From: a virus
Direction: 5' to 3' (one strand)
IMG/VR virus record: IMGVR_UViG_3300045988_150584
DNA length: 64,000 bases
Part shown: in pieces, positions 1 through 64,000 of the stretch
Numbering within the stretch: position 1 is the first letter of the stretch
Layout of the letters: the number at the start of each line of letters is the position of its first letter
Program-made: the position numbers and the translations under genes
Notes under the pieces: model-generated
The model's database searches: none
What the model was told of the DNA's origin: nothing
What the model saw: only the letters and a program-made list of their open reading frames with translations

Positions 1-138
1 TACAACACGGAAATGCAGCTTGGCTTGGAAAAGCTGAAGAGTATCAAGTGTTTCAAAAACGGTCGCGTGGATGTTCGCTTTACCAGCGAGGCATTCGCCC
101 GTGAGTTTGCAGAGATGTTTCTTGGAAATGAACTTTAA
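1..138 (+). CDS. C-terminal end of hypothetical protein (5' end outside window)
   Basis: Frame-1 reading YNTEMQLGLEKL...FLGNEL ends at TAA 136-138. Confidence 0.45.
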   Translation, partial: YNTEMQLGLEKLKSIKCFKNGRVDVRFTSEAFAREFAEMFLGNEL

Positions 139-150
139 TGGAGGTGCGTT

Positions 151-345
151 ATGACAAAGCAAGAACGGCTTATTGTATCGGCTTATACCGGTGTGTTGAT
201 GTGTGACTTTTCGGAGTTTCAGATTTATGTGGAACAGCTTTTACAGCGACCGGTTTTCACACATGAGCTTGCAATGGCAGATGTGTGGCAAGAGATCAAG
301 GAAAAATCTAAACCGGCGTTTCTGGCGCTATGTCAGGATGAATAG
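151..345 (+). CDS. hypothetical small protein
   Basis: ORF track 64 aa; GGAGGTG at 141-147 upstream of ATG 151. Confidence 0.6.
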   Translation: MTKQERLIVSAYTGVLMCDFSEFQIYVEQLLQRPVFTHELAMADVWQEIKEKSKPAFLALCQDE

Positions 346-354
346 GAGGCATAT

Positions 355-630
355 ATGGGAAAGTGCATTACAAGTTGTGGGAAGGACAAAGCTCGTTGCT
401 GTACAGATGATTGTTTTCTCCGTGTTGCAGAAGGTAGCCGCCTGAGAGATTTGAAGTACAACAATATTGCGTGTTTCTGTAGCGGATTGTCCGTCTATGA
501 TGACGGAAAAGAGGTTGCCTGCGGTTTTATCGGAGAGGTTCTTCGTTCCGTTGCACATCTGGCGGATCGTGAGATTGAGAGCTGCAACACATTTTTCGAT
601 ATGTTTGTGATTCGTCTTAAAAAGAAGTAA
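355..630 (+). CDS. hypothetical Cys-rich protein
   Basis: ORF track 91 aa; AGGAGG 344-349 upstream of ATG 355. Confidence 0.55.
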   Translation: MGKCITSCGKDKARCCTDDCFLRVAEGSRLRDLKYNNIACFCSGLSVYDDGKEVACGFIGEVLRSVAHLADREIESCNTFFDMFVIRLKKK

Positions 631-660
631 GCAAATCAATATACCAGTTGGTAGTTATAG
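627..660 (+). promoter_or_regulatory. Bipartite motif copy A: GTAAGCAAA-N12-TTGGTAGTTATAG
   Basis: One of four copies with identical 12-nt spacing (627, 3736, 12289, 15117), all just after a stop codon. Confidence 0.35.
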
Positions 661-677
661 TGTATTGGAGGTGTAGC

Positions 678-3600
678 ATGAAATACAAATATTTAGGTCA
701 GTCGATTCCGCAAGATAGCCGTCGTGAATTAAATAATAAGATCCTTTATCTTGTAGATAACGATTTGGCTGAGTCTTCTGGTATTACCTGCGAGGATATC
801 TATAACGCTTACACTGGTGATGGTGGATTGCACGGTCTGCACTATTCTGATTACAACAGCTATTCCGAATACTCCAGCGCAAAGAAAGAAATTGAAAACG
901 GTCAATTTTTCACACTGGATAGCGTATGCAAGTTTATCATGGATTGTCTCTCGTTGAGCAATCAGGATGTCTTTGCAGATCTGACATGTGGGATGGGCAA
1001 TTTTTTCAATTACGCGCCGATGGAGACAAACGCTTATGGTTGCGAATTGGATGCGAAAGCTTATAAGGTTGCACATTATCTATATCCAAAAGCAAATTTG
1101 ACCTGTGGAGATATTCGCAGTTATGAACCTGGTATCAAGCTGGACTATGTTGTTGGGAATCCGCCTTTCAATCTTCGTTGGTGGGTGGATGGCGCACAGA
1201 TTCTTTCTCAGCTTTACTATTGCCAGAAAGCCGCAGCTTTGCTAAAGCCTATGGGCATTATGGCGCTTGTTGTGCCGAAATCATTTCTGGCAGATGATTT
1301 TAGTGACGGCGGATTGGTTAAGGAGATGGAAAATCATTTTAGTTTCCTTGGTCAGTTTATGCTTCGCGCAGATACCTTTGCATCAACGGGCGTTGCCGAT
1401 TATGAGACAAAGGTACAGTTTTGGCAGCGAAATAGCGATATGGATAGCTGGAAACGGAATCCATACTCCACAGAGATGACGATGCAAGTGGATTGTATGA
1501 ACGCAACTATGGTCAGAAAAGTTCGTGAACAGATCGTAGCGGATGCTCAGGCAGTATTCGTGAAAAATCGTTCGCATATTTTACTGGAACTCGCAAGAGA
1601 TCACGATTCATCTGCTGAGTTTTTGTACAAAGTGAAGAAATACCTATATACAATTAAAACGCACCCAAATCTCAAAGAAAAATACACGAAATGCTGTGAA
1701 TATCTTAACCGTTATTATACGGAGAAGCAGCCTGAAAGTATGTCTTATGAAGAGTGGTGTCGCGTCCGCTTGACGGAGGCAAAAGTATTAGCTTATTTGC
1801 GGAATGTCGTAAAGCATCAGCATCCCGCTCAGTACGAAGATAAGATTTGTCTTGTAAAGCGGGACTATGATCTTGTGTATAAGGCATATAGCCCCAAAAT
1901 GGCGCGTCAATTATCGGATGGGATGAAAACGCCTACTCCGATTTATGATATTGCCATCAGCGAAGAAGATACGGAGCGGTATGGAAGATACGCTCGGCTT
2001 CTGCGTCGTAAACAGCACGAATACGGTGTTGAACAGCAAAAGTTTTCTGAAATGATTGAAGATACCGACATTAAGTCGTGGTTGGATGGTTTTGTTCTGC
2101 ATGACGAAGAAAATGAAGAAGATATTATGCTGAACGATTTGCAAAAACACGACATCAATCTTGTTCTACAAAAGCGATATGCTCTTTTGCAGTGGGAACA
2201 GGGCTGCGGTAAGACACTTGCCGGTATTGCTATCGGTCGTTATAGGATGGAACAGCAGAATGCGTTTTGCACATTTGTTGTCTCTTCTGCAATCTCAATA
2301 AAGAATACCTGGGATGTTATGCTCCCTAATTTCGGAGTCAGATATGTCATGGTGAACAGGCTCGTTGATCTTGACAAGGTGCAGCGTGGAGATTTTGTCC
2401 TCATTACACTGAACAAGCTTGGCAAATATCGTAAGCAAGTAAAGCGCTGGGTAAGGATTCATAATCAAAATATCGCACTTTGCTTTGATGAGAGCGACGA
2501 GATGACGAATCCATCCAGTTTACGCACGAAGTCTGTGCTGGACTGCTTTCGCCGCTGCCGTTTTAAGCTTGAGATGACTGGTACAAGTACACGGAATAAT
2601 ATCAGCGAGTTTGCACCGCAGTTGGAATTGGCCTATAACAATTCGTTCAACATGATTTCCTGGTGCAATACGATTTATCATTATGATCGAGCCAGCAAGA
2701 AAGACGGCGTTGAAGAAGGTCTCCATGTATACGGGAATCCGTATTATGGACAGCCTATCCCCGCATATCACAAGGGGTATAACCTTTTTGCAGATTCTCA
2801 CCTTCCGGAAAAGATCACGGTCTTTGGCGTTGGACAGAGAACGCAGGATATTTATAATGCGGACGAACTGGATAACATTCTTTCCAGATTTGTGATTACA
2901 CGGACGCTGGAAGAAATCTCTGGCAGAGATATCAAGCGTATCCACCAAGTCCCCGTTCGTTTTACGGAAAGCGAACGCGCGGTTTATACCAAAGCGATTG
3001 AAGAGTTTCATGTCATGCGTAGCAATTATTTTGCTTCGACTGGAAATTCTCGCAAGGATTCCATGATGCGACTTATTCAGCAAATTACGCTATTGCTCAG
3101 GATCAGCGCAGCTCCTAATACAATTCGTGAGTATGACGGAGGTTTGCCGACGAAAATTGCAAAAGTGATTGAGATGCTGCAGAGCATGGACGGCGAGATC
3201 GTAGCTGTCGGTGTACGGCACAAGGTTGTTGTTGATGCTTATGCAAAGGCAATTCGAGAAATCATGCCAGACAGACCTTTGTTTGTCGTTACTGGATCTA
3301 CTACTACGCTTGCAAAGCGTAGAGCATTGCGTAAGATCTTAAAAGAAAGCAAGAATGGAATCTTACTTTGTACGCAGCAAAGCTTGCCAAGTTCTGTGAG
3401 CTTTGAATATGTGGATAAGGTAATAATTCCTGAGCTGCACTACAACAATTCTCGGATGAGCCAGTTTTATATGCGCTTTATTCGTTTTACTTCTGAGCGG
3501 ATGAAAGATATCTATTTTGTTACCTATCTTGGAAGCATTGAGTCGAACCAGATGCAGATGGTGCTTGCCAAGGAAAAGATCAATATGTTCATGCGAGGGA

Positions 3601-3731
3601 AAGATACCGACTTGGATGAAATCTATAATCGGTTTGGTGTGGACTATAATCTTCTGTCTGCTCTGATGTCACGCGAGATGGATGAGAACGGGAAGTTCCA
3701 TATCCGGTGGGGTGAACAAGAAATTGCATGA
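678..3731 (+). CDS. N6-adenine DNA methyltransferase fused to SNF2-family helicase
   Basis: ORF track 648..3731; ATG 678 follows GGAGGTG. MTase motifs LTCGMGNFF and VVGNPPFNL, then helicase motifs QGCGKT, FDESDE, MTGTSTRNN. Confidence 0.85.
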   Translation: MKYKYLGQSIPQDSRRELNNKILYLVDNDLAESSGITCEDIYNAYTGDGGLHGLHYSDYNSYSEYSSAKKEIENGQFFTLDSVCKFIMDCLSLSNQDVFADLTCGMGNFFNYAPMETNAYGCELDAKAYKVAHYLYPKANLTCGDIRSYEPGIKLDYVVGNPPFNLRWWVDGAQILSQLYYCQKAAALLKPMGIMALVVPKSFLADDFSDGGLVKEMENHFSFLGQFMLRADTFASTGVADYETKVQFWQRNSDMDSWKRNPYSTEMTMQVDCMNATMVRKVREQIVADAQAVFVKNRSHILLELARDHDSSAEFLYKVKKYLYTIKTHPNLKEKYTKCCEYLNRYYTEKQPESMSYEEWCRVRLTEAKVLAYLRNVVKHQHPAQYEDKICLVKRDYDLVYKAYSPKMARQLSDGMKTPTPIYDIAISEEDTERYGRYARLLRRKQHEYGVEQQKFSEMIEDTDIKSWLDGFVLHDEENEEDIMLNDLQKHDINLVLQKRYALLQWEQGCGKTLAGIAIGRYRMEQQNAFCTFVVSSAISIKNTWDVMLPNFGVRYVMVNRLVDLDKVQRGDFVLITLNKLGKYRKQVKRWVRIHNQNIALCFDESDEMTNPSSLRTKSVLDCFRRCRFKLEMTGTSTRNNISEFAPQLELAYNNSFNMISWCNTIYHYDRASKKDGVEEGLHVYGNPYYGQPIPAYHKGYNLFADSHLPEKITVFGVGQRTQDIYNADELDNILSRFVITRTLEEISGRDIKRIHQVPVRFTESERAVYTKAIEEFHVMRSNYFASTGNSRKDSMMRLIQQITLLLRISAAPNTIREYDGGLPTKIAKVIEMLQSMDGEIVAVGVRHKVVVDAYAKAIREIMPDRPLFVVTGSTTTLAKRRALRKILKESKNGILLCTQQSLPSSVSFEYVDKVIIPELHYNNSRMSQFYMRFIRFTSERMKDIYFVTYLGSIESNQMQMVLAKEKINMFMRGKDTDLDEIYNRFGVDYNLLSALMSREMDENGKFHIRWGEQEIA

Positions 3732-3735
3732 TGCG

Positions 3736-3769
3736 GTAAGCAAACGCAATATCTTGTGGGTAAATATAT
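3736..3769 (+). promoter_or_regulatory. Bipartite motif copy B: GTAAGCAAA-N12-TGGGTAAATATAT
   Basis: Same architecture and spacing as 627-660. Confidence 0.3.
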
Positions 3770-3802
3770 CAGAGGACACAAAAAGTCTTTTATCTTAGCA
3801 AA

Positions 3803-3819
3803 GGAGTTAGCAAATCAAT
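3803..3819 (+). promoter_or_regulatory. Leader motif instance GGAGTTAGCAAATCAAT
   Basis: Variant of recurrent GGARNTAGYTAAACAA motif, followed by GGAGG. Confidence 0.3.
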
Positions 3820-3933
3820 ATTGGAGGTGTCATATGGGCTACTCTTTTATCCATCGTCGGCAGATACAATAGCGGAAGCGCATAAGGAATTGGCAAAAGA
3901 GCTGGAAGCGTCAAGAAAGATCGAATAAAATAA

Positions 3934-3954
3934 GCCTCCCCAAAACGGGGAGGC
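3934..3954 (-). terminator. Hairpin GCCTCCCC-AAAAC-GGGGAGGC, possible terminator of the leftward repressor operon
   Basis: 8-bp GC-rich stem; on the - strand it is followed by TTATTTTATT. Confidence 0.4.
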
Positions 3955-3969
3955 GGAAAGAGAGCATAT

Positions 3970-4173
3970 ATGGAAGAGACTTTCGTAAGAATGTGCAAGG
4001 TAAATGGTGTAACGCAGCGATTGAAAGATTTCTGGACGGTTTCTGTGAAGGATGGAAAATATGTGATATCAGCTAATGGGCAACCGATTTGTCATGGCGC
4101 TGTTCAACTCGGACAGACATGCGAAGCTATACTTCGTGAGTGCTGCGGCGGAGTATTCAGTAAAGTTAGTTAG
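3970..4173 (+). CDS. hypothetical protein
   Basis: ORF track 67 aa; weak RBS; converges on the ImmA gene. Confidence 0.4.
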   Translation: MEETFVRMCKVNGVTQRLKDFWTVSVKDGKYVISANGQPICHGAVQLGQTCEAILRECCGGVFSKVS

Positions 4174-4780
4174 TAACTCTTTTCTGAAGGTATACACGAC
4201 GCATATCATTCTCCCAGGCGGTTTTTCGATGATATCTTGTCCATTTCACATATTCAGACCAGCGGTGTTCAGATGCTTCTTTGGATAGGCCAAATACGCG
4301 CTTGATATCTGATGGAGATTCAATTCTGAGTACCTCATACAGTGGCATAGGGCAAAGTAATGTGGCTGCAAATTGATCTGCTTCTGCTTCAAATTCCGGA
4401 GCAGTGAGGTTGTTAAAACCGTTTTCTGCAAGCATCGGTTCTGCGACCAGCGGAAGATGTTTTAGGATGACATGTCCAAGCTCATGTGCTTTTGTCCATA
4501 ATCTTCTCCCATCAACATTGTTATCGGCACAATCTTCATTCCACAGGATAAGATAACGGTCGTTTGCAATGTCATAGTGCGTACAGCCAGACTTGCTTTC
4601 ACACAGAATGATTACATCCCGAACGGTACACTGGTTGATTGCAGCAAACTCCTGATAGGTCAGCGCTCTACAGTTTGGTAACTGCGCAAGGATATCGCAG
4701 GTACAGATCGGGAATGAGATGCTGCCCATTCCCCTGTACACTTGCAATACTTGATTGTATATGTAAGGATATCTAATCAC
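4166..4780 (-). CDS. ImmA/IrrE-family zinc metallopeptidase
   Basis: HEXXH motif AHELGHVILKH; immediately downstream of the XRE repressor gene. Confidence 0.85.
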   Translation of the reverse strand: MIRYPYIYNQVLQVYRGMGSISFPICTCDILAQLPNCRALTYQEFAAINQCTVRDVIILCESKSGCTHYDIANDRYLILWNEDCADNNVDGRRLWTKAHELGHVILKHLPLVAEPMLAENGFNNLTAPEFEAEADQFAATLLCPMPLYEVLRIESPSDIKRVFGLSKEASEHRWSEYVKWTRYHRKTAWENDMRRVYLQKRVTN

Positions 4781-4836
4781 GGATATATACCTCCAGTGGG
4801 ATGTAGTATATCATATTCGGTGTCCAATAAAGCGGA

Positions 4837-5184
4837 CTAATTCTCGTCCTTAAAGGCATATTCAAAGCCCAGTCGGATCATTTTCATCATTTTTTCACGA
4901 TCTTGTGCTGACATTTTTGATTTTGCCCGCTGCAAGGAGACAAAATCATCATCCGATAGCAGTTCTTCCGCAGATGACGGAATGTCTGATAGTCCGATCA
5001 AGTAATCAGATGAAACGCCAAAGTATTTTGCGATGATCTTAACCTTATCAATAGACGGTGAAGTGTTTGTTTTCCATTTGCGGATTAAGGATGTCCCGAT
5101 TCCGAGATCTTCTTCCAATTTTGCCATAGTGATCCCGCGCTCAGCGCAAAGCTCCTTTATTCTAAGATACAAAATTGATTCCAT
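4837..5184 (-). CDS. XRE-family HTH repressor (cI-like)
   Basis: HTH ITMAKLEEDLGIGTSLIRKWK; GGAGG 9 nt upstream of ATG at 5184 (track ORF extends to 5217). Confidence 0.85.
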   Translation of the reverse strand: MESILYLRIKELCAERGITMAKLEEDLGIGTSLIRKWKTNTSPSIDKVKIIAKYFGVSSDYLIGLSDIPSSAEELLSDDDFVSLQRAKSKMSAQDREKMMKMIRLGFEYAFKDEN

Positions 5185-5226
5185 GTGGTTGTCCTCCAAT
5201 GCAGATAATATTTTCACGCTTTTCTA

Positions 5227-5255
5227 TTGACAGCGATAAGATATTCTGCTATACT
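5227..5255 (+). promoter_or_regulatory. Rightward sigma-A-type promoter TTGACA-17-TATACT
   Basis: TTGACA 5227-5232, 17-nt spacer, TATACT 5250-5255. Confidence 0.65.
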
Positions 5256-5280
5256 GCGTAGTGTCGATAAGATATTATCG
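5234..5280. promoter_or_regulatory. Operator repeats CGATAAGATATT (5234-5245, 5265-5276); second lies in the palindrome CGATAAGATATTATCG
   Basis: 12-nt direct repeat; one copy in the promoter spacer, one between the two opposing transcription starts. Confidence 0.55.
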
Positions 5281-5291
5281 CTATGGTTGAA

Positions 5292-5320
5292 ATTATAGAC
5301 CATATTTTCACGGTTGTCAA
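5292..5320 (-). promoter_or_regulatory. Leftward consensus promoter TTGACA-17-TATAAT for the repressor operon
   Basis: On - strand: TTGACA (5320-5315), 17-nt spacer, TATAAT (5297-5292). Confidence 0.7.
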
Positions 5321-5353
5321 CATGATAATCAATATTGGAGGGTGTGTATCAGG

Positions 5354-5797
5354 ATGAATGTATTAAACGGTTCAGAGCAGTATGAGATGAGAGCAGAGGA
5401 TTTTGGTATGGAGAGCGCACAGCCCGATAAGATCGTCCTCCCGTATCTTGGGATGTTATGGGGAGATTTTCTTTTGGATATTATGAACGCTGTATCTCGA
5501 AAGATGGCGCTTCCTCATGACGCATTATATGAGCAGCTTGTAAAACAAGTTTCTGCTGTATTCTCTTTTAATATTCAGCCGGCGCAAATTCGTATTATTG
5601 CCTATGTTGATGTATTCCCGTTTGACGGAACATCGTTTCGTGATCGAGTTTTTGTTCAGGCCAGTAATGATGAAATCGCCTCTGTGTTGGACAGGTTTTT
5701 TCAATGTGGTTGTTGTGGATTAGAAGATGACTATTCTACATATTATCACGAAAAATATATGGCGTGGCGCGAAGCAAAAAAAATAAAACTTATTTAG
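5354..5797 (+). CDS. hypothetical early protein
   Basis: ORF track 5342..5797; ATG 5354 about 11 nt after GGAGGG. Confidence 0.6.
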   Translation: MNVLNGSEQYEMRAEDFGMESAQPDKIVLPYLGMLWGDFLLDIMNAVSRKMALPHDALYEQLVKQVSAVFSFNIQPAQIRIIAYVDVFPFDGTSFRDRVFVQASNDEIASVLDRFFQCGCCGLEDDYSTYYHEKYMAWREAKKIKLI

Positions 5798-5807
5798 CAA
5801 TTTCCTA

Positions 5808-5836
5808 TTGACAAACGGCTTCCGCTGCGCTATACT
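5808..5836 (+). promoter_or_regulatory. Sigma-A-type promoter TTGACA-17-TATACT
   Basis: TTGACA 5808-5813, 17-nt spacer, TATACT 5831-5836. Confidence 0.65.
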
Positions 5837-5847
5837 ATCACTTGTAA

Positions 5848-5864
5848 GGAGCAAGTTAAACAAC
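5848..5864 (+). promoter_or_regulatory. Leader motif instance GGAGCAAGTTAAACAAC
   Basis: Begins about 5 nt after the predicted start site of promoter 5808-5836. Confidence 0.4.
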
Positions 5865-5890
5865 TTATAATTTGAATAGGAGGGTGGCGC

Positions 5891-6850
5891 GTGGATAACA
5901 GTAGTTACCGTAGCCAGTATATCGCCTCTGATACTGCAAAGGTATCTGAACAATCCGCAAATGCGGTAATTGCATTTTGGAGGCGTGTTGCAAAGGCAGA
6001 GGGTGAAATCGGAAAGAGTCTGGAAGATGGGTATTCAAGAGCAGAATACATCGAACTGATCTCAAAGTTGAATATCACAAGCCCCAATGTCCTGCTTCCT
6101 ACAAAAAGCCGAATCGGAAAGTATTTGAAGTGGCTGCGAGAAAAAGGCGTTCTTGAAAAAGAGTATGTCGATAATCTTTATGCCGTTCGATACAATGCGA
6201 TTAACGCAAATCATGTTTACGACAGCAAGTATTTCAAAGATTTTGAGTCGTTACAATCTGCGATTGAATCTACCTTGTGGGCTGCTGAGAAAGTTGATGA
6301 TAGTGTCTTTGCTCTTCAAATCTCCGCAATTTACTTTGCGTGGCTTGGTTTACACATCGAAGAGGCACTTCAAATCAAGAAAGATGATATTAAAGATGAT
6401 TGTGTAAAAATTGGAGATCGAACCATCATTCCAAACAGTACGATTATGGCGTATCTTTGTGATTACCGTGATGCGGTTGACTACGAGTCTCAGGCAAAGG
6501 GTGTCATTCGTTTGAAGTATATAAACTCCGAATGGCTGTTTCGCACCGCCCGCTCGACGCATGTGGATGTACCTAAGGTAATGAGGATCTTCATTCGTAA
6601 CTTCGGTTTGGCCGGCAATGAAGAAGCAAATATCTTTAATTATGATAAGGTGTACTGGTCTGGCATATTCAGCCGTGCGCATGAATACGAGCAGGAAAAC
6701 GGTGAGATTGAGGCTGGTAACATCCCACTTCTTGAAAAACTATTTAATGAAAAGTATCCGTCTGTTTCTGTAGCGCATAAGCGTTTGCACGAATATCAAG
6801 GTTTCAAGCAGCATTTCTTTTCTGATAGCGCCTCCAACGAGGAAGCTTAA
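5891..6850 (+). CDS. hypothetical protein with weak tyrosine-recombinase-like core
   Basis: ORF track 319 aa, GTG start after GGAGGG. WLGLHIEEALQIKKDDI resembles the integrase TGLRxxELxxL segment, but the catalytic Arg is not evident. Confidence 0.5.
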   Translation: MDNSSYRSQYIASDTAKVSEQSANAVIAFWRRVAKAEGEIGKSLEDGYSRAEYIELISKLNITSPNVLLPTKSRIGKYLKWLREKGVLEKEYVDNLYAVRYNAINANHVYDSKYFKDFESLQSAIESTLWAAEKVDDSVFALQISAIYFAWLGLHIEEALQIKKDDIKDDCVKIGDRTIIPNSTIMAYLCDYRDAVDYESQAKGVIRLKYINSEWLFRTARSTHVDVPKVMRIFIRNFGLAGNEEANIFNYDKVYWSGIFSRAHEYEQENGEIEAGNIPLLEKLFNEKYPSVSVAHKRLHEYQGFKQHFFSDSASNEEA

Positions 6851-6867
6851 AAGGCGAAAAGCCTTTT
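6849..6867 (+). terminator. Rho-independent terminator-like hairpin AAAAGGC-GAAAA-GCCTTTT
   Basis: Overlaps the stop codon of the 5891-6850 gene; T-rich tail. Confidence 0.55.
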
Positions 6868-6879
6868 AGGTTTTACATA

Positions 6880-6896
6880 GGAATTAGCTAAACAAG
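6880..6896 (+). promoter_or_regulatory. Leader motif instance GGAATTAGCTAAACAAG
   Basis: Match to recurrent motif. Confidence 0.35.
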
Positions 6897-6970
6897 ATAT
6901 GTCCGAATAGTTTCCGGTGAAACGCAGTTGAGAGCAGGTTCAACTCCTGAGCGGATACAAAGCTAATCTT

Positions 6971-7249
6971 ATGAACGAGAGAGGGGTGATGCGATTGGTT
7001 GGGTGTCAGTATTGCAAGAAAGCTCGTGCTTTCTGGGCTTACGATAGCCACGGAAGTCCTCACGGAAGCTATCAGAACGCACATATTGAGGTTGGAACGA
7101 ATATCTTCCACGATACCGCTGGGCGGCAAATGCGCATTCGTTACTGTCCTATGTGCGGAAGATCTCTGCTGGATACCTCAGATGCGGGGGGGGTAACACA
7201 AGTGTTGTTTCCATTTTTGCAGCCCCGAAATCGTCTCGCCGTATCCTAA
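6971..7249 (+). CDS. zinc-ribbon protein; C-terminus depends on the length of a G8 tract
   Basis: CQYC...CPMC pairs. G8 at 7186-7193: G7 would stop at once (GGG GGG TAA), G9 gives a different tail. Confidence 0.5.
   Translation: MNERGVMRLVGCQYCKKARAFWAYDSHGSPHGSYQNAHIEVGTNIFHDTAGRQMRIRYCPMCGRSLLDTSDAGGVTQVLFPFLQPRNRLAVS
7186..7193 (+). repeat. G8 homopolymer
   Basis: Counted in sequence. Confidence 0.95.
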
Positions 7250-7271
7250 CTTAAATTAAGGAGTGTATGAA

Positions 7272-7511
7272 ATGGCTAACAAGCGAAACGACAGCGGTTA
7301 CTTCTGGGTTGATAAGGCTTTGACCTGTAACGGCTGTAAGTTCCTCAACTTTTACAAGTGCGGTTGCCGACGCAACCAAGAGCCTGGAAAGGTTCGTCCG
7401 CTTTCGTCCTATACCAATGGCGATGATTATGTCGCGGTTCTCAAGCCGACGGACTGCGATTATCAGAAAGAGCAGAAGCCGCAGGTCAAGGATGATAAGG
7501 AGAACGAGTAA
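7272..7511 (+). CDS. hypothetical Cys-rich protein
   Basis: ORF track 7263..7511; ATG 7272 follows AAGGAG. Confidence 0.55.
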   Translation: MANKRNDSGYFWVDKALTCNGCKFLNFYKCGCRRNQEPGKVRPLSSYTNGDDYVAVLKPTDCDYQKEQKPQVKDDKENE

Positions 7512-7681
7512 TGCCCATATTTGTTCTTCTCGTGTTTGTGGGCGCAGCTCTTTTGTGGCTGCTACTATCCTTTGGGTTTATCCCTATCGGTAAGTTATCC
7601 AACAGACTTCTGAAAGATGCTTCCGATGCAATGTCAAAGGATGAAAAAGATGAAAAAATTGAAGATAAGGAAGAAAAATAA
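7511..7681 (+). CDS. small membrane protein (56 aa) upstream of the SPFH gene
   Basis: Hand translation MPIFVLLVFVGAALLWLLLSFGFIPIG...; ATG overlaps the preceding stop. Below the ORF-track size cutoff. Confidence 0.5.
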   Translation: MPIFVLLVFVGAALLWLLLSFGFIPIGKLSNRLLKDASDAMSKDEKDEKIEDKEEK

Positions 7682-7684
7682 CCT

Positions 7685-8584
7685 ATGAGAAAGAATGGTT
7701 TTGTTGGTGCTATCGTTTTGGCGATCATCATTTTTGGCGGCGTGATTCTCGGTTTTAGCTGCACATCGCGTGTCCCTACCGGTTATGTTGGAGTCGTTTA
7801 TAATATGAACGGCGGCGTTGATGGTGAGGTTCTGAGTCAGGGCTGGCATCTTGTAGCGCCTACAAAGAAAGTAACCACCTATTCTATCGGTTTGGAGCAG
7901 TCCTACCTTACAAGCGAAGAAAAGGGCGATTCTCCGAACGATGAGAGCTTTTCCATTCCGACGTCCGATGGCAAGACTGTCCGTGTAAATCTTGAGTTCT
8001 CTTACAGATTTGACGAAGAGCGTGTTGCTGAAACATTTACGACTTTCAAGGGCAAGTCTGGCGAACAGATCAAGGATACATTTATCAAGCCTAAGATTAT
8101 CGCTTGGACACAGGAAGTCTCCGCCAATTACCCAGTCACGGATATCTTCGGTGACAAGCGCACGGAGATCAACGCCGAGTTGGACACCTATTTGCGCGAC
8201 AAGTTTGATAAGTATGGCATTATTATCGACACGGTAAACTTCACCGATATCAGCGTAGACGATGAAACCGCCGCCGCGATTCAGAAGAAGGTCACTGCGC
8301 AGCAGGAACTTGAACTGGCTAATATCGAAGCTCAGACTGCCAAGGTTCAGGCCGAAAAGGATCGTCAGGTTGCTGAGATCAACGCTGAGAAGCAGATCAT
8401 TGATGCAAATGCAAAGGCTGAGGTAACGCGCATCGAAGCGGAGGCAGAAGCTCAGGCGAACCGTGAGATTGCAGCATCCCTTACCCCGAATCTGATTGAG
8501 AAGATCAAGTACGAGCGCTGGGACGGTGAGCTTCCTACCGTATCTGGTTCTGGAGCAATCGTCAGCATTGACGGCGTTGACTGA
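7685..8584 (+). CDS. SPFH/band-7 (prohibitin/HflC-like) membrane protein
   Basis: N-terminal TM, SPFH-type core and Ala/Glu-rich coiled coil. Confidence 0.85.
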   Translation: MRKNGFVGAIVLAIIIFGGVILGFSCTSRVPTGYVGVVYNMNGGVDGEVLSQGWHLVAPTKKVTTYSIGLEQSYLTSEEKGDSPNDESFSIPTSDGKTVRVNLEFSYRFDEERVAETFTTFKGKSGEQIKDTFIKPKIIAWTQEVSANYPVTDIFGDKRTEINAELDTYLRDKFDKYGIIIDTVNFTDISVDDETAAAIQKKVTAQQELELANIEAQTAKVQAEKDRQVAEINAEKQIIDANAKAEVTRIEAEAEAQANREIAASLTPNLIEKIKYERWDGELPTVSGSGAIVSIDGVD

Positions 8585-8597
8585 TCGGAGGCCGTGA

Positions 8598-8882
8598 ATG
8601 AAGAATAAGGTTCGTGATATCCTTGCGGATAAGAAAGTGAAGCTACAAGAATTGACTGCACAGGCAGAAGCGGCGGTTGATCTTGTAACGAGAACAATTT
8701 CTGGTTTGGAGCTTGTCAACCAAGAAATTGATGATACGGTTGCAGAAATTGACAAGTATTCTGCTGAGCTTGCGTGTACGCGACAGGCGCTCAGCAAGAA
8801 TCGTACACACAATACTGCACTCATTGCAAATTTTGCAAAACTTCTGGAAGTTCCGGAAACAGAAAGTCAGCCAGTAGCCTAA
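8598..8882 (+). CDS. coiled-coil hypothetical protein
   Basis: ORF track 94 aa; GGAGG upstream. Confidence 0.6.
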   Translation: MKNKVRDILADKKVKLQELTAQAEAAVDLVTRTISGLELVNQEIDDTVAEIDKYSAELACTRQALSKNRTHNTALIANFAKLLEVPETESQPVA

Positions 8883-8894
8883 TAGCTACTTGTA

Positions 8895-8950
8895 ACGACG
8901 CGAACAGCAATTTTCTTACATATATTTGGGTTATATCGTACATGCGTCGT
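8895..8950 (+). ncRNA. Stand-alone hairpin element R1 (ACGACGC...GCGTCGT) with ACAGCAAT just inside the stem
   Basis: 7-bp closing stem; interior starts GAACAGCAATTTTCTT. Same design as 9169-9225 and 10563-10626. Confidence 0.35.
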
Positions 8951-8978
8951 GTGAAATAAAACTTGGAGGAATGATGTC

Positions 8979-9158
8979 GTGAAGCTGAAGTTCAATGTTG
9001 GTGATCGTGTTTTTGATAAGAAGTACGGTCATGGTGTGGTTCAGAGAGTTGATGCTGGAAACAGCGAGTTCCCGTATCTTATCTTCTATGAAGATGGTAC
9101 GAAGATCTGGTATAAGGCAAAGGGTGTAACTCTTGCCCCTGCGGAACAGCAGGATTAA
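8979..9158 (+). CDS. hypothetical small protein (59 aa)
   Basis: Hand translation VKLKFNVGDRVFDKKYGHGVV...; GTG 8 nt after GGAGGA. Confidence 0.55.
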   Translation: MKLKFNVGDRVFDKKYGHGVVQRVDAGNSEFPYLIFYEDGTKIWYKAKGVTLAPAEQQD

Positions 9159-9168
9159 GTAAGTTAAA

Positions 9169-9225
9169 AAGACGCAAACAGCAATCTAATAAAATCAAAC
9201 TTGAAATTTGACAGGTAAGCGTCTT
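9169..9225 (+). ncRNA. Hairpin element R2 (AAGACGC...GCGTCTT) with ACAGCAAT
   Basis: 7-bp closing stem; interior starts AAACAGCAATCTAAT. Confidence 0.35.
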
Positions 9226-9237
9226 GTGGTGTGATAT

Positions 9238-9328
9238 GGAGTAGTAATCCTAATTGGTAAGGAAGTAGTTTGCTAAACTACCAGTAATCGGGAACGATGT
9301 GCAGGTTCGAGTCCTGTCTACTCTGCCA
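9238..9328 (+). tRNA. tRNA-Ser (anticodon GCU), class II, encoded CCA
   Basis: Hand fold: acceptor GGAGTAG/CTACTCT, anticodon arm GTAGT-TTGCTAA-ACTAC, long variable arm with ATCG/CGAT stem, T arm GCAGG-TTCGAGT-CCTGT. Confidence 0.85.
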
Positions 9329-9490
9329 ACAAAAGCAAGTAGACAAAGAGAAAGTCTGTTCGCAATCGAAGCCGGCAATCATTGATTATTTTGTCCGCTT
9401 TCTTCACGGTAACTGCATGGCAGTAGTGCGAATACAAAACAGATTGGGTTCTGTTGTATGGGAGTGTGGCCTATACCTTGCTTGATATAT

Positions 9491-9577
9491 GCTGATGTGA
9501 TGGAACTGGCATACATGGGGGACTTAAAATCCCCCGCCGATTGTGGATTATGGGTTCGACTCCCATCATCAGCACCA
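9491..9577 (+). tRNA. tRNA-Leu (anticodon UAA), class II, encoded CCA
   Basis: Acceptor GCTGATG/CATCAGC, anticodon arm GGGGA-CTTAAAA-TCCCC, 15-nt variable region, T arm ATGGG-TTCGACT-CCCAT. Confidence 0.85.
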
Positions 9578-9659
9578 GCCGTTGTGATGATCGGCTTTCA
9601 TCTCCTTCTTTGTGTGACGGTGGGACAGACCACTACTGCCGTGTAAGTGCGGCATAAAT

Positions 9660-9771
9660 GAGAGCGTCTGGATGACAGCTTTAAGGTGTATCGAACGGCG
9701 GACACCTACAGCAATGTTCTTTAAGAAAACTGGAATTTTTCTGCTTACGGGTTCGATTCCCGTAGCTCTCA
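9660..9771 (+). ncRNA. tRNA-like RNA, 112 nt, about 40 extra nt on the 5' side
   Basis: Acceptor GAGAGC(G)/(A)GCTCTC, T arm ACGGG-TTCGATT-CCCGT, candidate anticodon arm GAAAA-CTGGAAT-TTTTC, extra hairpin GGTGT-12 nt-ACACC and CTACAGCAAT motif. Confidence 0.5.
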
Positions 9772-9841
9772 AGAGCCGTTAAATAATCTTCTCGAACTGG
9801 TGAGCAATTCACAACTTCTCTGGGAAGATGTAATAAGAAAT

Positions 9842-9952
9842 GCAGAGGTAGCTCAGTCGGTAGAGCATCAGACAAAAAATGTGCTAAGCATTAGCGCTAA
9901 CAGCAATGTTAAAGGAATCCGAGTGTCGGAGGTTCAAGTCCTCCCCTCTGCG
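9842..9952 (+). tRNA. tRNA-shaped gene whose anticodon stem closes a 45-nt loop (9873-9917)
   Basis: Perfect acceptor GCAGAGG/CCTCTGC, D arm GCTC-AGTCGGTA-GAGC, T arm GGAGG-TTCAAGT-CCTCC, V loop GTGTC, anticodon stem TCAGA/TCCGA. Loop contains CGCTAACAGCAAT. Confidence 0.6.
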
Positions 9953-9959
9953 TCTATAT

Positions 9960-10031
9960 TCGTGCGTAACATCTGCGAAAGTACACCGTGGATGCGATTG
10001 GTATATGTCAGTTCGATTCTGACCGCACGAG
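9960..10031 (+). ncRNA. tRNA-like RNA, 72 nt, no D arm
   Basis: Acceptor TCGTGCG/CGCACGA and T arm GTCAG-TTCGATT-CTGAC; the middle folds as an 8-bp stem (CATCTGCG/CGTGGATG) with a 9-nt loop. Confidence 0.4.
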
Positions 10032-10110
10032 CCTATGCGGTGTCTCACTGAAATAAATGTGGTGTGGGTGAGTAAAATCAGGGCTGTTGAAGAACTTGTA
10101 TCGTAGCGCT

Positions 10111-10180
10111 GCGGTGCATGGAACGTCTGGCAGAAGCAGTTTTACAATACAGAGCTGTTCGAGTCAGCTCCACCGCCCCA
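10111..10180 (+). ncRNA. tRNA-like RNA, 70 nt including encoded CCA, no recognisable D or anticodon arm
   Basis: Acceptor GCGGTG(C)/(C)CACCGC, T arm AGCTG-TTCGAGT-CAGCT, then C-CCA. Confidence 0.4.
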
Positions 10181-10183
10181 AAT

Positions 10184-10298
10184 GCCAGGGTAGCTCAATC
10201 GGTAGAGCGCGTAATAACGCGACTTGTTAAGCCGCTTGCAGCAAATTTCTTTTGGTCTGTTAAACCCGTGGTTGCAGGTTCGATTCCTGCCCCTGGCT
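10184..10298 (+). tRNA. tRNA-Asn (GUU) interrupted by a 42-nt insert (10212-10253) inside the 5' strand of the anticodon stem
   Basis: Removing 10212-10253 gives a 73-nt cloverleaf: GCCAGGG/CCCTGGC, GCTC/GAGC, CGGGT-CTGTTAA-ACCCG, TGGTT, GCAGG-TTCGATT-CCTGC. Confidence 0.65.
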
Positions 10299-10384
10299 CA
10301 ACGTGAATGACTGCTTAAACCATTCTAAACCGACACGACAAAAGGGCAGAAATGGTGACAGCTCGGAGAGACGAGCATCTATAT

Positions 10385-10502
10385 ACGGCAGTGGTGAAGC
10401 GGTAACACAGCAGCCATACAAATGCGAAAAGTGGATTTTCGCTAACAGCTATTTCACAATCCAAGCTGCCAATCGTAGGTTCGATTCCTACCTGCCGTTC
10501 CA
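10385..10502 (+). tRNA. tRNA-shaped gene whose anticodon stem closes a 50-nt loop (10415-10464), encoded CCA
   Basis: Acceptor ACGGCAG/CTGCCGT, D arm GTG-AAGCGGTAA-CAC, anticodon stem GCAGC/GCTGC, V CAATC, T arm GTAGG-TTCGATT-CCTAC. Loop has hairpin GCGAAAA-GTGGA-TTTTCGC and CGCTAACAGCTAT. Confidence 0.6.
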
Positions 10503-10562
10503 CGGGTATAGAGTTGACTTTTCCGTTCAAACAGCCCCTTATAAAGTTGGTAGTAACGGTAT

Positions 10563-10626
10563 GAGACGCACACAGCAATTTGTAAGTAAAGTATTTAGCC
10601 TGATAAGCGGATTTCTTTTGCGTCTC
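10563..10626 (+). ncRNA. Hairpin element R3 (GAGACGCA...TGCGTCTC) with ACAGCAAT
   Basis: 8-bp closing stem; interior starts CACAGCAATTTG and ends ATTTCTTT. Confidence 0.35.
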
Positions 10627-10694
10627 GCCCCTCCTTTAAGACACAGACAGCATCGAATGTGAAATGGTGTCTTGAAGGCTATTTCAAACAAAAA

Positions 10695-10711
10695 GAAATT
10701 AGTTAAACAAT
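10695..10711 (+). promoter_or_regulatory. Leader motif instance GAAATTAGTTAAACAAT
   Basis: Directly upstream of the AAGGAGG RBS of the vWA gene. Confidence 0.4.
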
Positions 10712-10728
10712 TCAAGGAGGAAGAAAGT

Positions 10729-12273
10729 ATGAATGGTTTTATGTCTGCTATGAAAAGCACTTTGAACGATGAGTTCAATGTTTCTGTTACCGAAAACGGT
10801 GCTGTTGGCTATCGTACTACCGGCAAGGAACTATTGGATCTCAACTTTGCCGTTGCATCTCTTCGTAAGGCATCTCCGAGCGATATTGCAAACCGCTTCG
10901 TCAGAGCGTTTTTCGAGGATAAGATTACGGCAATGAAATGGCTGTTCTTTGCGCGTGATGTTCGTGGTGGTCTTGGCGAGCGTCGTTTGTTCCGCATCGT
11001 GTTTCAGCGTATGGCGGAGGAAAATCCGGAATACATCATTCCGCTGATTTCCCTTGTGCCTGAGTATGGACGCTATGACGATTTGTGGTGTTTGCTCGAT
11101 ACAAAGCTTGCACCTAATGTGCTGAACATCATTGCGCAGCAGCTCCGCGATGACATTCAGAATTTGAGCGATGGCAATAGTATTTCTCTTCTCGCAAAGT
11201 GGCTTCCGTCTGCGAATGCTCATTCCGCTGACGCAAAGCGTTATGCTAAGCAGATCTACAAGTTTATGGGCATTTCTGAGCGCGACTACCGTAAGGTGCT
11301 GTCCAAGCTGCGTTCTAAGCTGGATATCGTGGAGAAGAAAATGTCCGAAAAGCGTTGGGATGAGATTGCGTATGAAGCTGTCCCGTCTCGTGCAAATCTG
11401 ATTTACAACTCCGCATTCCTTCGTAACGACGAAGATCGCCGCCGCGATTTCCTGTCCCGTTTGGAAAAGGGCGAAACGAAAATCAATGCGTCTACGCTTT
11501 TCCCGCATGACATTGTTGCAAAGTATAGCGATGGCTGGCGTGGCCTGAAGCCTACGGATAAAACACTGGAAGCTCTTTGGAACGCACTTCCCGATACCGT
11601 AAACGGATGCGGCAATACCATCGTCGTTGCGGATGGCAGCGGCAGTATGACCGTGAATGTCGGTGGCAGCAATGTTACCGCACTGGCTGTTGCAAATGCA
11701 CTTGCGATTTATTTCGCAGAGCGTTCCTCTGGTCAGTTCAAGGACAATTACATTACATTTTCTGAGCATCCTCAGCTCGTCGATTTGAGTAAGGGCAAGA
11801 ATCTCCGCGAGAAGATTCAGATTGCGCTTAAACACAGCGAGGTAGCAAACACAAATATCGAAGCGGTGTTTGACCTTATCTTGACTACGGCAAAGAAAAA
11901 CAACATGGGACAGAGCGATCTTCCTGCAAATATCCTTATTATCTCCGATATGGAGTTTGACTACTGCGCAACATCGAATGGTGGAAGCAGATATAATCGT
12001 GGTCGCGTTGATTCTCGTCTGTTTGACAAGATTGCAAAGCGCTATGAGGATGCTGGGTATAAACTGCCAAGGCTCGTGTTCTGGAACGTGAATAGCCGCA
12101 CGAATACCATCCCTATTAAGGAAAACGAGATGGGAGTTGCGCTTGTAAGCGGTTTTAGTCCGAACATCGCAAAGATGGTGATGAGTGGTCAAACTGATCC
12201 GTATGAGTGTCTGCTTGAAACGCTGAACTCTGATCGCTATAAGCCTATCGGTGACGCTCTGGAAAATCAGTAA
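10729..12273 (+). CDS. DUF2828-like alpha-repeat plus vWA (MIDAS) protein; architecture reminiscent of Ro60/TROVE-vWA
   Basis: ORF track 10672..12273; ATG 10729 after AAGGAGG. FFARDVRGGLGERRLF and YGRYDDLW segments; C-terminal vWA with DGSGS MIDAS motif. Confidence 0.8.
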   Translation: MNGFMSAMKSTLNDEFNVSVTENGAVGYRTTGKELLDLNFAVASLRKASPSDIANRFVRAFFEDKITAMKWLFFARDVRGGLGERRLFRIVFQRMAEENPEYIIPLISLVPEYGRYDDLWCLLDTKLAPNVLNIIAQQLRDDIQNLSDGNSISLLAKWLPSANAHSADAKRYAKQIYKFMGISERDYRKVLSKLRSKLDIVEKKMSEKRWDEIAYEAVPSRANLIYNSAFLRNDEDRRRDFLSRLEKGETKINASTLFPHDIVAKYSDGWRGLKPTDKTLEALWNALPDTVNGCGNTIVVADGSGSMTVNVGGSNVTALAVANALAIYFAERSSGQFKDNYITFSEHPQLVDLSKGKNLREKIQIALKHSEVANTNIEAVFDLILTTAKKNNMGQSDLPANILIISDMEFDYCATSNGGSRYNRGRVDSRLFDKIAKRYEDAGYKLPRLVFWNVNSRTNTIPIKENEMGVALVSGFSPNIAKMVMSGQTDPYECLLETLNSDRYKPIGDALENQ

Positions 12274-12288
12274 AACTCCAACCCAAAA

Positions 12289-12322
12289 GTAAGCAAACCA
12301 CGAAATAAGTGGGTAGTTAAAG
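12289..12322 (+). promoter_or_regulatory. Bipartite motif copy C: GTAAGCAAA-N12-TGGGTAGTTAAAG
   Basis: Same spacing as the other three copies. Confidence 0.35.
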
Positions 12323-12323
12323 T

Positions 12324-12347
12324 AGGGCGGCGGACACCCGCCGCCCT
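12324..12347 (+). terminator. GC-rich hairpin AGGGCGGCGG-ACAC-CCGCCGCCCT
   Basis: 10-bp stem after the vWA gene; weak T tail. Confidence 0.5.
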
Positions 12348-12371
12348 ATCATTATATCCGGAGGTTCGTTT

Positions 12372-12656
12372 ATGGACTTGGTTACAAAATATATTATGAC
12401 GCATTCTGATGGTCGCCGTCATCCTATTTGCGGCTCTGCTATTGCTGCTGCATTTTGTGTGTCGAGCGTTGAAGTGAGACGGCTTGTAAACGCCGCCCGT
12501 ACAAATGGTGATCCGATTTGTTCCAGTGGGCGTGGATACTACATTGCAAAGGACAAAGATGAAATCCAGAAAACAATCGAGTCTCTACAAGGTCGCATCG
12601 CTGGCATGAGTAATGCTGTGTCCGGACTGCAGCAGTATATGGAAGGAGCATTCTGA
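12372..12656 (+). CDS. winged-helix DNA-binding-like protein
   Basis: ORF track 94 aa; GGAGG upstream. Confidence 0.55.
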   Translation: MDLVTKYIMTHSDGRRHPICGSAIAAAFCVSSVEVRRLVNAARTNGDPICSSGRGYYIAKDKDEIQKTIESLQGRIAGMSNAVSGLQQYMEGAF

Positions 12657-12967
12657 TGCCAGATGTTGTTATGACGAATCATAGTGTGAAGCGAACAAAA
12701 GAAAGAATTGGACTAAGCAAGAAAATCGCAGATAAGAACGCGCAGAGAGCGCTTGAATACGGTGTTACGCACTCTGAGGCAAAAGGTGGCTTATGTCGGT
12801 ATCTTGATAAACTGTATCTGTCGAATGGTAATGCAAATAATGTTCGCGTTTATCACAGATATGTATATCTCTTTCGTGGGAACACGCTTTTGACAATCAT
12901 TCCATTACCAAACAAATTCTATGCTCTGGCGGACAAACTTCAAAAGCAGAAAGGCGAAATAGAATGA
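12656..12967 (+). CDS. hypothetical protein
   Basis: ORF track 103 aa; start overlaps the preceding stop. Confidence 0.6.
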   Translation: MPDVVMTNHSVKRTKERIGLSKKIADKNAQRALEYGVTHSEAKGGLCRYLDKLYLSNGNANNVRVYHRYVYLFRGNTLLTIIPLPNKFYALADKLQKQKGEIE

Positions 12968-13920
12968 GAATTGTAAAAACACATACTGGAAAAATTTATG
13001 TTGATAAGGATAAGAAACTGGAATTTTTAACGGTTGGCGACTATGGCAAGGAAAACAATATTAAAGCAAGTTTTCTTGGTTTGAACAAAGAAATCAACGG
13101 TGTTCAACATCATACGGTTGACCTGGCGGATAAGTGGGTTGCTACTATCAGCACTCAGAAAGGTTGTCCGATGAATTGCCAGTTTTGTGATTGCCCGAAG
13201 TATGGATTTCACGGAAATGTATCTCGTGAGGAACTGGCTTATGAAATTGAGACAATTCTTGCAAACGAACGAGTAACACATACTAATCGTTTCAATGTTC
13301 ACTTTGCTCGCATGGGTGAGCCTACATTCAACGATGCCGTTCTTCCGTTTGCTGAATTTGATTTGAAGCCGCTGGTTAAGCGGTTTATTACGGCAGATAC
13401 AATTCATCCTGTTGTTTCAACTATGCTTCCGAAAGCAAATGCCAATTTGAAGTCATTCATCATGGAATGGTGTCGCATTAAGAACAGTGTGTACAGTGGA
13501 GAAGCTGGTCTGCAATTTAGCATCAATTCGACGAATCAGGCGCAGCGTAATGAACAGTTTAACGGAAAGAGCTTATCCTTATCAGAAATTTCAAGTCTCG
13601 CATCTAAGCTTCCTACGCCGGTCGGTAGAAAATACACATTGAATTTTGCGGTAACGGCTGACACGATTTTGGATGCGGTGGAGCTTGGGAAGCTGTTCGA
13701 TAAGGAAAAGTTTATCGTAAAAATTACGCCGATTCACCAGACAAATGCAGCCATTAAGAATGGATTTGATGTGACCACGGAATATACTGACTACGATGTT
13801 TACCGCAAGTTTGAAGATCCACTTGTTGCTGCTGGATGGGATGTCATTGTGTTCGTACCGAGCGAGGAAGAAGATAGCGACCGTATTACTTGCGGGAATG
13901 CCTTAATTTCAGATAAGTGA
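12964..13920 (+). CDS. radical-SAM enzyme resembling the RlmN/Cfr RNA-methylating family
   Basis: ISTQKGCPMNCQFCDCPKYGFHGN (CxxxCxxC), RMGEPTFN, C-terminal DRITCGNAL. Pattern recalled from RlmN (SSQVGC..C.FC, MGMGEP, AACGQL). Confidence 0.65.
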   Translation: MRIVKTHTGKIYVDKDKKLEFLTVGDYGKENNIKASFLGLNKEINGVQHHTVDLADKWVATISTQKGCPMNCQFCDCPKYGFHGNVSREELAYEIETILANERVTHTNRFNVHFARMGEPTFNDAVLPFAEFDLKPLVKRFITADTIHPVVSTMLPKANANLKSFIMEWCRIKNSVYSGEAGLQFSINSTNQAQRNEQFNGKSLSLSEISSLASKLPTPVGRKYTLNFAVTADTILDAVELGKLFDKEKFIVKITPIHQTNAAIKNGFDVTTEYTDYDVYRKFEDPLVAAGWDVIVFVPSEEEDSDRITCGNALISDK

Positions 13921-13928
13921 GGTGCAGG

Positions 13929-14336
13929 ATGTACAAGCACTACGAAAACATTACAAGAGAAGTTTTGGATACAATAAAGGTTGGAGATTTGGTCAGAGTA
14001 AACGATTGGACGAGTCCAATGCTTGTGAAAGCGGTATCTAAGAATTTCTTTGTGATGACTTGTAAGAAAGGCGAAGATACATATTACTCTGTGTGTTCAA
14101 AACTGCCGTGGGACGGTATTCGTCACAATGCTATGGTTGGCGGCATGTTCCATTGTGGATGTGATGATTGGATTTTCGGGACGCCGCTTGGAATTAGAGA
14201 CGAAAACATCTACCAGTTTAATGATCCGGAGTTAAATAGGTTGTATCTACAAGAGTTTGAGGATGGTAAAACGCACATTTCTGAACGAAATGGAGCTGCT
14301 ATCTATGATTTGTATGTAGAGCGCTGTGATGACTAA
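13929..14336 (+). CDS. hypothetical protein
   Basis: ORF track 13917..14336; ATG 13929. Confidence 0.6.
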   Translation: MYKHYENITREVLDTIKVGDLVRVNDWTSPMLVKAVSKNFFVMTCKKGEDTYYSVCSKLPWDGIRHNAMVGGMFHCGCDDWIFGTPLGIRDENIYQFNDPELNRLYLQEFEDGKTHISERNGAAIYDLYVERCDD

Positions 14337-14350
14337 GGAGGTTATGCAAG

Positions 14351-14626
14351 ATGGTTGTAAGTCTACGCGAAATAGTGATGTCGCATGAAAAGATTTATTC
14401 GCTGCTCTATTCTCCGTGTAGAATCGAGAGTGACCCGATTGAAAAGCAGATTGTAGAAATTAGTACGAAGTCTCTGCGTTGGTCGGATGATGGGACGATG
14501 TTTGTCTATGTCTGGGGTTGGCCTGGGCCGGACTTTAACAGATATTCTGCAAAGACATACGGAAAAGGCTGGGCATTTACAAAACAGGAAATCATTGATG
14601 CCTGGGAGAGCGAGAATAGGAAGTAG
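14351..14626 (+). CDS. hypothetical protein
   Basis: ORF track 91 aa; AAGGAGG upstream. Confidence 0.6.
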   Translation: MVVSLREIVMSHEKIYSLLYSPCRIESDPIEKQIVEISTKSLRWSDDGTMFVYVWGWPGPDFNRYSAKTYGKGWAFTKQEIIDAWESENRK

Positions 14627-14635
14627 CAAATCAAT
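14619..14635 (+). promoter_or_regulatory. Leader motif instance GGAAGTAGCAAATCAAT
   Basis: Overlaps stop codon TAG 14624-14626. Confidence 0.3.
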
Positions 14636-14729
14636 CCTATGTACAGTTCATTTCTTAAAATAATTCACTGAAAAACACAGAGTTTTTCGTTGCAAGCAAG
14701 CGCAACTAATGATTGGAGTGTAATTTGCC

Positions 14730-15110
14730 ATGCCCCTTAAAACACCTGAATCACAGCGACGAATGGCTGAAATGCAGCACATGAGAGACTGTGGATTTAC
14801 TTTGCAGCAAATCGGAGATCAATATGGAATAAGCCGAGAGCGAGTTCGTCAGATTGTAAATAACATTCACAAGAAAAAGCGTACTTGTGGTGTGAAAAAT
14901 ATCTGCTATCCAAATTTCAAAAAATGGGCGCTTGATAATGGGTATTCCACTTTAACAAAGCTTGCTAATGATATGGATATGTGTTCATCTCTTGTTAGAA
15001 GTCTTCTGATCAAGGGTGAACCCCCTACAAAGCGCTCCATTAGGAAGATAACTGAATTCACTGGAATGTCTGCGGATGAAGTATTTTATCTACCGGATGT
15101 TGCAGCGTAA
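14730..15110 (+). CDS. sigma-70 region-4-like HTH protein (candidate phage transcription factor)
   Basis: CGFTLQQIGDQYGISRERVRQIVNNI resembles sigma region 4.2. Confidence 0.6.
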   Translation: MPLKTPESQRRMAEMQHMRDCGFTLQQIGDQYGISRERVRQIVNNIHKKKRTCGVKNICYPNFKKWALDNGYSTLTKLANDMDMCSSLVRSLLIKGEPPTKRSIRKITEFTGMSADEVFYLPDVAA

Positions 15111-15116
15111 AGATTG

Positions 15117-15150
15117 GTAAGCAAATTGTTATTACGATGGGTAGTTATAA
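15117..15150 (+). promoter_or_regulatory. Bipartite motif copy D: GTAAGCAAA-N12-TGGGTAGTTATAA
   Basis: Same spacing; 19 nt upstream of ATG 15169. Confidence 0.35.
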
Positions 15151-15168
15151 CGAAAGGGGTGTGGTTGC

Positions 15169-15480
15169 ATGAATGGTCTTGGTGAGGCTGTGATGATAAC
15201 ATGGGCTGAATATGGTCTAAAAATCGAAAATACGAGTGAAACAGCAGAATCACTTGTGATTTATGTTTCTGTCCCAGAGCATAGTTACAAAAGAAATGCC
15301 AGAGGCTCTGAAATGGCTGCTATGGATCTTGCAAAACGATTTAAGACCGTAATGACGGAGATGGGCGTTAAGCGTTTGACCGTTAAAGCCCGCGTTCGTG
15401 CTGGTGAATACTGGACGAAAGAAATGGCTGATAGCGCCAATATCGAGATGCGAAAAAACATCTTTGGAAGTCAATATTAA
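15169..15480 (+). CDS. hypothetical protein
   Basis: ORF track 103 aa. Confidence 0.6.
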   Translation: MNGLGEAVMITWAEYGLKIENTSETAESLVIYVSVPEHSYKRNARGSEMAAMDLAKRFKTVMTEMGVKRLTVKARVRAGEYWTKEMADSANIEMRKNIFGSQY

Positions 15481-15494
15481 GGAGGGTGTAATAG

Positions 15495-16574
15495 GTGATT
15501 AAGAAGGTTGATCGGAAAAATCGGTTTGTAGCAATGTTTAATCCTACAACTGGCTTCTATGCTCGTAGTGGTGTGATTGATGAGAATGGGCATGACACCG
15601 GCGTAGATCCGTTTATGACAGCATTCCCAGAGCTGATTGATGTCGGTGTGATGGGTCATTGTGTCCACGGAGCAAGCGGTCTTTGCTTTAAGTCTGGCGT
15701 TCAGTGTTATCAGAACGGACTAAAGACAAAAGAACCAAATATGACGCTTGAAAATTTCAAACGCATTGTTGATGAATGTAGGGGTAAAACATTCCAGCTC
15801 GCGCTTGGTGGTCGTGGTGATGTTGACCAGCACGAAAATTTTGCTGAGATTTTGCAGTATTGCAGGGAAAACAATATCGTGCCGAATTTCACTTCTTCAG
15901 GGCTTGGCTTTACAGATGAGATTGTAGATCTGTGTAAAAGATACTGTGGTGCAGTAGCAATCTCCTGGTATCGCCAGAAGCATACATACCGTGCGATTCA
16001 GATGCTTTTGGATGCTGGCGTAAAAACGAACATTCATTATGTTCTTGGAAACAATTCCATTGAAGAAGCAATTATGCGGCTAAAAAATAATGGTTTTCCT
16101 GCTGGCATTAACGCAGTGATTTTCCTTCTTCACAAACCCGTTGGACTCGGCAGCGAAGAGAATGTTTTGCAGATGGATAACCCGCTCGTAAGACAGTTCT
16201 TTGAGATTGTGGATATGCAGAAATTCAATTTCAAAATTGGCTTCGATTCATGTTCTATTCCAGCCGTTTTGAATCTGACTCACAATATCGACCACGATAG
16301 TATTGATACTTGCGAGGGCGGCAGATGGAGCATGTATATCACAAGCGACATGAAAGCTTTGCCCTGTAGTTTCGATAATCAAGAGCTGCGTTGGGCATTT
16401 GATATTAGCAATTCCAGTATCGAAGAAGCTTGGAATAGTCCGCAGTTTGAAAGATTTAGAAGTCATTTCAGAAATTCTTGCCCGAATTGTCAGTGCCAAC
16501 ACGCTTGTATGGGCGGTTGTCCGATTCGTCCGCAAGTAGTTTTGTGCGATAGGGCGGAAAAGGAGCTGTATTAA
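15495..16574 (+). CDS. radical-SAM/SPASM-domain-like protein with non-canonical N-terminal Cys spacing
   Basis: C-terminal CPNCQCQHACMGGCP cluster. The N-terminal triad is CVHGASGLCFKSGVQC rather than CxxxCxxC. GTG start after AAGGAGGG. Confidence 0.65.
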   Translation: MIKKVDRKNRFVAMFNPTTGFYARSGVIDENGHDTGVDPFMTAFPELIDVGVMGHCVHGASGLCFKSGVQCYQNGLKTKEPNMTLENFKRIVDECRGKTFQLALGGRGDVDQHENFAEILQYCRENNIVPNFTSSGLGFTDEIVDLCKRYCGAVAISWYRQKHTYRAIQMLLDAGVKTNIHYVLGNNSIEEAIMRLKNNGFPAGINAVIFLLHKPVGLGSEENVLQMDNPLVRQFFEIVDMQKFNFKIGFDSCSIPAVLNLTHNIDHDSIDTCEGGRWSMYITSDMKALPCSFDNQELRWAFDISNSSIEEAWNSPQFERFRSHFRNSCPNCQCQHACMGGCPIRPQVVLCDRAEKELY

Positions 16575-16763
16575 ATGAGAGATCCGAAGCGAATCCGAAA
16601 ATTCTGCAATGAGCTTGCAGATTTATGGGAGAGCAAATGTCCAGATTTGAGATTTGGTCAAATAATGGCTTATGTTTCAAGCAAATGTGGAGATTCATTT
16701 TATACGGAAGATGAAGAACTGATGAATCAACTAAAGAAAATATTTGAACGAGGTACAGTATGA
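16575..16763 (+). CDS. hypothetical protein
   Basis: ORF track 62 aa. Confidence 0.5.
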   Translation: MRDPKRIRKFCNELADLWESKCPDLRFGQIMAYVSSKCGDSFYTEDEELMNQLKKIFERGTV

Positions 16764-17311
16764 AAAATAAAACTACATGGATTATCGTTGGCATTGTTTT
16801 TGCCGTTATCATTCTGATTGTTGGCGTTTTTGCCGGTGCAAACAACAAAGCGGTATTTTTGGAAGAGCAGATTAACGGCGCTCAGGCCAATATCAATATT
16901 GCTGAAAAGCGTCGTGTTGATTTGGTTTATAACCTTGTGGATGCGGTACGGGCATATCAGGATTATGAGGGCAAAACGCTTGAGGCTATCACTGCTGCCA
17001 GATCCAGTGTAAGCAATGGTGATATTGATGAAGCAAAGGTGTCTATCAACGCTGTGGCAGAAGCGTATCCGGAGCTGAAAGCAAATGAAAACTATCAGCA
17101 GCTTATGAATGAGCTTGCTATGACAGAAAACCAGATCGCACAGTATCGCAATAATTATAATGAGCAGGTTCGAGCATATAACAAGATGATCCGGTCGTTC
17201 CCAAACAATGTCATTCTGAGCATTCTTGGATATGAGCGAATTGAAACGACCTATACTGACTATGGTGCGCCGGTCGATGCACCGCAGAATCTCTTTGATA
17301 ATGGTAATTAA
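16760..17311 (+). CDS. lemA: LemA-family membrane protein
   Basis: N-terminal TM plus the typical LemA helical region (AEKRRVDLVYNLVD..., YPELKANENYQQL). Confidence 0.8.
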   Translation: MKNKTTWIIVGIVFAVIILIVGVFAGANNKAVFLEEQINGAQANINIAEKRRVDLVYNLVDAVRAYQDYEGKTLEAITAARSSVSNGDIDEAKVSINAVAEAYPELKANENYQQLMNELAMTENQIAQYRNNYNEQVRAYNKMIRSFPNNVILSILGYERIETTYTDYGAPVDAPQNLFDNGN

Positions 17312-18056
17312 AAAACGAGAACTGCTTTTCAGCATAATTATTGTCTGTGTCCTACTTTGCCTTGGCTTATTTATAAGCGGAAAGATTTCGTATGGAGCGG
17401 CGCAAACAGCGGAGAAGTATGCAACCGCAACGATTATTGAGGATCATTCGCAATTCCGGTACGGTATGAATACTGACTTCGGCAATGTGTTGCTGTATGG
17501 AGAGCTGAGTACGGATTCACCTGTGACTTTCGATGAGATTGGCAATGGTTATATTTACATTGAGAAAGTTCGTGAGGATTACACAAGACATACCAGAACC
17601 GTTACAAAGAAAGACAGCAATGGCAATACATACACAGAAACAGAGGTCTACTACTCATGGGACTATGTTTCCAGTGAACATCTTGCTACGGATACGATTG
17701 TGTTTTTGGATGAACCATTTTCATATGGCACAATTACTTTGCCAGTGCGACGTCTGAACTTGGCTGATGCAGGTGTTGAAAAGCAGCGATGGAACTATAT
17801 CTATAAGAACAGCGATACAAGATACTATTACAATGTAACAGATGTATCTCTTGTCGGGACTGTCTTTGCAACATTGAGTGACGGGACAATAAAGAACGCT
17901 TCTTCTTTATACGAAAACGATACTCCAACGGAAGTAATTGAATCCGTACAACAGTCGGAAACGCTTTATTTGATTTTCTTTTGGCTGGCTTGGGTGGTTT
18001 TTATGGTCGGCTGTGTTTATGGATTTTTGTATTTAGAAAATCGTTGGCTCGATTGA
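17301..18056 (+). CDS. membrane protein (N- and C-terminal TM segments)
   Basis: ORF track 17226..18056; ATG 17301 overlaps the lemA stop. Confidence 0.6.
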   Translation: MVIKKRELLFSIIIVCVLLCLGLFISGKISYGAAQTAEKYATATIIEDHSQFRYGMNTDFGNVLLYGELSTDSPVTFDEIGNGYIYIEKVREDYTRHTRTVTKKDSNGNTYTETEVYYSWDYVSSEHLATDTIVFLDEPFSYGTITLPVRRLNLADAGVEKQRWNYIYKNSDTRYYYNVTDVSLVGTVFATLSDGTIKNASSLYENDTPTEVIESVQQSETLYLIFFWLAWVVFMVGCVYGFLYLENRWLD

Positions 18057-18075
18057 ATATCAGAAAGGCAATGAC

Positions 18076-18282
18076 ATGAACCTATATGCTGTTTTTGCAG
18101 ATTATAGAAAGAACAATGAGCATAGATATCCGTATTATGTTTGTGCAAATTCTATTCGTGAGGCTCGAACAAAATTTCAAGATAAAATATCTTGGCTTAC
18201 GATATTAAAGATCGAGCCTGTAACGGATAAAGAGCTGTGTCATAGAATTTTCAGCAATCCATTGGGGTACATTTTCTTTTGA
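18076..18282 (+). CDS. hypothetical protein
   Basis: ORF track 68 aa. Confidence 0.5.
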   Translation: MNLYAVFADYRKNNEHRYPYYVCANSIREARTKFQDKISWLTILKIEPVTDKELCHRIFSNPLGYIFF

Positions 18283-18301
18283 TTTGTTTTGGAGGGGCAA
18301 A

Positions 18302-18913
18302 ATGATTATTGAAGACAAGCGATATGAGATTGATGAAGTTTTTCATATGATCGGAGAAGAGTATTTATCTCTTGACACGGATAAAGGGAAGAAAAACTCG
18401 GATATCGTAGTGGACGGGTTTCGCGTTCATCCGATTTCGCTCCGTTATATGACTTTCTATCAGAAAGGTACTGCATGTGCATATTGCGGAAAAGTCGGAA
18501 CGCATTTTAAGCTTTGTGGCGATCCAGATTCGCATCGTAGACATTTCAACTTGTTTGCAGATGACGGCTCTCTGATTACGAAGGATCATATTGTTCCTAA
18601 AAGCAAAAGCGGAAAAGATTGCGTTTCTAACATGCAGCCGATGTGCAAAGCGTGTAATACAGAGAAAGGTAACTATCATCCTGAAATTAAAGTTGATTAC
18701 ATCGCAGCATTAAATCAGAGAACGGGTAACACTTCCCTTTTTAGAACAATTAACAAAGCGGCATATCATGTTATTTCGGCGCATTTGCGTCCACCCAAGA
18801 AAGACAAGGATCTTATCATTAACACCTCGATCAATGCGGTACTTGCAATTCAGAATGCCATCAAAACTGGCTGTTCGTATTGCGGATACACATGGTCGAT
18901 TGAGCAGCGATAA
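18302..18913 (+). CDS. HNH endonuclease
   Basis: ITKDHIVPKSKSGKDCVSNMQPMCKACNTEKGN; ATG 18302 after GGAGGGG. Confidence 0.8.
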   Translation: MIIEDKRYEIDEVFHMIGEEYLSLDTDKGKKNSDIVVDGFRVHPISLRYMTFYQKGTACAYCGKVGTHFKLCGDPDSHRRHFNLFADDGSLITKDHIVPKSKSGKDCVSNMQPMCKACNTEKGNYHPEIKVDYIAALNQRTGNTSLFRTINKAAYHVISAHLRPPKKDKDLIINTSINAVLAIQNAIKTGCSYCGYTWSIEQR

Positions 18914-18930
18914 GGAGCTTGTTAAATAAT
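18914..18930 (+). promoter_or_regulatory. Leader motif instance GGAGCTTGTTAAATAAT
   Basis: Match to recurrent motif, upstream of AAGGAG. Confidence 0.3.
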
Positions 18931-18946
18931 ATCAAGGAGTGAAAAT

Positions 18947-19462
18947 ATGAAAGTTAGACGCGATTTTGTAACGAACAGTAGCTCCAGCAGTTTTATTATC
19001 GCTTTTGCGGATAAGGCTGATGGTCTACAACAGATTGACGATCTCAGACACAGATACGGCTCTGATTATGTCGATCAGCTCTTGAAGGATTTCTCAAACA
19101 GCGAACCGATCTCTCATGACAAAATCAGAGAGCGCTTTGAGGATGAGTTTGAGTGTGAGGCAAGCTACGTTCTCAGTTATGGCGATGATGGTTGGTGGTC
19201 TGATGATAAACCGACCTTTAGAAAAAAGTGGGAGGAAGCTCATCCTGGCGCAACTGGTGCTGACTTCTATAATTCTCCGGAGCGGAAAGCCGCTATCAAA
19301 GAGTATGTAGAAAATGCTTTCAAGAAGTTGTTTAACGACATTGGTTCTGCTCCATATCTGGTTGAGCTTGAATATGAAGACCATACGGATATTGGCAGTG
19401 CGTTAGAACACGATATTCTTCCAAACTGTGATTTTACGGTACGTGGTTTTAGTCATCATTAA
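18947..19462 (+). CDS. paralogue 1 of DFVTNSSSSS family (unknown function)
   Basis: N-terminus MKVRRDFVTNSSSSSF shared with the next two genes. Confidence 0.65.
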   Translation: MKVRRDFVTNSSSSSFIIAFADKADGLQQIDDLRHRYGSDYVDQLLKDFSNSEPISHDKIRERFEDEFECEASYVLSYGDDGWWSDDKPTFRKKWEEAHPGATGADFYNSPERKAAIKEYVENAFKKLFNDIGSAPYLVELEYEDHTDIGSALEHDILPNCDFTVRGFSHH

Positions 19463-19476
19463 AAGGAGGACACGAT

Positions 19477-20037
19477 TTGAAATTTCGCAAAGATTTTGTG
19501 ACCAATTCCAGTAGCTCCAGCTATACATGTGATATTTGTGGCGCAACGGAATCTGGCTGGGATATTAGTTTAGAAGAGGCCGGCATGGTTGAATGCGTAA
19601 ATGGGCATACGATCTGCAATGATGAGCTGCTTGAGATTCCGCGCAAAGAGCTGATTAAAAAGATTCTGGAATCTGGTTACGAGACTGAAAGTGAAGAAGA
19701 GCTGAATAGTCAGCACGACGATGATTCACTTCTCGATATCTTCTGGGATCAGGCAGACAATCGTTATGCTGCTCCGGAAGAGTTTTGTCCGATTTGCCAG
19801 TTTATCGAGTATTCGCAGCACGATCTTGGAAAGTATCTTGAAAAAGAGTACAAGGTTTCCCGCAGTGATGTGTTCGCAAAGGTGAAAGCGGTGAATAAGC
19901 GCCGCAAGAAGCTATACGACAGCGAATATGTGACAGAGGTATGTAAGCAGTTCGATCTTAATCCTGTCGATATTGTAGCTGGTCTGAAGAAGAGATTCGT
20001 TACCTACCGTGCATTCAGCGACTATATTCGGAGGTAA
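19477..20037 (+). CDS. paralogue 2 of DFVTNSSSSS family, with CxxC pairs
   Basis: MKFRKDFVTNSSSSSY; TTG start after AAGGAGG. Confidence 0.65.
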   Translation: MKFRKDFVTNSSSSSYTCDICGATESGWDISLEEAGMVECVNGHTICNDELLEIPRKELIKKILESGYETESEEELNSQHDDDSLLDIFWDQADNRYAAPEEFCPICQFIEYSQHDLGKYLEKEYKVSRSDVFAKVKAVNKRRKKLYDSEYVTEVCKQFDLNPVDIVAGLKKRFVTYRAFSDYIRR

Positions 20038-20042
20038 TTGAA

Positions 20043-20477
20043 ATGAAAATTAGAGAAGATTTTGTAACGAATAGTAGTAGCTCAAGCTATGTTATCGCCT
20101 ATAAAGCGTCTCCAAACTTCGATGAAGAGACTATTCAGCGCTATCCGATTCTGAAAGGGTTTACCACTGTTTTAGAAAGCGTTTTGCTTGCCGCAAATGA
20201 TTATGGTGACACGACAGAGGGCGAGCAGATTAAAACCATTGAGGAACTGGATAAGTATTTTGTTGGATGCTATGGATATGGGGAGATCAATACGCTTCCA
20301 CGCATCTTGGATGATGACCATTATCTAAAAGAACATTATGATAAGTGTTCTAAGCTGTTAAACGATGGTTATAACATCGTTTTCAAGCAGGTCGATTATA
20401 ACGATAGCACTTTTGATTCTATCATTCGCAACCTGGCAAACACAGATGGCATTGTCCAGATTATTGCTGATGAATAA
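20043..20477 (+). CDS. paralogue 3 of DFVTNSSSSS family
   Basis: MKIREDFVTNSSSSSY. Confidence 0.65.
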   Translation: MKIREDFVTNSSSSSYVIAYKASPNFDEETIQRYPILKGFTTVLESVLLAANDYGDTTEGEQIKTIEELDKYFVGCYGYGEINTLPRILDDDHYLKEHYDKCSKLLNDGYNIVFKQVDYNDSTFDSIIRNLANTDGIVQIIADE

Positions 20478-20490
20478 TTGGAGGTAAACC

Positions 20491-21930
20491 ATGTACGCAG
20501 CATATGTAACTCGTATTAAGAATTTGCGCAAACATTCAAACGCGGATCGACTTCTCTGCGGTGAATGTTTTGGCAATACGGTAATTGTGGGCTTGGATAC
20601 AAAGCCAGAAGAGCTGGGTGTCTATTTCCCCGTAGATGGCAAGCTTGGCACTGAGTATGCGGTGAAGAACGACCTGCTTCGCCGTAAGGATGAGAACGGT
20701 AAGCCTGCTGGTGGTTATCTCGATCCTGAAAAGCGTAATATTAAGGCGTTGAAGCTTCGTGGCGAAAAGAGCGATGGCTTGTTTATGCCATTGTCCAGTT
20801 TGAGTGGGTTCACAGATATTGCAAAGCTCCGTGATGGCGATGTAATTACCATTTTGAATGGTGTTACAATTTGTGAGAAGTATATCCCCCATCGTAAGAA
20901 GAGTACCATTATGGTTGGGGGGGGTAGGACTCGTAAGCATCACGATCCTGTTGCTCCGCTCTTTGCGGAACATGCTGACACGGAACAGCTCGCATATAAC
21001 CTCAGCGCATTTCACCCAGGCGATCTTGTTGAGATTACTTTGAAAATGCACGGCACATCTCAGCGAACCGGATATCTACCAATGCTTAAAGGATATAAGA
21101 AGACATTGCTTGATAAGCTCCTACATCGCATTGGTTCTCCGATTTATAATTGGGGATATGTAACTGGTACTCGTCGTGTTGTCTTGGATGATTTTGACGG
21201 TGGCTTTTATGGTAGCAATGCTTTCCGTGAACAGCATAGCAAGGTTTTTGAAGGTAAGCTGCATAAGGGCGAAACCGTGTACTATGAAGTCGTTGGCTTT
21301 ACGCAAGACAAGCAGCCTATTATGGCATCTTGCGACAATAAAAAAGTCGGTGATAAGGAATTTGTTAAACAATACGGCGAAAAGACAGTGTTTAGCTATG
21401 GTTGCTATCCAGACGGTGTAAAGGAAGTAACAAATCCGAAAATTACACACGCAACAGTAATGATTGGCGATACCTCTTTTACAGCAAATGAGATTACGGA
21501 ATATGAATCTGCTCCGCAGTCTGATTTCTATGTGTATCGAATGACAATGACAAATGAGGATGGCGATGTTGTTGAATACACACCAGACTTTATGCGTTAT
21601 CGTTGTGAACAGATGGGCGTTAAGTGTGTTCCGCTATTTGCTCGATTCATTATTCCGGATTACATTCAGCTTCCTGATGCTGTTGGGTCTCCGATGGCTG
21701 TCAATGCTGGCGAATATGTCAAGGAAATTGCTGAAAACTTCTATGATGGTGCAGACCCGATTGGTAAGTCGCATGTCCGCGAGGGCGTTGTTTGCCGTAT
21801 CGTAAACCGCCCAAAGTTTACAGCATATAAGCACAAGAATTTTGCATTCAAGGTGCTTGAGGGAATTGTAAAGGATGTTGCGTCTGCTCCGGACATGGAA
21901 GAAGCGCAAGATGATGTAAGCGTTGCATAA
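20491..21930 (+). CDS. ATP-dependent RNA ligase (Rnl2/Rnl5-like, N-terminal OB-like domain)
   Basis: Ligase motif I KMHGTS, EGVVCRIV, YKHKNFAFK. In-frame G8 tract at 20917-20924. Confidence 0.75.
   Translation: MYAAYVTRIKNLRKHSNADRLLCGECFGNTVIVGLDTKPEELGVYFPVDGKLGTEYAVKNDLLRRKDENGKPAGGYLDPEKRNIKALKLRGEKSDGLFMPLSSLSGFTDIAKLRDGDVITILNGVTICEKYIPHRKKSTIMVGGGRTRKHHDPVAPLFAEHADTEQLAYNLSAFHPGDLVEITLKMHGTSQRTGYLPMLKGYKKTLLDKLLHRIGSPIYNWGYVTGTRRVVLDDFDGGFYGSNAFREQHSKVFEGKLHKGETVYYEVVGFTQDKQPIMASCDNKKVGDKEFVKQYGEKTVFSYGCYPDGVKEVTNPKITHATVMIGDTSFTANEITEYESAPQSDFYVYRMTMTNEDGDVVEYTPDFMRYRCEQMGVKCVPLFARFIIPDYIQLPDAVGSPMAVNAGEYVKEIAENFYDGADPIGKSHVREGVVCRIVNRPKFTAYKHKNFAFKVLEGIVKDVASAPDMEEAQDDVSVA
20917..20924 (+). 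repeat. G8 homopolymer (in frame, Gly-Gly-Gly)
   Basis: Counted in sequence. Confidence 0.95.
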
Positions 21931-22050
21931 CGACATTACGCATCTTATCCATCAATGTCGAACGGTGTGCTGGAATATATACGGATTTGGTAGCTCCAGC
22001 ACACTGCCGACATATTGTCAGAGATTGTATTTTGAAAGAGAGGTGCTGTG

Positions 22051-22872
22051 ATGAGTGACAGAGAAAAGATTATGAAGCGGCTTTCTGAACACCTCGAAGC
22101 AGTAAGAGACAAACACCCTGAGTGGGTTGGTATTTTTCTTCAAGGTTCACAAAACTACAACTTAGATTATGAGGGCAGCGATATTGATTCCAAGCTGATC
22201 GTCCTCCCTTCGTTTGAAGATTTTGTTTTGAACAAGAGACCGTATAGCTACACACACATCATGGAAAACGATGAACATGTAGATGTTAAGGATATTCGTC
22301 TGATGCTCGATTGCTTCAAAAAGCAGAATGTAAATTTTGTTGAGATTCTTTTTACCCCGTACCGTATCTTGAATCCAAAGTACGAAGCTTTGTTTCAGCC
22401 GATTCTTGATATTGCAGAGAGAGTCGGTCGATATAACAACTATGCTGCATTGAACTGCATGGTCGGAATGGCGCTTGAAAAGCAAAAGGCATTGTGCCAC
22501 CCATATCCTGCAACAAAAGACAAGATTGATAAGTACGGTTTCGACAGCAAACAGTATCATCATATCGAGCGTCTTTATGAGTTCATGCAGCGTTGGCTTA
22601 ATGGCGAGCCATATCGTGATTGCCTCATTTCTAAGCAGAGAGAACGTCTTAGAGAAATCAAGCTTTATATTAACTGCGATCTTACAACGGCGCAGGCCAA
22701 TTCGGACAGAATTGTATCTGAGATGAAGTCAATCAAGGACACTTATATGCAGCAGAATCCTGTCGTGATAGATCGTGAGGTTGATTCAGTTTTCAATAAG
22801 GTTTTGCTTGATTTATTTAAGTTTAATTTCCAGTGTGAGATTGGTAACGGCTCGCCTAATAAAAAGGAGTAA
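22051..22872 (+). CDS. Pol-beta-superfamily nucleotidyltransferase (RlaP-like, RNA-ligase-associated)
   Basis: GIFLQGSQNYNLDYEGSDIDSKLIV (GS...DxD). Confidence 0.7.
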   Translation: MSDREKIMKRLSEHLEAVRDKHPEWVGIFLQGSQNYNLDYEGSDIDSKLIVLPSFEDFVLNKRPYSYTHIMENDEHVDVKDIRLMLDCFKKQNVNFVEILFTPYRILNPKYEALFQPILDIAERVGRYNNYAALNCMVGMALEKQKALCHPYPATKDKIDKYGFDSKQYHHIERLYEFMQRWLNGEPYRDCLISKQRERLREIKLYINCDLTTAQANSDRIVSEMKSIKDTYMQQNPVVIDREVDSVFNKVLLDLFKFNFQCEIGNGSPNKKE

Positions 22873-22876
22873 GAAT

Positions 22877-23791
22877 ATGTCTATCTTTTTTATGATGGTA
22901 GGTCTTCCGTACAGCGGAAAATCTGTTTATGCGGAGGGGCTGCGAGAGAAGTTCGGTGCAGAGATTCATTCCAGCGATGCAATTCGAGCAGAGATCCTTG
23001 GAGATGTACAGGATCAGACAAACAATCAGATTGTTTTTGATACTCTGCACAAGCGAGTAATTTCTGATTTGTCTGCTGGTAAAAATGTAATTTACGATGC
23101 GACGAATATCAATTACAAGCGGCGTATTGATATGCTGAATCGCTTGTCGAAGGTGAAGTGTCAGAAAGTCTGTATCGTTATGGCGACACCTTTTCACGAA
23201 TGTGAAGAGCGTAGCAAGCATCGTGAGCGGGTTGTCCCACACGAGGTTCTTGTGCGTATGTATAAGAATTTCTGGCTTCCGTATTGGTATGAGGGGTGGG
23301 ACGCAATCGAGCTTGTTTATCCAGATAATTTTGAGCCGTACAGTGTAAGTGATTTATTTAATCGTGATGGAGGGCTGAATAGCTTTGAGCAGGACAATCC
23401 ACATCATACTTTCACGGTTGGGCATCATTGTATCGCTACATATGGGCTTGTTTCTGATGGAAGCACAGAGCTTCAGGAGGCTGCTCTTCTTCATGATATC
23501 GGAAAGCCTTTCACAAAAAGCTTTGTGAATAGCAAGGGCGAAACAACAGAGATTGCTCATTATTATGAACATCAGCATGTTTCCGCCTATGATAGCTTAT
23601 TCTACTCAAATCCGAGTTTGAATCGGCTGTATATCGCAAATATCATCCAGTGGCATATGCGTCCGTTTGAGCTTGAACGAGACCCCCATTCTGGCAAAGC
23701 GCAGAAGCGGTTCAAAAAGCTTGTCGGCAATAAGCTTTATTCAGATGTGATGAAGCTTCATGCCGCTGATATCGAAGCAAAAGGAACTTGA
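22877..23791 (+). CDS. polynucleotide kinase (P-loop) fused to HD phosphohydrolase
   Basis: MMVGLPYSGKS Walker A, DATNINYKRR, then HH...LLHDIGKP. ATG 22877 after AAGGAG (track ORF starts 22775). Confidence 0.8.
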   Translation: MSIFFMMVGLPYSGKSVYAEGLREKFGAEIHSSDAIRAEILGDVQDQTNNQIVFDTLHKRVISDLSAGKNVIYDATNINYKRRIDMLNRLSKVKCQKVCIVMATPFHECEERSKHRERVVPHEVLVRMYKNFWLPYWYEGWDAIELVYPDNFEPYSVSDLFNRDGGLNSFEQDNPHHTFTVGHHCIATYGLVSDGSTELQEAALLHDIGKPFTKSFVNSKGETTEIAHYYEHQHVSAYDSLFYSNPSLNRLYIANIIQWHMRPFELERDPHSGKAQKRFKKLVGNKLYSDVMKLHAADIEAKGT

Positions 23792-24648
23792 TAAACAATA
23801 CAAAGTGGGTGTTTGGCATTTACAGTAAAGAAGACTTAGATGTAATGCAGTCATGGGATTTGCAGCGAAAAATTCAAGTGACTACAACTCGTATCATTGA
23901 GTGGTATGAGCATTTCGGCGGAAGCGTTTATGTTGCTTTTTCTGGTGGTAAAGATAGTACGGTTTTGCTTGATATCGTTCGCCGTATTTACCCAGATGTG
24001 CCGGCTGTATTTTGTGACACTGGCTTGGAATTTCCGGAAATCCGAGAGTTTGTTAAGCAGCATGATAATGTTGTGATTCTGCGACCTGAGATGAATTTCA
24101 GAAAGGTCATCGAAACATACGGATATCCAGTTGTCTCAAAAAGAGTTGCCGACACTGTAGAATATGGCAGTAAGCCAGGTTCTTATCGGTGGAAAGAGCT
24201 TCACGGAGAGATTATCCGTAGCAATGGTACTCCGTCGGAGTTTAACTGCGAAAAGTGGCGCTATCTTCTGGACGCCCCATTTAAGGTTTCTTCTCGTTGC
24301 TGCAATATTATGAAGAAGAAGCCGCTGAAGAAGTATTTCAAAGAAACTGGTCGCGTTCCCATTATTGCAACTATGGCAGACGAGAGCCGATCTCGTCGAT
24401 CTACATGGATGAGACAGGGTTGTAATGCTTTTAGTAAGAAATCTCCAAGTTCTCAGCCGATGTCTTTCTGGACAGAAAATGATGTTCTTGAGTATTTGCA
24501 CACCTACAATATTCCCTACGCCTCCGTTTACGGTGAGATCATACCTTGTGGGGGGGGTGGACAACGACAGGTGAAAGAAGAACTGGTTGTGTCTTTTGCG
24601 CATTTGGCGCTCATCTGGAGAAGTCCCCGAACCGTTTCCAGCGATTAA
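23788..24648 (+). CDS. PAPS-reductase-like PP-loop enzyme, main part; frame lost at G8 tract 24550-24557
   Basis: AFSGGKDS PP-loop. After the tract the conserved-looking continuation (RTGCVFCAFG) is in the -1 frame. Confidence 0.75.
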   Translation: MINNTKWVFGIYSKEDLDVMQSWDLQRKIQVTTTRIIEWYEHFGGSVYVAFSGGKDSTVLLDIVRRIYPDVPAVFCDTGLEFPEIREFVKQHDNVVILRPEMNFRKVIETYGYPVVSKRVADTVEYGSKPGSYRWKELHGEIIRSNGTPSEFNCEKWRYLLDAPFKVSSRCCNIMKKKPLKKYFKETGRVPIIATMADESRSRRSTWMRQGCNAFSKKSPSSQPMSFWTENDVLEYLHTYNIPYASVYGEIIPCGGGGQRQVKEELVVSFAHLALIWRSPRTVSSD

Positions 24649-24752
24649 AGGAAACGCATCCTAAGCTATGGGAATATTGTATGAAGCCTTGGAGTGAACA
24701 TGGCTTAGGTATGCGAACAGTATTAGAGTACATTGGTATTCCGTGTGAATAG
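24546..24752 (+). CDS. C-terminal part of the same PAPS-reductase-like gene, in the -1 frame
   Basis: WTTTGERRTGCVFCAFGAHLEKSPNRFQRLKETHP; one extra G (G9) would fuse it to 23788.. Confidence 0.6.
   Translation: MWGGWTTTGERRTGCVFCAFGAHLEKSPNRFQRLKETHPKLWEYCMKPWSEHGLGMRTVLEYIGIPCE
24550..24557 (+). repeat. G8 homopolymer at a frame switch
   Basis: Counted; upstream frame 1, downstream frame 0. Confidence 0.95.
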
Positions 24753-24883
24753 AAAGTGAGTTTTTGTAATGCAACCAATTTTCAAAGAATACGCTCATTT
24801 CTTACATGATAATGGGTGTGATATATCTTGGTTTCAAGAAAGAACATATTGGTTGGATCACAACATTGTAAAAGCGTTCACGA

Positions 24884-24892
24884 GGGGGGGGG
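24884..24892 (+). repeat. G9 homopolymer at a frame switch
   Basis: Counted. Confidence 0.95.
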
Positions 24893-25163
24893 CAGCGGTT
24901 AGTTTCGCTATATAAGATTGTTGTTTCTGACGATCTTACCGTTGCTCTTACAAAACACAAACAAAATGTTGATGGTCTGCAATTTGAATCTTGGGACGAA
25001 ACTATCGCGCGTTTCAGACCGCATCTTGAAAGTATTGAGCATGATAGCATCGCTCTTCTTCGACAGTATGGAATTGGGACAGAGCGGAAAATAGTCAATA
25101 CAAATTCTACTGGCAAAGACAGTATGGTTGTTACACATCTTGCAAAAAAAGCAGGATTAAATT

Positions 25164-26078
25164 TTGAAACATATTTCAATGTTACAACCTTGGATGTTGC
25201 TGAAAGTAATTGTATGGCAAAACGGAATGGATTCAAACACATTCTGCCCAATCCGGAGTATGGTGGATTTTATAAGTACATCCAACGCTATGATGGGGGG
25301 GGGCAACCAAATGATACCAAGTAGATTGAATCGCTTCTGCTGCAATTATTTTAAGGAAAGTCCGACAATTGGCTATTTTCCTGATGATGAGCCTCTGATT
25401 TTCTTATTTGGAATGCGGAATCAAGAATCAGTTCGCCGGTCTGGTTATAAGGACATATGGAAAAACGAAAAGTGGGGCGAACGCGACTGGATCGCTCTTC
25501 TTCCAATTCGTCAATGGTCTGAGTTTGATGTCTGGCTTTATATTTTGTCGGAAGATATTGAGATCAACGACAAGTATAGATACGGATATGATCGCGTTGG
25601 ATGTGGTATTGCTTGTCCGAATTATACAAAGTATACATGGGTTCTTGATAAATACTGGTATCCATATTTGTTTAATCGGTGGAGAAATATCTTACGGAAC
25701 GACTTTATCAACAATAACAAGTGGCTCATTATGAATTGCACCGTCGATGAGTATGTGACAAAAGCATGGACTGGCGGTGTATATCGTGACGAGCCGACAG
25801 AAGATGTTATTTCTGAATTTTCTCAGTATTCTGGGCTGGATATATCAATTGCAAGAAAGTATTTTAATCGCTATTGCGCAAATGGATGTATTAACAAGCG
25901 CCGTCAGCCTCTTCGGATCAAAGATAGAAATGCTCTTGCCATGAATATGAAAATGTTTGGAAGAAATATAAATCATTTTTTGTGCAAGAAATGCCTTATG
26001 AAAGAATTTGGTTGGAACAAATCTCAATGGGACGAAAAAGTCAGCGAATTCAAAGCGCAAGGCTGTCAATTATTTTGA
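25164..26078 (+). CDS. largest open segment of the second PAPS-reductase-like gene
   Basis: ORF track 304 aa. Confidence 0.6.
   Translation: MKHISMLQPWMLLKVIVWQNGMDSNTFCPIRSMVDFISTSNAMMGGGNQMIPSRLNRFCCNYFKESPTIGYFPDDEPLIFLFGMRNQESVRRSGYKDIWKNEKWGERDWIALLPIRQWSEFDVWLYILSEDIEINDKYRYGYDRVGCGIACPNYTKYTWVLDKYWYPYLFNRWRNILRNDFINNNKWLIMNCTVDEYVTKAWTGGVYRDEPTEDVISEFSQYSGLDISIARKYFNRYCANGCINKRRQPLRIKDRNALAMNMKMFGRNINHFLCKKCLMKEFGWNKSQWDEKVSEFKAQGCQLF
25295..25303 (+). repeat. G9 homopolymer at a frame switch
   Basis: Counted. Confidence 0.95.
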
Positions 26079-26081
26079 AAA

Positions 26082-26098
26082 GAAATTAGTTAAATAAC
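26082..26098 (+). promoter_or_regulatory. Leader motif instance GAAATTAGTTAAATAAC
   Basis: Upstream of the AAAGGAG RBS of the 26118 gene. Confidence 0.35.
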
Positions 26099-26117
26099 TC
26101 AAAGGAGAACACAGTAT

Positions 26118-26639
26118 ATGAAGATGGACAAAGTTGCTGGCAGTGGGAATGACGAATTCTACACGCCAGAGTATGCAATTACACCTATTGCAAAGTATCT
26201 TGCACCCCCCCCCGCCGTAATTTGGTGTCCGTTTGATACGGAAGACAGTTTGTTTGTGAAGCATTTTAGAGCTGCTGGGTATACAGTTTTGGCAACACAT
26301 ATTTGTAATGGTCAGGACTTTTTTACTATGGAGACTCCAAACTGTGACTACATCATTAGTAATCCTCCATATTCACTTAAAGGTGATGTTATTGACCGCC
26401 TGTTTGAAATCGGAAAACCGTTTGCAATGCTTGTTGGCGTTGTTGGATTGTTTGAAAGCCAACATCGGTTTAACCTTTTCAAGTCACATGAATTTGAAAT
26501 TATGTATTTGAATAAGCGCGTTTCATACTTTAAGGACTATGCAGAGCAAAAACCGTCGCTTAATCCTCCGTTTAGTAGCGTCTATATTTGTAGCAAAATG
26601 CTTCCAAGAACCATTGTATTTGAAGAAATCGACAAATAA
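26118..26639 (+). CDS. adenine-specific DNA methyltransferase (NPPY)
   Basis: EFYTPEYAI..., IISNPPYSLK; in-frame C9 tract 26205-26213 (Pro-Pro-Pro). Confidence 0.75.
   Translation: MKMDKVAGSGNDEFYTPEYAITPIAKYLAPPPAVIWCPFDTEDSLFVKHFRAAGYTVLATHICNGQDFFTMETPNCDYIISNPPYSLKGDVIDRLFEIGKPFAMLVGVVGLFESQHRFNLFKSHEFEIMYLNKRVSYFKDYAEQKPSLNPPFSSVYICSKMLPRTIVFEEIDK
26205..26213 (+). repeat. C9 homopolymer (in frame)
   Basis: Counted. Confidence 0.95.
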
Positions 26640-26651
26640 TAGGAGTTTTCA

Positions 26652-27533
26652 ATGAGATATACTACTTCCCTTTTCTGCGAGTTCGATAAGTACGCAGCAG
26701 AAAGCTATTGTGCGGTTCATGACACAGCTCCGGAGCTAAATATTGGTGATATTACAAAGGCAGATGAGAAGTCTGTACCTGATTTCAACACCATGTTTGG
26801 CGGATCTCCGTGTCAGGACTTCTCTATCGCAGGGAAACAGGGGGGGGCTGCATGGACATGTAAAAACTGCGGTCATACATATAACCCCCTTGAAGCCCAT
26901 TACACAGAGCGAGATAAATGCCCGAATTGCGGTTCGACTAAGATTGAGAAAACACGCTCGTCTCTTTTGGTTGAATGGCTGCGCTTCCTTCGGGAGAAAA
27001 AGCCTCGTTTTGCTATCTATGAAAATGTCAAGAACATTGTAGGCGCTCGTTTTAGACCGACATTCGATCTGTTTGTTAAAGAGCTTGAGGACTACGGTTA
27101 CAATGTTCACTGGCAAGTATTAAATGCGAAAAATTATGGTATTCCTCAGAATCGAGAGCGTGTCTATTGTGTTATCATTCGTAAAGATTTGGATAACGGA
27201 AAGTTCAAATTCCCAGAGCCTATTCCGCTTAAACATACGCTTGCCGATATGTTAGAAACCGATGTCGATGAAAAATACTATCTCAGTGACGAGAAAGTAG
27301 CTGCAATGATTACCCCCCCCCGCAGCGAATCAGTAAAACAATCCGAGTTGGAGGAAGAAATTCAGCCGACAGACAACATCAATGGGACTTGGTTGCAGAA
27401 AACACATGGAGTCCGATTGAGTAACAAAGGCAACAAGTTTGATGGATATAGTGATATTGCTCTAACTCTTCTTGCGAGAGACTATAAGGGTTTTGGCAAT
27501 CAGCAAATGACAGGAGTAATGGAAATTGACTGA
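26652..27533 (+). CDS. C5-cytosine DNA methyltransferase, catalytic part starting at motif II (no motif I)
   Basis: Own AGGAG RBS. LFCEFDKYAAESY (II), GGSPCQDFS (IV), ENVKNIV (VI), QNRERVY (VIII). In-frame G8 26840-26847 and C9 27313-27321. Confidence 0.8.
   Translation: MRYTTSLFCEFDKYAAESYCAVHDTAPELNIGDITKADEKSVPDFNTMFGGSPCQDFSIAGKQGGAAWTCKNCGHTYNPLEAHYTERDKCPNCGSTKIEKTRSSLLVEWLRFLREKKPRFAIYENVKNIVGARFRPTFDLFVKELEDYGYNVHWQVLNAKNYGIPQNRERVYCVIIRKDLDNGKFKFPEPIPLKHTLADMLETDVDEKYYLSDEKVAAMITPPRSESVKQSELEEEIQPTDNINGTWLQKTHGVRLSNKGNKFDGYSDIALTLLARDYKGFGNQQMTGVMEID
26840..26847 (+). repeat. G8 homopolymer (in frame)
   Basis: Counted. Confidence 0.95.
27313..27321 (+). repeat. C9 homopolymer (in frame)
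   Basis: Counted. Confidence 0.95.
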
Positions 27534-27715
27534 TAAAATTATTCAAGTTGGGAACTGGACGCAAGGTGCAAAACGCGAGAATCCGCAAAGAGGTCGAGTA
27601 TACGATCCGTCAGGAATTGCACCATCCCTCACCTGTATGGGGGGGTAATCTTCAGCCGTTTATAATCGTCCGTAATGAACATGTTGAGTTAGAAAGTAGT
27701 GCTGATGAAGAGTAG
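27526..27715 (+). pseudogene. TRD-like cassette of C5-methylase, two frames joined at a G7 tract
   Basis: LTDKIIQVGNWTQGAKRENPQRGRVYDPSGIAPSLTCMGG stops at TAA right after G7 27639-27645; GGNLQPFIIVRNEH... continues in the +1 frame. Confidence 0.45.
27639..27645 (+). repeat. G7 homopolymer at a frame switch
   Basis: Counted. Confidence 0.95.
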
Positions 27716-28775
27716 CGTTTTAATTCCCGCAGCAATTCACGGTCGTTATTCTGACAATGGTAGTATTGTGCAGCGATTAGAGCTTAGGCCAGATAAATGC
27801 ACGAATACGCTTACCTCTGTACAGAAGGACAATATTATAGTGGAATGCTGCATTGATATCCGTTTCTCCACTGAACGGAGTGAAGATGTGAAAGAAAACA
27901 ATATGCCAGTCAATGTTGGAAATGTAAATCCGTCTGGGCATGGAATGAACGGTACGGTCTACGACGCAGATGGCGTTTCTCCGACATTAACGACGAATAA
28001 AGGAGAGGGCGTAAAAATCCGCATTAAATCACCTACGCCCTTACACCAGACAATTATCTATGATGACTACAATAGGAGGATCAAGTCGGATCAGACTTGT
28101 ATAGGAACAGTTATGCCAAATTTCAAAAATGACGCTCCTGGCAATGGAACTAAGCTGATTGAAGTAAGTCCTACACCAGAGGATAAAATCACAATGCTTG
28201 GCGGCTTGCAAAAGCACCAGACTCCGAGAGACGATGGTATCTGCCCATGCGTAAATAGCGCTGCCGGTATGGGTGGTGGGCAAACGCCTATTGCAATGCG
28301 CCCAGGTTTTCGGGTAAGAAAACTCACGCCGAAAGAGTGTTGGCGTTTGATGGGTTTTGACGATGAGGATTTTGAAAAAGCACGCGATGCTATGAACGAG
28401 AATATTTATAATGGTAACGACCGTTCCAGTTCGCAGCTCTATAAGCAGGCCGGTAATAGTATTGTCGTAGATGTCCTTCAGCATATTATGGAGAATCTAT
28501 ATGACGCTATGCCATATCTGTTTGACGATATGTCTGTTGGATCGTTCTTCAGCGGTATTGGCGCTTTTGAAAAAGCTCTATCGCGGCTTGATACAAGGCT
28601 GAGCGAGAATACTCAGAATGGTTCTTCCGCCGAACTTACACAGATTGGATATATCAACGATTATAATGGAGACGCAAATCGTGTATATGATGGCGCTGCC
28701 ATTGCCCGTGCCTTGAAAGCCGAGGCGGGGGGGGCGGAGCAAAGACCGGATGGTACAGTGTCAATGCTTCGTTAA
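27699..28775 (+). CDS. C5-methylase continuation: further TRDs, motifs IX-X, then a motif I (FxGxG) segment
   Basis: GVSPTLTTNKGEG (TRD), RKLTPKECWRLMGF (IX), QAGNSIVVDV (X), followed by VGSFFSGIGAFEKAL (I). G8 at 28727-28734. Confidence 0.7.
   Translation: MLMKSSVLIPAAIHGRYSDNGSIVQRLELRPDKCTNTLTSVQKDNIIVECCIDIRFSTERSEDVKENNMPVNVGNVNPSGHGMNGTVYDADGVSPTLTTNKGEGVKIRIKSPTPLHQTIIYDDYNRRIKSDQTCIGTVMPNFKNDAPGNGTKLIEVSPTPEDKITMLGGLQKHQTPRDDGICPCVNSAAGMGGGQTPIAMRPGFRVRKLTPKECWRLMGFDDEDFEKARDAMNENIYNGNDRSSSQLYKQAGNSIVVDVLQHIMENLYDAMPYLFDDMSVGSFFSGIGAFEKALSRLDTRLSENTQNGSSAELTQIGYINDYNGDANRVYDGAAIARALKAEAGGAEQRPDGTVSMLR
28727..28734 (+). repeat. G8 homopolymer
   Basis: Counted; all three frames stop within about 45 nt downstream. 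Confidence 0.95.
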
Positions 28776-28776
28776 A

Positions 28777-28920
28777 GTGATTGGAAGAATAATTCCAGAT
28801 AGCAAGAAGCTTCACCAAAATCAGGAAGTGTATGATACGGATTCGTGTAGCGGCGGAGGGCTTTCGCCTACGATTAAAGCCACGCACTACAAAGATCCAC
28901 CCAAAATTGAGGTGCAGTAG
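28777..28920 (+). pseudogene. TRD-like cassette fragment
   Basis: VIGRIIPDSKK...GGGLSPTIKATHYKD in a separate frame. Confidence 0.4.
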
Positions 28921-29123
28921 TGGAAACAGTCAGAATTAAGCAAGCCACAAAACAGGGTTTTATTGAGTGCGTCGTGGGGGGGGCTGTCGATCTCTCCTAT
29001 CCAAACTCAAAAACAAGGCGTGGTCGAGTACAAGAGGGCGGAACGATCTGCCCGACAATTACAGCACAGAATACCGGCATCTGCCTTATTGAAAAAGCAG
29101 ATTATTCCCGCAAATCCACTTGA
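28920..29123 (+). pseudogene. TRD-like cassette fragment
   Basis: ORF track 67 aa ...RGRVQEGGTICPTITAQNTG; in-frame G8 28976-28983. Confidence 0.4.
28976..28983 (+). repeat. G8 homopolymer
   Basis: Counted. Confidence 0.95.
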
Positions 29124-29148
29124 CAGATAGCGTCAAGCGTGTTATTAT
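29120..29148 (+). promoter_or_regulatory. Sigma-A-type promoter TTGACA-17-TATTAT
   Basis: TTGACA 29120-29125, 17-nt spacer, TATTAT 29143-29148. Confidence 0.6.
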
Positions 29149-29153
29149 ATAGA

Positions 29154-29170
29154 GGAAATAGCTAAACAAT
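29154..29170 (+). promoter_or_regulatory. Leader motif instance GGAAATAGCTAAACAAT
   Basis: Starts at about +1 of promoter 29120-29148. Confidence 0.4.
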
Positions 29171-29209
29171 ATCGGAATGGCATGTAGCCATCCGTTTGGT
29201 TCTTTCAAA

Positions 29210-29226
29210 GGAATTAGCAAAATAAT
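29210..29226 (+). promoter_or_regulatory. Leader motif instance GGAATTAGCAAAATAAT
   Basis: Second copy in the same leader, upstream of AAAGGAG. Confidence 0.35.
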
Positions 29227-29246
29227 TTATTAAAGGAGTTCAGTTT

Positions 29247-29708
29247 ATGGAAAAGCGAATGGTTTCTTATCCGTATCCGAGTCAGAACATTGTTAGTAGC
29301 ATTTTGGATGATGTATTGCGTTCTGTCAGCGCTGCGAGCGTTCCCGCAAATCGTCCTACTGCTATGACGGCGGTTCACCAGCCGGCGCAGGTCATCTTTA
29401 ATCCTCCTGCCACGATTGTGTATTGGAGAGATGGTACTAAGACGGTCGTGCGCTGCGACAACGACGAGTTCTCTGAGGAATTCGGCTTTGCGATGGCCTG
29501 TATGCGCAAGATCTTCGGTACTCGAAATGCGTTTAAGGCGCAGTTCAAGAACGCATACCGCCCTTATCTGAAAAAGAAAAAGGAAAAGCATACCGATAGC
29601 TGTGAGGTCAAGCATTCCGATGCTCCCATCTCTTTGGATAAGATGCTGCGTGATTTTGCTGGAGATGACAGCGTTGGTGTCGCTATTGGATTTAAGCCCA
29701 AGGAGTAA
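29247..29708 (+). CDS. hypothetical protein
   Basis: ORF track 153 aa. Confidence 0.6.
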   Translation: MEKRMVSYPYPSQNIVSSILDDVLRSVSAASVPANRPTAMTAVHQPAQVIFNPPATIVYWRDGTKTVVRCDNDEFSEEFGFAMACMRKIFGTRNAFKAQFKNAYRPYLKKKKEKHTDSCEVKHSDAPISLDKMLRDFAGDDSVGVAIGFKPKE

Positions 29709-29964
29709 TCCTTATTTCGTATGTGTTGAGTGCGGCTGTGTGTTTCAAGAGCCAAAGCATTATATCGAAACGCATGGTCTCGACACTCCACCATATGAGC
29801 ATTTTACAGTTTGTCCTCATTGCGGCGGAGCGTTTGTAGAAGCACATCGTTGTGATTGCTGCGGTGAATTTATTACCGCCGATTACATTGTGGTTCAAGA
29901 TGGAAAACGCTATTGCGAAGAGTGCTATTCTATTCGGAACATTGAGGATGATTTAGCTGCATAA
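29665..29964 (+). CDS. zinc-ribbon protein (start uncertain)
   Basis: CVECG...CPHCG...CDCCG...CEEC; ORF track 29602..29964, first ATG 29665. Confidence 0.5.
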   Translation: MTALVSLLDLSPRSNPYFVCVECGCVFQEPKHYIETHGLDTPPYEHFTVCPHCGGAFVEAHRCDCCGEFITADYIVVQDGKRYCEECYSIRNIEDDLAA

Positions 29965-29978
29965 ACGGAGGTTTTAAT

Positions 29979-30578
29979 TTGATTAGCGATAAGTTGGGAC
30001 AATCATTGAAAGAGGAATTTCTTTTGATTTGCAAGAGAGATATTTGTCGAGATGGAATCGAAGAACTGTTAGGATGGGTAGAAGAAAGTGATTTCTTTTA
30101 TGCTCCAGCAAGTACAAGATTTCACGGCAATTACAAATATGGTCTGTTAGAGCATTCTTTGAATGTTTACAAAGCCTTAAAGGAACTTGTTAAGCAACAC
30201 GAAGAGGTTGAGGTATCCGATGAGACGCTTGCAATTTCTGCACTATTTCACGATATTTGCAAGGCAAACTTATATGTCGTAGGGAGCAGAAATGTTAAGG
30301 ATGAGCAGACGGGCCAATGGCACAAGGAAGCAATTTATAAGCATGATGACCAGTTTCCTATTGGTCATGGCGAAAAGTCTGTGATTATTTTGCTTCGGCA
30401 TATGGCTCTCACAGACGATGAAATTTATGCGATTCGCTTCCATATGGGCGGATTTGATTCCGCCGTCAAAGGCGGAGATGGAAGTATCAGCAAAGCTTAC
30501 GAACTTTGCCCGCTTGCGGTGTTACTCCATCTTGCAGATATGACCGCAAGTTATCTTATGGAGGATCGTAATGCCTGA
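29979..30578 (+). CDS. HD-domain phosphohydrolase
   Basis: SALFHDICK, GHGEKS; TTG start after GGAGG. Confidence 0.7.
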   Translation: MISDKLGQSLKEEFLLICKRDICRDGIEELLGWVEESDFFYAPASTRFHGNYKYGLLEHSLNVYKALKELVKQHEEVEVSDETLAISALFHDICKANLYVVGSRNVKDEQTGQWHKEAIYKHDDQFPIGHGEKSVIILLRHMALTDDEIYAIRFHMGGFDSAVKGGDGSISKAYELCPLAVLLHLADMTASYLMEDRNA

Positions 30579-31335
30579 TGAAGCAAATTTGAATCTGGTA
30601 CAGAAACTTGCGAAGATCCGCGAAATGGTGGAGGTTCTTCGCAAGAATAAATCCGGATTTAACTACAAGTATGTTACGGAAGATGAGATTCTGGCGCGTG
30701 TGGCTGCCGGCATGAAGAAATACGGTGTGTCGCTGCAGCCAAGTATTGTTCCTGGCACACTTTCTGTAACGCCTGTCAGTTACACAAAAACAAAGAATAC
30801 AAAGTCTGGCGATCAGCTCAAAGAGGAAATCAACGAAACGCTTGTTCATGCAGAACTTACTTTTACTTGGGTAAACTGCGATGATGTAAATGATACTCTC
30901 GTTGTTCCGTGGGCATTGGTTGGACAGCAGGGCGACGCAAGCCAAGCTTTTGGTAGCGGCCTGACATATGCAAATCGTTATTTTATGCTGAAATTCTTCC
31001 AAATCGCAACACCGGACGATGATCCGGACAATTGGCGGAGCAAGAAGGAAGAGGCGGAACAGGAAGCTGAAATGGCTATTGTTCGTCCAATCATCACAAA
31101 GATTGACGATCATGTCAAAACATATCTGAATGCAAATGAAAATGAAGCCGGTGCGAGAAAGGCGCTTATTGAGGTTGTTAAAAAGTATGTCAAAGATGGC
31201 AATAAGCCAACTGCCGACTACATGAATTACCTCACAGATCCCACGGTCGCAGGAGAGCTTCTTGAAGAGCTTCAAAAGCAATTTCCAGTTGGAACAAAGA
31301 AAAAGTCAGTAGCAAAGAAAGAAGGTAATGCGTAA
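30571..31335 (+). CDS. erf: ERF-family single-strand annealing protein
   Basis: NLVQKLAKIREMV...FNYKYVTEDEIL...QAFGSGLTYANRYFMLKFF pattern. Confidence 0.7.
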   Translation: MPDEANLNLVQKLAKIREMVEVLRKNKSGFNYKYVTEDEILARVAAGMKKYGVSLQPSIVPGTLSVTPVSYTKTKNTKSGDQLKEEINETLVHAELTFTWVNCDDVNDTLVVPWALVGQQGDASQAFGSGLTYANRYFMLKFFQIATPDDDPDNWRSKKEEAEQEAEMAIVRPIITKIDDHVKTYLNANENEAGARKALIEVVKKYVKDGNKPTADYMNYLTDPTVAGELLEELQKQFPVGTKKKSVAKKEGNA

Positions 31336-31769
31336 TGGGATTTCGTGAAGGTGCATTTGCTACGGTTTGGGAGATCACAAATCAGGGAGATACCTTCTCT
31401 AAGGTAAGAGTGTCCACAAGCCGTAAAGATAAGAAGACGGATGAATATGTAACCGACTTTAACGGATTCGTCAGTCTGATTGGCGAGGCGAACAAAAAGT
31501 TAGGTCTCATTGAGCGTTCTTTGGATGAAGATGGTCGGTGCAGAATCAAGCTTGGTGCTTGTGATGTCTCTAATCGCTACGATAAGGACGCAGGCCGCGA
31601 GTTTGTAAACTATACGCTGTTCGATTTCGAGATGCCTGATGGGAGCGGAGCTGATGCCGCAGAAGCTCCTAAGGAAAAGAAAACTCCAAAGGGCGGGAAA
31701 AAGCAGAAAGCAAAGCCGTCTGCTCTGACCGAAGAAGAGTCTGATGAAGACGAAGAACTCCCGTTTTAA
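31335..31769 (+). CDS. ssb: single-stranded DNA-binding protein
   Basis: OB-like N-terminus and acidic tail ending DEDEELPF. Confidence 0.75.
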   Translation: MGFREGAFATVWEITNQGDTFSKVRVSTSRKDKKTDEYVTDFNGFVSLIGEANKKLGLIERSLDEDGRCRIKLGACDVSNRYDKDAGREFVNYTLFDFEMPDGSGADAAEAPKEKKTPKGGKKQKAKPSALTEEESDEDEELPF

Positions 31770-31824
31770 GTCGCTTCGATGAATGCGGTGATGCACTATT
31801 CGATACGATTTAATCATCGAAGAT

Positions 31825-32580
31825 ATGACTTGGAGTTATTCAAGAGTAGCATCATTTGATGATTGCCCGTATAAGTGGTTTCTTTCCTATTTATATCGGG
31901 ATGAAAATGGACATTCTCTGAAAAAGAAAAGTGGCTTTTTTGCAGAATTCGGAAGCTACATGCACAAGATTTTGCAGATGTACTTGAGTGGTCTACTGGA
32001 AAAAGAGCGCTTGTCTACTTACTATGTAGCCCACTTCAAGGAGAATGTTTTTTCAAAAGCCCCAAACTCCAAGATCTATATGAACTATTTTCAGCAAGGC
32101 TTTCATTATCTTGATGACTTTTCATTTCCGTCGAGAAGTATTATTGGCGTAGAAGAAAAGGTTGATTTTATGTTTGCTGGCAGAAAATTTACCGGATTCG
32201 TTGATCTCATTAGCGAAAATGGGAAACTGATTGTGACAGACCACAAATCAAGAACTTTGAAGCCTCGCTCAAAGCGTTCAAAGCCAACAAAGCATGATGC
32301 GGAATTAGACGAATATCTACGCCAGCTATATGTCTATTCCGCAGCAATCAAAGGAAAATATGGTCGCTACCCAGATATATTAGAGTTTAATTGTTTCCGC
32401 TCTCAAGCCATGATTCAAGAACCATTCGAGTCAAAAAGGCTTTATACGGTTGAGGATTGGGCGAGTAAAACAATAGATTCCATTGCCACCAACGATAAGT
32501 GGAGCGCAAAGCCAGATTATTGGAGGTGTAATTATCTATGCGATGTTTGTGACCATTGCGAATATAAAGGATTGATTTGA
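31825..32580 (+). CDS. PD-(D/E)XK Cas4-like exonuclease
   Basis: N-terminal Cys (CPYKWF), VDLI...IVTDHKS, C-terminal CNYLCDVCDHC. Confidence 0.7.
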   Translation: MTWSYSRVASFDDCPYKWFLSYLYRDENGHSLKKKSGFFAEFGSYMHKILQMYLSGLLEKERLSTYYVAHFKENVFSKAPNSKIYMNYFQQGFHYLDDFSFPSRSIIGVEEKVDFMFAGRKFTGFVDLISENGKLIVTDHKSRTLKPRSKRSKPTKHDAELDEYLRQLYVYSAAIKGKYGRYPDILEFNCFRSQAMIQEPFESKRLYTVEDWASKTIDSIATNDKWSAKPDYWRCNYLCDVCDHCEYKGLI

Positions 32581-32673
32581 TAGGGGTGATTCGCGCTGCA
32601 AATTGATCGTGATGTAATTCTTGAAGCGAAAGAAAAACTTGGTGATGAAAACGCCAGAATTATCGCTCAGGAA

Positions 32674-34542
32674 TTGGATATTCAAGATTTCGATGAGCAG
32701 AATTTACGGTGCTGCTGCCCATTTCACCAAGAGGATCACGCATCGTTCATATACAACCGAAAAACCTTCTCATTTCATTGCTTTGGTGCGTGTGCAAGAA
32801 ATTACGATATCCTTGATGTGTTTATTTACAAGGGTATGACTTACCTTCAGGCTTGCCAAAAGCTGTTTGAACTGGCTGGCATCAGATACAGCTTTGGTGA
32901 GCTTGGGGTTCACACCAAGCATCAGTACAAGTATCCGAAAGAAGTACCGATTGGAGATAAGTCGAAAATCTACGGATATTTCAAAAAGCGCTGCATTAGC
33001 CCAAGTACATTGGACTATGCAGATGTGCGACAGGATGAAGAAGGAAATATTGTTTGGAACTATTACGACACCAACGATGTTCTGACAATGGTTAAGTATC
33101 GCCCCTCTCGCAAGGTGCGTAAAGGCGAAAACAAATGTTGGTGTCAAAAAGGCGCTGATACATGCAATCTACTGTTCAATATGAACCGTGTAAATGTCAA
33201 TTCTCCGTTGCTGATCTGCGAAGGAGAACCTGATTGCTTGTCTGCTATTGAGGCTGGGTTTAGCAATGCCGTTTCTGTCCCGCTTGGAAGCACAAACTTT
33301 CACTGGATTGAAGAAAATTGGGATTGGTTGGAACAATTTGATAACATCATTATCTGTTCCGACAATGACGAGGCCGGCTATAAGATGCAGAAAGAGGTTG
33401 TGTATCGGCTTGGAAGCTGGAGAACACGGGTTGTTGAAGTACCGCAGATTTTTGAAACCGATGACGGTCGAAAATTTCCAGTAAACGATTTGAACGAAGC
33501 TCTTTATTATTTTGGTAAAGAGCGAGTGCTTGATTTAATCTTAAATGCTAAGGATAGTCCTGTCCCTGGTGTAATTGACTTCTCTGACATTCAGGATATT
33601 GATATTGACCAGATTGACGGCATCCGTACAGGAATTAAGACGCTTGATCGGTATTTGATGAAGATTTTCCTTGGTACATTGAATATCATCACCGGTATTA
33701 ACGGTGCTGGTAAAAGCTCGTTCATCAATCAGCTCATTATTCAGTCGTTAGAGGAAGAGAAAAATGTCTTTTTGTTCTCTGGTGAGCTTCCTAACTTTCA
33801 AACTAAGAATTGGCTTAATTCTGTGATTGCAGGTCAACGATATATCGACGAAAAGCATTCCGGAGAAGCCGTTTATTATAAGGTTCGTCCAGAAGCAAAG
33901 CGCTCCATTGATAATTTTTATCGTGGTCGGCTGCATATCTACGAAGATGGTCAGCCAAATACAAAAACTGCATTGATGACAACGATTGAAGATGCAGTTC
34001 GTAAGTATGGTGTAAAGCTTGTAATTCTGGATAACCTGACCGCAATCAATTTGGAATGCAGCGATGATAACAAATATAACAAACAAAGTGAATTTGTTAT
34101 GGAGCTTATTGCATTTGCAAAGAAGTTCAATGTTGCTATTGTGCTGGTTGTTCATCCTCATAAGATTGACACCATGCGCCGTCTTACAAAGATGGATGTC
34201 CAAGGTATTTCCGCAATCATTGATCTTGCTCATCGAATCATTAGCCTATACCGCGTACAGGAAAAAGACAAAAAGGGTGAGCCAAAGTTAAATGGCAGCG
34301 GTTGGAAAGTACCGCCAATTAAAGATGATGTCCTTATTGATATTCTTAAAGATCGAATGCTTGGTTACGAAGGTCGCAGTATTGGTGTGTTTTATGATAC
34401 GCCATCCAGACGATTTTTCCTAAATGAAGAAGACCTTGATAGAAAGTATTCATGGGACACAAAAACACACACAGGATCTTTGCCATATCCTCCGCCTCAA
34501 ATGATTGATGAGGAAGAAGAGGTGTTTGGTTCGGTTAGTTAG
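32674..34542 (+). CDS. DNA primase-helicase (zinc finger, TOPRIM, DnaB-like P-loop); true start probably upstream at 32596-32602
   Basis: CCCPFHQEDHASF...HCFGAC, LLICEGEPDCLS, GINGAGKSSF. Frame is open from 32590 with no ATG/GTG/TTG before TTG 32674. Confidence 0.85.
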   Translation: MDIQDFDEQNLRCCCPFHQEDHASFIYNRKTFSFHCFGACARNYDILDVFIYKGMTYLQACQKLFELAGIRYSFGELGVHTKHQYKYPKEVPIGDKSKIYGYFKKRCISPSTLDYADVRQDEEGNIVWNYYDTNDVLTMVKYRPSRKVRKGENKCWCQKGADTCNLLFNMNRVNVNSPLLICEGEPDCLSAIEAGFSNAVSVPLGSTNFHWIEENWDWLEQFDNIIICSDNDEAGYKMQKEVVYRLGSWRTRVVEVPQIFETDDGRKFPVNDLNEALYYFGKERVLDLILNAKDSPVPGVIDFSDIQDIDIDQIDGIRTGIKTLDRYLMKIFLGTLNIITGINGAGKSSFINQLIIQSLEEEKNVFLFSGELPNFQTKNWLNSVIAGQRYIDEKHSGEAVYYKVRPEAKRSIDNFYRGRLHIYEDGQPNTKTALMTTIEDAVRKYGVKLVILDNLTAINLECSDDNKYNKQSEFVMELIAFAKKFNVAIVLVVHPHKIDTMRRLTKMDVQGISAIIDLAHRIISLYRVQEKDKKGEPKLNGSGWKVPPIKDDVLIDILKDRMLGYEGRSIGVFYDTPSRRFFLNEEDLDRKYSWDTKTHTGSLPYPPPQMIDEEEEVFGSVS

Positions 34543-34584
34543 GAGGTGTGAGCGATTTCGGGCAAAAATTATACCGCTTATCAT

Positions 34585-37500
34585 GTGCATACTGAATTAT
34601 CGCTGTTGGATAGCTGTACTAATTACAAGCTGTATGTCGATAAGGCTGTTGAGCTTGGACAGAAAGCCCTTGCTTTTACAGAGCATGGCAACATCTATCA
34701 GTGGGTAGAGAAAAAGATGTATTGCGATGCCAAAGGAATTAAGTATCTGCACGGCATTGAATGCTATCTTACGGAAACGCATGAGCCAAATCCTGAAACG
34801 GGATCAAAGGTTCGTGATAACTACCATACAATTCTGATTGCAAAAAACTATGCGGGTGTTCTTGAGTTGAATAAGCTTGTAAGTATTTCAACAACAGATT
34901 CTCACACCTACTACAAGCCGCGAATTTCATTTGATGAATTTCTTGGGACTTCAAAAAACATCATCAAAATCAGCGCTTGTCTTGCTTCTCCGCTGAATAA
35001 GCTCCCATTTTCTCATAAACGGTATATGGAGCTGGCGCGGCATTATGATTATTTTGAGATTCAGCCGCATGATTTCCAAGAACAAAAGGATTTCAATTTA
35101 CATCTTGCTCAGCTATCCAGAGAACTTGGCAAGCCGCTGATTGCCGGCACGGATACGCACAGCATTGATAAATACAAGGCTGAGTGCCGAAGTATTCTTC
35201 TTGCCGCAAAGCATATCGAATATAGCGATGAAGACAGTTTTGACTTGACTTATAAGAGTTATGATGAACTGGTTGAGATGTTCAGAAAACAAAACGCTCT
35301 TCCAGAAAGTCTATATCTTGAGGCAATCGAAAACACAAACCGTATGGCTGATTCTGTCGAAAGTTTTGATTTGGACTTATCTTTTAAGTATCCAAAGCTT
35401 TATGGCAGCAGAGACAAGGAAGTATTTGTAGAGCGAATTAAGAGCGGGCTTGAAACCAAGCTTTTGTCTGGCGCTATTTCAAAAGAGCAGCTTCCTAACT
35501 TCAAGTCGGCTATTGCTGAAGAATGCCGAGTGTTTGACAAAATCGACATGTCAGGATTCATGCTGTTTATGTCAGAGCTTGTTACATGGTGCAAGTCAAA
35601 CGGCATTCCTGTTGGGTTCAACCGTGGCTCATGTGGCGGATCTCGTGTGGCCTACGTTACCGATATTACAGACTTAAATCCAGAGACCTGGCATACAGTA
35701 TTCTCTCGTTTCTGTAATGAAGATCGTAAGGAAATCGGTGATATTGATATCGACGTCTCCCCGTCTGACAGAGACCGAGTGTATGAGTACATTATCAATC
35801 GTTTTGGGCAGGATAAAACCGCGTTTATTCTTGCTGTTGGCACGATTAAGTCCAAGGGTTGTATTGATGAGATTTGCCGTGCGCTTGGTGTTCGGTGGAA
35901 CAAAGAGCATCAACACGACTTGAAAGACCTGAAAGCGGTACTTAAATCACTGAAAGATCTAAATGTCGAAATTCTATTTGGTGATGCAAGAGATGGTAAT
36001 GTGACCTATTACTTCGATAAGGAGAATGGGAATCAGCTTATTTTCCAGAGCAGATTAAGTAATACGCCAAGATCGGAGTTAATCAAGTATTACACCAAGG
36101 AATACGACAAGCTCAAAGCAGAAAACGAAAAGATTTTTGAAAAGAATCCGTGGACTGGAAAAATCAACAGCGTTATTAAGCAGGAGTTTGAAGCAGATCA
36201 GGAGGCGGCGAGAAAAAAGTATTCTGAGGTGTTTTACTACTACGATGGTCTTCTCGATACTGCAATCTCTCAGTCGATGCACCCAGCGGGCATTGTAGCG
36301 AGTCCAATCACTTTGGCGGATCATTATGGCACATTTGAAGATGCAGATGGGCATGTGTTACTTCAGATTGATATGGAGTGTGTGCATGAGGTAAGCCTTG
36401 TTAAATACGATATTCTTGGTTTGAAGAATATTGAGATTATCAAGGATGCGTATGACTTAATTGGACTTCCGTATCCAAAGTCGCATGAGATTAACTGGTC
36501 TGATGAAGCCGTATGGAAAGATATGCTTCGCTCGCCTGTTGGGGTGTTCCAGTTTGAAGGAGATTTCGCACATTCCATGTTGAGGCAGTATGTTCCTCAT
36601 AGCATCTTTGACATGTCGTTGATTACTGCAGCATTAAGACCGTCCGGTGCTTCTTATCGTGATGATTTGATGCAACATAAGCCGCACAAGAATCCGTCAG
36701 CAATTATCGACGATCTTCTGAAAGACAATAACGGATATTTGATCTATCAGGAGGATGTTATTAAGTTCTTGCAACAGATTTGCGGCTTTTCTGGTTCTGA
36801 CGCAGATAACACGCGCCGTGCTATTGGTCGTAAGGATGAAGAGCGTTTGAAAAAAGCGCTTCCTCAGATTCTTGAGGGATATTGTGAAAAGTCAACGCAG
36901 CCGCGTAACATTGCGGAGCAGGAAGCAAAAGAGTTCCTACAAATTATCGAAGACGCTTCCAGCTATATGTTCGGTTATAATCATTCAATCGGTTATTGTA
37001 TGATTGGCTATTTGTGTGCCTATCTCCGTTATTATTATCCGTTTGAGTTCATCACTGCATATTTGAACAATGCAAATAACGAGGATGATATTAAAAACGG
37101 AAGCGCACTTGCCGAACTGTATGGAATTCAGATTGTTCCTCCGAGGTTTGGCTTGTCAAAAGACAAGTATCTGTTTGATAAGAAGTCTCAGGTAATTGCT
37201 AAGGGCATTGAGTCTATCAAATACATGAACAGCACTGTGGCGAATGAGTTGTACGAAATCTCTCAAAAGCATAAGCCAAATACTTTCATGGAGCTGCTGT
37301 GTCTAATGGCGGTTGAAAGCTCGTTAGATACGAGACAAAGAGATATCCTTATCAAGATTGACTACTTTAGAGATTTTGGTAATATCCCAGAGCTAAGCAG
37401 AATCGTCAGTTTCTTCTCATTCTTCAAAAATGGCACAGCAAAGCGAGTTCAGAAAGATAAGCTGAGCGATGAAATGATTAAGCTGGTTTCTCAGTATGGC

Positions 37501-37923
37501 ACAGATAAAAACAAAGACGGAACATCTGGTAAATCATTTGTGATTACAGATATTGGCGGTTTGCTTGTAGCCTGTGAGAAAGCTGTAAAATCACTGAATC
37601 TCCCCGATGTTGATTTGAAAAATAAGATTCAGACGCAGCTTGAGCTTATGGGGTATATTGATCTGACAACAAAAAAGCCAGAAGATCGCCGTAAGCTTCT
37701 GATTACGGATGTGTTTCCCTTTGTAAGCAAAAAGGATAATAACATCTGGGGATATGCAGTTCAAACAAGGTCAATCGGTAGTGGCAAGGCTGCGCGGCTT
37801 ACTATTCGTAGCTACCGATATAAAAAGAATCCTATTAAGAGATTCGATATTATTCAGGCAAAAGAGTTAGGAAAAAACAAGAGTGGGTATTGGTATTTGC
37901 TCGATTACGAACTAATTGCCTAA
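34585..37923 (+). CDS. dnaE: DNA polymerase III alpha subunit (PHP domain plus polymerase core); probable ATT start at 34555
   Basis: AYHVHTELSLLDS PHP motif spans the GTG of the track ORF. AGGAGGTG 34541-34548 lies 6 nt before ATT 34555. Confidence 0.9.
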   Translation: MHTELSLLDSCTNYKLYVDKAVELGQKALAFTEHGNIYQWVEKKMYCDAKGIKYLHGIECYLTETHEPNPETGSKVRDNYHTILIAKNYAGVLELNKLVSISTTDSHTYYKPRISFDEFLGTSKNIIKISACLASPLNKLPFSHKRYMELARHYDYFEIQPHDFQEQKDFNLHLAQLSRELGKPLIAGTDTHSIDKYKAECRSILLAAKHIEYSDEDSFDLTYKSYDELVEMFRKQNALPESLYLEAIENTNRMADSVESFDLDLSFKYPKLYGSRDKEVFVERIKSGLETKLLSGAISKEQLPNFKSAIAEECRVFDKIDMSGFMLFMSELVTWCKSNGIPVGFNRGSCGGSRVAYVTDITDLNPETWHTVFSRFCNEDRKEIGDIDIDVSPSDRDRVYEYIINRFGQDKTAFILAVGTIKSKGCIDEICRALGVRWNKEHQHDLKDLKAVLKSLKDLNVEILFGDARDGNVTYYFDKENGNQLIFQSRLSNTPRSELIKYYTKEYDKLKAENEKIFEKNPWTGKINSVIKQEFEADQEAARKKYSEVFYYYDGLLDTAISQSMHPAGIVASPITLADHYGTFEDADGHVLLQIDMECVHEVSLVKYDILGLKNIEIIKDAYDLIGLPYPKSHEINWSDEAVWKDMLRSPVGVFQFEGDFAHSMLRQYVPHSIFDMSLITAALRPSGASYRDDLMQHKPHKNPSAIIDDLLKDNNGYLIYQEDVIKFLQQICGFSGSDADNTRRAIGRKDEERLKKALPQILEGYCEKSTQPRNIAEQEAKEFLQIIEDASSYMFGYNHSIGYCMIGYLCAYLRYYYPFEFITAYLNNANNEDDIKNGSALAELYGIQIVPPRFGLSKDKYLFDKKSQVIAKGIESIKYMNSTVANELYEISQKHKPNTFMELLCLMAVESSLDTRQRDILIKIDYFRDFGNIPELSRIVSFFSFFKNGTAKRVQKDKLSDEMIKLVSQYGTDKNKDGTSGKSFVITDIGGLLVACEKAVKSLNLPDVDLKNKIQTQLELMGYIDLTTKKPEDRRKLLITDVFPFVSKKDNNIWGYAVQTRSIGSGKAARLTIRSYRYKKNPIKRFDIIQAKELGKNKSGYWYLLDYELIA

Positions 37924-37944
37924 ACAAGAAAGGACGTAACGAAC

Positions 37945-38631
37945 ATGTGTGGTAAACACTTAGCAAAACGCAAAAAAAATCACGCACCGCTGGTTGCTGT
38001 ACTTGCAATCTGCGCTATCGTGGCTGTTGTTATTACAGAAGTGATAAGCTGTTCTCAGGACGCAAAGGCGTATGAGTTTTATGATTCGTACAGTTATCCA
38101 GTGACTACATCATATGTAACTCCGTCGAAAGAAATTGTTGTAGACAACACGGAAGAATTTGATGTTAAAGCTGAGGACATTGAGTATGTCGATGTTGAAT
38201 TTGCAGATTTGGTTATAAGCGAACCAGAACCAGTTGTCGAATCAGAGCCGCAGTATTCGGAAGAAGATCTTGATTTACTTGCGAGGTTGATGACGGCAGA
38301 AATGGGAAGCGAATGGGTTTCGGATGAGGTGCAGTTATATGTCGGCAGCGTACCACTTAACAGAATGAAGAGCGATGCTTTTCCAGGTGAGACATTATAC
38401 GATGTGATTTATCAAGAAGGTCAATACTCCCCGACTTGGACTGGCGCAATTAACAACACACCAGATGAACGCACGATTGAAAATGCCAAGAAACTTCTAA
38501 CAGAAGGTAGCGTTTTGCCAGAAAATGTTGTGTTCCAAGCGAATTTTAAGCAAGGCGATGGTGTTTACTATGAATACTATGATGAGATCCTTGGCACAAC
38601 CACTTATTTTTGCTACTTAGGAAATAGTTAA
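37945..38631 (+). CDS. SleB-like cell-wall hydrolase with N-terminal TM
   Basis: LLARLMTAEMGSEW...VPLNRMKSDAFPGETLYDVIYQEGQYSP. Confidence 0.7.
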   Translation: MCGKHLAKRKKNHAPLVAVLAICAIVAVVITEVISCSQDAKAYEFYDSYSYPVTTSYVTPSKEIVVDNTEEFDVKAEDIEYVDVEFADLVISEPEPVVESEPQYSEEDLDLLARLMTAEMGSEWVSDEVQLYVGSVPLNRMKSDAFPGETLYDVIYQEGQYSPTWTGAINNTPDERTIENAKKLLTEGSVLPENVVFQANFKQGDGVYYEYYDEILGTTTYFCYLGNS

Positions 38632-38636
38632 ACAAT
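38620..38636 (+). promoter_or_regulatory. Leader motif instance GGAAATAGTTAAACAAT
   Basis: Contains stop TAA 38629-38631; GGAGG follows. Confidence 0.4.
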
Positions 38637-38650
38637 CGGAGGAATGAAGA

Positions 38651-39655
38651 TTGAAGATTGTAAAACCAAATGCTGAACTTATGTTTGCCCCCAATAATGA
38701 TCTTTTTGCATTAAAGCACTTAGAGTCAGTCGGGAGAACATGCTATAAGAGCGAAAACAATATTACCGATGATTCGTGTATCAATTTTGTTTCCGGAATT
38801 ATTAAGCGTGGACATGAAGCCGTTATTGAACACTATTCTTTCATCTATGAGCTGAATGATGTGAGCTTGGACAGTCTTGAGTTTTTAATTAAAAATCTGT
38901 CTGATAATGGATTCAATAGTTACCTTCGTATTACATACGATAAGCGTCCGGTTGTTTCTGGAAATGTGAGAGCATGGAGAGAACTTTTCAAGTGGGCGAC
39001 AAAGCTTGGATACCGTATTCCTGGATATATGAAGTCATTTGTATATGCGTATCCTTTGTTTTTCCCAGAATACAAAGACTCGTTGTTTTCAACAGAGGTA
39101 GATGAAGATTATGTGTTTACACCATTGAGTGTAGCTGGTTTGCATGGCGATATCGAGCTGCTGACGCATGTTGATATCACAGCTCGTCTTACAAACGACC
39201 GTGGCGTGTCTCACGAGGAAGTCCGCCATCGCCCAGCGAGTTTTGCGCAGGAAAGTACACGATACTGCAACTATTCTAAGGACAAATTTGACAATACGAT
39301 TTCCTATATTGATCTTTTTGGCGGTATGGAGCTTGATAACAAGGTCAAAGGAATGTCTGCAAATGAAAAATCTGCAATTTATGATGAATGGGTATCGGCC
39401 TGTGAAGATGCAGAGCGTCACTACTTCAAAATGCTTGAGCTTGGGGCAACTCCGCAGATTGCTCGTTCCGTGCTAAATAACTCTACAAAAACAGAAATTT
39501 GCATTACGATGAATCTTGCTGAATGGAGGCACTTCTTTACCTTGCGACTCTCACCGGCAGCGCATCCGCAAATGCGTGAAGTAGCGTCTATGCTACTTGA
39601 TCGGTTTGATACGGAATTTCCTCAGTATCATAAATATGTTGGGGTGAGCGAATGA
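38651..39655 (+). CDS. thyX: FAD-dependent thymidylate synthase ThyX-like (long form, 334 aa)
   Basis: RGHEAVIEH and RHRPASFAQESTRY (ThyX RHRxxSxxxQSxRY signature). Confidence 0.8.
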   Translation: MKIVKPNAELMFAPNNDLFALKHLESVGRTCYKSENNITDDSCINFVSGIIKRGHEAVIEHYSFIYELNDVSLDSLEFLIKNLSDNGFNSYLRITYDKRPVVSGNVRAWRELFKWATKLGYRIPGYMKSFVYAYPLFFPEYKDSLFSTEVDEDYVFTPLSVAGLHGDIELLTHVDITARLTNDRGVSHEEVRHRPASFAQESTRYCNYSKDKFDNTISYIDLFGGMELDNKVKGMSANEKSAIYDEWVSACEDAERHYFKMLELGATPQIARSVLNNSTKTEICITMNLAEWRHFFTLRLSPAAHPQMREVASMLLDRFDTEFPQYHKYVGVSE

Positions 39656-40182
39656 AAGTGATTTGTATTTCTGGTAAAGCGCAACACGGGAAAGATACAT
39701 CTGCAAATTTACTTCGTGAGGAATTAGTTAATCAATGTCAAAGCGTCCTTGTAACGCACTATGCCGATTTGCTGAAGTACATCTGCCGTAATTTCTTTGA
39801 TTGGGACGGAAAGAAAGACGATGCTGGTCGCAAGCTTTTACAGTATGTTGGGACGGATGTGGTTCGTCAGAAGCGTCCGGATTTCTGGGTGAGTTTTCTC
39901 GTCAATGTACTCGATCTGTTTCCAGATGAATGGGATTATGTTTTAATTCCGGATTGTCGTTTCCCAAACGAAATTGAGGCTATGAGAAACGCTGGCTTTG
40001 ATGTAACGCATTTACGAATTGTGCGACCAAATTTTAATAGTCCACTCACAGTGGAGCAACAGCAGCATCCGTCAGAAACAGCGCTTGATAGCTACCATGC
40101 AGATTATGTGATTTGCAACGATGGTACAATCTCAGATCTAAAACGCAAACTATCAAATTGGCTTGGAGGTGAACAGCATTAA
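39652..40182 (+). CDS. deoxynucleoside monophosphate kinase-like P-loop protein
   Basis: ISGKAQHGKDT Walker A. Confidence 0.6.
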   Translation: MKVICISGKAQHGKDTSANLLREELVNQCQSVLVTHYADLLKYICRNFFDWDGKKDDAGRKLLQYVGTDVVRQKRPDFWVSFLVNVLDLFPDEWDYVLIPDCRFPNEIEAMRNAGFDVTHLRIVRPNFNSPLTVEQQQHPSETALDSYHADYVICNDGTISDLKRKLSNWLGGEQH

Positions 40183-40738
40183 GCGTTTGACAATTCTTAT
40201 TGATATGGACGATGTGTTAGAAAACCTTGTTGAATGTTGGGTTGCTGCGCTGAACCGAAAACACGGAACTACGGTTAAGCCAGAAGATATCACAAACTGG
40301 CTGATCGGTGAATTCTTCCCGTCTCTTACAAAAGAAGAACTGTTTGCCCCTTTGAATGATCCAGCATTCTGGGGAAATCTTTCTCCTATGCCGTTCGCAC
40401 AGGATGTTATTTGCCGGCTGATTGACGATGGACATTTGGTTCGGGTTGTAACTTCGTCTTACTACAACACCGTTCCGCCAAAGATGACTTGGCTATTTAA
40501 GCATTATCCGTACCTATGTTGGAAAGATGTCATTATTGCACATGACAAGAAACTTATTAACGGTGACGTTCTGATTGATGACGGCGTTCACAATCTCGAA
40601 AACGCAAAATACAAAAAGCTTCTTTTTGATCAGCCGCACAACAGAAGCTATAACGCAGAAGAAAATGGCATGATTCGTGTTCACGATTGGAACGAGATTT
40701 ACCGTGCTATTTGCGAAATCGCAGGAGGCGAAGAATGA
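40163..40738 (+). CDS. 5'(3')-deoxyribonucleotidase (HAD, NT5C-like)
   Basis: ILIDMDDVLENL HAD motif I. Confidence 0.65.
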   Translation: MEVNSIKRLTILIDMDDVLENLVECWVAALNRKHGTTVKPEDITNWLIGEFFPSLTKEELFAPLNDPAFWGNLSPMPFAQDVICRLIDDGHLVRVVTSSYYNTVPPKMTWLFKHYPYLCWKDVIIAHDKKLINGDVLIDDGVHNLENAKYKKLLFDQPHNRSYNAEENGMIRVHDWNEIYRAICEIAGGEE

Positions 40739-43035
40739 TTACAGAAATTCGGAAAAGAGACGGTCGTATTGAACCGTTTGATGCAAGTAAAATTGCCAAT
40801 GCAATTACAAAGGCGATGGTATCTGTCGATGAAGTCGATGGCGATGTAGCTTTGCGCGTTACAAGCAAAATCTCAAATTCTAACCTTTCTGGAGTTGTTG
40901 ATGTTGAGCAGATTCAGGACATGGTTGAAGACGGTTTGATGGGAAGCCGCTGTAAGAAGACTGCGAAAGCTTACATCAAGTATCGTGAGAAACGCAATCA
41001 GGAGCGCCAGAAGAACAACGAACTGAATAAGCAGATTGAAGATATCCTCTTGTGCAACAATGTTCAAAACCAGAACGCAAATGTCGATGAGCATTCGTTT
41101 GGCGGCAGAAAATTTGAAAGCGCAAATGTACTCCACAAAAATATTGCAATGAATGTGTTTGTACGACCTGAGGTTGCGCAGGCTCATAGGGAGTCGAGAA
41201 TCTATCTGCACGATTTGTCAGAGTACGATATTGGAGATCATAACTGCCTATTTGCAGATCTTGGACGATTGCTCCATAACGGCTTTGCCACAAGAAATGG
41301 TGATGTTCGCCCAGCAAACAGCTTTTCTACGGCCTGCCAGCTTATCGCTGTTATTTTCCAGATTCAGAGTCAGGTTCAGTTTGGCGGAGTCGCATCTTGC
41401 CATATTGACTATGATCTTGCTCCGTTTGTGAAAAAGAGTTTTGTCAAAAAGTATGTCATGGCTCTTGTAAAAGCAAGCGCAGAATTTGGAGAAACTGACT
41501 TTTCTATTATGACAGATGAAGAGCTTGATGATTTTATCAAGAAAATCAAGCCTGTAATTTTAGAGCGCGTCGGTTTATCCGAAAGCGATATTTATATCGA
41601 CAACAAGGCGAACCTTGATCCTGTTATGTACAATCAGGCGTATTTTGACTTGATGTGTGAGGGCAAACAGTCGGCACAAAGCTTGTATCACAATCTGAAC
41701 ACATTGGAAAGCCGCGCGGGATCTCAGATTCCGTTTACATCAATCAATTTTGGTACGGACACATCGACAGAGGGCAAGCTCGTTTCAAAGTGGCTTATGG
41801 CTGCAAGTCTTGATGGTATTGGCAAATATCACCTCACACCAATTTTCCCAATCAGTATCTTCAAGTACAAAAACGGTGTGAACGCTCATAATGGTGATCC
41901 GAACTACGATATCAAAAAGCTTGCCATTAAGTCACTGAGCAGAAGAATTTATCCCAATATTGTCAACTGCAATTTCTCAGGAAACATTGAAGAACCTGGC
42001 AATCCAGATACGGAGATGGCAACAATGGGTTGTAGAACGATGATGGGATATGACAGAAATGGGCTTGGATATTCTAAACTTGGGCGCGGAAATGTTTGCC
42101 CGACTACAATCAATCTCCCGAAGCTTGGTATCAAACATGGTATTTGTCTTGGCGAGCGTGATACCGCTGATTTAGACGGATTCTGGGAAGAGCTTGACGA
42201 AGTGCTACATCTTACAGAAATGTCCCTTGTAGACCGATTCTATCATGTGTGCAAACAGTCCGTTGCCTCTGCAAAGTTTATGTATGGCAATGGAACGATC
42301 GCAGATTATGATAAGGCTTCTTATAAGGGCATTTACGAAGCGATGAAGCATGGAACTCTCGCCGTTGGCTATATCGGTATTGCAGAGATGTGTCAGGCGC
42401 TTTTTGGAAAAGATCATTCTGAAGATGATGAGGTCTGGAAGTTTGCATTGAGCGTCGTAAAACACATTTATGATTTTTGCGTAGAGGCAAGCGAAAAGCA
42501 CGGGCTGAACTTCTCATGCTATGCTACGCCGGCAGAAAATCTGTGCCGCACTTATGCTACTGCTTTGAAAAAGGAATTCGGTGTAATTCCGAAAGTAACA
42601 GATCGTGAGTATATCACAAATTCTCACCATGTTCCCGTTTGGCAGAAGGTATCTATCTACAGAAAGCTTGAATTGGAAGCTCCGTTCTGCAAGTATCCGA
42701 CTGGCGGCTGCATTACCTATATCGAACTGGAAAGCTCGATTATGAAGAACGAAAGGGCTGTTGAAGATATCATTGACTACGCTATGTCGCTTGATATTCC
42801 GTATCTTGCATTTAACTTCCCGATTGACTCATGCCTCAAGTGTGGGTATCAGGGTGAGATTGGATATAACTGCCCCAAGTGCGGCAATACGGAAATTCAG
42901 CGTCTTCGTCGAGTTACCGGATATCTTACGACAGATTACCGTAATTTCAATGCTGGAAAAATCAAAGAATGCCTTGATCGAGTTAAGCACAGCAACTATA
43001 CAGACTTCAATCAAATGAAGGATGATGCTGAGTGA
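40735..43035 (+). CDS. nrdD: anaerobic ribonucleoside-triphosphate reductase
   Basis: N-terminal ATP-cone (ITEIRKRDGRIEPFD), C-terminal CLKCG...CPKCG and glycyl-radical RRVTGYL; ATG 40735. Confidence 0.9.
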   Translation: MITEIRKRDGRIEPFDASKIANAITKAMVSVDEVDGDVALRVTSKISNSNLSGVVDVEQIQDMVEDGLMGSRCKKTAKAYIKYREKRNQERQKNNELNKQIEDILLCNNVQNQNANVDEHSFGGRKFESANVLHKNIAMNVFVRPEVAQAHRESRIYLHDLSEYDIGDHNCLFADLGRLLHNGFATRNGDVRPANSFSTACQLIAVIFQIQSQVQFGGVASCHIDYDLAPFVKKSFVKKYVMALVKASAEFGETDFSIMTDEELDDFIKKIKPVILERVGLSESDIYIDNKANLDPVMYNQAYFDLMCEGKQSAQSLYHNLNTLESRAGSQIPFTSINFGTDTSTEGKLVSKWLMAASLDGIGKYHLTPIFPISIFKYKNGVNAHNGDPNYDIKKLAIKSLSRRIYPNIVNCNFSGNIEEPGNPDTEMATMGCRTMMGYDRNGLGYSKLGRGNVCPTTINLPKLGIKHGICLGERDTADLDGFWEELDEVLHLTEMSLVDRFYHVCKQSVASAKFMYGNGTIADYDKASYKGIYEAMKHGTLAVGYIGIAEMCQALFGKDHSEDDEVWKFALSVVKHIYDFCVEASEKHGLNFSCYATPAENLCRTYATALKKEFGVIPKVTDREYITNSHHVPVWQKVSIYRKLELEAPFCKYPTGGCITYIELESSIMKNERAVEDIIDYAMSLDIPYLAFNFPIDSCLKCGYQGEIGYNCPKCGNTEIQRLRRVTGYLTTDYRNFNAGKIKECLDRVKHSNYTDFNQMKDDAE

Positions 43036-43565
43036 ATGTATCTGGCATTAACTTTGAATCCATAGCGGATGGTGATGGTGTTCGGGTTGTGGTGTATATT
43101 AGCGGCTGTTTGCACAACTGCAAGGGATGCCACAATCCAACATCCCACTCTTTCATGGCTGGCAGACCTTTTACAGAAGAGCTGCAGCGTGAGGTTATAG
43201 AGTACATCAAGAAAACACCATTTATTTCTGGATTAACATTAAGCGGTGGAGATCCTATGTATTCTGCAAGTGAGCTTGTGCCGTTTGTGACAGCTTTGAA
43301 AGAGGATATAAAAGATATCTCCGTGTGGATTTACTCAGGATTTAGCTATGAAAAAATACTGGAAAACAGTGAAATGCTAAGTCTTTTATCATTGTGTGAT
43401 GTGCTTGTTGATGGAGAGTTCATTCTTGAGCAGAGAGATATGACGCTTTGCTATAAAGGAAGCTCAAATCAAAGAATCATTGACATTCCCAAATCGCTCT
43501 CATCTGGAGAGATTATTCTATGGAAAAGCGAGGTAGTCGCAGTTGAACAGAATTGCAAAGTTTGA
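43032..43565 (+). CDS. nrdG: anaerobic RNR activating radical-SAM protein
   Basis: DGDGVRVVVYISGCLHNCKGCHN. Confidence 0.85.
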   Translation: MNVSGINFESIADGDGVRVVVYISGCLHNCKGCHNPTSHSFMAGRPFTEELQREVIEYIKKTPFISGLTLSGGDPMYSASELVPFVTALKEDIKDISVWIYSGFSYEKILENSEMLSLLSLCDVLVDGEFILEQRDMTLCYKGSSNQRIIDIPKSLSSGEIILWKSEVVAVEQNCKV

Positions 43566-44082
43566 AAAGGTGAGCAAGCAGCAGTTCGCGGAAGCTATGC
43601 TTAACACCTTTGGAAATATTTTTACAGCAAACATTGATGATGTATCGCTCCCTGTCCGTGCGACCTCTGGATCGGCAGGATATGATTTTGTCAGCCCAAT
43701 TTCATTTGAACTTGCCGCTGGTGAGTCAATCAAAGTCCCAACTGGTATCCGTGTTAATATCCGAGAAGGCTGGTGGCTCGCTATTGTTCCTCGTAGTAGC
43801 CTTGGCTTCAAGTATCGGATGCAGCTTGATAATACCGTTGGTGTAGTCGATAGCGATTATTACCATTCAGATAATGAGGGACATATTTTCGTGAAAATTA
43901 CAAATGACAGCCGCGATGGAAAGTCACTTGTGGTAAACGCGGGTGATAAATTCGCGCAGGCCATTTTTCTTCCTTATGGCATTACATATGACGATGCAGC
44001 AAGTGGGATTAGAAATGGCGGTTTTGGATCTACGAATACTCCCCATGTAATTGAGTTTGGACAGGCAGAAAAGGTCGGCTAA
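43543..44082 (+). CDS. dut: dUTP diphosphatase
   Basis: SAGYDF, DSDY, GGFGSTN motifs. Confidence 0.85.
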   Translation: MNRIAKFEKVSKQQFAEAMLNTFGNIFTANIDDVSLPVRATSGSAGYDFVSPISFELAAGESIKVPTGIRVNIREGWWLAIVPRSSLGFKYRMQLDNTVGVVDSDYYHSDNEGHIFVKITNDSRDGKSLVVNAGDKFAQAIFLPYGITYDDAASGIRNGGFGSTNTPHVIEFGQAEKVG

Positions 44083-44087
44083 ATAGC

Positions 44088-44861
44088 GTGGAATTAGACA
44101 GAGTTTATAATGTGGACTGTCTGATCGGAATGAGGGAGATTGCGGATGAATCTATTGATATGATCTTTTGTGATCTCCCTTATGGGGTAACTAAGAACAA
44201 GTGGGATTCTGTTATTCCACCAGAATTGCTCTGGGCGCAATACAAAAGAATCATCAAACCAAATGGTGCAATCCTTTTGTTCGGTCAAGATAAGTTTACG
44301 GCTAAGATGATGTTGTCAAATGAAAAACTACATCGTTACAACATCATTTGGCGTAAGGTTTTGAAAAGCGGATTTCTGAATGCGAACAGAATGCCGCTAC
44401 GAGAACATGAAGATATCATGGTCTTTTATAAATCGCAGCCAGTCTATAATCCACAAATGGTAAAAGGACAAAAGAATCATAGTAAAGGTAAAGCAAAGGG
44501 CGAAAATGCGGAAGATATTCTGAATAATCGCGTGTACGGTGCGTATAAAGTCGTAGAAACGACCGGAGACATGAAACACCCGTCTTCGATTTGGGAGTTT
44601 CCAAAGTCTCATCCGTCTGTTGCAATCAGCTCAACTGAGAAACCTATTGAACTATGCAGATATGCAATTCGCACCTTTACGAATCCAGGCACAGTTGTTC
44701 TTGATAATTGTTGTGGTTGTGGTTCTATTCCGATTGCTGCAAAGCTTGAAGGACGTCATTACATAGGCATGGATAATGGCGTTTGCGATAATAAAAAGAG
44801 TAAATATTTTGGAATGCCTTGGGCTGATGTTGCAACACAGCGCTTGGCGGAAATTGCGTGA
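44088..44861 (+). CDS. beta-class N6A/N4C DNA methyltransferase
   Basis: DMIFCDLPYG (motif IV), TEKPIEL..., VLDNCCGCGS (motif I). Confidence 0.8.
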   Translation: MELDRVYNVDCLIGMREIADESIDMIFCDLPYGVTKNKWDSVIPPELLWAQYKRIIKPNGAILLFGQDKFTAKMMLSNEKLHRYNIIWRKVLKSGFLNANRMPLREHEDIMVFYKSQPVYNPQMVKGQKNHSKGKAKGENAEDILNNRVYGAYKVVETTGDMKHPSSIWEFPKSHPSVAISSTEKPIELCRYAIRTFTNPGTVVLDNCCGCGSIPIAAKLEGRHYIGMDNGVCDNKKSKYFGMPWADVATQRLAEIA

Positions 44862-45043
44862 GGTGTGATATGTACTATTGTGTTGGCAGATGCGGTTCTG
44901 AGATTCTTGTAGAGCTTGGTTGCAACGGAGAATGTGTAGCGACTTGTGGTTACTGTCGCTGTATGCAGGGCGATGAATGTTTTGATCCTACGGAGCTTTG
45001 TGATGGCTGCTCAATGTGCAAAAGCGAGGATCGTTATGCCTAA
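44858..45043 (+). CDS. hypothetical Cys-rich protein
   Basis: ORF track 61 aa. Confidence 0.5.
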   Translation: MRCDMYYCVGRCGSEILVELGCNGECVATCGYCRCMQGDECFDPTELCDGCSMCKSEDRYA

Positions 45044-45290
45044 TGAAAATTTGAACTTAGTTCCAGCAATTCGCGCGATTGAAGAACAAATTAGCGAGCT
45101 GAATAGTGAATATGTAAAGAAGATTACACCATACAAAGAGAGTTTAGCTAAGCTCAAAGAAATCAATACAGCTTGCGAAACATGCTGTGGAACAGGAAAA
45201 GTGTTTAGGCGTTCATGCGCAGAAGACGAGGGAGACTACTATACATGTCCAGACTGTAAGGGTTCTGGCAAATGTGCAGATCATGTTTAA
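45036..45290 (+). CDS. small protein with DnaJ-type CxxCxGxG zinc finger
   Basis: CETCCGTGK...CPDCKGSGK; ATG 45036. Confidence 0.55.
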   Translation: MPNENLNLVPAIRAIEEQISELNSEYVKKITPYKESLAKLKEINTACETCCGTGKVFRRSCAEDEGDYYTCPDCKGSGKCADHV

Positions 45291-45660
45291 GCTTATAATC
45301 GCTGGCGGGCGTGATTTTAACAACTATGACGGCATGTCGAAATGTCTTGACCGTCTGCTGAAAAACATCAACGATAATATTGAAATTGTTTGTGGTATGG
45401 CTCGCGGCGCAGATCGTCTTGGAGAACGCTATGCAAAAGAGCATGGCTATAAAGTAATCTACATGCCTGCCGATTGGGATTTGTATGGAAAATCTGCTGG
45501 CTTCAAACGCAATGTACAGATGGCTGAGTATGCAGATGCGCTCGTTGCTTTTTGGGATGGAGTATCGTCCGGTACGAAACATATGATAGAAACAGCGCAA
45601 AAGATGGGACTTGATGTGCGCGTAAAAAAGTACCTAATGGTAAAGAGGGATTCCACATGA
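45283..45660 (+). CDS. SLOG-fold (DUF2493-like) protein
   Basis: LIIAGGRDF...VCGMARGADRLGERYA...ALVAFWDGVSSGTKHMI. Confidence 0.65.
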   Translation: MFKLIIAGGRDFNNYDGMSKCLDRLLKNINDNIEIVCGMARGADRLGERYAKEHGYKVIYMPADWDLYGKSAGFKRNVQMAEYADALVAFWDGVSSGTKHMIETAQKMGLDVRVKKYLMVKRDST

Positions 45661-45812
45661 ATGAGCTTAAAAAGTATGAAGAATTGAAAAACAAGCTACA
45701 TGATGCGGTAAATGAATTATGTGTATTATGCGGAAAGTATCAGTTTGAGCATATTGGTATGTGTGATGGGTGTAGATGGAAGCAGGAAAAACACGCATGG
45801 ACGAAAGAGTAA
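45657..45812 (+). CDS. small CxxC protein (51 aa)
   Basis: Hand translation MNELKKYEELKNK...CVLCG...CDGC; ATG overlaps the preceding stop. Confidence 0.45.
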   Translation: MNELKKYEELKNKLHDAVNELCVLCGKYQFEHIGMCDGCRWKQEKHAWTKE

Positions 45813-45924
45813 ATAATAGTATCTGCCCGTTTGTCCGCTCTGGCGAATGTGATGTTCCTCCGTGTAATTCGTGCTTTTTATACCATTTGAGTTGTCATGA
45901 AGATAAAAAGGAGCAGCGAGAAAA

Positions 45925-46809
45925 TTGAAACGACCAGAAATCACAAAGCAATTATCAGAGCTGTTAGAAAAACACATTGATCCGCATAACGATCCGCGTG
46001 TGTATTGGGCAAAAGAAGTGACATTTGATTATGCAACAAGCAATACCGTAAGAGTTGACTACATGCTTTTCAAACCAATAAACAACTCCGTTTCTGGCAT
46101 TGAAAAAGGAGATTTCTCTTGCTATGAGATTAAATCCTCCGTCGATGATTTTCACTCGAAAAATGGACATAACTTTATTGGCGATAAGAACTACTATGTC
46201 ATGCCAGAGAGCGTGTTTGAGAATGTGAAAAATGAAATCCCTTATTTTGTTGGTGTCCTATGCCCGCGTCAGGTATTTAGCGGTAGCTCTACATATCAAC
46301 TTGTCGTTGTGAAAAACGCAAAGAAACACGACCGTACAAAATCAGTCTCAGAAATGCTGTTAATGATGTGGCGCTCATCCAGACGCGAAATTGTTAAAGC
46401 AAGGCGTATTAAGAAAGTGGAGGAAGTAATGGAAACTGATGTTTTAATCAAAAATCTCCGTGAAGCTGCAAATAAATGGGACAGAGATAACCCAAATCCA
46501 CCGACATTCTCGACGGTTTATTCTGCTGCTCTGCGTGATGCAGCAAGCAGATTAGAAGAGTATGAGAAGATTATTTCGGAGACGCAGAAGCCGAACAATG
46601 TACTTAGCATCGAAGATCTTCAGCGTATGAACGGGCAACCAGTGTGGATTGAAGATATTCATGAGTGGGCTATCGTTTCTGTTGATGAGAATGGTTATTA
46701 TGAGGGTATCCCATTTGCACAAGGACATTGTTTTAACTGGAATATTAAAGATCGAAACCTGAAATGTTATCGGAAACCGCCAGTCAGTAACACTCAGGAG
46801 GATAACTAA
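45925..46809 (+). CDS. PD-(D/E)XK (MmcB-like) nuclease-fold protein with C-terminal extension
   Basis: VRVDYMLF...GDFSCYEIKSSVDDF. Confidence 0.55.
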   Translation: MKRPEITKQLSELLEKHIDPHNDPRVYWAKEVTFDYATSNTVRVDYMLFKPINNSVSGIEKGDFSCYEIKSSVDDFHSKNGHNFIGDKNYYVMPESVFENVKNEIPYFVGVLCPRQVFSGSSTYQLVVVKNAKKHDRTKSVSEMLLMMWRSSRREIVKARRIKKVEEVMETDVLIKNLREAANKWDRDNPNPPTFSTVYSAALRDAASRLEEYEKIISETQKPNNVLSIEDLQRMNGQPVWIEDIHEWAIVSVDENGYYEGIPFAQGHCFNWNIKDRNLKCYRKPPVSNTQEDN

Positions 46810-47231
46810 TGGAGCGGCTGACCAATAAACGCGAGGCAGACGCTCAGCGTAAGGATTACGAAAATCGTATTAAAAACGGTTATCCTCGCAACATTCCGGA
46901 AGAGCGTTTTCTTCGCCTCGCGGCATACGAAGATACAAAGATGCCTCCAGAACTCGTTGAAAAGGTGGCCAAGTTTGCAATGTGGGTAAATGAAAGTGGG
47001 ATTGACCGACTACGGCATCTTGCAGAAGCAGACGAAGAAAATCGTATTATTATCTTGCCCTCAAAAGAATACCAAAAGAAATTACAAGAAGCATTTAACA
47101 TCGTTGTAAAGTATGGTTTTTGTAGCGATTGCGTACAGAAATACGATGGAACACTTTGTCACCAATGTGATTGTTTTCAGAATGGCGTTGATGTGATTAG
47201 ACAAGCTTTATTTGGATCGGAGAATTTGTAA
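46809..47231 (+). CDS. hypothetical protein
   Basis: ORF track 140 aa. Confidence 0.6.
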   Translation: MERLTNKREADAQRKDYENRIKNGYPRNIPEERFLRLAAYEDTKMPPELVEKVAKFAMWVNESGIDRLRHLAEADEENRIIILPSKEYQKKLQEAFNIVVKYGFCSDCVQKYDGTLCHQCDCFQNGVDVIRQALFGSENL

Positions 47232-47534
47232 ATGCCGGAATATATTTCAAAGGATGCGGCATTTCAGAGGTTGCTTTGTAAAGAAAGCGAATTCCACCAT
47301 TGGAATGACTATAATCTTGCTCAATATATCATTGCGCAGATTGTTCCAGAAGATGTAGTTCCAGCCACGCATATACAAAAACTTGGTAATATTGTTCAAA
47401 CAATAAAAAATGGGCGGGCTTGTAGAACCTTTTCGTGCTGCGGAACTGACTGTACAGAAATGACATCATGGATGTGGCCTAAATACTGTCCTTGGTGTGG
47501 CGCTAAATTGAATGGTGGTGTCTGTAATGCCTAA
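47232..47534 (+). CDS. hypothetical protein with C-terminal zinc ribbon
   Basis: ORF track 100 aa; CCG...CPWCG. Confidence 0.6.
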   Translation: MPEYISKDAAFQRLLCKESEFHHWNDYNLAQYIIAQIVPEDVVPATHIQKLGNIVQTIKNGRACRTFSCCGTDCTEMTSWMWPKYCPWCGAKLNGGVCNA

Positions 47535-47808
47535 ATACACAGAATTATCTTCCCTTTTAGAAAAGCTTCAGACAACAAGCATAGTCACAGATGATTTGTA
47601 CGGCATGGGGATTATGAGTGGCATGGATGCTGCGAGAAAGATTGTAGCTGAACAACCAATCATAGACGCAGAGCCGGTTGTAAGATGTCAGCATTGTAAG
47701 CACCATGATGATGGTGAGAATTACATTTATTGTTGGCTGTTAAAAACAAAATGTCCGAATGATGCAGATTTCTTCTGCGCTTATGGTGAAAAAGAAAGCG
47801 GTGGCTAA
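47527..47808 (+). CDS. hypothetical protein
   Basis: ORF track 47512..47808; ATG 47527. Confidence 0.55.
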   Translation: MPKYTELSSLLEKLQTTSIVTDDLYGMGIMSGMDAARKIVAEQPIIDAEPVVRCQHCKHHDDGENYIYCWLLKTKCPNDADFFCAYGEKESGG

Positions 47809-47809
47809 T

Positions 47810-48124
47810 ATGGCGATGAAAATTGGATATATTCAAGAGATTGATCTTCAACTTAACCCGCAGTGTAAAGAACGATTCCGTTTCAGAGAAGCATCGTTTA
47901 CTCGAAGAATTTCAAGTCGTGGAGACCGTGTGTATTCCAAAATGCTTGCACTTCCAGTTGACTACGAAGAAATCGTAGACAATGCAAACATTATGAAGAA
48001 AAATAGCAAAATCATTTTAGTACGAGAACCATTCTTACTCGATGACGAACTGCGCAAGAAAGTTACAGAATGGGTTGAGTGGGCAAACACAGCAGACCCA
48101 CACGAATACGATCCGTTTGCATAA
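47810..48124 (+). CDS. hypothetical protein
   Basis: ORF track 47759..48124; ATG 47810. Confidence 0.55.
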   Translation: MAMKIGYIQEIDLQLNPQCKERFRFREASFTRRISSRGDRVYSKMLALPVDYEEIVDNANIMKKNSKIILVREPFLLDDELRKKVTEWVEWANTADPHEYDPFA

Positions 48125-48138
48125 GAGAGGTTTTCACA

Positions 48139-48315
48139 GTGGATAACGAAAAATACACGCAAACGAATAGCACAAACGAGCCTGTTCATTGCAAGGACTG
48201 CCAGCATCTTATGTTTTCCGATTGTTACGGAGAATGTACAAAGTGTCATTTAGGAATTGTGCGGCCAGATGATTCTTGCGAATTTGGCGAAAGGAGAGCT
48301 ACAACACATGTCTGA
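48139..48315 (+). CDS. hypothetical Cys-rich protein
   Basis: ORF track 48079..48315; GTG 48139 after GAGAGG. Confidence 0.45.
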   Translation: MDNEKYTQTNSTNEPVHCKDCQHLMFSDCYGECTKCHLGIVRPDDSCEFGERRATTHV

Positions 48316-48868
48316 AAACCGAAAGCTGTATATCGCAGACTGGCATTATGCACATGCAAACATTCTTGCATTTGATAATCGTCCGTTTAAGACAGTAGAA
48401 AAAATGAACGAAGAGCTTGTTAAGCGTTGGAACGCTGCGGTCGATCCTGGCGATACGGTTTATGTGCTTGGTGATATGTTCTGGTGTATTTCCTCTCAGG
48501 CCGTACCAATTCTGCAAGCATTGAACGGTCAGAAATTTCTTATCAAAGGAAATCACGACAGATCAAACGATGGCAAGTTTGTAAAAGAGTTTGCAAAAAT
48601 TACAGAATACCTTGAAGTAAATGATAATTTTAGAAACATCGTGCTTTGCCATTATCCTATTCCATGTTTCAAAAATCATTATTACGGTTGGTATCACCTA
48701 TATGGGCATGTACATAATTCGTTTGAGTATCAGATGATGGAGCATGACAAATATCTGATGCAGGAATTATACGGAAAGCAGTGTCAAATGTTTAATGTAG
48801 GTGCAATGATGCCGTATATGGATTATACGCCACGAACCCTTGATGAAATCCTAAAAGGAGCAAGTTAA
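48308..48868 (+). CDS. calcineurin-like metallophosphoesterase
   Basis: YIADWH, GDMFW, KGNHD, CHYP. Confidence 0.75.
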   Translation: MSENRKLYIADWHYAHANILAFDNRPFKTVEKMNEELVKRWNAAVDPGDTVYVLGDMFWCISSQAVPILQALNGQKFLIKGNHDRSNDGKFVKEFAKITEYLEVNDNFRNIVLCHYPIPCFKNHYYGWYHLYGHVHNSFEYQMMEHDKYLMQELYGKQCQMFNVGAMMPYMDYTPRTLDEILKGAS

Positions 48869-48873
48869 ACAAT
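48857..48873 (+). promoter_or_regulatory. Leader motif instance GGAGCAAGTTAAACAAT
   Basis: Contains stop TAA 48866-48868; ATG 48874 follows directly. Confidence 0.4.
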
Positions 48874-49374
48874 ATGGAAAAATTCTATGTGATAAAACCT
48901 GAGTGTGGATTTTACAAGCAGGTATTCGACTATTTAGAAAACGCGCAGATCGTAAACAAATTGTTTAATCAGTTCTCTCATGATATGGGAATCGAATCCA
49001 ATCTCTATTATGCCAGTAATGACACGGTGTCAATCGTACCGACAGCAAAAGACAAAGAGAAATTTGCAAATCAATTCAAAAAATATGCTGACGGCGCGAC
49101 AGGTCTAATGTTCTTCAAACAGAATAGCAAGGTTTATAAGGAATGGATCGCTTTATTGAAAAAGAATAATTTGAAAGTAAAGTGCCGTCCGCAGCCAGGA
49201 TTCTATTTTGGAATTTGGGGCAGAGGAAGTTCCCGTTTATTTGAACACGATGGGAAACTGTATATGTCATTAAATTACAATGAAGATTTTGAAGATCCAC
49301 AGGATTGTGAGCCTATTCTTGGCAGTGAGTTTTACAAGGTATTAGAGGAACTCGAACATAGCGAAAAGAAATAA
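48874..49374 (+). CDS. hypothetical protein
   Basis: ORF track 166 aa. Confidence 0.6.
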   Translation: MEKFYVIKPECGFYKQVFDYLENAQIVNKLFNQFSHDMGIESNLYYASNDTVSIVPTAKDKEKFANQFKKYADGATGLMFFKQNSKVYKEWIALLKKNNLKVKCRPQPGFYFGIWGRGSSRLFEHDGKLYMSLNYNEDFEDPQDCEPILGSEFYKVLEELEHSEKK

Positions 49375-49385
49375 TGAGGTGAAAT

Positions 49386-49833
49386 ATGAACACAGGAGTA
49401 ATGTTCTCATCGAAGTCTATGAATTGGGCAACACCGCAAGACTTCTTTGATAAACTCAACTCCGAGTTTCACTTTACCCTTGATCCGTGCGCAGACAGTG
49501 AAAACCATAAATGCGCTACATATTACACAGAGCGCGAAAATGGTCTTGCACAGTGCTGGGGGGGGGCAAACGGTCTTCTGTAATCCGCCATACGGAAGAG
49601 CGATTAAGGATTGGGTAAAGAAATGCTCGGAAGAATCGTTAAAGCCAAATACAACGGTTGTAATGCTGATTCCAGCACGAACCGATACGAGTTATTTCCA
49701 CGATTATATCTATCAAAAACCAAATGTCGAAATTCGGTTTATTCGTGGACGATTAAAGTTCGGAGATGGAAAAAACTCCGCCCCGTTCCCAAGTATGGTG
49801 GTTATATTCAAATCTAAAAAGGATGAAACATAA
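49386..49833 (+). pseudogene. Phage Dam-type N6-adenine methyltransferase split by a G9 tract (phase-variable or frameshifted)
   Basis: NWATPQDFFDKLNSEFHFTLDPCA...LAQCWGG (frame 0), then TVFCNPPYGRAIKDWVKK (frame 1). Switch at G9 49558-49566; G8 would be in frame. Confidence 0.7.
49558..49566 (+). repeat. G9 homopolymer at a frame switch
   Basis: Counted. Confidence 0.95.
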
Positions 49834-50150
49834 TGGCTATCAAAGAAAATATGGATTTATACAGATGTGAAAAATGTAAAAAGCTTTACACGTCTGAGTA
49901 TGCTGCGAATATATGTTGTAAGCAATATCATTGTAGGGTATGCGGGAAAGAAACACCGCAGTATATGTTGATTTGCGATTCTTGCGCAGAGCATGAGCGC
50001 TTTGAAAAAGCAAGAAAAATGACTCTGGCAGAGTATTATGAAGAGTTCCCAGGCAACATGCTCTATTACGGAGAAGAATTCTATGACGATATCGAATCTC
50101 TATTAGACAGTATTGATTGTGACTATGAGGATATTCCAAAGTATGTATAG
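49833..50150 (+). CDS. zinc-finger protein
   Basis: ORF track 105 aa; CEKC...CRVCG...CDSC. Confidence 0.55.
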   Translation: MAIKENMDLYRCEKCKKLYTSEYAANICCKQYHCRVCGKETPQYMLICDSCAEHERFEKARKMTLAEYYEEFPGNMLYYGEEFYDDIESLLDSIDCDYEDIPKYV

Positions 50151-50159
50151 GGCACAACA

Positions 50160-50375
50160 ATGGAAAGCATGGAGATTGACGCAGATCAAATGTTGCAGCA
50201 AGCAGAGGAAGATTCAGATGTTGAGGACTTCTATTTTGATGATGTTGCCGCTAAAGAGCTGAGGGAATTTGTTAAGCAGTGGAATGAAAAATATGCCAAA
50301 AGCTACTACTCGTGGAATGACAAAGTAGTTATTATGCTTCCTCCGGAATACCAGAAGGAGCGTGTCAATGATTAA
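50160..50375 (+). CDS. acidic hypothetical protein
   Basis: ORF track 71 aa. Confidence 0.55.
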   Translation: MESMEIDADQMLQQAEEDSDVEDFYFDDVAAKELREFVKQWNEKYAKSYYSWNDKVVIMLPPEYQKERVND

Positions 50376-50838
50376 AACAGTTGTTGGGGACATTCTTGAC
50401 GCAACGAAAGATATTATTTGCCATCAGGTAAATTGTCGGGGTGTAATGGGAGCTGGTGTAGCCAAAACGCTTTGTACTCGTTGGCCTATCATCAAGAAGA
50501 CATACATCCGATATTGCAGAAGATTTGAAAATCAAAATGAACTTCTTGGTCATGTTCTTCCTGTAACGGTTGAACCGAATAAGACTGTTCTGAATATCTT
50601 TGGGCAACTTGATTATGGCAGAGACAAGTACCGCAAGTACACGGACTATGTTGCTCTCACAAAAGCATTTGATGAGATCCGCAGTAAGTATCATAACAAA
50701 TCGCTTGCATTCCCATATGGATTTGGCTGTGGATTAGCAAATGGTGACTGGAATATCGTTGAAAATATGCTCAACACATATTTTGGCGATATGGATGTCA
50801 CTATTTACAGACTTTCAGCAAGGAGCGACGAGGTATGA
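50368..50838 (+). CDS. macro-domain (ADP-ribose binding/hydrolase) protein
   Basis: VVGDILDATKDIICHQVNCRGVMGAGVAK. Confidence 0.75.
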   Translation: MIKTVVGDILDATKDIICHQVNCRGVMGAGVAKTLCTRWPIIKKTYIRYCRRFENQNELLGHVLPVTVEPNKTVLNIFGQLDYGRDKYRKYTDYVALTKAFDEIRSKYHNKSLAFPYGFGCGLANGDWNIVENMLNTYFGDMDVTIYRLSARSDEV

Positions 50839-51101
50839 AACTATACTTTCGCAATAGCAGAGCTAAGTTTCGTCCTATCGCCAATATTGACGGCAGAAAG
50901 CCAGATAAAGAGATTGCCAAACAGATAGTTGCAAAAATCAATGAGTTTTGTAGTGAACGAAACTTTAAGATTTATTACACAAGGATATGGCATGAGGAAT
51001 GCAAGGGAAAGCAAATGACAAAATTTGATGTAGGAAGCCACACGGAGTTTTTCTATTTTGAAAAAGCTCTTCCGTTCGCAGCATTTCAAGGAGACAAATA
51101 A
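50835..51101 (+). CDS. hypothetical protein
   Basis: ORF track 88 aa. Confidence 0.55.
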   Translation: MKLYFRNSRAKFRPIANIDGRKPDKEIAKQIVAKINEFCSERNFKIYYTRIWHEECKGKQMTKFDVGSHTEFFYFEKALPFAAFQGDK

Positions 51102-51392
51102 ATGAAAGTATTACTTATTCCAGACTGGCAAGGATGTACGATCATTACGGACAATGGGTACTGTACGATCCAGGGCTTGCCAAATGACATTGTAGACAAG
51201 GTGTTTGTATCCGAAATCCCTATTAGTAAAGGGATCGGGCTGATCACTCCGCTTGTAAATGAGCTTACTATCGTATCTGGTAGCAGCGCAGCAAGCCTGT
51301 ATTGCAAATTGCTCAATGAACACCATATCGCCACAAAAGAGATTTTTAACACAAAGCCATCCGTATTGCTGAAAGGAATCCGAAATGGATAG
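51102..51392 (+). CDS. hypothetical protein
   Basis: ORF track 96 aa. Confidence 0.55.
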   Translation: MKVLLIPDWQGCTIITDNGYCTIQGLPNDIVDKVFVSEIPISKGIGLITPLVNELTIVSGSSAASLYCKLLNEHHIATKEIFNTKPSVLLKGIRNG

Positions 51393-52068
51393 GCTAATTG
51401 CCATCGGAGACATTCACGGATGTCTCAACACACTAAAAGAGCTTCTGAAAAGTGTGGATTATAGCAGTCAGACAGATACGTTAGTGTTTGTTGGTGACTA
51501 CATAGATCGCGGAGCAAATAGCTGTGAGACAGTGGCGTTTCTTCGCAAGCTTCAGCAACAGGTAGGAAAAGATAATTGTATTTGTCTTCGCGGCAATCAT
51601 GAACAAATGGCAATTGACGCATTTATAAGCGGAGATAATTCGCTTTGGTTTTACAATGGCGGATACTCAACCGTATGTAGTTACGATAGAAATGGCACAG
51701 ATATTGAATCGGATATTGGTTGGTTTAAGACTCTTCCGCTTGTGTACGATACACCAGAAATTATATTCTGTCATGCCGGTCTGTCAAAACCACTGCTAAA
51801 GGACAATACTGCACACGATTTGATTTGGGGACGCGACTGGATTCGACATAATGACCGTAGGCCACGGGAAAAGCAAGTGATTTTCGGGCATACCCCAAGT
51901 AGAACTGGTGCCGCCTACACCGTAGCAACTGGCGATATTTGCATCGACTCAGCATGTGTTTATGGCGGAAAGCTATGCGCCTTAGCAATCAACGAAGATG
52001 GAAACAGTAAACTATTCTATGCAGACAAGTCCGAAGAGGACGATGAAAACTTGCAAGGAATTAGTTAA
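51385..52068 (+). CDS. PPP-family Ser/Thr phosphatase / metallophosphoesterase
   Basis: GDIHGC, GDYIDRG, GNHE. Confidence 0.8.
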   Translation: MDRLIAIGDIHGCLNTLKELLKSVDYSSQTDTLVFVGDYIDRGANSCETVAFLRKLQQQVGKDNCICLRGNHEQMAIDAFISGDNSLWFYNGGYSTVCSYDRNGTDIESDIGWFKTLPLVYDTPEIIFCHAGLSKPLLKDNTAHDLIWGRDWIRHNDRRPREKQVIFGHTPSRTGAAYTVATGDICIDSACVYGGKLCALAINEDGNSKLFYADKSEEDDENLQGIS

Positions 52069-52073
52069 ACAGC
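52057..52073 (+). promoter_or_regulatory. Leader motif instance GGAATTAGTTAAACAGC
   Basis: Contains stop TAA 52066-52068. Confidence 0.4.
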
Positions 52074-52090
52074 ATTTGGAGTGTGAATTG

Positions 52091-52417
52091 ATGTTCAAAA
52101 TTCTTATTTTCTATAAGAGCATTTCTGCGGTTAAAAACTACCTCGAAATGTTTAGAAATATGCCATTGATGATTTTTGAAGAAACTCGCAACGGCTTCAC
52201 ATTCAGTGGTGAAAAAATATGCGTGAAAGGTATCCGATGTGCCAAAATCTCAGATCAGCACCGTGGACATCGGGCGCATATTATCGCCGTGCAAGAAGAA
52301 CTCACATGGGCTGAAGATTGGAACGAGGTTCGAGACTATATCGTTTACCCCATGCTTCAAACACCGATTGATATTCAAATCTTTGATGGAGATTACTCAG
52401 ATGAACAAGCAGCCTAA
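52091..52417 (+). CDS. hypothetical protein
   Basis: ORF track 51998..52417; ATG 52091 after GGAG. Confidence 0.55.
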   Translation: MFKILIFYKSISAVKNYLEMFRNMPLMIFEETRNGFTFSGEKICVKGIRCAKISDQHRGHRAHIIAVQEELTWAEDWNEVRDYIVYPMLQTPIDIQIFDGDYSDEQAA

Positions 52418-52574
52418 AGAAGAAAAGCCTAAGTATATTACGGATGAAAATGGTACGCAGTTTTTCGTAGTTGGCAATACGAAAATCCGTGTAACAGAGC
52501 ATTTTAATAGTAAGGGTAAACATATCAAAGATCTCGTAGAAAATGCCGTACAATACGCCGCAAATGCGGCTTAA
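52401..52574 (+). CDS. small hypothetical protein upstream of the recombinase
   Basis: ORF track 52239..52574; ATG 52401. Confidence 0.5.
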   Translation: MNKQPKEEKPKYITDENGTQFFVVGNTKIRVTEHFNSKGKHIKDLVENAVQYAANAA

Positions 52575-52652
52575 TACCGGTGACAACAGCTCGTACTTGT
52601 GATATAATTACGCGGTAAGCTTATCATAAGTGCGAGTTGTTTCACTACTAAA

Positions 52653-52669
52653 GGAGGTTGCTAAACAAC
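52653..52669 (+). promoter_or_regulatory. Leader motif instance GGAGGTTGCTAAACAAC
   Basis: Directly precedes GTG 52671. Confidence 0.35.
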
Positions 52670-52670
52670 G

Positions 52671-54281
52671 GTGAAACAACTGATTTATCGCGTCGCGCTC
52701 TACATGCGATTGAGCCGAGACGATGAAGATTACGGAGAAAGCGTTAGTATTGAAACCCAGCGCAAAATCATCACACAATTTGCTAACGAACAGCACTTCA
52801 TTATAGTTGACGAGTACATTGATGATGGTTGGAGTGGTACGAACTTTGATCGTCCAGCATTCCAACGCATGATGGAAGATGTTGAGTCCGGAAAGGTGAA
52901 TTGCATTATTACCAAGGATCTCTCCCGCCTTGGTCGTGAGCATATCATGATGGACTATTATCTGGAATTCTACTTTCCAGAAAAGCGAATCCGCTATATT
53001 GCCGTCACAGAAAATGAAGATACGGAAAAAGGCTTGTCTGACTTCGTTCCGTTCAAGAACCTATTCAATGAATGGTTTGCAAAGGATACAAGCCGTAAAG
53101 TCAAAGCCGCTTTCAAAGCAAAGTTTGCTGCTGGAGATCGTATTTGCGCATATGTTAAAATCGGATATAAGCGGCATCCAGAGATTAAAAACCGTATTGT
53201 GCCAGATGAAGAAACAAGGTGGATACCTGAGAAAATCTTTGATTTGGCTTATCACGGTGCTGGAGCTGCTAAAATTACAAGGACTCTAATTGCAGAGAAA
53301 GTTCCTACGCCGTCCTGGATTAACTACCAGAGATTCGGGACATTCGCTCATGTATATCAAAATGCCTCAGAAGAAAAACGGTACGCATGGACGGTTGCAC
53401 AAGTTAAGTACATCTTGAAAGATGAAACCTACATTGGGAATACAGTTCACTACAAACAGACGAACATATCTTTCAAGAACAAGAAACGCATTCGCAAGCC
53501 AGAAGATGAATGGTGGAGAATAGAAAACACTCACGAGGGATTGATTCCAAAGGAGATGTTTGATTCTGTTCAGGCGCAAATTGCCACCAGACGTCGGATG
53601 CAGAAAGATCATACAACGCAGATCTTCTCCGGACTTGTCAAATGTGCCGATTGCGGATGGTCAATGCGTTTCGGTACGAACAGGCAAAACAAAAACCCAT
53701 ACAGCCACTACACATGCAGCAAGTATGGGCAAGTAGGAATTCATTGTTCTGCGCACTATATCCGATACGATGTACTGTATGCCTATGTGCTATCAAGAAT
53801 TCAGTATTGGGCGACACAAGCCGTACAAGACGAGGATGCTCTTTTAGAAAGGCTTCTTCAAACTGGCAATGCAAAGCAGAATGCCGAGCGAAAAAAGATC
53901 GCTGACGATTTGAAGAGAGCTGAAAAACGGCAAAAGGAATTGGACAACCTTTTCGCCAAGCTATACGAAGATCGAATTGCTGAAAGAATTACAGAGCGAA
54001 ACTTCATTATGCTGTCTGCAAAATATCAGGAAGAGCAAAATGCTTTGGACGGTAAGATAGACCTACTTAATGGGCAAATCAGTGAAAATTCTGAGCGATA
54101 TAGCAATATTGAAACTTGGGTGAAACTGATTAAGCAGTACGCATCTCCAACGGAATTAGACTCAATTTTACTCAATGCTCTTGTGGAAAAAATCACAGTC
54201 CACGAGGCAGTTAAACACGAAGATGGAAGTCGAGAGCAAGAGGTCGAGATTTTCTATAAGTTTGTAGGAAAGATCGACTGA
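52671..54281 (+). CDS. large serine recombinase (phage integrase)
   Basis: YMRLSRDDEDYGESVSIETQ resolvase catalytic N-terminus, recombinase domain, CADCGW...C zinc ribbon, coiled coil. Confidence 0.9.
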   Translation: MKQLIYRVALYMRLSRDDEDYGESVSIETQRKIITQFANEQHFIIVDEYIDDGWSGTNFDRPAFQRMMEDVESGKVNCIITKDLSRLGREHIMMDYYLEFYFPEKRIRYIAVTENEDTEKGLSDFVPFKNLFNEWFAKDTSRKVKAAFKAKFAAGDRICAYVKIGYKRHPEIKNRIVPDEETRWIPEKIFDLAYHGAGAAKITRTLIAEKVPTPSWINYQRFGTFAHVYQNASEEKRYAWTVAQVKYILKDETYIGNTVHYKQTNISFKNKKRIRKPEDEWWRIENTHEGLIPKEMFDSVQAQIATRRRMQKDHTTQIFSGLVKCADCGWSMRFGTNRQNKNPYSHYTCSKYGQVGIHCSAHYIRYDVLYAYVLSRIQYWATQAVQDEDALLERLLQTGNAKQNAERKKIADDLKRAEKRQKELDNLFAKLYEDRIAERITERNFIMLSAKYQEEQNALDGKIDLLNGQISENSERYSNIETWVKLIKQYASPTELDSILLNALVEKITVHEAVKHEDGSREQEVEIFYKFVGKID

Positions 54282-54441
54282 AAGACCAATATCTTTAAGT
54301 ATGTGAATGGGGGGATTCACTTAGTTAAAGATACCATTTGAAACAGCTCGCACTTTAGCTTACAAATTATTATATTGAGCTTATTATACCAGCGCGAAAT
54401 GGTGTCATAATCTGAGTACAATAACAAATGCGTAAAAAATA

Positions 54442-54470
54442 GGGTACAGAAATAAATCTGTACCCTTATT
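54442..54470 (+). terminator. Hairpin GGGTACAGA-AATAAA-TCTGTACCC plus T-rich tail
   Basis: 9-bp stem downstream of the recombinase gene. Confidence 0.55.
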
Positions 54471-54497
54471 GAAAAGAAACCATCTCCATGATATATT
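54469..54497 (+). promoter_or_regulatory. Candidate promoter TTGAAA-17-TATATT
   Basis: TTGAAA 54469-54474, 17-nt spacer, TATATT 54492-54497. Confidence 0.45.
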
Positions 54498-54641
54498 TAT
54501 ATGCGGATAGCCTGAGCGCTTTCATAACAGAATCCTTCCACCTCACGTATGGGAATAACGGTTCATCTACCCGAACCCGTCTGTTACAGCAGACAGAGCG
54601 CCTTGTGCGCAGGGTAGTAACTACGGAAGGAGGAAACTGCT

Positions 54642-54716
54642 ATGGCGAAAGTCAAAGTAGAAGTGAAAGTAGCGGTCAAAAAGACTGTGAAGCGTCGCGT
54701 CATCGTCCGTCGATGA
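54642..54716 (+). CDS. 24-aa highly basic peptide MAKVKVEVKVAVKKTVKRRVIVRR
   Basis: Strong RBS GGAAGGAGG 54625-54633, 8 nt before ATG; structured leader with anti-SD CCTTCC; terminator follows. Confidence 0.4.
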   Translation: MAKVKVEVKVAVKKTVKRRVIVRR

Positions 54717-54774
54717 GCGGTGTAGCTCAGGCTATTCATATTAAATTATCTGAAAATGTATTTGATTATTTGTA

Positions 54775-54808
54775 GGGTGCAGAGCAAATCTGCACCCTTG
54801 TTTTGTTT
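54775..54808 (+). terminator. Rho-independent terminator GGGTGCAGA-GCAAA-TCTGCACCC plus TTGTTTTGTTT
   Basis: 9-bp stem followed by a T tract. Confidence 0.7.
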
Positions 54809-54863
54809 CCTCGTTTGAAGAAACTTCACCAGAATGACTCTGGGCAATCTTGCCGATCTAAAA

Positions 54864-55427
54864 TCACTTTCTGCTGTGCATCAGCTCAGCAATTCCACTT
54901 GTATCATCCATCTCGATAATGCCAAGCAAATTCATTTCTGGTTGCACAACACTGTGCATATAACCGTTGCCATTCATGTTCTCATAGTCTGCGAAACACT
55001 CCCAGAATGTTTCTGACTCCATACGAGTCCACTCTTGACGCGGGTTATGCTCCTTGCTCGTGTAATAACGATAATTTTGGAGCAGTCTGTCGCGTAGTTT
55101 ATTACGCTCTCTACGCTGGGAATTCTCTTCCATCTGCAATAAGCGGCAGGTGTGTTCATCCTGCGCCTTACGCAGCTCTTGGATTTCACTTTCCAGCTTT
55201 TCTTGAATCTTAATGCTTTGTTGACGATATTCGGGGTACTTACGCACAGCTTCAAGTGCCTCTTTCAGCTCTTTGTCCTTTTCTTTCTCGGCTTCGTATT
55301 TCTTAATAAGATAATCTCTGATCTTCTTATAAGTCATACCAAGGAAAACGGCTGCAAGAGCAACGGTAATCACATTGGAAACCGTAATGTTCCCGAAAGT
55401 CTTTAGAAACTCTTCGAGTCCAGTCAT
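54864..55427 (-). CDS. membrane-anchored coiled-coil protein
   Basis: ORF track 187 aa; N-terminal TM VITVALAAVFLGM. Confidence 0.6.
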   Translation of the reverse strand: MTGLEEFLKTFGNITVSNVITVALAAVFLGMTYKKIRDYLIKKYEAEKEKDKELKEALEAVRKYPEYRQQSIKIQEKLESEIQELRKAQDEHTCRLLQMEENSQRRERNKLRDRLLQNYRYYTSKEHNPRQEWTRMESETFWECFADYENMNGNGYMHSVVQPEMNLLGIIEMDDTSGIAELMHSRK

Positions 55428-55455
55428 AAAGTACCTCCAATCTGCTCAAACCTAA

Positions 55456-55770
55456 TTAAGCTTTTGGGGCATTTACGACCTTGCTCATATTGCACAGACT
55501 ATCAATCAAATCACTAATTGCATCCATGTCAATATCGTAGTCGATGGTATCAGCAGATGCCTTTACCATTGCAAGCACCCACTCCTTACGCTCAGCGCCA
55601 GTCTCAAACTTAGTCTCTGCGGTCTGCATAAGGTTCATTACCATATTCAGCACCTTAGACCAGTTCTTTTCTCGGATTGCTTTCTGAACATATTTTACCA
55701 ACTCAACTACAAGAGGAATTGCGGCAGCTAAACCGGCCAGAGCAGAAACAAGAATCTTTACCCATTCCAT
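55456..55770 (-). CDS. holin-like small membrane protein
   Basis: ORF track 104 aa; single N-terminal TM. Confidence 0.5.
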   Translation of the reverse strand: MEWVKILVSALAGLAAAIPLVVELVKYVQKAIREKNWSKVLNMVMNLMQTAETKFETGAERKEWVLAMVKASADTIDYDIDMDAISDLIDSLCNMSKVVNAPKA

Positions 55771-55784
55771 ATTGCGTGTCCTCC

Positions 55785-55824
55785 TAACAAATAAAAAAAT
55801 AACAGTAGCCGGCAGACTACTGTT
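55785..55824 (-). terminator. Hairpin AACAGTAG-8 nt-CTACTGTT with a T run on the - strand
   Basis: 8-bp stem 55801-55824; A-rich 55785-55800 on + is a T run on -. Confidence 0.55.
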
Positions 55825-55835
55825 ATTTTCTCAAA

Positions 55836-56195
55836 TTAAATAGCTGGACTTTCCCAGCTCGATCCGTCATCATTTACTGCGTCAGACATTGCCATTGCAA
55901 ATTTGATGCCGTCTCCATTTCCACCAACATTTTCAGCTTCGCTTTTATGAACGATTTTACTTAGCACAATGCTACAAGCTGTACCAATCGGCGTAAACAC
56001 CACCGTCCAGCACATCAGAGCGCCAGTATATCCGGTTCTAATGCTTTCGTTGGCAAGATAAAAGCCGCCAGCCAAGCCAGCAGCCAAAAACAAAAGTATG
56101 TAAATCGCAAGCCGATTGCTAAAGCCAAGCGAAACAAGATGCTGGATAAGACCTTTCTTTTTCTTGCGACGCTTCACTTTACGCTTAACAGCCAT
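55836..56195 (-). CDS. holin-like multi-TM protein
   Basis: ORF track 119 aa; basic N-terminus and hydrophobic segments; directly downstream of the endolysin. Confidence 0.55.
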   Translation of the reverse strand: MAVKRKVKRRKKKKGLIQHLVSLGFSNRLAIYILLFLAAGLAGGFYLANESIRTGYTGALMCWTVVFTPIGTACSIVLSKIVHKSEAENVGGNGDGIKFAMAMSDAVNDDGSSWESPAI

Positions 56196-57535
56196 TACGC
56201 TTTACCCATCAATTTTGCAAAACGATAGAATAGCGCTGCGGCCTGCTCTCTCGTAAGCTGATCTGCCCAAGCATAATTCGGCTCTCCATTTGCATTGTTT
56301 CCAGTACCACCAATGAGACCGTTTGCGATTGCCCACTCACGAGCGTCCTTACTCCAAGTACCACAATCGTTGTCCTGAAGCTCTGCACGATACTCTTTCA
56401 TCAACTCTTTGAATCTATCCAAAGTCATATCTTCATCCTCCTGTTCTACACTTTCACCAACAAGCGACCAATCTGGTCTACCGTACCCACAAATATATGT
56501 AGCGGTAAGATTATAGGATTTGGCTCTTACGCATCCACCATTAGGAACAACGCCAGAAGCGCTTGATGTATTTCCCTCAATCGTATAGACTTTGCCATTT
56601 CCAACAGCAATAACAAGTCCGGTGTGATAAGATGTTGCTCCGCCATCGTTAGTGAAGAAAATCTGATCGCCGGCCTGAGGATTGCTTTTATGGAACTGCC
56701 CCTTTTGCTTATAATACTGAACAGAATAGGTACATCCAGCTCCAGCACCGCCATATGGCTGACACAGCAGCTTCATAGCAAGATCTACTCCAAATGTCTT
56801 GATAAAACACCAGTCAACAAAAACATCACACCAAGCATAGCCGTTCTTTTTGCCATTGTAAATGTTCCCGATGTTATCCAAATCACGGGCGTACTTTGTC
56901 CAGTTGTTGCTACCGGCATTTGCAGTTTTACTATCAAGCTGGGCATTCGTTGCCTTTTCCAAATAGCCCTCTTCTGCCTTTGCCGTCGCAATAAGTCTTT
57001 CAATCGCAGTCAAACTACCAACTCCTTCCTTTGTCGTACTCTGCGCAAACTTGTCATAATAAGCTTGTCCATAGCTTGCACGTTTGTTTTGAACGGCTTC
57101 GCTTTGGTTAGCAGGTCGTTCATACTGTAATAGCACAGCGTTAGATGCTTCAAAAACGGACGTCGCAGACTGCAGCGTTTTCCACACAGTAGGATATCCG
57201 GAAAGCTCCTTGCAGAGAAATTCAAGCTGCATGTCCAAATCACCGATTGATTTTCCGACGCTTCGTGCGTAATTCAATAGGTTTTGCTTTCGACTCCAAT
57301 ATGTCCATTGGGCAAGCCCATAACCGGCAGCATCCTTGACAAAGTTTGTATAGCTGCCATTATCAACGGCTTGCGTATAGCTTTGATCTGTAAAATTAAG
57401 CTTCTTCTCATATGAGTTTTGAAGATTGATAGGGCTTAATCCAGACTCGGCGTATAGATTTCCCATCAGCCCAGATACACCAAAATCAGTAAAACCTTTT
57501 GACTTTAAGAATTTCCAGATTTTTTCTTCATTCAT
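56195..57535 (-). CDS. endolysin (lysozyme-like N-domain, CHAP/NlpC-like domain, C-terminal wall-binding-like domain)
   Basis: GVSGLMGNLYAESGL; GYAWCDVFV...SYHTGLVIAV; C-terminal NGLIGG...LTREQAAALFYRF. Confidence 0.8.
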   Translation of the reverse strand: MNEEKIWKFLKSKGFTDFGVSGLMGNLYAESGLSPINLQNSYEKKLNFTDQSYTQAVDNGSYTNFVKDAAGYGLAQWTYWSRKQNLLNYARSVGKSIGDLDMQLEFLCKELSGYPTVWKTLQSATSVFEASNAVLLQYERPANQSEAVQNKRASYGQAYYDKFAQSTTKEGVGSLTAIERLIATAKAEEGYLEKATNAQLDSKTANAGSNNWTKYARDLDNIGNIYNGKKNGYAWCDVFVDWCFIKTFGVDLAMKLLCQPYGGAGAGCTYSVQYYKQKGQFHKSNPQAGDQIFFTNDGGATSYHTGLVIAVGNGKVYTIEGNTSSASGVVPNGGCVRAKSYNLTATYICGYGRPDWSLVGESVEQEDEDMTLDRFKELMKEYRAELQDNDCGTWSKDAREWAIANGLIGGTGNNANGEPNYAWADQLTREQAAALFYRFAKLMGKA

Positions 57536-57549
57536 TTATATCACCGCCC

Positions 57550-57975
57550 TTAAACCAGCATATAATGCGGCTTCTCTTCTCCGAAAAACCAATATCGAAA
57601 ATAATCGTCAAGTATAATAGCCACGACAGACAACCCAACCCAAGCAAAGAAAAACGGCAAGCAAATTTGCCCCATCAAATTAAGCGGTAGATTTGAATAG
57701 TCCCACACATTTAATCCAAGCCAAACATTCACAATTAAGCCTGTAATAAATTCAAGAGTGGTTACAAGTACACCGCCAATTAAAGCCTGCCATACAATAC
57801 CAAGTTCCCACGGAAACAGTTCGTTGATTAAACCGATAGAAACAAAACACATACCGCCAAGAATAAACATGGAAATATGACTATGACCGCGCCAAAGTAG
57901 TTCGATCAAAACATAGGCAGCACCGCCAATAACAAACAGTGCTGCCAGTTTGAAAAATGTCTTCAGATTACGCAT
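57550..57975 (-). CDS. 4-TM membrane protein
   Basis: ORF track 141 aa. Confidence 0.6.
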   Translation of the reverse strand: MRNLKTFFKLAALFVIGGAAYVLIELLWRGHSHISMFILGGMCFVSIGLINELFPWELGIVWQALIGGVLVTTLEFITGLIVNVWLGLNVWDYSNLPLNLMGQICLPFFFAWVGLSVVAIILDDYFRYWFFGEEKPHYMLV

Positions 57976-58567
57976 TTGCCGCGCTGCTCAGACGAGCAAT
58001 AATTGCTTGCATTTGTTCATTTGCAACAGCAAGCTTCTCATTCATTTCGGTATTATACGGATCTGGCAAAGTCATTCCATATACAATTGATGTGACAGCT
58101 TCAACACTATCCAAAGATTGTACATAGGCTTTCAGTTCATTGTGATATGTTGTCTGTGTCGTAATAAGCGTTTGCGCAGCAATGTAAATCGTTGCGATTT
58201 CCGACGCTGTATAGATACGGCAAACGCCACCATCAGCCTGATACGGGAATTCAGTTCCACCAAGCTCTACAACGCGGAACAAGTTTGCGATATTTGCCTG
58301 ATCTTCCGTACTCAGATTAAAATGAACTGTTTCGCCATTGAGAGTAAGATCAACGCCGTTTACAATAGTTTCGTTGCAAGCAATCGAAATCTCCTTCAAC
58401 TTTGCCGCACGGACAATTGGTAAAGTATCTTCACCGCCAATGATTTCAACAGCATCGTCAAGTGTGATCCAGCCGTTCGCAACTGCTTTAAGCAAGCCGT
58501 TCGCACTAATGCAAGGCGTAATGCCAGCCTGCCCATTCTGGTATAGTTCTCTAAGCTTCTCTTTCAT
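57968..58567 (-). CDS. hypothetical protein (fibre-associated?)
   Basis: ORF track 199 aa. Confidence 0.6.
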   Translation of the reverse strand: MKEKLRELYQNGQAGITPCISANGLLKAVANGWITLDDAVEIIGGEDTLPIVRAAKLKEISIACNETIVNGVDLTLNGETVHFNLSTEDQANIANLFRVVELGGTEFPYQADGGVCRIYTASEIATIYIAAQTLITTQTTYHNELKAYVQSLDSVEAVTSIVYGMTLPDPYNTEMNEKLAVANEQMQAIIARLSSAANA

Positions 58568-58569
58568 TG

Positions 58570-58842
58570 TTATCCCTCCAAAATCGTTTGAATCATTTCA
58601 TTGATTGCGGACTGTTGATGGGATACAGCAGTCCCGCCGTCAATCTCTGATACAATAACGGTTTCTGCATTCTGGATTTCATCATGACCAATCAAACCAT
58701 AGGTTGTTCCATCAAACACAACGCCAGTTGCATTCTCTTTCTTGGCAATGGCAAAATCGCCGCTGCTACCAATCTTCACATATGTAACAGTCTCGACCAT
58801 ACCAAGTTCTTTTCCATCTGAAACTTTAACAATACGATACAT
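58570..58842 (-). CDS. hypothetical protein
   Basis: ORF track 90 aa. Confidence 0.6.
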   Translation of the reverse strand: MYRIVKVSDGKELGMVETVTYVKIGSSGDFAIAKKENATGVVFDGTTYGLIGHDEIQNAETVIVSEIDGGTAVSHQQSAINEMIQTILEG

Positions 58843-59244
58843 TTATTTGCCCTCCTTTACTCCAATCAGATTTGCAATATACCGTAGTACATCAATATCG
58901 GCATTATAAAAATCATGATTCCAAAGCCATGTATCGTCGCACTCTTGGCGACGGTATCTTTGACAAATGGAATCGTCTGCTACCTTTTCACAACGCTCAT
59001 CGTGCTTCGTATCTTTTTTCTCAAGCGCCGTCTGGATACTGCTTGTGAGTTTACCTCTGAGCATTCCATTACCATCGTCATTTCTGGCAAAAAACTGGTG
59101 TGCATTTCTGGAAAATACACTGCAAATTTGCTTGCCATTGTAATAAATAACATTACCGACAGACTCGCATTCGCTCATAGCTGGAATATTCACACTATCG
59201 CAAACAGAAGTGTGTCTAAATCTTCTATGTACAATGTACTGCAT
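58843..59244 (-). CDS. hypothetical protein
   Basis: ORF track 133 aa; overlaps the RT 3' end by 20 nt. Confidence 0.55.
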   Translation of the reverse strand: MQYIVHRRFRHTSVCDSVNIPAMSECESVGNVIYYNGKQICSVFSRNAHQFFARNDDGNGMLRGKLTSSIQTALEKKDTKHDERCEKVADDSICQRYRRQECDDTWLWNHDFYNADIDVLRYIANLIGVKEGK

Positions 59245-60406
59245 CTTTTAATCTCTCCATTGCTCTGAAATTTTCTATGTTTTCTGCTGAAAAGCCATAG
59301 ATAGCATAAAAGAGCCGCCGCAACCTCAACACTCGTTGATGATTTTGATAGCTCTCTAAATACGCAAGCATCCCATTTACAGAAGTCCATAAATCCTCGT
59401 AGGACATTTCGCCATTTTGCACTTTCTCATAGAATGCTTTGATTTTGTGTCTGGTACGCTTGAAACTTCCTCGATTACCAGTCTCAATAACACGACCGCT
59501 TTCCGTCAAGGTATATTTCGCCTTACAATAACGAAACGGCTTGGAGAGCGGGACAATTCTGGATTTTTCTTTACTGATGGTCAGATCCAGTTCTGACGCT
59601 TTTTGAACAATGAGACGCATGATCTCCTTTGGATCTTGATTTGGAGGAACTATAATATAGTAGTCATCCATATAATGACCAGCGCATTTAATAGAGAGCT
59701 GGCATTTAATGTAGTTATCAAGCGGAGATGGGAAAGCAATCATTTCAGCCTGACTCGGCTCAACTCCAAGTGGCATACCTTTATCACCGGTGCTTGATGC
59801 AACAATATCATCACCAAGCTTGCACAAATCATAATCATGAATCAGCTTGTTATGACGGGCGTAGATAACACGGTGCGATGCACTTGGAAAGAATTGTTTG
59901 TAGTCTAAAAGAATTATGCTTCCATTTCTCCCATAGCGCTTAAAATGATAATGCAAATCCTCGCGCAAAAGTCTTTTAGAGAAATGAAAACCTTTGCCTG
60001 GGAGACTTGCTCCGTTATTCCAAATCATATCTGGCAGATATAAAGGCAAAAGGACTTTCTTTGTATAAACCTTGTGTATCTGTCTATCTTGAATGCGAGG
60101 TGCGTCAATTGGTCTTGTTTTACCGCGCTCAGAGATAACGAAATGGACATATGGGCATGGTTTCCACATTTTATCCAGTATTAGTTTTCTCCGTCGCGCC
60201 GTGCCGGAAAACAAGTGCATTTCAAATCTTTGTGCGCTGTTCTTCCAACGCACACCATTACAGCATTGCTTTCCTGCCTTGTATAAGTCGCCGTAGGAAA
60301 ATACATCTGACATCGTTCCTACAGCAAGACTTCGTTCTTGTTTCTTGCGCCATCTCTCGGCTTTCCGTCGTTGGAATCTTGCCTCATGACGCTCTTTGCT
60401 TGTCAT
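59225..60406 (-). CDS. DGR-type reverse transcriptase
   Basis: YMDDYYII (YxDD) and GVEPSQ (DGR-typical GxxxSQ). Confidence 0.9.
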   Translation of the reverse strand: MTSKERHEARFQRRKAERWRKKQERSLAVGTMSDVFSYGDLYKAGKQCCNGVRWKNSAQRFEMHLFSGTARRRKLILDKMWKPCPYVHFVISERGKTRPIDAPRIQDRQIHKVYTKKVLLPLYLPDMIWNNGASLPGKGFHFSKRLLREDLHYHFKRYGRNGSIILLDYKQFFPSASHRVIYARHNKLIHDYDLCKLGDDIVASSTGDKGMPLGVEPSQAEMIAFPSPLDNYIKCQLSIKCAGHYMDDYYIIVPPNQDPKEIMRLIVQKASELDLTISKEKSRIVPLSKPFRYCKAKYTLTESGRVIETGNRGSFKRTRHKIKAFYEKVQNGEMSYEDLWTSVNGMLAYLESYQNHQRVLRLRRLFYAIYGFSAENIENFRAMERLKDAVHCT

Positions 60407-60638
60407 AAATAGTTATTCGCCTTTCGTACAGTTGTAATATAGAGTGCGCCTAAACTGCTTTGCCTTGACACATGAAATAGGATTAAGCACAATATCCTCC
60501 CACCATGCAAGAAGCGTCCGTGCAAAAGCATCAAAAGAGCGGTTTTGGGTTTTATCCACGGGAAACATTTCTCCTTTCGCAAAGGTCTCCTTCATCCTCA
60601 AAAGGACTACCGTATTTGACCATACCTAAAAGGGTTGC

Positions 60639-60764
60639 GAAATCGGGGGCGAGGCCATTGGAATTCCTGGCGTTGTTGTTGTTCGCGTTGCCGTTCGTGT
60701 TCACATTGCAGAAGTTGTTGCTGTTGTTGTAGTACGGAGAACGCTCCCACCAATTCGCAGTGGA
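60639..60764 (-). repeat. DGR template repeat (TR)
   Basis: Aligns with 61402-61527 at a fixed offset of 763. Reads NWWERSPYYNNSNNFCNVNTNGNANNNNARNSNG on the - strand (AAC-rich). Confidence 0.9.
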
Positions 60765-60857
60765 CAGCGGGAATCCCCAAAGCCGACAGGTTTTACAGAA
60801 ATGCACCCAATTTTTATGATCTGGTAAGCAAAGCCCAATTTTCGTTGGTAGATATAA

Positions 60858-61313
60858 TTAGCGGTCTTTGTCGCTCTTTAATGTATTTGTCAAAAGACCG
60901 TTTTCGGAATCAATCAGCTCACCAAGCGATTGCGCCATATTTTCAAGAATTTCTTTTGCTCTTGCTGGCTTAACTGGATTTCCATTTGATGTTGTAAAGC
61001 ATCCCTCCGGATTCAGCATCATAATGTCATAGCAATGAGATAGCTCAACATCCAAAGCCATCAATGCAGCTCTTGATTCTAAAAGGTGCTGCTTGCGCAA
61101 CTCCTTTCTGGTATGATCCGATGGAAAGATACTGTTTGCCTTTTCTGCATTCACGAGAACTTCTGACGCAAGATGTGATACATCGTTAGCCATCAGTCTT
61201 GAAAATCTTGCAGAAAGTCGAGATAAGAAGTTAATCGTTTCCACATAAATCTTGTTTGCAGTATTCACAAACTCAGCTTTGCTTTCAGATCTATGTGCTT
61301 TTAATACCGACAT
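60858..61313 (-). CDS. avd: Avd-like accessory variability determinant (four-helix-bundle family)
   Basis: 151 aa helical basic protein between target and TR, the position typical of DGR avd. Confidence 0.75.
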   Translation of the reverse strand: MSVLKAHRSESKAEFVNTANKIYVETINFLSRLSARFSRLMANDVSHLASEVLVNAEKANSIFPSDHTRKELRKQHLLESRAALMALDVELSHCYDIMMLNPEGCFTTSNGNPVKPARAKEILENMAQSLGELIDSENGLLTNTLKSDKDR

Positions 61314-61356
61314 AAATAGAACTCCTTTTTATATTTTGAAAAACAAAAAGAAACCC

Positions 61357-61372
61357 GCCCTCTTTCGAGGGC
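61357..61372 (-). promoter_or_regulatory. GC hairpin GCCCTC-GAAA-GAGGGC downstream of VR (DGR homing hairpin and/or terminator)
   Basis: 6-bp stem, GAAA loop on the coding strand, followed by a T run on the - strand. Confidence 0.6.
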
Positions 61373-61392
61373 AGGATTCTCTTGATATGGGA

Positions 61393-63480
61393 TTAGACGC
61401 GGAAAGCGGGGGCGAGGCCATAGGAAAACCAGGCGTCGGTGAAGCCCGCGTCGCCGTTCGAGTACACACTGCAGAAGTAGAGGCCGCTGCTGTAGTACGG
61501 AGAACGCTCCCACCAATTCGCAGTGGAAGAAGTAGAGTTATGGCGATACTTGATCTTAGAATTACCAGCCTTATAGTAATCGTACTGTTTCTGATAATTC
61601 TTTTCTGCACTATTTGCATAAGAGCGAGAGCCAAAGATCTCAAACTCCGCCAACAAAGGCAGATAATCTACAGACTTTGTAACATACGAAGCAGTATCAG
61701 AACCGCCAGCAGTATTGTCCGTATAAATCGTCATCGGTTTCATAACCGCACGAAGCGCGGATGGCAATGCAGCCATTAGCGTATTTGCAACAGGGCTTGT
61801 AGCACAAGTAGATGTTGCATCATTACCCTTACGACCAGAAGAAACCGCGCTACCATATCCGCTTGGAGCAACATTTGTACTGCCAAGAACATCATAACGT
61901 AGGTCGCATCCAGCCCATCCACCATAGTTATAGTTACCCCAATGGTTCATGTTGAAATACTTTGAACCATTCGTCGAATAACTATTGTAGTTGCCATCGG
62001 TAAGACACAAATCACTTCCGCCAGAAGCCGCAGACTTGAATCCACCAAAGTCAATGGTGTTCGATGCGCCATTGTGAGCAAATCCAAGAATATATACATA
62101 GTAAGTAGCATTCACTGCCAATGTACCGACTGTACCATTGACTAAAACGCCCTTACGATCACCGACGTCGAAATAGTCATCACCTTTACCAGCAGCGGAA
62201 ATCTGAGCAATTTGTTCCCATGTGTATGTGTCAAGCGCATTACCCATTGGGGGCATAAACGACGCGATAACATCAACTGTCTTGTTAGAAGGGGCTGTAT
62301 AGTTCGTACCAGCACCGCAAGAAACAGTGATTGTAGTGTTACCTGTGGTCTGATTGACATGAGAAACCGTAGCGGTATTTCCGCTTAGACTAACGGTCGC
62401 AATAGATGTATTGTTAGATTTAACCGACAATGTTCCATCGTGATTACCGCCAATCGTGAATGTGGTAGTCAGATTATCTTTATCCACTGTAACGCTTGTC
62501 TTGCTTACAGTCAGCGTACCAGTTGCCTTACCGATCTTCCACGAAACAGTCTTTGCTGTAGTCGTACCGTCAGACCAGCAATAATCCGACTTTGGCGTAA
62601 ATGTGGCATTGTATGTGCCGGCATTTGTTCCGGATGTCGTTCCGCCAATCGTCATCTTGGATGTGTCATAGTTACTCCAAGACGGAGACTGAGAGTTTTT
62701 ATTATATGTCAGCGTACCACTCTGGCTTGGAACAGTCGAAATCGTCAAACGATTTGGAACTCCGGTTATTCTATTACTTGTGTTTACATTAACTGCACCA
62801 TCCGTAGAGATGGGGAAGAATGAAATGTAATAGGTTGTTCCGTTAGTTAGGCCGGTAACAGTAAGTGCAGAATTCGCATACTGATTGCGAGTGGTCACAT
62901 TTAAGCTATAAGCCGCAGCGCTATCATCTGGAGAAGTTGCATAGCTTCCAGCCTTAACGACAATCTTTGTGCTTGCCCATGTCGCAAGTGTCACGCCGTC
63001 CGAAACTACGGTCGCGGCTGGATCAGTCCACTTGATTGCAAGCTTTCCATTACCAGCAGCAACAGCGCTTGCGCCAGAAATATTACCAACATTTACAGCA
63101 GCAGGAGTAACATTGAATTCGTCATCCGTACTGTCCGTATATGTACCAGTGGTAGTGTATGGGAACAGCTTATAGTAATACTTCACGCCGTTAGTCAATC
63201 CACTATCACAGAAATAGGCAGATTTATATTGATCTCGCGTCTTGCTGTCGAGAACGATTGTGCCATCTCTACGACTTGTCGGAGCAGAACCAGCCTTACG
63301 AACAAGGAGTGTTCCTCCCCATGCGGCAAGAGTAGAGCCAGCAACGACCATATCATCAGGATCAGTCCATTTTACATAGACCTTCCCAGCCGCCGCGAGC
63401 GTTGTAATTCCCGTAACAGCGGCAAGGGCAAGTCCGCCGCCAGATCCGCCGCCAGTTGGGAAATTAGAAATAATAGGCAT
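61393..63480 (-). CDS. DGR target protein: fibre/receptor-binding protein with repeated beta-domains and C-terminal variable lectin-like domain
   Basis: ORF track 695 aa; C-terminus NWWERSPYYSSGLYFCSVYSNGDAGFTDAWFSYGLAPAFRV is encoded by the VR. Confidence 0.85.
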   Translation of the reverse strand: MPIISNFPTGGGSGGGLALAAVTGITTLAAAGKVYVKWTDPDDMVVAGSTLAAWGGTLLVRKAGSAPTSRRDGTIVLDSKTRDQYKSAYFCDSGLTNGVKYYYKLFPYTTTGTYTDSTDDEFNVTPAAVNVGNISGASAVAAGNGKLAIKWTDPAATVVSDGVTLATWASTKIVVKAGSYATSPDDSAAAYSLNVTTRNQYANSALTVTGLTNGTTYYISFFPISTDGAVNVNTSNRITGVPNRLTISTVPSQSGTLTYNKNSQSPSWSNYDTSKMTIGGTTSGTNAGTYNATFTPKSDYCWSDGTTTAKTVSWKIGKATGTLTVSKTSVTVDKDNLTTTFTIGGNHDGTLSVKSNNTSIATVSLSGNTATVSHVNQTTGNTTITVSCGAGTNYTAPSNKTVDVIASFMPPMGNALDTYTWEQIAQISAAGKGDDYFDVGDRKGVLVNGTVGTLAVNATYYVYILGFAHNGASNTIDFGGFKSAASGGSDLCLTDGNYNSYSTNGSKYFNMNHWGNYNYGGWAGCDLRYDVLGSTNVAPSGYGSAVSSGRKGNDATSTCATSPVANTLMAALPSALRAVMKPMTIYTDNTAGGSDTASYVTKSVDYLPLLAEFEIFGSRSYANSAEKNYQKQYDYYKAGNSKIKYRHNSTSSTANWWERSPYYSSGLYFCSVYSNGDAGFTDAWFSYGLAPAFRV
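61402..61527 (-). repeat. DGR variable repeat (VR)
   Basis: 21 mismatches to TR, all where TR has A on the coding strand (T as printed). GC-rich CCTCGCCCCCG at the 3' end resembles an IMH. Confidence 0.9.
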
Positions 63481-63493
63481 ATTGATTCCTCCA

Positions 63494-63898
63494 TTAACCT
63501 AAGAGAATAATTACAACGGGAATGTCTTGTTCTGGCAGTTCACCATCAGCTACGATTTGTAGCTTTCCGTTTTCCTGACCGGTGATGGAGAGCAACGCTT
63601 CTCGCGCAATTTCCCGTTGCTCGGCAGTCGCACTATGCGCCACCGAAATAGTTCCGTTTTGCGCAGCACCAAGCCCCTCAATAGAGAGTTCTTGTGTGAA
63701 AGGAGCATCTACGCCTACCCATGCGGAAACCAGCAATGTTGCCGTAGCTGAAGTGCTTTTGTCTGCTTTCTCGCCAAGAGCGGTGTCAATTTTCACCATA
63801 TTGGATTGCCCAGAACCATTCATTTTCTGTCTCCATGTTTTGAACTTAGCAGACGCATCATCTTCCAAATAAAGCCCGTAGTTAGTTGTTTCGCTCAT
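63494..63898 (-). CDS. hypothetical structural protein
   Basis: ORF track 134 aa; C-terminus ...DIPVVIILLG. Confidence 0.6.
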   Translation of the reverse strand: MSETTNYGLYLEDDASAKFKTWRQKMNGSGQSNMVKIDTALGEKADKSTSATATLLVSAWVGVDAPFTQELSIEGLGAAQNGTISVAHSATAEQREIAREALLSITGQENGKLQIVADGELPEQDIPVVIILLG

Positions 63899-63916
63899 CC
63901 GTCAACACCGCCTTTC

Positions 63917-64000
63917 TTAACTCAGCAAAATAATGACGGTTGGAATATCGCAGGTGGGTACAGTGCCATCCGCAGCGATTGTGATAGTTCCATCGGCCTG
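63917..64000 (-). CDS. C-terminal end of a paralogue of 63494..63898 (5' end outside window)
   Basis: Hand translation ...QADGTITIAADGTVPTCDIPTVIILLS stop; parallels ...QIVADGELPEQDIPVVIILLG. Confidence 0.5.
   Translation of the reverse strand, partial: QADGTITIAADGTVPTCDIPTVIILLS

What the first reader, a model, noticed from the sequence alone, without database searches (positions are those of the whole stretch)
9238..10502. Eight tRNA-shaped genes in 1.3 kb, most with aberrant or hugely expanded anticodon regions
Seen: eight T arms (5-bp stem, TTCGAnT/TTCAAGT loop), each followed by a 7-nt strand that pairs with a strand 60-105 nt upstream. They lie at 9238, 9491, 9660, 9842, 9960, 10111, 10184 and 10385.
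- Only 9238-9328 (Ser-GCU) and 9491-9577 (Leu-UAA) fold as ordinary tRNAs.
- 9842-9952 and 10385-10502 keep perfect acceptor, D and T arms and a 5-bp anticodon stem, but the stem closes loops of 45 and 50 nt. I found no excision that leaves a 7-nt loop with U33.
- 9660-9771 is 112 nt.
- 9960-10031 and 10111-10180 have only an acceptor and a T arm.

Established: known bacterial and phage tRNA introns are group I (>200 nt). Phage tRNAs with altered anticodon loops can evade host anticodon nucleases. Bacterial Y RNAs carry tRNA-like modules and bind Ro (TROVE-vWA) proteins.

Inference: these are either precursors with a new short intervening sequence, or non-decoding tRNA mimics. Such mimics could be nuclease decoys or ligands of the adjacent vWA protein.
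Basis: partly seen in the sequence, partly recalled or inferred. Interest (0 to 1): 0.85.

Follow-up and report, generated by a model that had tools for sequence, protein, structure and literature searches.

The report
Phage tRNA mimics carrying Ro-protein tag
A gut-bacterial virus encodes a row of tRNA-shaped RNAs and hairpins that all carry the same short tag (a helix followed by ACAGCAA), next to a gene for a Ro60-like RNA-binding protein, which points to an undescribed relative of the Ro/Y-RNA particle that is common in phages.

Summary
Seven of the eight tRNA-shaped elements are conserved with compensatory base changes in related phages. The eighth, 10111-10180, is weak.

The inserts are one conserved module: a helix ending C-R-C, 1-3 nt, single-stranded ACAGCAA, then a U/A-rich tail. 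The module also occurs in four stand-alone hairpins, so the locus spans 8893-10675.

The gene immediately downstream (10729-12273; Pfam DUF2828/DUF7788) is predicted to fold like Ro60 (TROVE plus vWA).

Module and gene travel together, on the same strand, in gut Clostridia phages and prophages. They also co-occur in Mycobacterium cluster L, Listeria, Enterococcus and Felix-O1-like coliphages. In mycobacteriophage Faith1 the same tRNA-Asn-like chimera is circularly permuted, like bacterial YrlA.

Element 10184-10298 keeps an intact anticodon arm (CUGUUAA). Its 42-nt module branches from the anticodon stem between nt 28 and 29.

Most likely these are Y-RNA-like ligands that tether the Ro-like protein to tRNA metabolism. 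Binding is inferred, not shown. Short spliced introns are less likely but not excluded. Neither Rfam 15 nor the searchable literature describes the module.

The parts
8893..8952 (+). Stand-alone module hairpin H1. Closing stem ACGACGC (8895-8901) / GCGUCGU (8944-8950), then ACAGCAA at 8904-8910.
   Evidence: Covariance model R1 scores 45.7 bits, E 5e-9, but this sequence was in the training set. The motif is listed and the fold.
9167..9227 (+). Stand-alone module hairpin H2. Stem AAGACGC (9169-9175) / GCGUCUU (9219-9225), ACAGCAA at 9178-9184. It lies directly upstream of tRNA-Ser.
   Evidence: R1 scores 54.8 bits (training member).
9238..9328 (+). Ordinary class II tRNA-Ser(GCU).
   Evidence: ARAGORN; Rfam tRNA 49.1 bits.
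9491..9577 (+). Ordinary tRNA-Leu(UAA).
   Evidence: ARAGORN; Rfam tRNA 52.9 bits.
9660..9771 (+). tRNA-like RNA of type A, in 5'-to-3' order:
- acceptor stem and a small D-like arm;
- a 3-bp proximal stem;
- hairpin 9685-9706;
- ACAGCAA at 9708-9714;
- an anticodon-like arm at 9724-9742 (loop CUGGAAU);
- T arm.
   Evidence: Homologues in 42 loci. On alignment A5, 94% of cells are paired and 12 of 20 pairs show compensatory change.
9842..9952 (+). tRNA-like RNA of type B, derived from a tRNA-Pro-like gene. The anticodon stem closes a 45-nt loop. A 38-nt module sits at 9873-9910, comprising hairpin 9881-9897 and ACAGCAA at 9900-9906. The rest of the loop is AAAGGAA, which lacks U33.
   Evidence: Rfam tRNA 52.5 bits. 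Alignment A4 has 15 of 21 pairs compensatory. Deleting the module in silico gives a Pro(agg)-like tRNA.
9960..10031 (+). tRNA-like RNA of type E: 7-bp acceptor stem, 8-bp hairpin with conserved loop RAAGUACA, and a T arm. It has no ACAGCAA module.
   Evidence: Homologues in 21 loci. Alignment A6 has 10 of 20 pairs compensatory.
10111..10180 (+). Possible degenerate tRNA-like element of type F: 6-bp acceptor-like stem and a T-arm-like GAGCUG-UUCGAGU-CAGCUC. Its 5' part resembles type A.
   Evidence: Seen only in the sequence. Homologues exist only in four near-identical loci. The minimum-energy fold does not form the T arm. Weak.
10184..10298 (+). tRNA-Asn(GUU)-like RNA of type C. The anticodon arm GGU-CUGUUAA-ACC (10254-10266) is intact. 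A 42-nt module (10212-10253) is inserted between nt 28 and 29 of the anticodon stem. The module comprises hairpin 10219-10235 and the motif variant GCAGCAA at 10238-10244.
   Evidence: Rfam tRNA 48.4 bits. In 29 of 33 distinct homologues the split 5-bp stem is perfect and the loop is NUNNNAA. Deleting the module gives a canonical tRNA-Asn(gtt).
10385..10502 (+). tRNA-like RNA of type D, derived from a tRNA-Gly-like gene, with an encoded CCA end. A 5-bp anticodon stem closes a 50-nt loop. A 43-nt module sits at 10415-10457, comprising hairpin 10424-10442 and the motif variant ACAGCUA at 10445-10451. The rest of the loop is AAUCCAA, which lacks U33.
   Evidence: Rfam tRNA 48.6 bits. Alignment A3 has 18 of 28 pairs compensatory.
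10561..10628 (+). Stand-alone module hairpin H3. Stem GAGACGCA (10563-10570) / UGCGUCUC (10619-10626), ACAGCAA at 10572-10578.
   Evidence: R1 scores 44.3 bits (training member). Fold z-score -2.5.
10636..10675 (+). Short module hairpin H4 in the 5' leader of the Ro-like gene. Stem UUAAGACAC / GUGUCUUGA, motif variant ACAGCAU at 10647-10653. It ends 38 nt before the ribosome-binding site at 10714.
   Evidence: R1 scores 25.7 bits, E 5e-4. This sequence was not in the training set and is the only additional hit in 64 kb with filters off. About 24 of 56 related loci have a hairpin ending 15-58 nt (mostly 33-47 nt) before the start codon.
10729..12273 (+). Gene for a 514-aa Ro60-like protein (helical-repeat ring plus vWA domain). 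Proposed protein partner of the module.
   Evidence: - Pfam: DUF2828 (1e-33), DUF7788 (2e-43) and a weak VWA_2 match.
- PHROG 850, annotated 'RNA-binding protein'.
- AlphaFold2 model with mean pLDDT 74.
- Foldseek top nine PDB hits are all Ro60/TROVE, E 9e-8 to 1e-5.
20491..21930 (+). RNA-ligase-like protein. Possible accessory for RNA end-sealing. Its link to the locus is inferred only.
   Evidence: Pfam RNA_ligase E 7e-5, below the curated cut-off. The trio of Ro-like protein, RNA ligase and polynucleotide kinase is also reported in cluster L mycobacteriophage LeBron (PMC13148394).
22775..23791 (+). Protein with a P-loop kinase domain (AAA_33) and an HD phosphohydrolase domain, a candidate polynucleotide kinase/phosphatase. 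Possible accessory; inferred only.
   Evidence: Pfam AAA_33 3e-18 and HD 6e-6.

Best explanation
The locus 8893-10675 is an array of phage non-coding RNAs. Each unit displays one copy of a protein-binding module: a helix whose strand just 5' of the motif ends in C-R-C, then 1-3 nt, then single-stranded ACAGCAA and a U/A-rich tail.

The module comes in two forms in the window:
- a bare hairpin (four copies);
- a graft onto the 5' side of the anticodon arm of a tRNA body (four copies: Asn-, Gly- and Pro-derived, plus one divergent type).

I propose that the module is the cognate ligand of the Ro60-like ring protein encoded immediately downstream. As in Ro/Y-RNA particles, one end of the RNA would hold the protein. 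The tRNA-shaped end would engage enzymes that recognise tRNA, such as RNase P and Z, the CCA-adding and modification enzymes, and possibly synthetases or anticodon nucleases. This would couple the Ro-like protein to surveillance, protection or repair of tRNA during infection, probably together with the phage's RNA-ligase-like and kinase/HD proteins. The hairpin in the gene's own leader suggests feedback control of its translation.

Shown: the RNA structures and their covariation, the module, the Ro60-like predicted fold, and the genomic linkage across phyla.

Inferred: physical binding, the tethering role, the link to repair, and autoregulation.
For: 1. Strand-specific enrichment. In 80 related phage loci, [ACT]CAGCAA occurs 443 times on the gene's strand and 10 times on the other strand within the 2 kb upstream. 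Downstream the counts are 70 and 67 in 270 kb. The 305 distinct copies give the consensus G-R-C-R-C-NN-ACAGCAA-UUUU.

2. It acts at the RNA level.
- 66% of 139 non-tRNA copies have a closing stem of at least 7 bp, against 9% after shuffling and 20% after swapping partners.
- The 7-bp stem shows A-U to G-C exchanges at four positions.
- All 129 model hits in 56 loci lie on the gene's strand.

3. Specificity. With filters off, model R1 finds only the locus in the 64-kb window.

4. The partner has a Ro60-like fold. The top nine Foldseek PDB hits are Ro60 proteins from phage phiLo, Xenopus, human and Deinococcus.

5. Linkage holds over large distances. Hairpins or chimeras flank the gene in Mycobacterium phage Faith1, Listeria LMLPA3, Enterococcus VRE9_1 and E. 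coli phage momo, whose proteins are only 33-40% identical to the window's. The same is true of prophages of cultured Oscillospiraceae.

6. Protein-independent test. A pattern search gave 29 loci that contain the gene, all on the same strand as the motif.

7. Y-RNA logic. Faith1 carries the same tRNA-Asn-like chimera circularly permuted. Its ends lie in the module helix and its acceptor stem is closed, as in YrlA. De-permuting it and removing the module gives tRNA-Asn(gtt).

8. Negative control. Phage T5 has a 25-tRNA array but no Ro-like gene in its first 100 kb, and no hairpin.

9. Published precedent. Y RNAs lie within 4 kb of Ro60 on the same strand and mimic tRNA (PMC4201824). Phage phiLo Ro60 binds RNAs encoded upstream of its gene (PMC12135203).
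Against: - No binding data exist. The link rests on co-occurrence.
- A branch of the protein family (L177-L197, 33-36% identical to the L116 protein) has no hairpins or tRNAs within 2.5 kb.
- Prophage loci with roughly 47-55% protein identity in Lachnospiraceae and other genomes gave no R1 hit.
- About 15 loci have hairpins inside large tRNA arrays with no Ro-like gene in the DNA that was fetched. Whether the gene lies further along those contigs is unknown.
- The module does not resemble the known Ro60-binding motifs GNCGAA and GGUCCGA, and the Rfam YrlA model does not score it.
- The C and A types keep canonical anticodon loops, and hairpins can enclose whole tRNAs (L120). Both facts also fit a role in pre-tRNA processing or splicing.
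- The structure model has only moderate confidence (pLDDT 74, TM about 0.5).
Confidence: 0.55

Rival explanations
1. The modules are a new class of short, protein-dependent introns and processing cassettes. A nuclease that recognises the helix plus ACAGCAA would cut them out. The phage kinase/HD and RNA-ligase-like proteins would rejoin the halves, giving working tRNA-Asn, tRNA-Gly, tRNA-Pro and others.
For: - Deleting the inserts in silico gives ARAGORN-recognisable tRNAs. The C type becomes a perfect tRNA-Asn(gtt), and the same holds in 29 of 33 homologues.
- The phage encodes an RNA-ligase-like protein and a kinase/HD protein. The Listeria phage has RtcB nearby.
- The window's phage has only two ordinary tRNAs.
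Against: - The B and D types lack U33 in every register across homologues, so excision would not give canonical decoders.
- Insertion points differ (28/29 versus 31/32), and the distances from the motif to the would-be junctions are not constant.
- The same module occurs in hairpins with no exons, in the mRNA leader, and in a permuted gene where excision would split the RNA.
- ARAGORN's intron mode gives mutually inconsistent solutions.
- No splicing endonuclease was identified. Relative L011 carries ordinary tRNA-Pro and tRNA-Gly alongside module-bearing RNAs.
Confidence: 0.15
2. The hairpins are punctuation for processing long tRNA-array transcripts. They would be leader-trailer helices cut by a host or phage RNase, and the Ro-like gene would be only a frequent neighbour of tRNA arrays.
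For: - Hairpins sit between tRNAs in arrays of 18-22 genes and can enclose a whole tRNA.
- No sigma-70-type promoter or terminator lies inside the window's cluster, which suggests one long precursor.
Against: - ACAGCAA is invariant across phages of Actinobacteria, Firmicutes and Proteobacteria, whose RNase sets differ (established knowledge). This argues for a phage-encoded reader, and the Ro-like gene is the only constant neighbour.
- The module is built into stable tRNA bodies rather than flanks in four window elements.
- The T5 array has no such hairpins.
Confidence: 0.12
3. The tRNA-bodied copies are decoys or sponges for host anticodon nucleases or other tRNA-targeting defences, acting without the Ro-like protein.
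For: - Anticodon-like nucleotides persist (GUU, NCC, NGG) even where U33 is lost.
- tRNA arrays have been proposed as anti-defence devices (PMC12803027 abstract).
Against: This does not explain the conserved ACAGCAA helix, the bare hairpins, or the linkage to the Ro-like gene.
Confidence: 0.08
4. The motif works at the DNA level, as a phage promoter or a small mobile element that has disrupted tRNA genes and left pseudogenes.
For: It is a short conserved sequence repeated in intergenic DNA in one orientation. It sits at varied insertion sites.
Against: - Flanking helices covary with no sequence constraint on the partner strand.
- The interrupted tRNAs keep perfect arms with compensatory changes across phages that share only 40-70% protein identity.
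- There are no consistent -35 and -10 elements.
Confidence: 0.04

Closest known systems
Bacterial Y RNAs of the YrlA type with Rsr/Ro60 (Rfam RF02553; Chen et al. 2014, PMC4201824)
   Same: - The non-coding RNAs are encoded within a few kb of a Ro60-fold protein gene, on the same strand.
- The design is modular, with a protein-binding helix plus a tRNA-like domain carrying D and T arms.
- There are several RNAs per locus.
- The Faith1 and momo versions have the same permuted topology, with ends in the helix and a closed acceptor stem.
   Different: - The protein belongs to separate Pfam families (DUF2828/DUF7788) and shows no sequence-level match to solved Ro60 structures.
- The binding motif is ACAGCAA next to a C-R-C helix, not GNCGAA or GGUCCGA.
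- In the window the tRNA topology is not permuted. The module is an insert in the anticodon arm, and some copies keep a real anticodon loop.
- Bare hairpins also exist.
- The YrlA model scores 20 bits against a gathering score of 69.
Thermus phage phiLo Ro60 with Yrl1 and Yrl2 (PMC12135203)
   Same: A phage-encoded Ro60-fold protein with small RNAs encoded just upstream of its gene. It is the best structural match to the window protein (9kop and 9l5y).
   Different: The phiLo RNAs are stem-bulge-stem Y-like RNAs with a CGAA motif. They have no tRNA body and no ACAGCAA.
Intron-containing and permuted tRNA genes (archaeal bulge-helix-bulge introns, group I introns in bacterial tRNAs, permuted tRNA genes of Cyanidioschyzon; from my own knowledge)
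   Same: tRNA genes are interrupted in or near the anticodon arm, including at non-canonical positions. A permuted gene version exists.
   Different: - The inserts are 38-55 nt, far below group I intron size, and no Rfam intron family matches.
- The position is not 37/38.
- The same insert sequence occurs outside tRNAs.
- No splicing endonuclease was found. A bulge-helix-bulge fold was not tested rigorously.
Phage T4 tRNA repair by polynucleotide kinase and RNA ligase 1 against the PrrC anticodon nuclease (Amitsur et al. 1987, as cited in PMC13148394)
   Same: The phage carries kinase/phosphatase-like and RNA-ligase-like genes together with tRNA genes.
   Different: T4 repair is not known to use a Ro-like protein or tagged tRNA mimics. 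The functional link here is inferred only.
Stable 'tRNA-like RNAs with unknown functions' annotated in the phage T5 tRNA array
   Same: Non-decoding, tRNA-like stable RNAs are interspersed with tRNA genes in a phage array (annotation).
   Different: The T5 RNAs lack the ACAGCAA module, and T5 lacks the Ro-like gene in the 100 kb examined.

Membership tests
Canonical decoding tRNA | Cloverleaf with acceptor, D and T arms that scores above the Rfam tRNA gathering threshold. | tested here: met
   48.4-52.5 bits against a threshold of 29 for 9842, 10184 and 10385. Not met for 9660, 9960 and 10111.
Canonical decoding tRNA | A continuous 5-bp anticodon stem closing a 7-nt loop with U33. | tested here: not met
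   - The loops of 9842 and 10385 are 45 and 50 nt, and no register gives a consistent U33 across homologues.
- 10184 has the 7-nt loop CUGUUAA, but its stem is interrupted by a 42-nt branch.
- ARAGORN in default mode rejects all six.
Bacterial tRNA with a group I intron | A self-splicing intron of more than 200 nt with the group I core. | tested here: not met
   The inserts are 38-55 nt. The Rfam scan at E up to 10 found no intron family.
tRNA with an archaeal or eukaryal-type spliced intron | A bulge-helix-bulge motif at the exon-intron junctions, or position 37/38, with a canonical tRNA after excision. | tested here: inconclusive
   The position is 28/29 or 31/32, not 37/38. Excision gives a canonical tRNA only for the C type. 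Bulge-helix-bulge geometry was inspected by eye only. ARAGORN's intron mode was inconsistent.
Y RNA / YrlA (RF02553) | Encoded close to a Ro60 orthologue, on the same strand. | tested here: met
   The elements lie 54-1836 nt upstream of a gene whose product has a Ro60-like predicted fold, on the same strand. The same holds in 78 of 80 related loci.
Y RNA / YrlA (RF02553) | Contains a tRNA-like domain with T and D arms. | tested here: met
Y RNA / YrlA (RF02553) | The 5' and 3' ends pair to form the Ro-binding stem, which carries GNCGAA or GGUCCGA. The sequence matches the family covariance model. | tested here: not met
   The best YrlA score is 20.4 bits against a gathering score of 69, and there was no YrlA hit at E up to 0.1 in four cultured-phage loci. 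In the window the RNA ends lie in the acceptor stem. The conserved motif is ACAGCAA.
Y RNA / YrlA (RF02553) | Physically bound by the Ro60 protein. | not testable with these tools
   This needs immunoprecipitation or gel-shift assays.
Ro60 / TROVE protein family | A ring of helical repeats capped by a vWA domain (overall fold). | tested here: met
   The nine best Foldseek PDB hits are all Ro60/TROVE over about 500-578 aligned columns, with probability 1.00 and TM 0.33-0.54. The model pLDDT is 74.
Ro60 / TROVE protein family | Sequence-level match to the Pfam TROVE domain or to solved Ro60 structures. | tested here: not met
   Pfam gives DUF2828, DUF7788 and a weak VWA_2 match only. phmmer against PDB sequences finds nothing below E 0.9.

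The most novel reading that the evidence does not exclude
Some of these RNAs may be working, decoding tRNAs that permanently carry an extra protein-binding arm. The candidates are the Asn-type 10184-10298 and its Thr- and Lys-anticodon relatives, and possibly the 9660 type.

The arm branches from the anticodon stem at about the height where class II tRNAs carry their long variable arm. The phage could then mark its own tRNAs with a Ro-like protein, for protection from host nucleases, for privileged use, or for repair.

Alternatively the arm could be removed by a so far unknown short-intron splicing pathway in bacterial viruses. Either outcome would be a new kind of tRNA biology in bacteria.
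Probability: 0.2. Interest if true: 0.92.

Novelty: new variant of a known kind. Interest (0 to 1): 0.78.

Why it matters
- It would give the first RNA partner and recognition motif for the large DUF2828 family of Ro-like proteins. My search found relatives in 711 GenBank phage records, including Felix-O1-like coliphages, Listeria A511/P100-type phages, cluster L mycobacteriophages, and many gut prophages.
- It would extend the Ro/Y-RNA principle to a second, sequence-unrelated motif. It would also show that the same RNA chimera can be encoded in either normal or circularly permuted gene order.
- It explains unannotated gaps, and probably spurious small ORFs, inside phage tRNA arrays. Standard tRNA finders miss these genes.
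- It makes the long-open question of what Ro-type proteins do in bacteria and phages testable in tractable hosts such as E. coli K-12, Listeria and M. smegmatis.
- It may bear on how phages defend their tRNA supply against tRNA-cleaving host defences.

Tried and rejected
- **Rfam.** Scans at the gathering threshold and at E up to 10 returned only tRNA, a sub-threshold YrlA match and chance hits. No ribozyme, intron or known sRNA was found.
- **ARAGORN with introns allowed.** It gave three mutually inconsistent solutions: Leu(tag), Pro(tgg) and Trp(cca). Covariation contradicts them.
- **DNA similarity to GenBank phages.** Only the two ordinary tRNAs matched, so there is no close cultured relative.
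- **Sequence-only search of the PDB with the protein.** Nothing was found. The fold search was needed.
- **Structure prediction with the more diverse alignment A1.** A shallower alignment, A2, was used instead.
- **Promoter and terminator scan of 7.5-12.5 kb.** Nothing was found inside the cluster. The promoter reading was dropped.
- **Pairing of ACAGCAA.** I considered pairing with the 3' strand of the anticodon stem (type D) and with UUGCU (type A). I rejected both because covariation assigns those strands to other partners.
- **Literature.** Searches for DUF2828, PF11443, DUF7788, YrlA, Ro-like with phage, and Ro60 with tRNA arrays found no description of the module. The supplementary tables of Chen et al. 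2014 are not held. I therefore could not check whether any DUF2828 phage was in their list.
- **Tracing the Ro-like gene in contigs with hairpin-bearing arrays.** I used the L116 protein as the query. The search did not return those contigs, so this is unresolved.


Full report
**1. Checking the observation**

ARAGORN in default mode finds only tRNA-Ser(gct) at 9238-9328 and tRNA-Leu(taa) at 9491-9577 in the whole 64-kb window.

The Rfam tRNA model passes its gathering score on five elements. These are the two above plus 9842-9952, 10184-10298 and 10385-10499. Each of the last three is aligned with a 44-55-nt gap in the anticodon region.

The loop sizes of 45 and 50 nt are right.

The elements are not artefacts. 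The same elements recur in many independent phage contigs.

**2.

Reading the inserts side by side, I saw ACAGCAAT or a one-base variant in every long insert. It also occurs in three intergenic hairpins that have no tRNA arms. Five of the seven exact matches in the window lie within 8.9-10.6 kb, all on the + strand.

I fetched 97 loci from IMG/VR that encode relatives of the downstream protein. In 80 of these:
- [ACT]CAGCAA occurs 443 times on the gene's strand and 10 times on the other strand in the 2 kb upstream of the gene;
- downstream the counts are 70 and 67 in 270 kb.

The 305 distinct copies give the consensus G-R-C-R-C, two variable bases, ACAGCAA, then a U/A-rich stretch.

The motif sits in two settings.
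- **Bare hairpins.** The C-R-C strand pairs with a partner 35-50 nt downstream.
- **tRNA-bodied copies.** A local hairpin ends in C-R-C just before the motif. The whole cassette lies in the anticodon arm.

**3. Evidence that this is RNA structure**

- Of 139 motif copies outside tRNA bodies, 66% have a closing stem of at least 7 bp. The figure is 9% when the downstream sequence is shuffled and 20% when partners are swapped.
- In a 52-sequence alignment, the 7-bp stem shows A-U to G-C exchanges at four positions. Those sequences were chosen for having stems, so one search is the unbiased test.
- A covariance model (R1) run over the whole window with filters off finds only four hits at E below 0.01. 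Three are the training hairpins at 8893-8952, 9167-9227 and 10561-10628. The fourth is new: a short hairpin at 10636-10675 (AAGACAC-AG-ACAGCAU...GUGUCUU), 54 nt before the start codon of the downstream gene.
- In 56 related loci, all 129 hits are on the gene's strand. About 24 loci have a hairpin ending 15-58 nt (mostly 33-47 nt) before the start codon.

**4. Anatomy of the tRNA-bodied elements**

| Type | Window coordinates | Covariation | Key features |
|---|---|---|---|
| D | 10385-10502 | 18 of 28 pairs compensatory | 7-bp acceptor, D stem, 5-bp anticodon stem, 7-bp internal hairpin just before CUA-ACAGCAA, T stem |
| B | 9842-9952 | 15 of 21 pairs compensatory | Built the same way as D |
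| C | 10184-10298 | Split stem perfect in 29 of 33 homologues | Intact anticodon arm; module branches from the stem |
| A | 9660-9771 | 12 of 20 pairs compensatory, 94% paired versus 35-56% for slid controls | Same design as C on a more divergent body |
| E | 9960-10031 | 10 of 20 pairs compensatory | Acceptor, T arm and a conserved 8-bp hairpin; no module |
| F | 10111-10180 | Homologues only in four near-identical loci | Weak |

*Types D and B.* The part of the loop that follows the module looks like the 3' side of an anticodon loop: N-N-(G/U)CC-A-A in type D and N-N-NGG-R-A in type B. U33 is absent in most members in any register. Deleting the module in silico gives ARAGORN calls of Gly(tcc) and Pro(agg), with A33.

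*Type C.* The two bases after position 26, together with the three bases just before a 7-nt loop, form a perfect 5-bp stem with the 3' strand. Both sub-helices covary, and the loop is N-U-N-N-N-A-A (CUGUUAA in 17 sequences). The 42-nt module at 10212-10253 therefore branches from the 5' strand of the anticodon stem between nt 28 and 29. Deleting it gives a canonical tRNA-Asn(gtt).

*Type A.* In 5'-to-3' order it has an acceptor stem, a small D-like arm, a 3-bp proximal stem, the module, then a 5-6-bp stem with a CU-NNN-AA loop, and a T arm.

**5. The neighbouring protein**

- ORF 10729-12273 matches Pfam DUF2828 and DUF7788, with a weak vWA signal, and PHROG 850 'RNA-binding protein'.
- A sequence search of the PDB finds nothing.
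- An AlphaFold2 model (pLDDT 74) matches Ro60/TROVE structures as its nine best Foldseek hits. These are phage phiLo Ro60, Xenopus and human Ro60, and Deinococcus Rsr, with E 9e-8 to 1e-5.
- It is the only gene constantly linked to the RNA cluster. An SPFH protein and a 94-aa ORF lie upstream in about 35 of 85 loci, and downstream genes vary.

**6. How far the association reaches**

tblastn finds relatives of the protein in 711 GenBank phage records. I examined four cultured phages whose proteins are only 33-40% identical to the window's. In all four the gene lies in or beside the tRNA array, and module hairpins flank it on the same strand:
- Listeria LMLPA3: three hairpins, with RtcB 1.3 kb downstream;
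- Enterococcus VRE9_1: one hairpin;
- E. coli phage momo: four copies between tRNAs;
- Mycobacterium phage Faith1: three copies just after the gene.

The Faith1 element at L101 5034-5159 is the type C chimera in circularly permuted order. It runs from the module helix strand and ACAGCAA, through the CCA-CUGUUAA-UGG arm, the T arm, an acceptor stem closed by a loop, and the D arm, to the other helix strand. De-permuted and with the module removed, it is called tRNA-Asn(gtt). That is the topology of bacterial YrlA (PMC4201824), although the Rfam YrlA model does not detect it.

Hairpins also flank the gene in prophages of cultured Oscillospiraceae. A 100% protein match lies in an Oscillospiraceae MAG, which suggests the host.

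A protein-independent pattern search of IMG/VR gave 73 loci.
- 29 contain the Ro-like gene, always on the motif's strand.
- About 22 more have genuine hairpins.
- The rest, with no model hit, I take to be chance matches.

The genuine hairpins without a gene in the fetched DNA lie inside arrays of 18-22 tRNAs. In L120 one hairpin encloses a whole tRNA-Thr.

Limits:
- One branch of the family (L177-L197) has neither tRNAs nor hairpins nearby.
- Some prophages with roughly 47-55% protein identity gave no hit.
- As a negative control, phage T5 has 25 tRNAs and several annotated 'tRNA-like stable RNAs with unknown functions', but no hairpin, no ACAGCAA in the array, and no Ro-like gene in its first 100 kb. 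This is one genome only.

**7. Mechanism**

The simplest reading is that helix-plus-ACAGCAA is the ligand of the Ro-like protein, and that the RNAs are the Y RNAs of this protein family. One module would hold the protein and the tRNA-shaped body would engage tRNA-recognising machinery.

Context supports a role in tRNA surveillance or repair. The window encodes an RNA-ligase-like protein (20491-21930, weak) and a kinase/HD protein (22775-23791). Cluster L mycobacteriophages carry the same trio (PMC13148394). The leader hairpin suggests autoregulation.

None of this has been shown biochemically. I put the binding hypothesis at about 0.55.

The main rivals are:
- short spliced introns (0.15), which fit type C but not types B and D, the bare hairpins or the permuted gene;
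- processing punctuation read by an RNase (0.12);
- nuclease decoys that act without the protein (0.08);
- DNA-level elements (0.04), contradicted by covariation and by intact tRNA arms.

**8. Comparison with known systems and novelty**

Functionally this looks like a Ro/Y-RNA system. As a family member it fails the sequence-level tests. The protein is not Pfam TROVE, and the RNA does not match YrlA or carry GNCGAA.

Several features are new relative to what I could find:
- the unpermuted tRNA topology;
- insertion into the anticodon arm;
- canonical anticodon loops retained in two types;
- multi-copy arrays and bare hairpins.

Rfam 15 has no matching family. Six literature searches found no description. 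I could not read the supplementary tables of Chen et al. 2014. I rate it a new variant of a known kind, with interest 0.78.

Noticed in passing
window 59225-63480 (- strand): A complete diversity-generating retroelement. It comprises:
- reverse transcriptase at 59225-60406;
- RT-2 RNA (RF03077, 137 bits) at 60399-60624;
- template repeat at 60639-60764;
- variable repeat at 61402-61527, at the C-terminal end of a DUF6273 protein.

All 21 mismatches fall on template adenines.
   Followed up: yes
L278 (phage T5) 30284-33949 and 40848-41566: The T5 record annotates eight 'stable RNAs with unknown functions' inside its tRNA array, three of them called tRNA-like. They lack the ACAGCAA module, and T5 lacks the Ro-like gene in the 100 kb examined. 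They may be a separate, still unexplained class of phage tRNA-array RNAs.
   Followed up: partly
L011 2740-2960: Three tandem-spaced copies of a different conserved element (CUGCAAGAA...CGAUUGUAAGUAGUGUAAG) lie just upstream of the RNA cluster in a phage whose Ro-like protein is 68% identical to the window's. Unexplained.
   Followed up: no
L013 2536-2698 (also L014-L017): In the clade with 40% protein identity, an ACAGCAA-type hairpin directly precedes a tRNA with anticodon CUA, an amber suppressor that ARAGORN labels Pyl. This hints at stop-codon recoding in those phages.
   Followed up: no
L099 (Listeria phage LMLPA3) 1970-2521: A near-threshold ROOL RNA match (89 bits against a gathering score of 99.1) lies in the same tRNA array, 1 kb upstream of the Ro-like gene. 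RtcB lies 1.3 kb downstream of that gene.
   Followed up: no
window 12964-16574 and 23788-28775: A radical SAM protein and a SPASM-domain protein lie downstream of the Ro-like gene. Further on are two PAPS-reductase-like ORFs next to three DNA methylase genes, possibly a nucleic-acid modification module.
   Followed up: no
window 8979-9158: A 59-aa ORF with a good ribosome-binding site lies between hairpins H1 and H2. It has a weak Tudor-like Pfam match and is conserved only in the seven closest loci.
   Followed up: no
L198-L202 (genome contigs): The Ro-like protein is 100% identical in an Oscillospiraceae MAG. Relatives with 65-66% identity and flanking hairpins lie in large contigs of cultured Hominicoprocola fusiformis, Dysosmobacter segnis and Oscillospiraceae bacterium 50-58. 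This suggests that the window is a temperate phage of Oscillospiraceae. It also encodes a serine recombinase at 52671-54281.
   Followed up: partly

What the first reader, a model, noticed from the sequence alone, without database searches (positions are those of the whole stretch)
10184..10298. tRNA-Asn(GUU) interrupted by a 42-nt insert inside the anticodon stem (between nt 28 and 29)
Seen: the acceptor (GCCAGGG/CCCTGGC), D arm, T arm and 5-nt variable loop are canonical. Deleting exactly 10212-10253 joins CG to GGT and creates CGGGT-CTGTTAA-ACCCG. This is a perfect anticodon arm with U33, GUU and A37, in a 73-nt tRNA. The insert begins with a local hairpin (CGCGT-AATA-ACGCG) and ends in GCAGCAAATTTCTTTT.

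Established: short introns at non-canonical positions are known from archaeal tRNAs, which use a BHB endonuclease plus ligase. I know of no bacterial or phage equivalent.

Inference: this is either a disrupted pseudogene or a precursor that needs protein-mediated cutting and rejoining. The same phage encodes PNK-HD and an RNA ligase (20491-23791), which are healing-and-sealing activities that could join halves. No endonuclease is identified.
Basis: partly seen in the sequence, partly recalled or inferred. Interest (0 to 1): 0.75.

Follow-up and report, generated by a model that had tools for sequence, protein, structure and literature searches.

The report
tRNA-Asn carrying a Ro60-linked RNA module
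The interrupted tRNA-Asn is real and conserved; its 42-base insert is one copy of an apparently undescribed RNA module found in many gut-bacterial phages next to a gene for a Ro60-like RNA-binding protein, so it is either a new kind of tRNA-shaped partner RNA or a new kind of phage tRNA intron.

Summary
Window 10184-10298 is a tRNA (Rfam 48.4 bits). Removing exactly 10212-10253 gives a canonical 73-nt tRNA-Asn(GUU).

It is not a pseudogene. All close relatives keep the insert, and no uninterrupted copy was found in IMG/VR or JGI metagenomes.

The insert is a conserved module: AU-rich linker, covarying 7-bp hairpin, 2 nt, (A/G)CAGCAA(A/U), AU-rich tail. At least 46 distinct phage or prophage tRNAs carry it after nt 28, mostly with anticodons ending in U36.

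Six other RNAs in the same 1.7-kb cluster also carry it:
- two tRNA-like genes where it replaces the anticodon loop;
- one where it sits in the D-arm region;
- three small stem-closed elements, two of which hold an anticodon-like hairpin.

The cluster always lies just upstream of a DUF2828/DUF7788 gene whose AlphaFold model matches only Ro60 structures over its full length. In 80 genome loci found through the protein alone, the motif is 8.5-fold enriched in the 2 kb upstream and strongly strand-biased.

Best reading (about 0.5): a Y-RNA-like tRNA mimic whose module docks the Ro60-like protein. Main rival (about 0.3): a true protein-dependent intron sealed by the phage's Rnl2-like ligase. No search found prior description.

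The parts
10184..10211 (+). Exon 1 of the tRNA-Asn body: acceptor 5' strand GCCAGGG, D arm, G26, C27, G28
   Evidence: Rfam tRNA alignment; sequence; ARAGORN on the joined exons
10212..10253 (+). The 42-nt insert (module) between nt 28 and 29
   Evidence: Deleting it gives a canonical tRNA-Asn. It is conserved in all close relatives. The same anatomy is seen across the family.
10212..10218 (+). 5' AU-rich linker TAATAAC
   Evidence: Family anatomy: linkers of 6-13 nt, A/U-rich
10219..10235 (+). 7-bp hairpin GCGACTT-GTT-AAGCCGC. It has one A.C mismatch here and is perfect in relative L008.
   Evidence: Covariation over 26 modules: 174 of 182 cells paired, 3-5 pair types per position, 0 of 2000 strand shuffles reach this; RNAfold
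10238..10245 (+). Motif GCAGCAAA. It is ACAGCAA(A/T) in most relatives.
   Evidence: Alignment. Logo: positions 2-5 (CAGC) and 7 (A) are invariant in 26 of 26 modules, and positions 1 and 6 are A in 25 of 26. Motif matches are clustered in the window.
10246..10253 (+). 3' AU-rich tail TTTCTTTT abutting nt 29
   Evidence: Tails of 7-10 nt, variable in sequence, across the family
10254..10298 (+). Exon 2: nt 29-31 GGT, loop CTGTTAA (GUU), ACCCG, variable loop TGGTT, T arm, acceptor 3' strand, discriminator T
8895..8950 (+). Stand-alone element S1: 7-bp closing stem ACGACGC/GCGTCGT, motif at 8904-8911, anticodon-arm-like hairpin ATATA-TTTGGGT-TATAT
9169..9225 (+). Stand-alone element S2: closing stem AAGACGC/GCGTCTT, motif at 9178-9185, hairpin TCAAA-CTTGAAA-TTTGA
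9660..9771 (+). tRNA-like RNA c1: acceptor stem, T arm and a full anticodon arm (GGA). The module (motif at 9708-9715) sits in the D-arm region.
   Evidence: orthologs in L041, L174, L245 and L256
9842..9952 (+). tRNA-like RNA c2: the module (hairpin 9881-9897, motif 9900-9907) replaces the anticodon loop. The stem TCAGA/TCCGA covaries in relatives.
   Evidence: Rfam 52.5 bits; no U33 loop obtainable; relatives
10385..10499 (+). tRNA-like RNA B, on my own reading related to tRNA-Gly: the module (hairpin 10424-10442, motif ACAGCTAT 10445-10452) lies between the strands of the stem GCAGC/GCTGC. The loop remnant is AATCCAA, without U33.
   Evidence: Rfam 48.6 bits
10563..10626 (+). Stand-alone element S3 in the leader of the Ro60-like gene: closing stem GAGACGC/GCGTCTC, motif at 10572-10579
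   Evidence: The nearest motif lies 50-200 nt upstream of the gene start in 53 of 73 genome loci.
10729..12273 (+). DUF2828/DUF7788 protein: a divergent Ro60 (helical ring plus vWA domain with a DxSxS MIDAS motif)
   Evidence: Pfam; phrog_850 'RNA-binding protein'; AlphaFold2 pLDDT 76.5. The Foldseek top 10 are all Ro60, E 3e-8 to 4e-6, over 510-575 aligned columns. MIDAS residues are invariant.
7685..8584 (+). SPFH/Band 7 gene, the conserved upstream neighbour of the RNA cluster
   Evidence: Pfam; synteny
20491..21930 (+). ATP-dependent RNA ligase, with weak similarity to T4 Rnl2
   Evidence: phrog_968 at E 9e-64; PDB 1s68/2hvq at E 2e-3; Pfam RNA_ligase at 23.5 bits, below its cut-off of 27
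22048..22872 (+). Nucleotidyltransferase between the ligase and the kinase
   Evidence: phrog_388 at E 6.5e-11
22775..23791 (+). Polynucleotide-kinase-like P-loop domain fused to an HD phosphohydrolase
   Evidence: Pfam AAA_33 and HD; phrog_505

Best explanation
The 115-nt gene is an intact, selected composite RNA. It is a tRNA-Asn(GUU) body with a 42-nt module built into the 5' strand of its anticodon stem. The module is an AU-rich linker, a 7-bp hairpin, 2 nt, (A/G)CAGCAA(A/U) and an AU-rich tail.

The module is the common element of a family of RNAs encoded just upstream of a divergent Ro60 gene (DUF2828/DUF7788) in phages and prophages, mostly of Clostridia. I read it as the docking site for that Ro60-like protein: the hairpin binds the protein surface and the conserved single strand is bound next to it.

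On this reading the Asn RNA is a Y-RNA-like tRNA mimic. In the most likely functional form the module stays in. The ring protein holds the module while the tRNA body, with its exposed and authentic Asn anticodon arm, acts as tether or bait. The partners would be factors that recognise tRNAs in the tRNA-cleavage and repair conflict: the phage ligase, nucleotidyltransferase and kinase-HD, or host anticodon nucleases or PNPase.

Shown: the anatomy, the conservation, the covariation, the family, the genomic linkage and the Ro60-like fold.
Inferred: protein binding, retention of the module and the tether or bait role.
For: Conservation
- The insert is kept in all 11 close relatives, with an invariant anticodon arm.

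A defined module
- It has the same order of parts in more than 25 diverged copies. The hairpin covaries and the motif core is invariant.

Non-tRNA contexts. In these, excision could not make a tRNA.
- There are three stem-closed elements. These are circular permutations of 'module plus anticodon arm'.
- There are two tRNA-like genes in which the module replaces the anticodon loop. Their stems covary, but U33 is lost in the window clade.

Linkage to DUF2828
- 15 loci found by RNA pattern alone carry the gene within about 1-3 kb.
- In 80 genome loci found by protein alone, the motif is at 1.45 per kb in the 2 kb upstream versus 0.17 per kb elsewhere.
- In that upstream region it occurs 208 times on the gene strand and 14 times on the other.
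- The nearest copy is 50-200 nt from the start codon in 53 of 73 loci.

The protein
- The DUF2828 model matches only Ro60 structures over its full length.

Precedent
- Ro60 genes in bacteria and phages are flanked by Y RNAs. These can contain tRNA-like domains or a stem-closed loop with a short conserved motif (PMC4201824, PMC12135203).

Features that fit a decoder poorly
- A GCU anticodon sits on a short-variable-arm body in two lineages. One of these phages also has a normal tRNA-Ser(GCU).
- The discriminator base of the Asn copies is U, C, G or A.
- Anticodons switch on orthologous bodies.
Against: - Exact removal of the insert gives a flawless canonical tRNA in every one of 46 unique sequences with the insert after nt 28. 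The loops match the isoacceptor (for example CUGUCAC for Asp, G37 with Pro) and the anticodon set is coherent. This is what a spliced decoder would predict.
- Known Y RNAs do not keep an anticodon loop.
- Binding of the module to the Ro60-like protein is untested.
- The Rfam YrlA model scores only 20 bits, and that hit spans two adjacent genes.
- A ligase, a nucleotidyltransferase and a kinase-HD that could finish a splicing reaction are encoded nearby.
- The hairpins used for the covariation count were picked by eye.
Confidence: 0.5

Rival explanations
1. It is a true protein-dependent tRNA intron. The pre-tRNA is cut in the AU-rich linker and tail, by a host or phage endonuclease, and trimmed back to the helix. 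That leaves a nick between nt 28 and 29 inside the anticodon stem. The phage Rnl2-like ligase seals the nick, after end-healing by the kinase-HD if needed. The Ro60-like protein binds the intron as chaperone, marker or recruiter of exonuclease. The product is a functional tRNA-Asn.
For: - All 13 representatives become ARAGORN-valid tRNAs after exact excision.
- 46 unique sequences have the insert after nt 28, with perfect 2+3-bp stems, U33 and a purine at 37.
- The anticodons are of kinds phages commonly supply: Asn, Lys, Thr, Ile, Arg, Asp and Pro.
- They overlap the Lys/Thr/Asn set cleaved by the PARIS nuclease AriB in the anticodon stem (PMC12409363).
- The ligase shows weak similarity to T4 Rnl2. 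From my own knowledge, that enzyme prefers nicks in duplex RNA.
- Ligase, nucleotidyltransferase and kinase-HD lie in the same genome, and next to the cluster in L245 and L053.
Against: - No endonuclease candidate was identified.
- No intron-less allele exists anywhere searched.
- The same module sits where excision cannot yield a tRNA: the stand-alone elements and the loop-replacing copies without U33.
- A GCU anticodon on a type-I body, and variable discriminators, argue against ordinary charging.
- Ro60 proteins are not known to act in splicing.
Confidence: 0.3
2. The motif is a transcript-processing or expression signal, such as an RNase site or a phage promoter-like element. It chops the cluster into pieces. 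The 'interrupted' genes would then yield tRNA halves or half-based RNAs rather than either a full RNP RNA or a spliced tRNA.
For: - The motif recurs at regular places along a 1.7-kb gene-free cluster, always on one strand.
- A weak YrlA-like hit spans the 3' half of one tRNA-like gene and the 5' half of the Asn gene.
Against: - No sigma-70-like promoters or terminators accompany the motif.
- The motif always sits in a fixed structural setting: helix, 2 nt, motif, AU tail. In the stand-alone elements both sides are held together by a closing stem. This fits a folded unit better than a cut site.
Confidence: 0.08
3. The insert is a small self-cleaving or self-splicing ribozyme.
For: A conserved hairpin plus an invariant single-stranded core, set inside a structured RNA, is compatible with catalysis.
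Against: - At 42 nt it is shorter than any self-splicing intron I know of.
- No Rfam ribozyme or intron family matches at E up to 1.
- The distance from the motif to the 3' junction varies (10-13 nt from ACAGC), and junction sequences are not conserved.
Confidence: 0.04
4. It is a pseudogene, or a tRNA disrupted by a selfish DNA insertion.
For: Standard tRNA finders miss the gene.
Against: - The position is conserved and the exon complementarity intact across many diverged lineages.
- There are no terminal inverted repeats and no target duplication.
- The orientation is fixed relative to transcription.
- There is no decay in any of 11 close relatives.
Confidence: 0.03

Closest known systems
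YrlA-type bacterial and phage Y RNAs bound by Ro60/Rsr (Chen et al. 2014, PMC4201824), and the rsr-yrlBA-rtcBA RNA-repair operon (PMC7790460)
   Same: - Non-coding RNAs with an authentic tRNA-like fold are encoded directly beside a Ro60-type gene.
- There are several RNAs per locus.
- An RNA ligase and end-healing enzymes lie in the same genomic unit.
   Different: - The protein is a DUF2828/DUF7788 family member, detectable as Ro60 only by fold.
- The RNA is not circularly permuted: its ends are at the acceptor stem.
- The putative protein-binding element is a side hairpin plus (A/G)CAGCAA, not a terminal stem.
- The anticodon arm is kept intact.
- The Rfam YrlA model does not match (20 bits against a gathering score of 69).
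- The ligase is ATP-dependent, not RtcB.
Thermus phage phiLo Ro60 with Yrl1 and Yrl2 (Hu et al. 2025, PMC12135203)
   Same: - A phage Ro60 gene has small RNAs immediately upstream.
- Those RNAs are a 5'-3' closing stem around a loop holding a short conserved motif. This is the layout of elements S1-S3 here.
- It is the best structural match to the window protein (9l5y, 9kop).
   Different: - The motif there is CGAA; here it is (A/G)CAGCAA.
- No tRNA-embedded copies are reported there.
- Sequence identity in the structural alignment is only 16-18%.
Archaeal non-canonical tRNA introns removed at bulge-helix-bulge motifs
   Same: A short intervening sequence lies outside the canonical 37/38 position, and exact removal restores a tRNA.
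   Different: - Both junctions are on one strand at a single helical step, so no bulge-helix-bulge can be drawn.
- The host is bacterial.
- No splicing endonuclease was found in the ORFs scanned.
- The insert carries its own conserved sequence motif.
Group I introns in bacterial and phage tRNA genes
   Same: An intervening sequence in the anticodon arm of a bacterial-type tRNA.
   Different: From my own knowledge, those introns are over 200 nt, sit in the loop and are self-splicing ribozymes. Here the insert is 42 nt, sits in the stem and has no Rfam intron match.
Phage T4 tRNA repair (Pnkp plus Rnl1) and phage replacement tRNAs that evade anticodon nucleases (T5 against PARIS/AriB, PMC12409363)
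   Same: - Kinase-phosphatase and RNA ligase genes sit in a phage that also carries its own tRNAs.
- The tRNA types involved (Asn, Lys, Thr) overlap the AriB target set.
- AriB cuts the anticodon stem at 40|41, opposite the insert site.
   Different: - Nothing shows that these RNAs are cleaved or repaired.
- The T4 and T5 tRNAs are uninterrupted.
- The link is circumstantial.

Membership tests
tRNA (Rfam RF00005) | Cloverleaf scoring above the family gathering score | tested here: met
   48.4 bits against a gathering score of 29, full model 1-71, with a local insertion
tRNA (Rfam RF00005) | Contiguous 5-bp anticodon stem and 7-nt loop in the gene | tested here: not met
   A 42-nt insert lies between nt 28 and 29. 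The feature is met only after deleting 10212-10253.
tRNA (Rfam RF00005) | Aminoacylation and use in decoding | not testable with these tools
   Needs tRNA-seq or charging assays
Archaeal/eukaryal protein-spliced tRNA intron | Bulge-helix-bulge: two 3-nt bulges on opposite strands, 4 bp apart, at the junctions | tested here: not met
   Both junctions flank one step (28|29) of the same strand
Archaeal/eukaryal protein-spliced tRNA intron | A splicing endonuclease (EndA/Sen family) is encoded or available | tested here: inconclusive
   None was seen among about 25 window ORFs scanned with Pfam or PHROGs. The rest of the genome and the host were not searched.
Group I intron | Conserved P1-P9 ribozyme core (Rfam Intron_gpI) | tested here: not met
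   No hit at gathering score or at E up to 1; the insert is only 42 nt
Known small self-cleaving ribozymes (hammerhead, twister, pistol, hatchet and others) | A match to the family covariance model | tested here: not met
   No Rfam match at E up to 1 in 8850-10750
YrlA / Y RNA | Encoded next to a Ro60 (TROVE plus vWA) gene | tested here: met
   The gene at 10729-12273 is Ro60-like by fold. Adjacency is conserved in nearly all related loci.
YrlA / Y RNA | Contains a tRNA-like domain | tested here: met
YrlA / Y RNA | Match to the Rfam YrlA model (RF02553) with its permuted topology and terminal Ro-binding stem | tested here: not met
   20.4 bits against a gathering score of 69. The hit spans the 3' half of one gene and the 5' half of the Asn gene.
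YrlA / Y RNA | Binds Ro60 in vivo or in vitro | not testable with these tools
   Needs EMSA, RIP or CLIP
Ro60 (for the partner protein) | Helical-repeat ring plus C-terminal vWA domain with a MIDAS motif | tested here: met
   - The Foldseek top 10 are all Ro60, over 510-575 aligned columns, E 3e-8 to 4e-6 and TM 0.34-0.50.
- The DxSxS residues are invariant.
- Model quality is moderate: pLDDT 76.5.
Ro60 (for the partner protein) | Sequence-level match to TROVE or Ro60 | tested here: not met
   No PDB sequence hit. Pfam assigns DUF2828 and DUF7788, not TROVE.

The most novel reading that the evidence does not exclude
Phages of gut Clostridia carry a genuine, protein-dependent tRNA splicing system unknown in bacteria. 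A 42-52-nt intron marked by a hairpin plus (A/G)CAGCAA sits in the anticodon stem after nt 28, or at 31/32. A Ro60-like ring protein recognises it. It is removed by cutting and trimming. The resulting nick in the stem is sealed by an Rnl2-like ligase, giving phage-controlled maturation of tRNAs such as Asn, Lys, Thr, Ile and Arg.

A related untested variant is that the unspliced RNPs act as anticodon-arm decoys for host anticodon nucleases.
Probability: 0.3. Interest if true: 0.92.

Novelty: new variant of a known kind. Interest (0 to 1): 0.8.

Why it matters
The finding links three things that had no connection.
- DUF2828 is a very abundant protein family of unknown function.
- The Ro60/Y-RNA system is known from animals and some bacteria.
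- A set of phage tRNA genes is invisible to standard tRNA finders.

If the RNAs are Ro60-like partners, they define a new Y-RNA class. It keeps a real anticodon arm, which gives a direct handle on what Ro60-type particles do with tRNA-shaped RNAs during phage infection.

If they are spliced, this would be the first protein-dependent tRNA intron system in the bacterial world. It would also be a natural duplex-nick substrate for Rnl2-type ligases.

Either way, phage tRNA inventories in gut viromes are undercounted. Prophage-bearing cultured strains exist (Dysosmobacter segnis BX15, Hominicoprocola fusiformis, Clostridiales CCNA10), so the question is directly testable.

Tried and rejected
- Default ARAGORN misses the gene. 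With intron mode it mis-calls the interrupted genes as Pro, Leu and Trp, because it allows introns only in the loop.
- A brute-force deletion scan scored with ARAGORN was too permissive to be informative. I replaced it with strict stem and loop rules.
- The GenBank phage collection holds no relative of the cluster. Only ordinary tRNA matches came back.
- The 16-mer scan returned mostly chance AT-rich matches and had to be filtered by tRNA context.
- I first read the insert hairpin loops (TTGTTAA, CTGATAA) as anticodon-loop mimics. The wider family shows only short G-initial loops, so I dropped that idea.
- Pairing between the 5' linker and the 3' tail to close the insert appears only in the L145 group, not generally.
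- MAFFT could not keep the hairpin strands in register, so the pair counts were made on a hand-built alignment.
- I searched for intron-less alleles:
  - The exact Asn junction is absent from IMG/VR.
  - One JGI hit is an unrelated tRNA.
  - Degenerate junction patterns found only ordinary tRNA-Phe, Met, Arg and similar genes outside DUF2828 loci.
- A simple promoter and terminator scan of the cluster found nothing above shuffled expectation.
- Sequence search of DUF2828 against PDB found nothing. Only the fold comparison revealed Ro60.
- For the two loop-replacing RNAs (c2 and B), I could not find any excision that yields a U33 loop in the window clade.
Full report
**1. The observation**

- Default ARAGORN finds only tRNA-Ser(GCU) at 9238-9328 and tRNA-Leu(UAA) at 9491-9577.
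- The Rfam tRNA covariance model also hits 10184-10298 (48.4 bits), 9842-9952 (52.5 bits) and 10385-10499 (48.6 bits). Each hit carries a large local insertion in the anticodon arm.
- For the Asn gene, exon 1 is 10184-10211, the insert is 10212-10253 and exon 2 is 10254-10298.
- Joining the exons gives CGGGT-CTGTTAA-ACCCG. ARAGORN then calls a 73-nt tRNA-Asn(GUU) with default settings.

**2. It is not a pseudogene**

- Eleven relatives with 96-100% identical neighbouring protein all keep the insert. Their few substitutions leave the anticodon arm untouched. One of them (L008) repairs the single mismatch in the insert hairpin.
- The exact spliced junction is absent from 2.9 million IMG/VR contigs.
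- It occurs once in JGI metagenomes, in an unrelated tRNA.

**3. The insert is a member of a family**

A phage whose neighbouring protein is only 68% identical (L011) has a tRNA-Thr(UGU) with a 42-nt insert at the same position. That insert ends in the same ACAGCAAATTTCTTTT.

Pattern scans of IMG/VR, with scripts, recovered many more copies. The anatomy is constant:
- a 5' AU-rich linker of 6-13 nt;
- a hairpin of 7-9 bp with a 3-4-nt loop;
- 0-3 nt of spacer;
- ACAGCAA(A/T);
- an AU-rich tail of 7-10 nt that abuts nt 29.

Over 26 modules, 174 of 182 hairpin cells are standard pairs, with 3-5 pair types per position. None of 2000 strand shuffles reaches this. The caveat is that the hairpins were chosen by eye. 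In the motif, positions 2-5 (CAGC) and 7 (A) are invariant in 26 of 26. Positions 1 and 6 are A in 25 of 26, and position 8 is T or A in 23 of 26.

All 13 representatives become ARAGORN-valid 72-74-nt tRNAs after exact excision.

A general detector that does not fix the junction sequence gave these counts:
- 46 unique tRNAs with the insert after nt 28;
- 7 more that are ambiguous by one base;
- 11 with the insert at 31/32.

A Lachnospiraceae subtype reads GAGCAGG|...GGAGCTTTGTCAAAAGCTCTTGCAGCAAT...|GGACTnnnAATCCCC.

Anticodons are mostly NNU: GUU, UUU, CUU, UGU, GGU, GAU, UAU, UCU, CCU and GCU. Asp GUC (with its characteristic loop CUGUCAC) and Pro UGG (with G37) also occur.

**4. The same module occurs where it cannot be an intron**

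The exact motif ACAGCAAT occurs 7 times in the 64-kb window, all on the + strand. Five of these lie in 8904-10579. Variant copies lie in the Asn gene (GCAGCAAA) and in RNA B (ACAGCTAT).

Stand-alone elements:
- S1, S2 and S3 (8895-8950, 9169-9225, 10563-10626) have a 7-bp closing stem whose 5' strand is followed by 2 nt and the motif.
- In S1 and S2 the motif is followed about 8-9 nt later by a hairpin with a canonical anticodon-type loop (TTTGGGT, CTTGAAA). S3's hairpin is degenerate.
- Topologically they are circular permutations of 'module plus anticodon arm'.
- In relatives the three loop-centre bases change while the loop frame stays: GUU versus GAU, UGA versus UUU.

Larger tRNA-like RNAs:
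- RNA c1 (9660-9771) has an acceptor stem, a T arm and a full anticodon arm. The module sits in the D-arm region.
- RNAs c2 (9842-9952) and B (10385-10499) have the module in place of the anticodon loop.
- Their 5-bp stems covary among relatives. For c2: TCAGA/TCCGA, ACGGA/TCTGT, ATAGT/ACTAT. For B: GCAGC/GCTGC, GCGGC/GCCGC, GCGGT/ACCGC.
- In some lineages the last 7 nt before the 3' strand form a canonical loop: AUGGGGA, AUUCCAA, AUUUCAA.
- In the window clade position 33 is A or C. It even varies between close relatives.

**5. The partner gene**

- The gene right after the cluster (10729-12273) is DUF2828 plus DUF7788 and is phrog_850 'RNA-binding protein'.
- It has no sequence match in PDB.
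- An AlphaFold2 model from a 41-sequence alignment reached pLDDT 76.5 and pTM 0.64.
- The ten best PDB matches to that model are all Ro60: Thermus phage phiLo, Xenopus and Deinococcus. They run over the full length, at E 3e-8 to 4e-6. After them come only isolated vWA domains.
- The MIDAS residues are invariant.

**6. Linkage**

- Of the loci found purely by RNA pattern, 15 carry a DUF2828 homolog (37-75% identity) within about 1-3 kb. Many have an SPFH gene upstream. L245 has the ligase next door, and L053 has the kinase-HD.
- Conversely, I took 80 genome loci found purely by the protein. These are Oscillospiraceae, Lachnospiraceae and other Clostridia, plus some Bacteroidota and Spirochaetota, and they include cultured isolates.
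- In those loci ACAGC[AT]A occurs at 1.45 per kb in the 2 kb upstream on the gene strand, against 0.17 per kb elsewhere.
- In that upstream region it occurs 208 times on the gene strand and 14 times on the other.
- The nearest copy lies 50-200 nt before the start codon in 53 of 73 loci.
- Synteny (SPFH, a gene-free gap of about 1.3 kb, then DUF2828) holds in abundant gut contigs.

**7. What it most likely is**

Ro60 genes in bacteria and phages are known to be flanked by Y RNAs.
- YrlA contains a tRNA-like domain (PMC4201824).
- The phiLo phage Yrl RNAs are stem-closed loops with a short motif, encoded upstream of the gene (PMC12135203).

The present RNAs fit that logic but not those families. 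The Rfam YrlA model gives only 20 bits, and that hit bridges two genes.

I therefore read the module as the docking element for the Ro60-like protein, and the Asn gene as a tRNA-shaped partner RNA.

Whether the module is later removed is open.

For removal:
- Every copy with the insert after nt 28 restores a flawless, isoacceptor-appropriate tRNA.
- The phage encodes a ligase with weak T4 Rnl2 similarity, a nucleotidyltransferase and a kinase-HD.
- An excised stem insert would leave a nick in a duplex. From my own knowledge, that is the preferred Rnl2 substrate.

Against removal:
- The stand-alone and loop-replacing copies cannot give a tRNA.
- A GCU anticodon sits on a short-variable-arm body, in phages that also have a normal tRNA-Ser(GCU).
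- The discriminator bases vary.
- There is no intron-less allele.
- No endonuclease candidate was found.

I put retention at about 0.5 and splicing at about 0.3.

**8. Context in the tRNA conflict**

The PARIS nuclease AriB cleaves tRNA-Lys(UUU), Thr(UGU) and Asn(GUU) in the anticodon stem between nt 40 and 41. Phage T5 supplies resistant copies of exactly these tRNAs (PMC12409363). The copies inserted after nt 28 are enriched for the same kind of tRNA, and the insert lies opposite that cleavage site. This is suggestive of a role in evading or baiting such nucleases, but it is circumstantial.

**9. Prior knowledge**

- Eight full-text searches found no description of interrupted phage tRNAs of this kind, of the motif, or of DUF2828 as a Ro60 relative.
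- Rfam 15 has no matching family.
- I rate it a new variant of a known kind (Ro60 with tRNA-like partner RNAs). There is a substantial chance that it also contains a categorically new tRNA intron system.

Noticed in passing
window 59225-63480 (- strand): A reverse transcriptase gene (59225-60406) slightly overlaps a full-length Rfam RT-2 RNA (60399-60624, 137 bits). Next to it is a 695-aa protein with a C-terminal DUF6273 domain. This looks like a diversity-generating retroelement cassette.
   Followed up: no
window 9960-10033: A 74-nt tRNA-like RNA (c3) has a 7-bp acceptor-type stem (TCGTGCG/CGCACGA) and a canonical T arm. It has no recognisable D arm or anticodon arm and no CAGCAA motif. It is conserved in L174 and L245.
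   Followed up: partly
window 10057-10180: Another tRNA-like element (c4) has a T arm and an encoded CCA end. It is present in the window and in L006, L007, L009, L010 and L012. It is absent from L002-L005 and L008, where c3 directly abuts the Asn gene. It is therefore a recent insertion or deletion within the cluster.
   Followed up: partly
window 10127-10233: A weak Rfam YrlA match (20.4 bits, E 0.32) is made from the T arm of c4 plus the D arm of the Asn gene. It is probably an artefact of two adjacent tRNA-like genes. It would matter if transcripts were cut inside the inserts.
   Followed up: no
window 22048-22872: A nucleotidyltransferase gene (phrog_388) sits between the RNA ligase and the kinase-HD. 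It could add back nucleotides before ligation.
   Followed up: no
window 10184-10298 versus L165, L231, L245 and L174: Orthologous bodies (GCCAGGG...CCCTGGC and close variants) carry different anticodons in different phages: GUU, UUU, GCU and UCU. The hairpin loops of the stand-alone elements also change their three central bases between close relatives.
   Followed up: partly
window 10563-10626; leaders in L254, L256, L268 and others: A motif-bearing stem-closed element lies in the 5' leader of the Ro60-like gene in most loci. This would allow the protein to regulate its own mRNA.
   Followed up: partly
L044, minus-strand coordinates about 7047-7790: A GIY-YIG-type homing endonuclease ORF is inserted inside the RNA cluster of a low-GC, 206-kb phage contig. 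That contig has the same cluster-then-DUF2828 layout. Its interrupted tRNA would have an 8-nt anticodon loop (CTGGTTAA).
   Followed up: no
L013-L017, about 2623-2698 (L013-L015) or 1870-1947 (L016, L017): Phages whose DUF2828 is 40% identical carry a tRNA with anticodon CUA (an amber suppressor). This hints at TAG recoding. Their clusters hold stand-alone motif elements but no interrupted tRNAs.
   Followed up: no
window 12964-13920 and 15495-16574: Radical-SAM-like and SPASM-domain genes lie downstream of the Ro60-like gene. They are conserved in relatives. Their function is unknown.
   Followed up: no
L312 (Breznakiella homolactica chromosome) and L319 (Treponema MAG): Spirochaete loci also have DUF2828 preceded by tRNA-like genes carrying the hairpin-ACAGCAA module. 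The system therefore crosses phyla.
   Followed up: no
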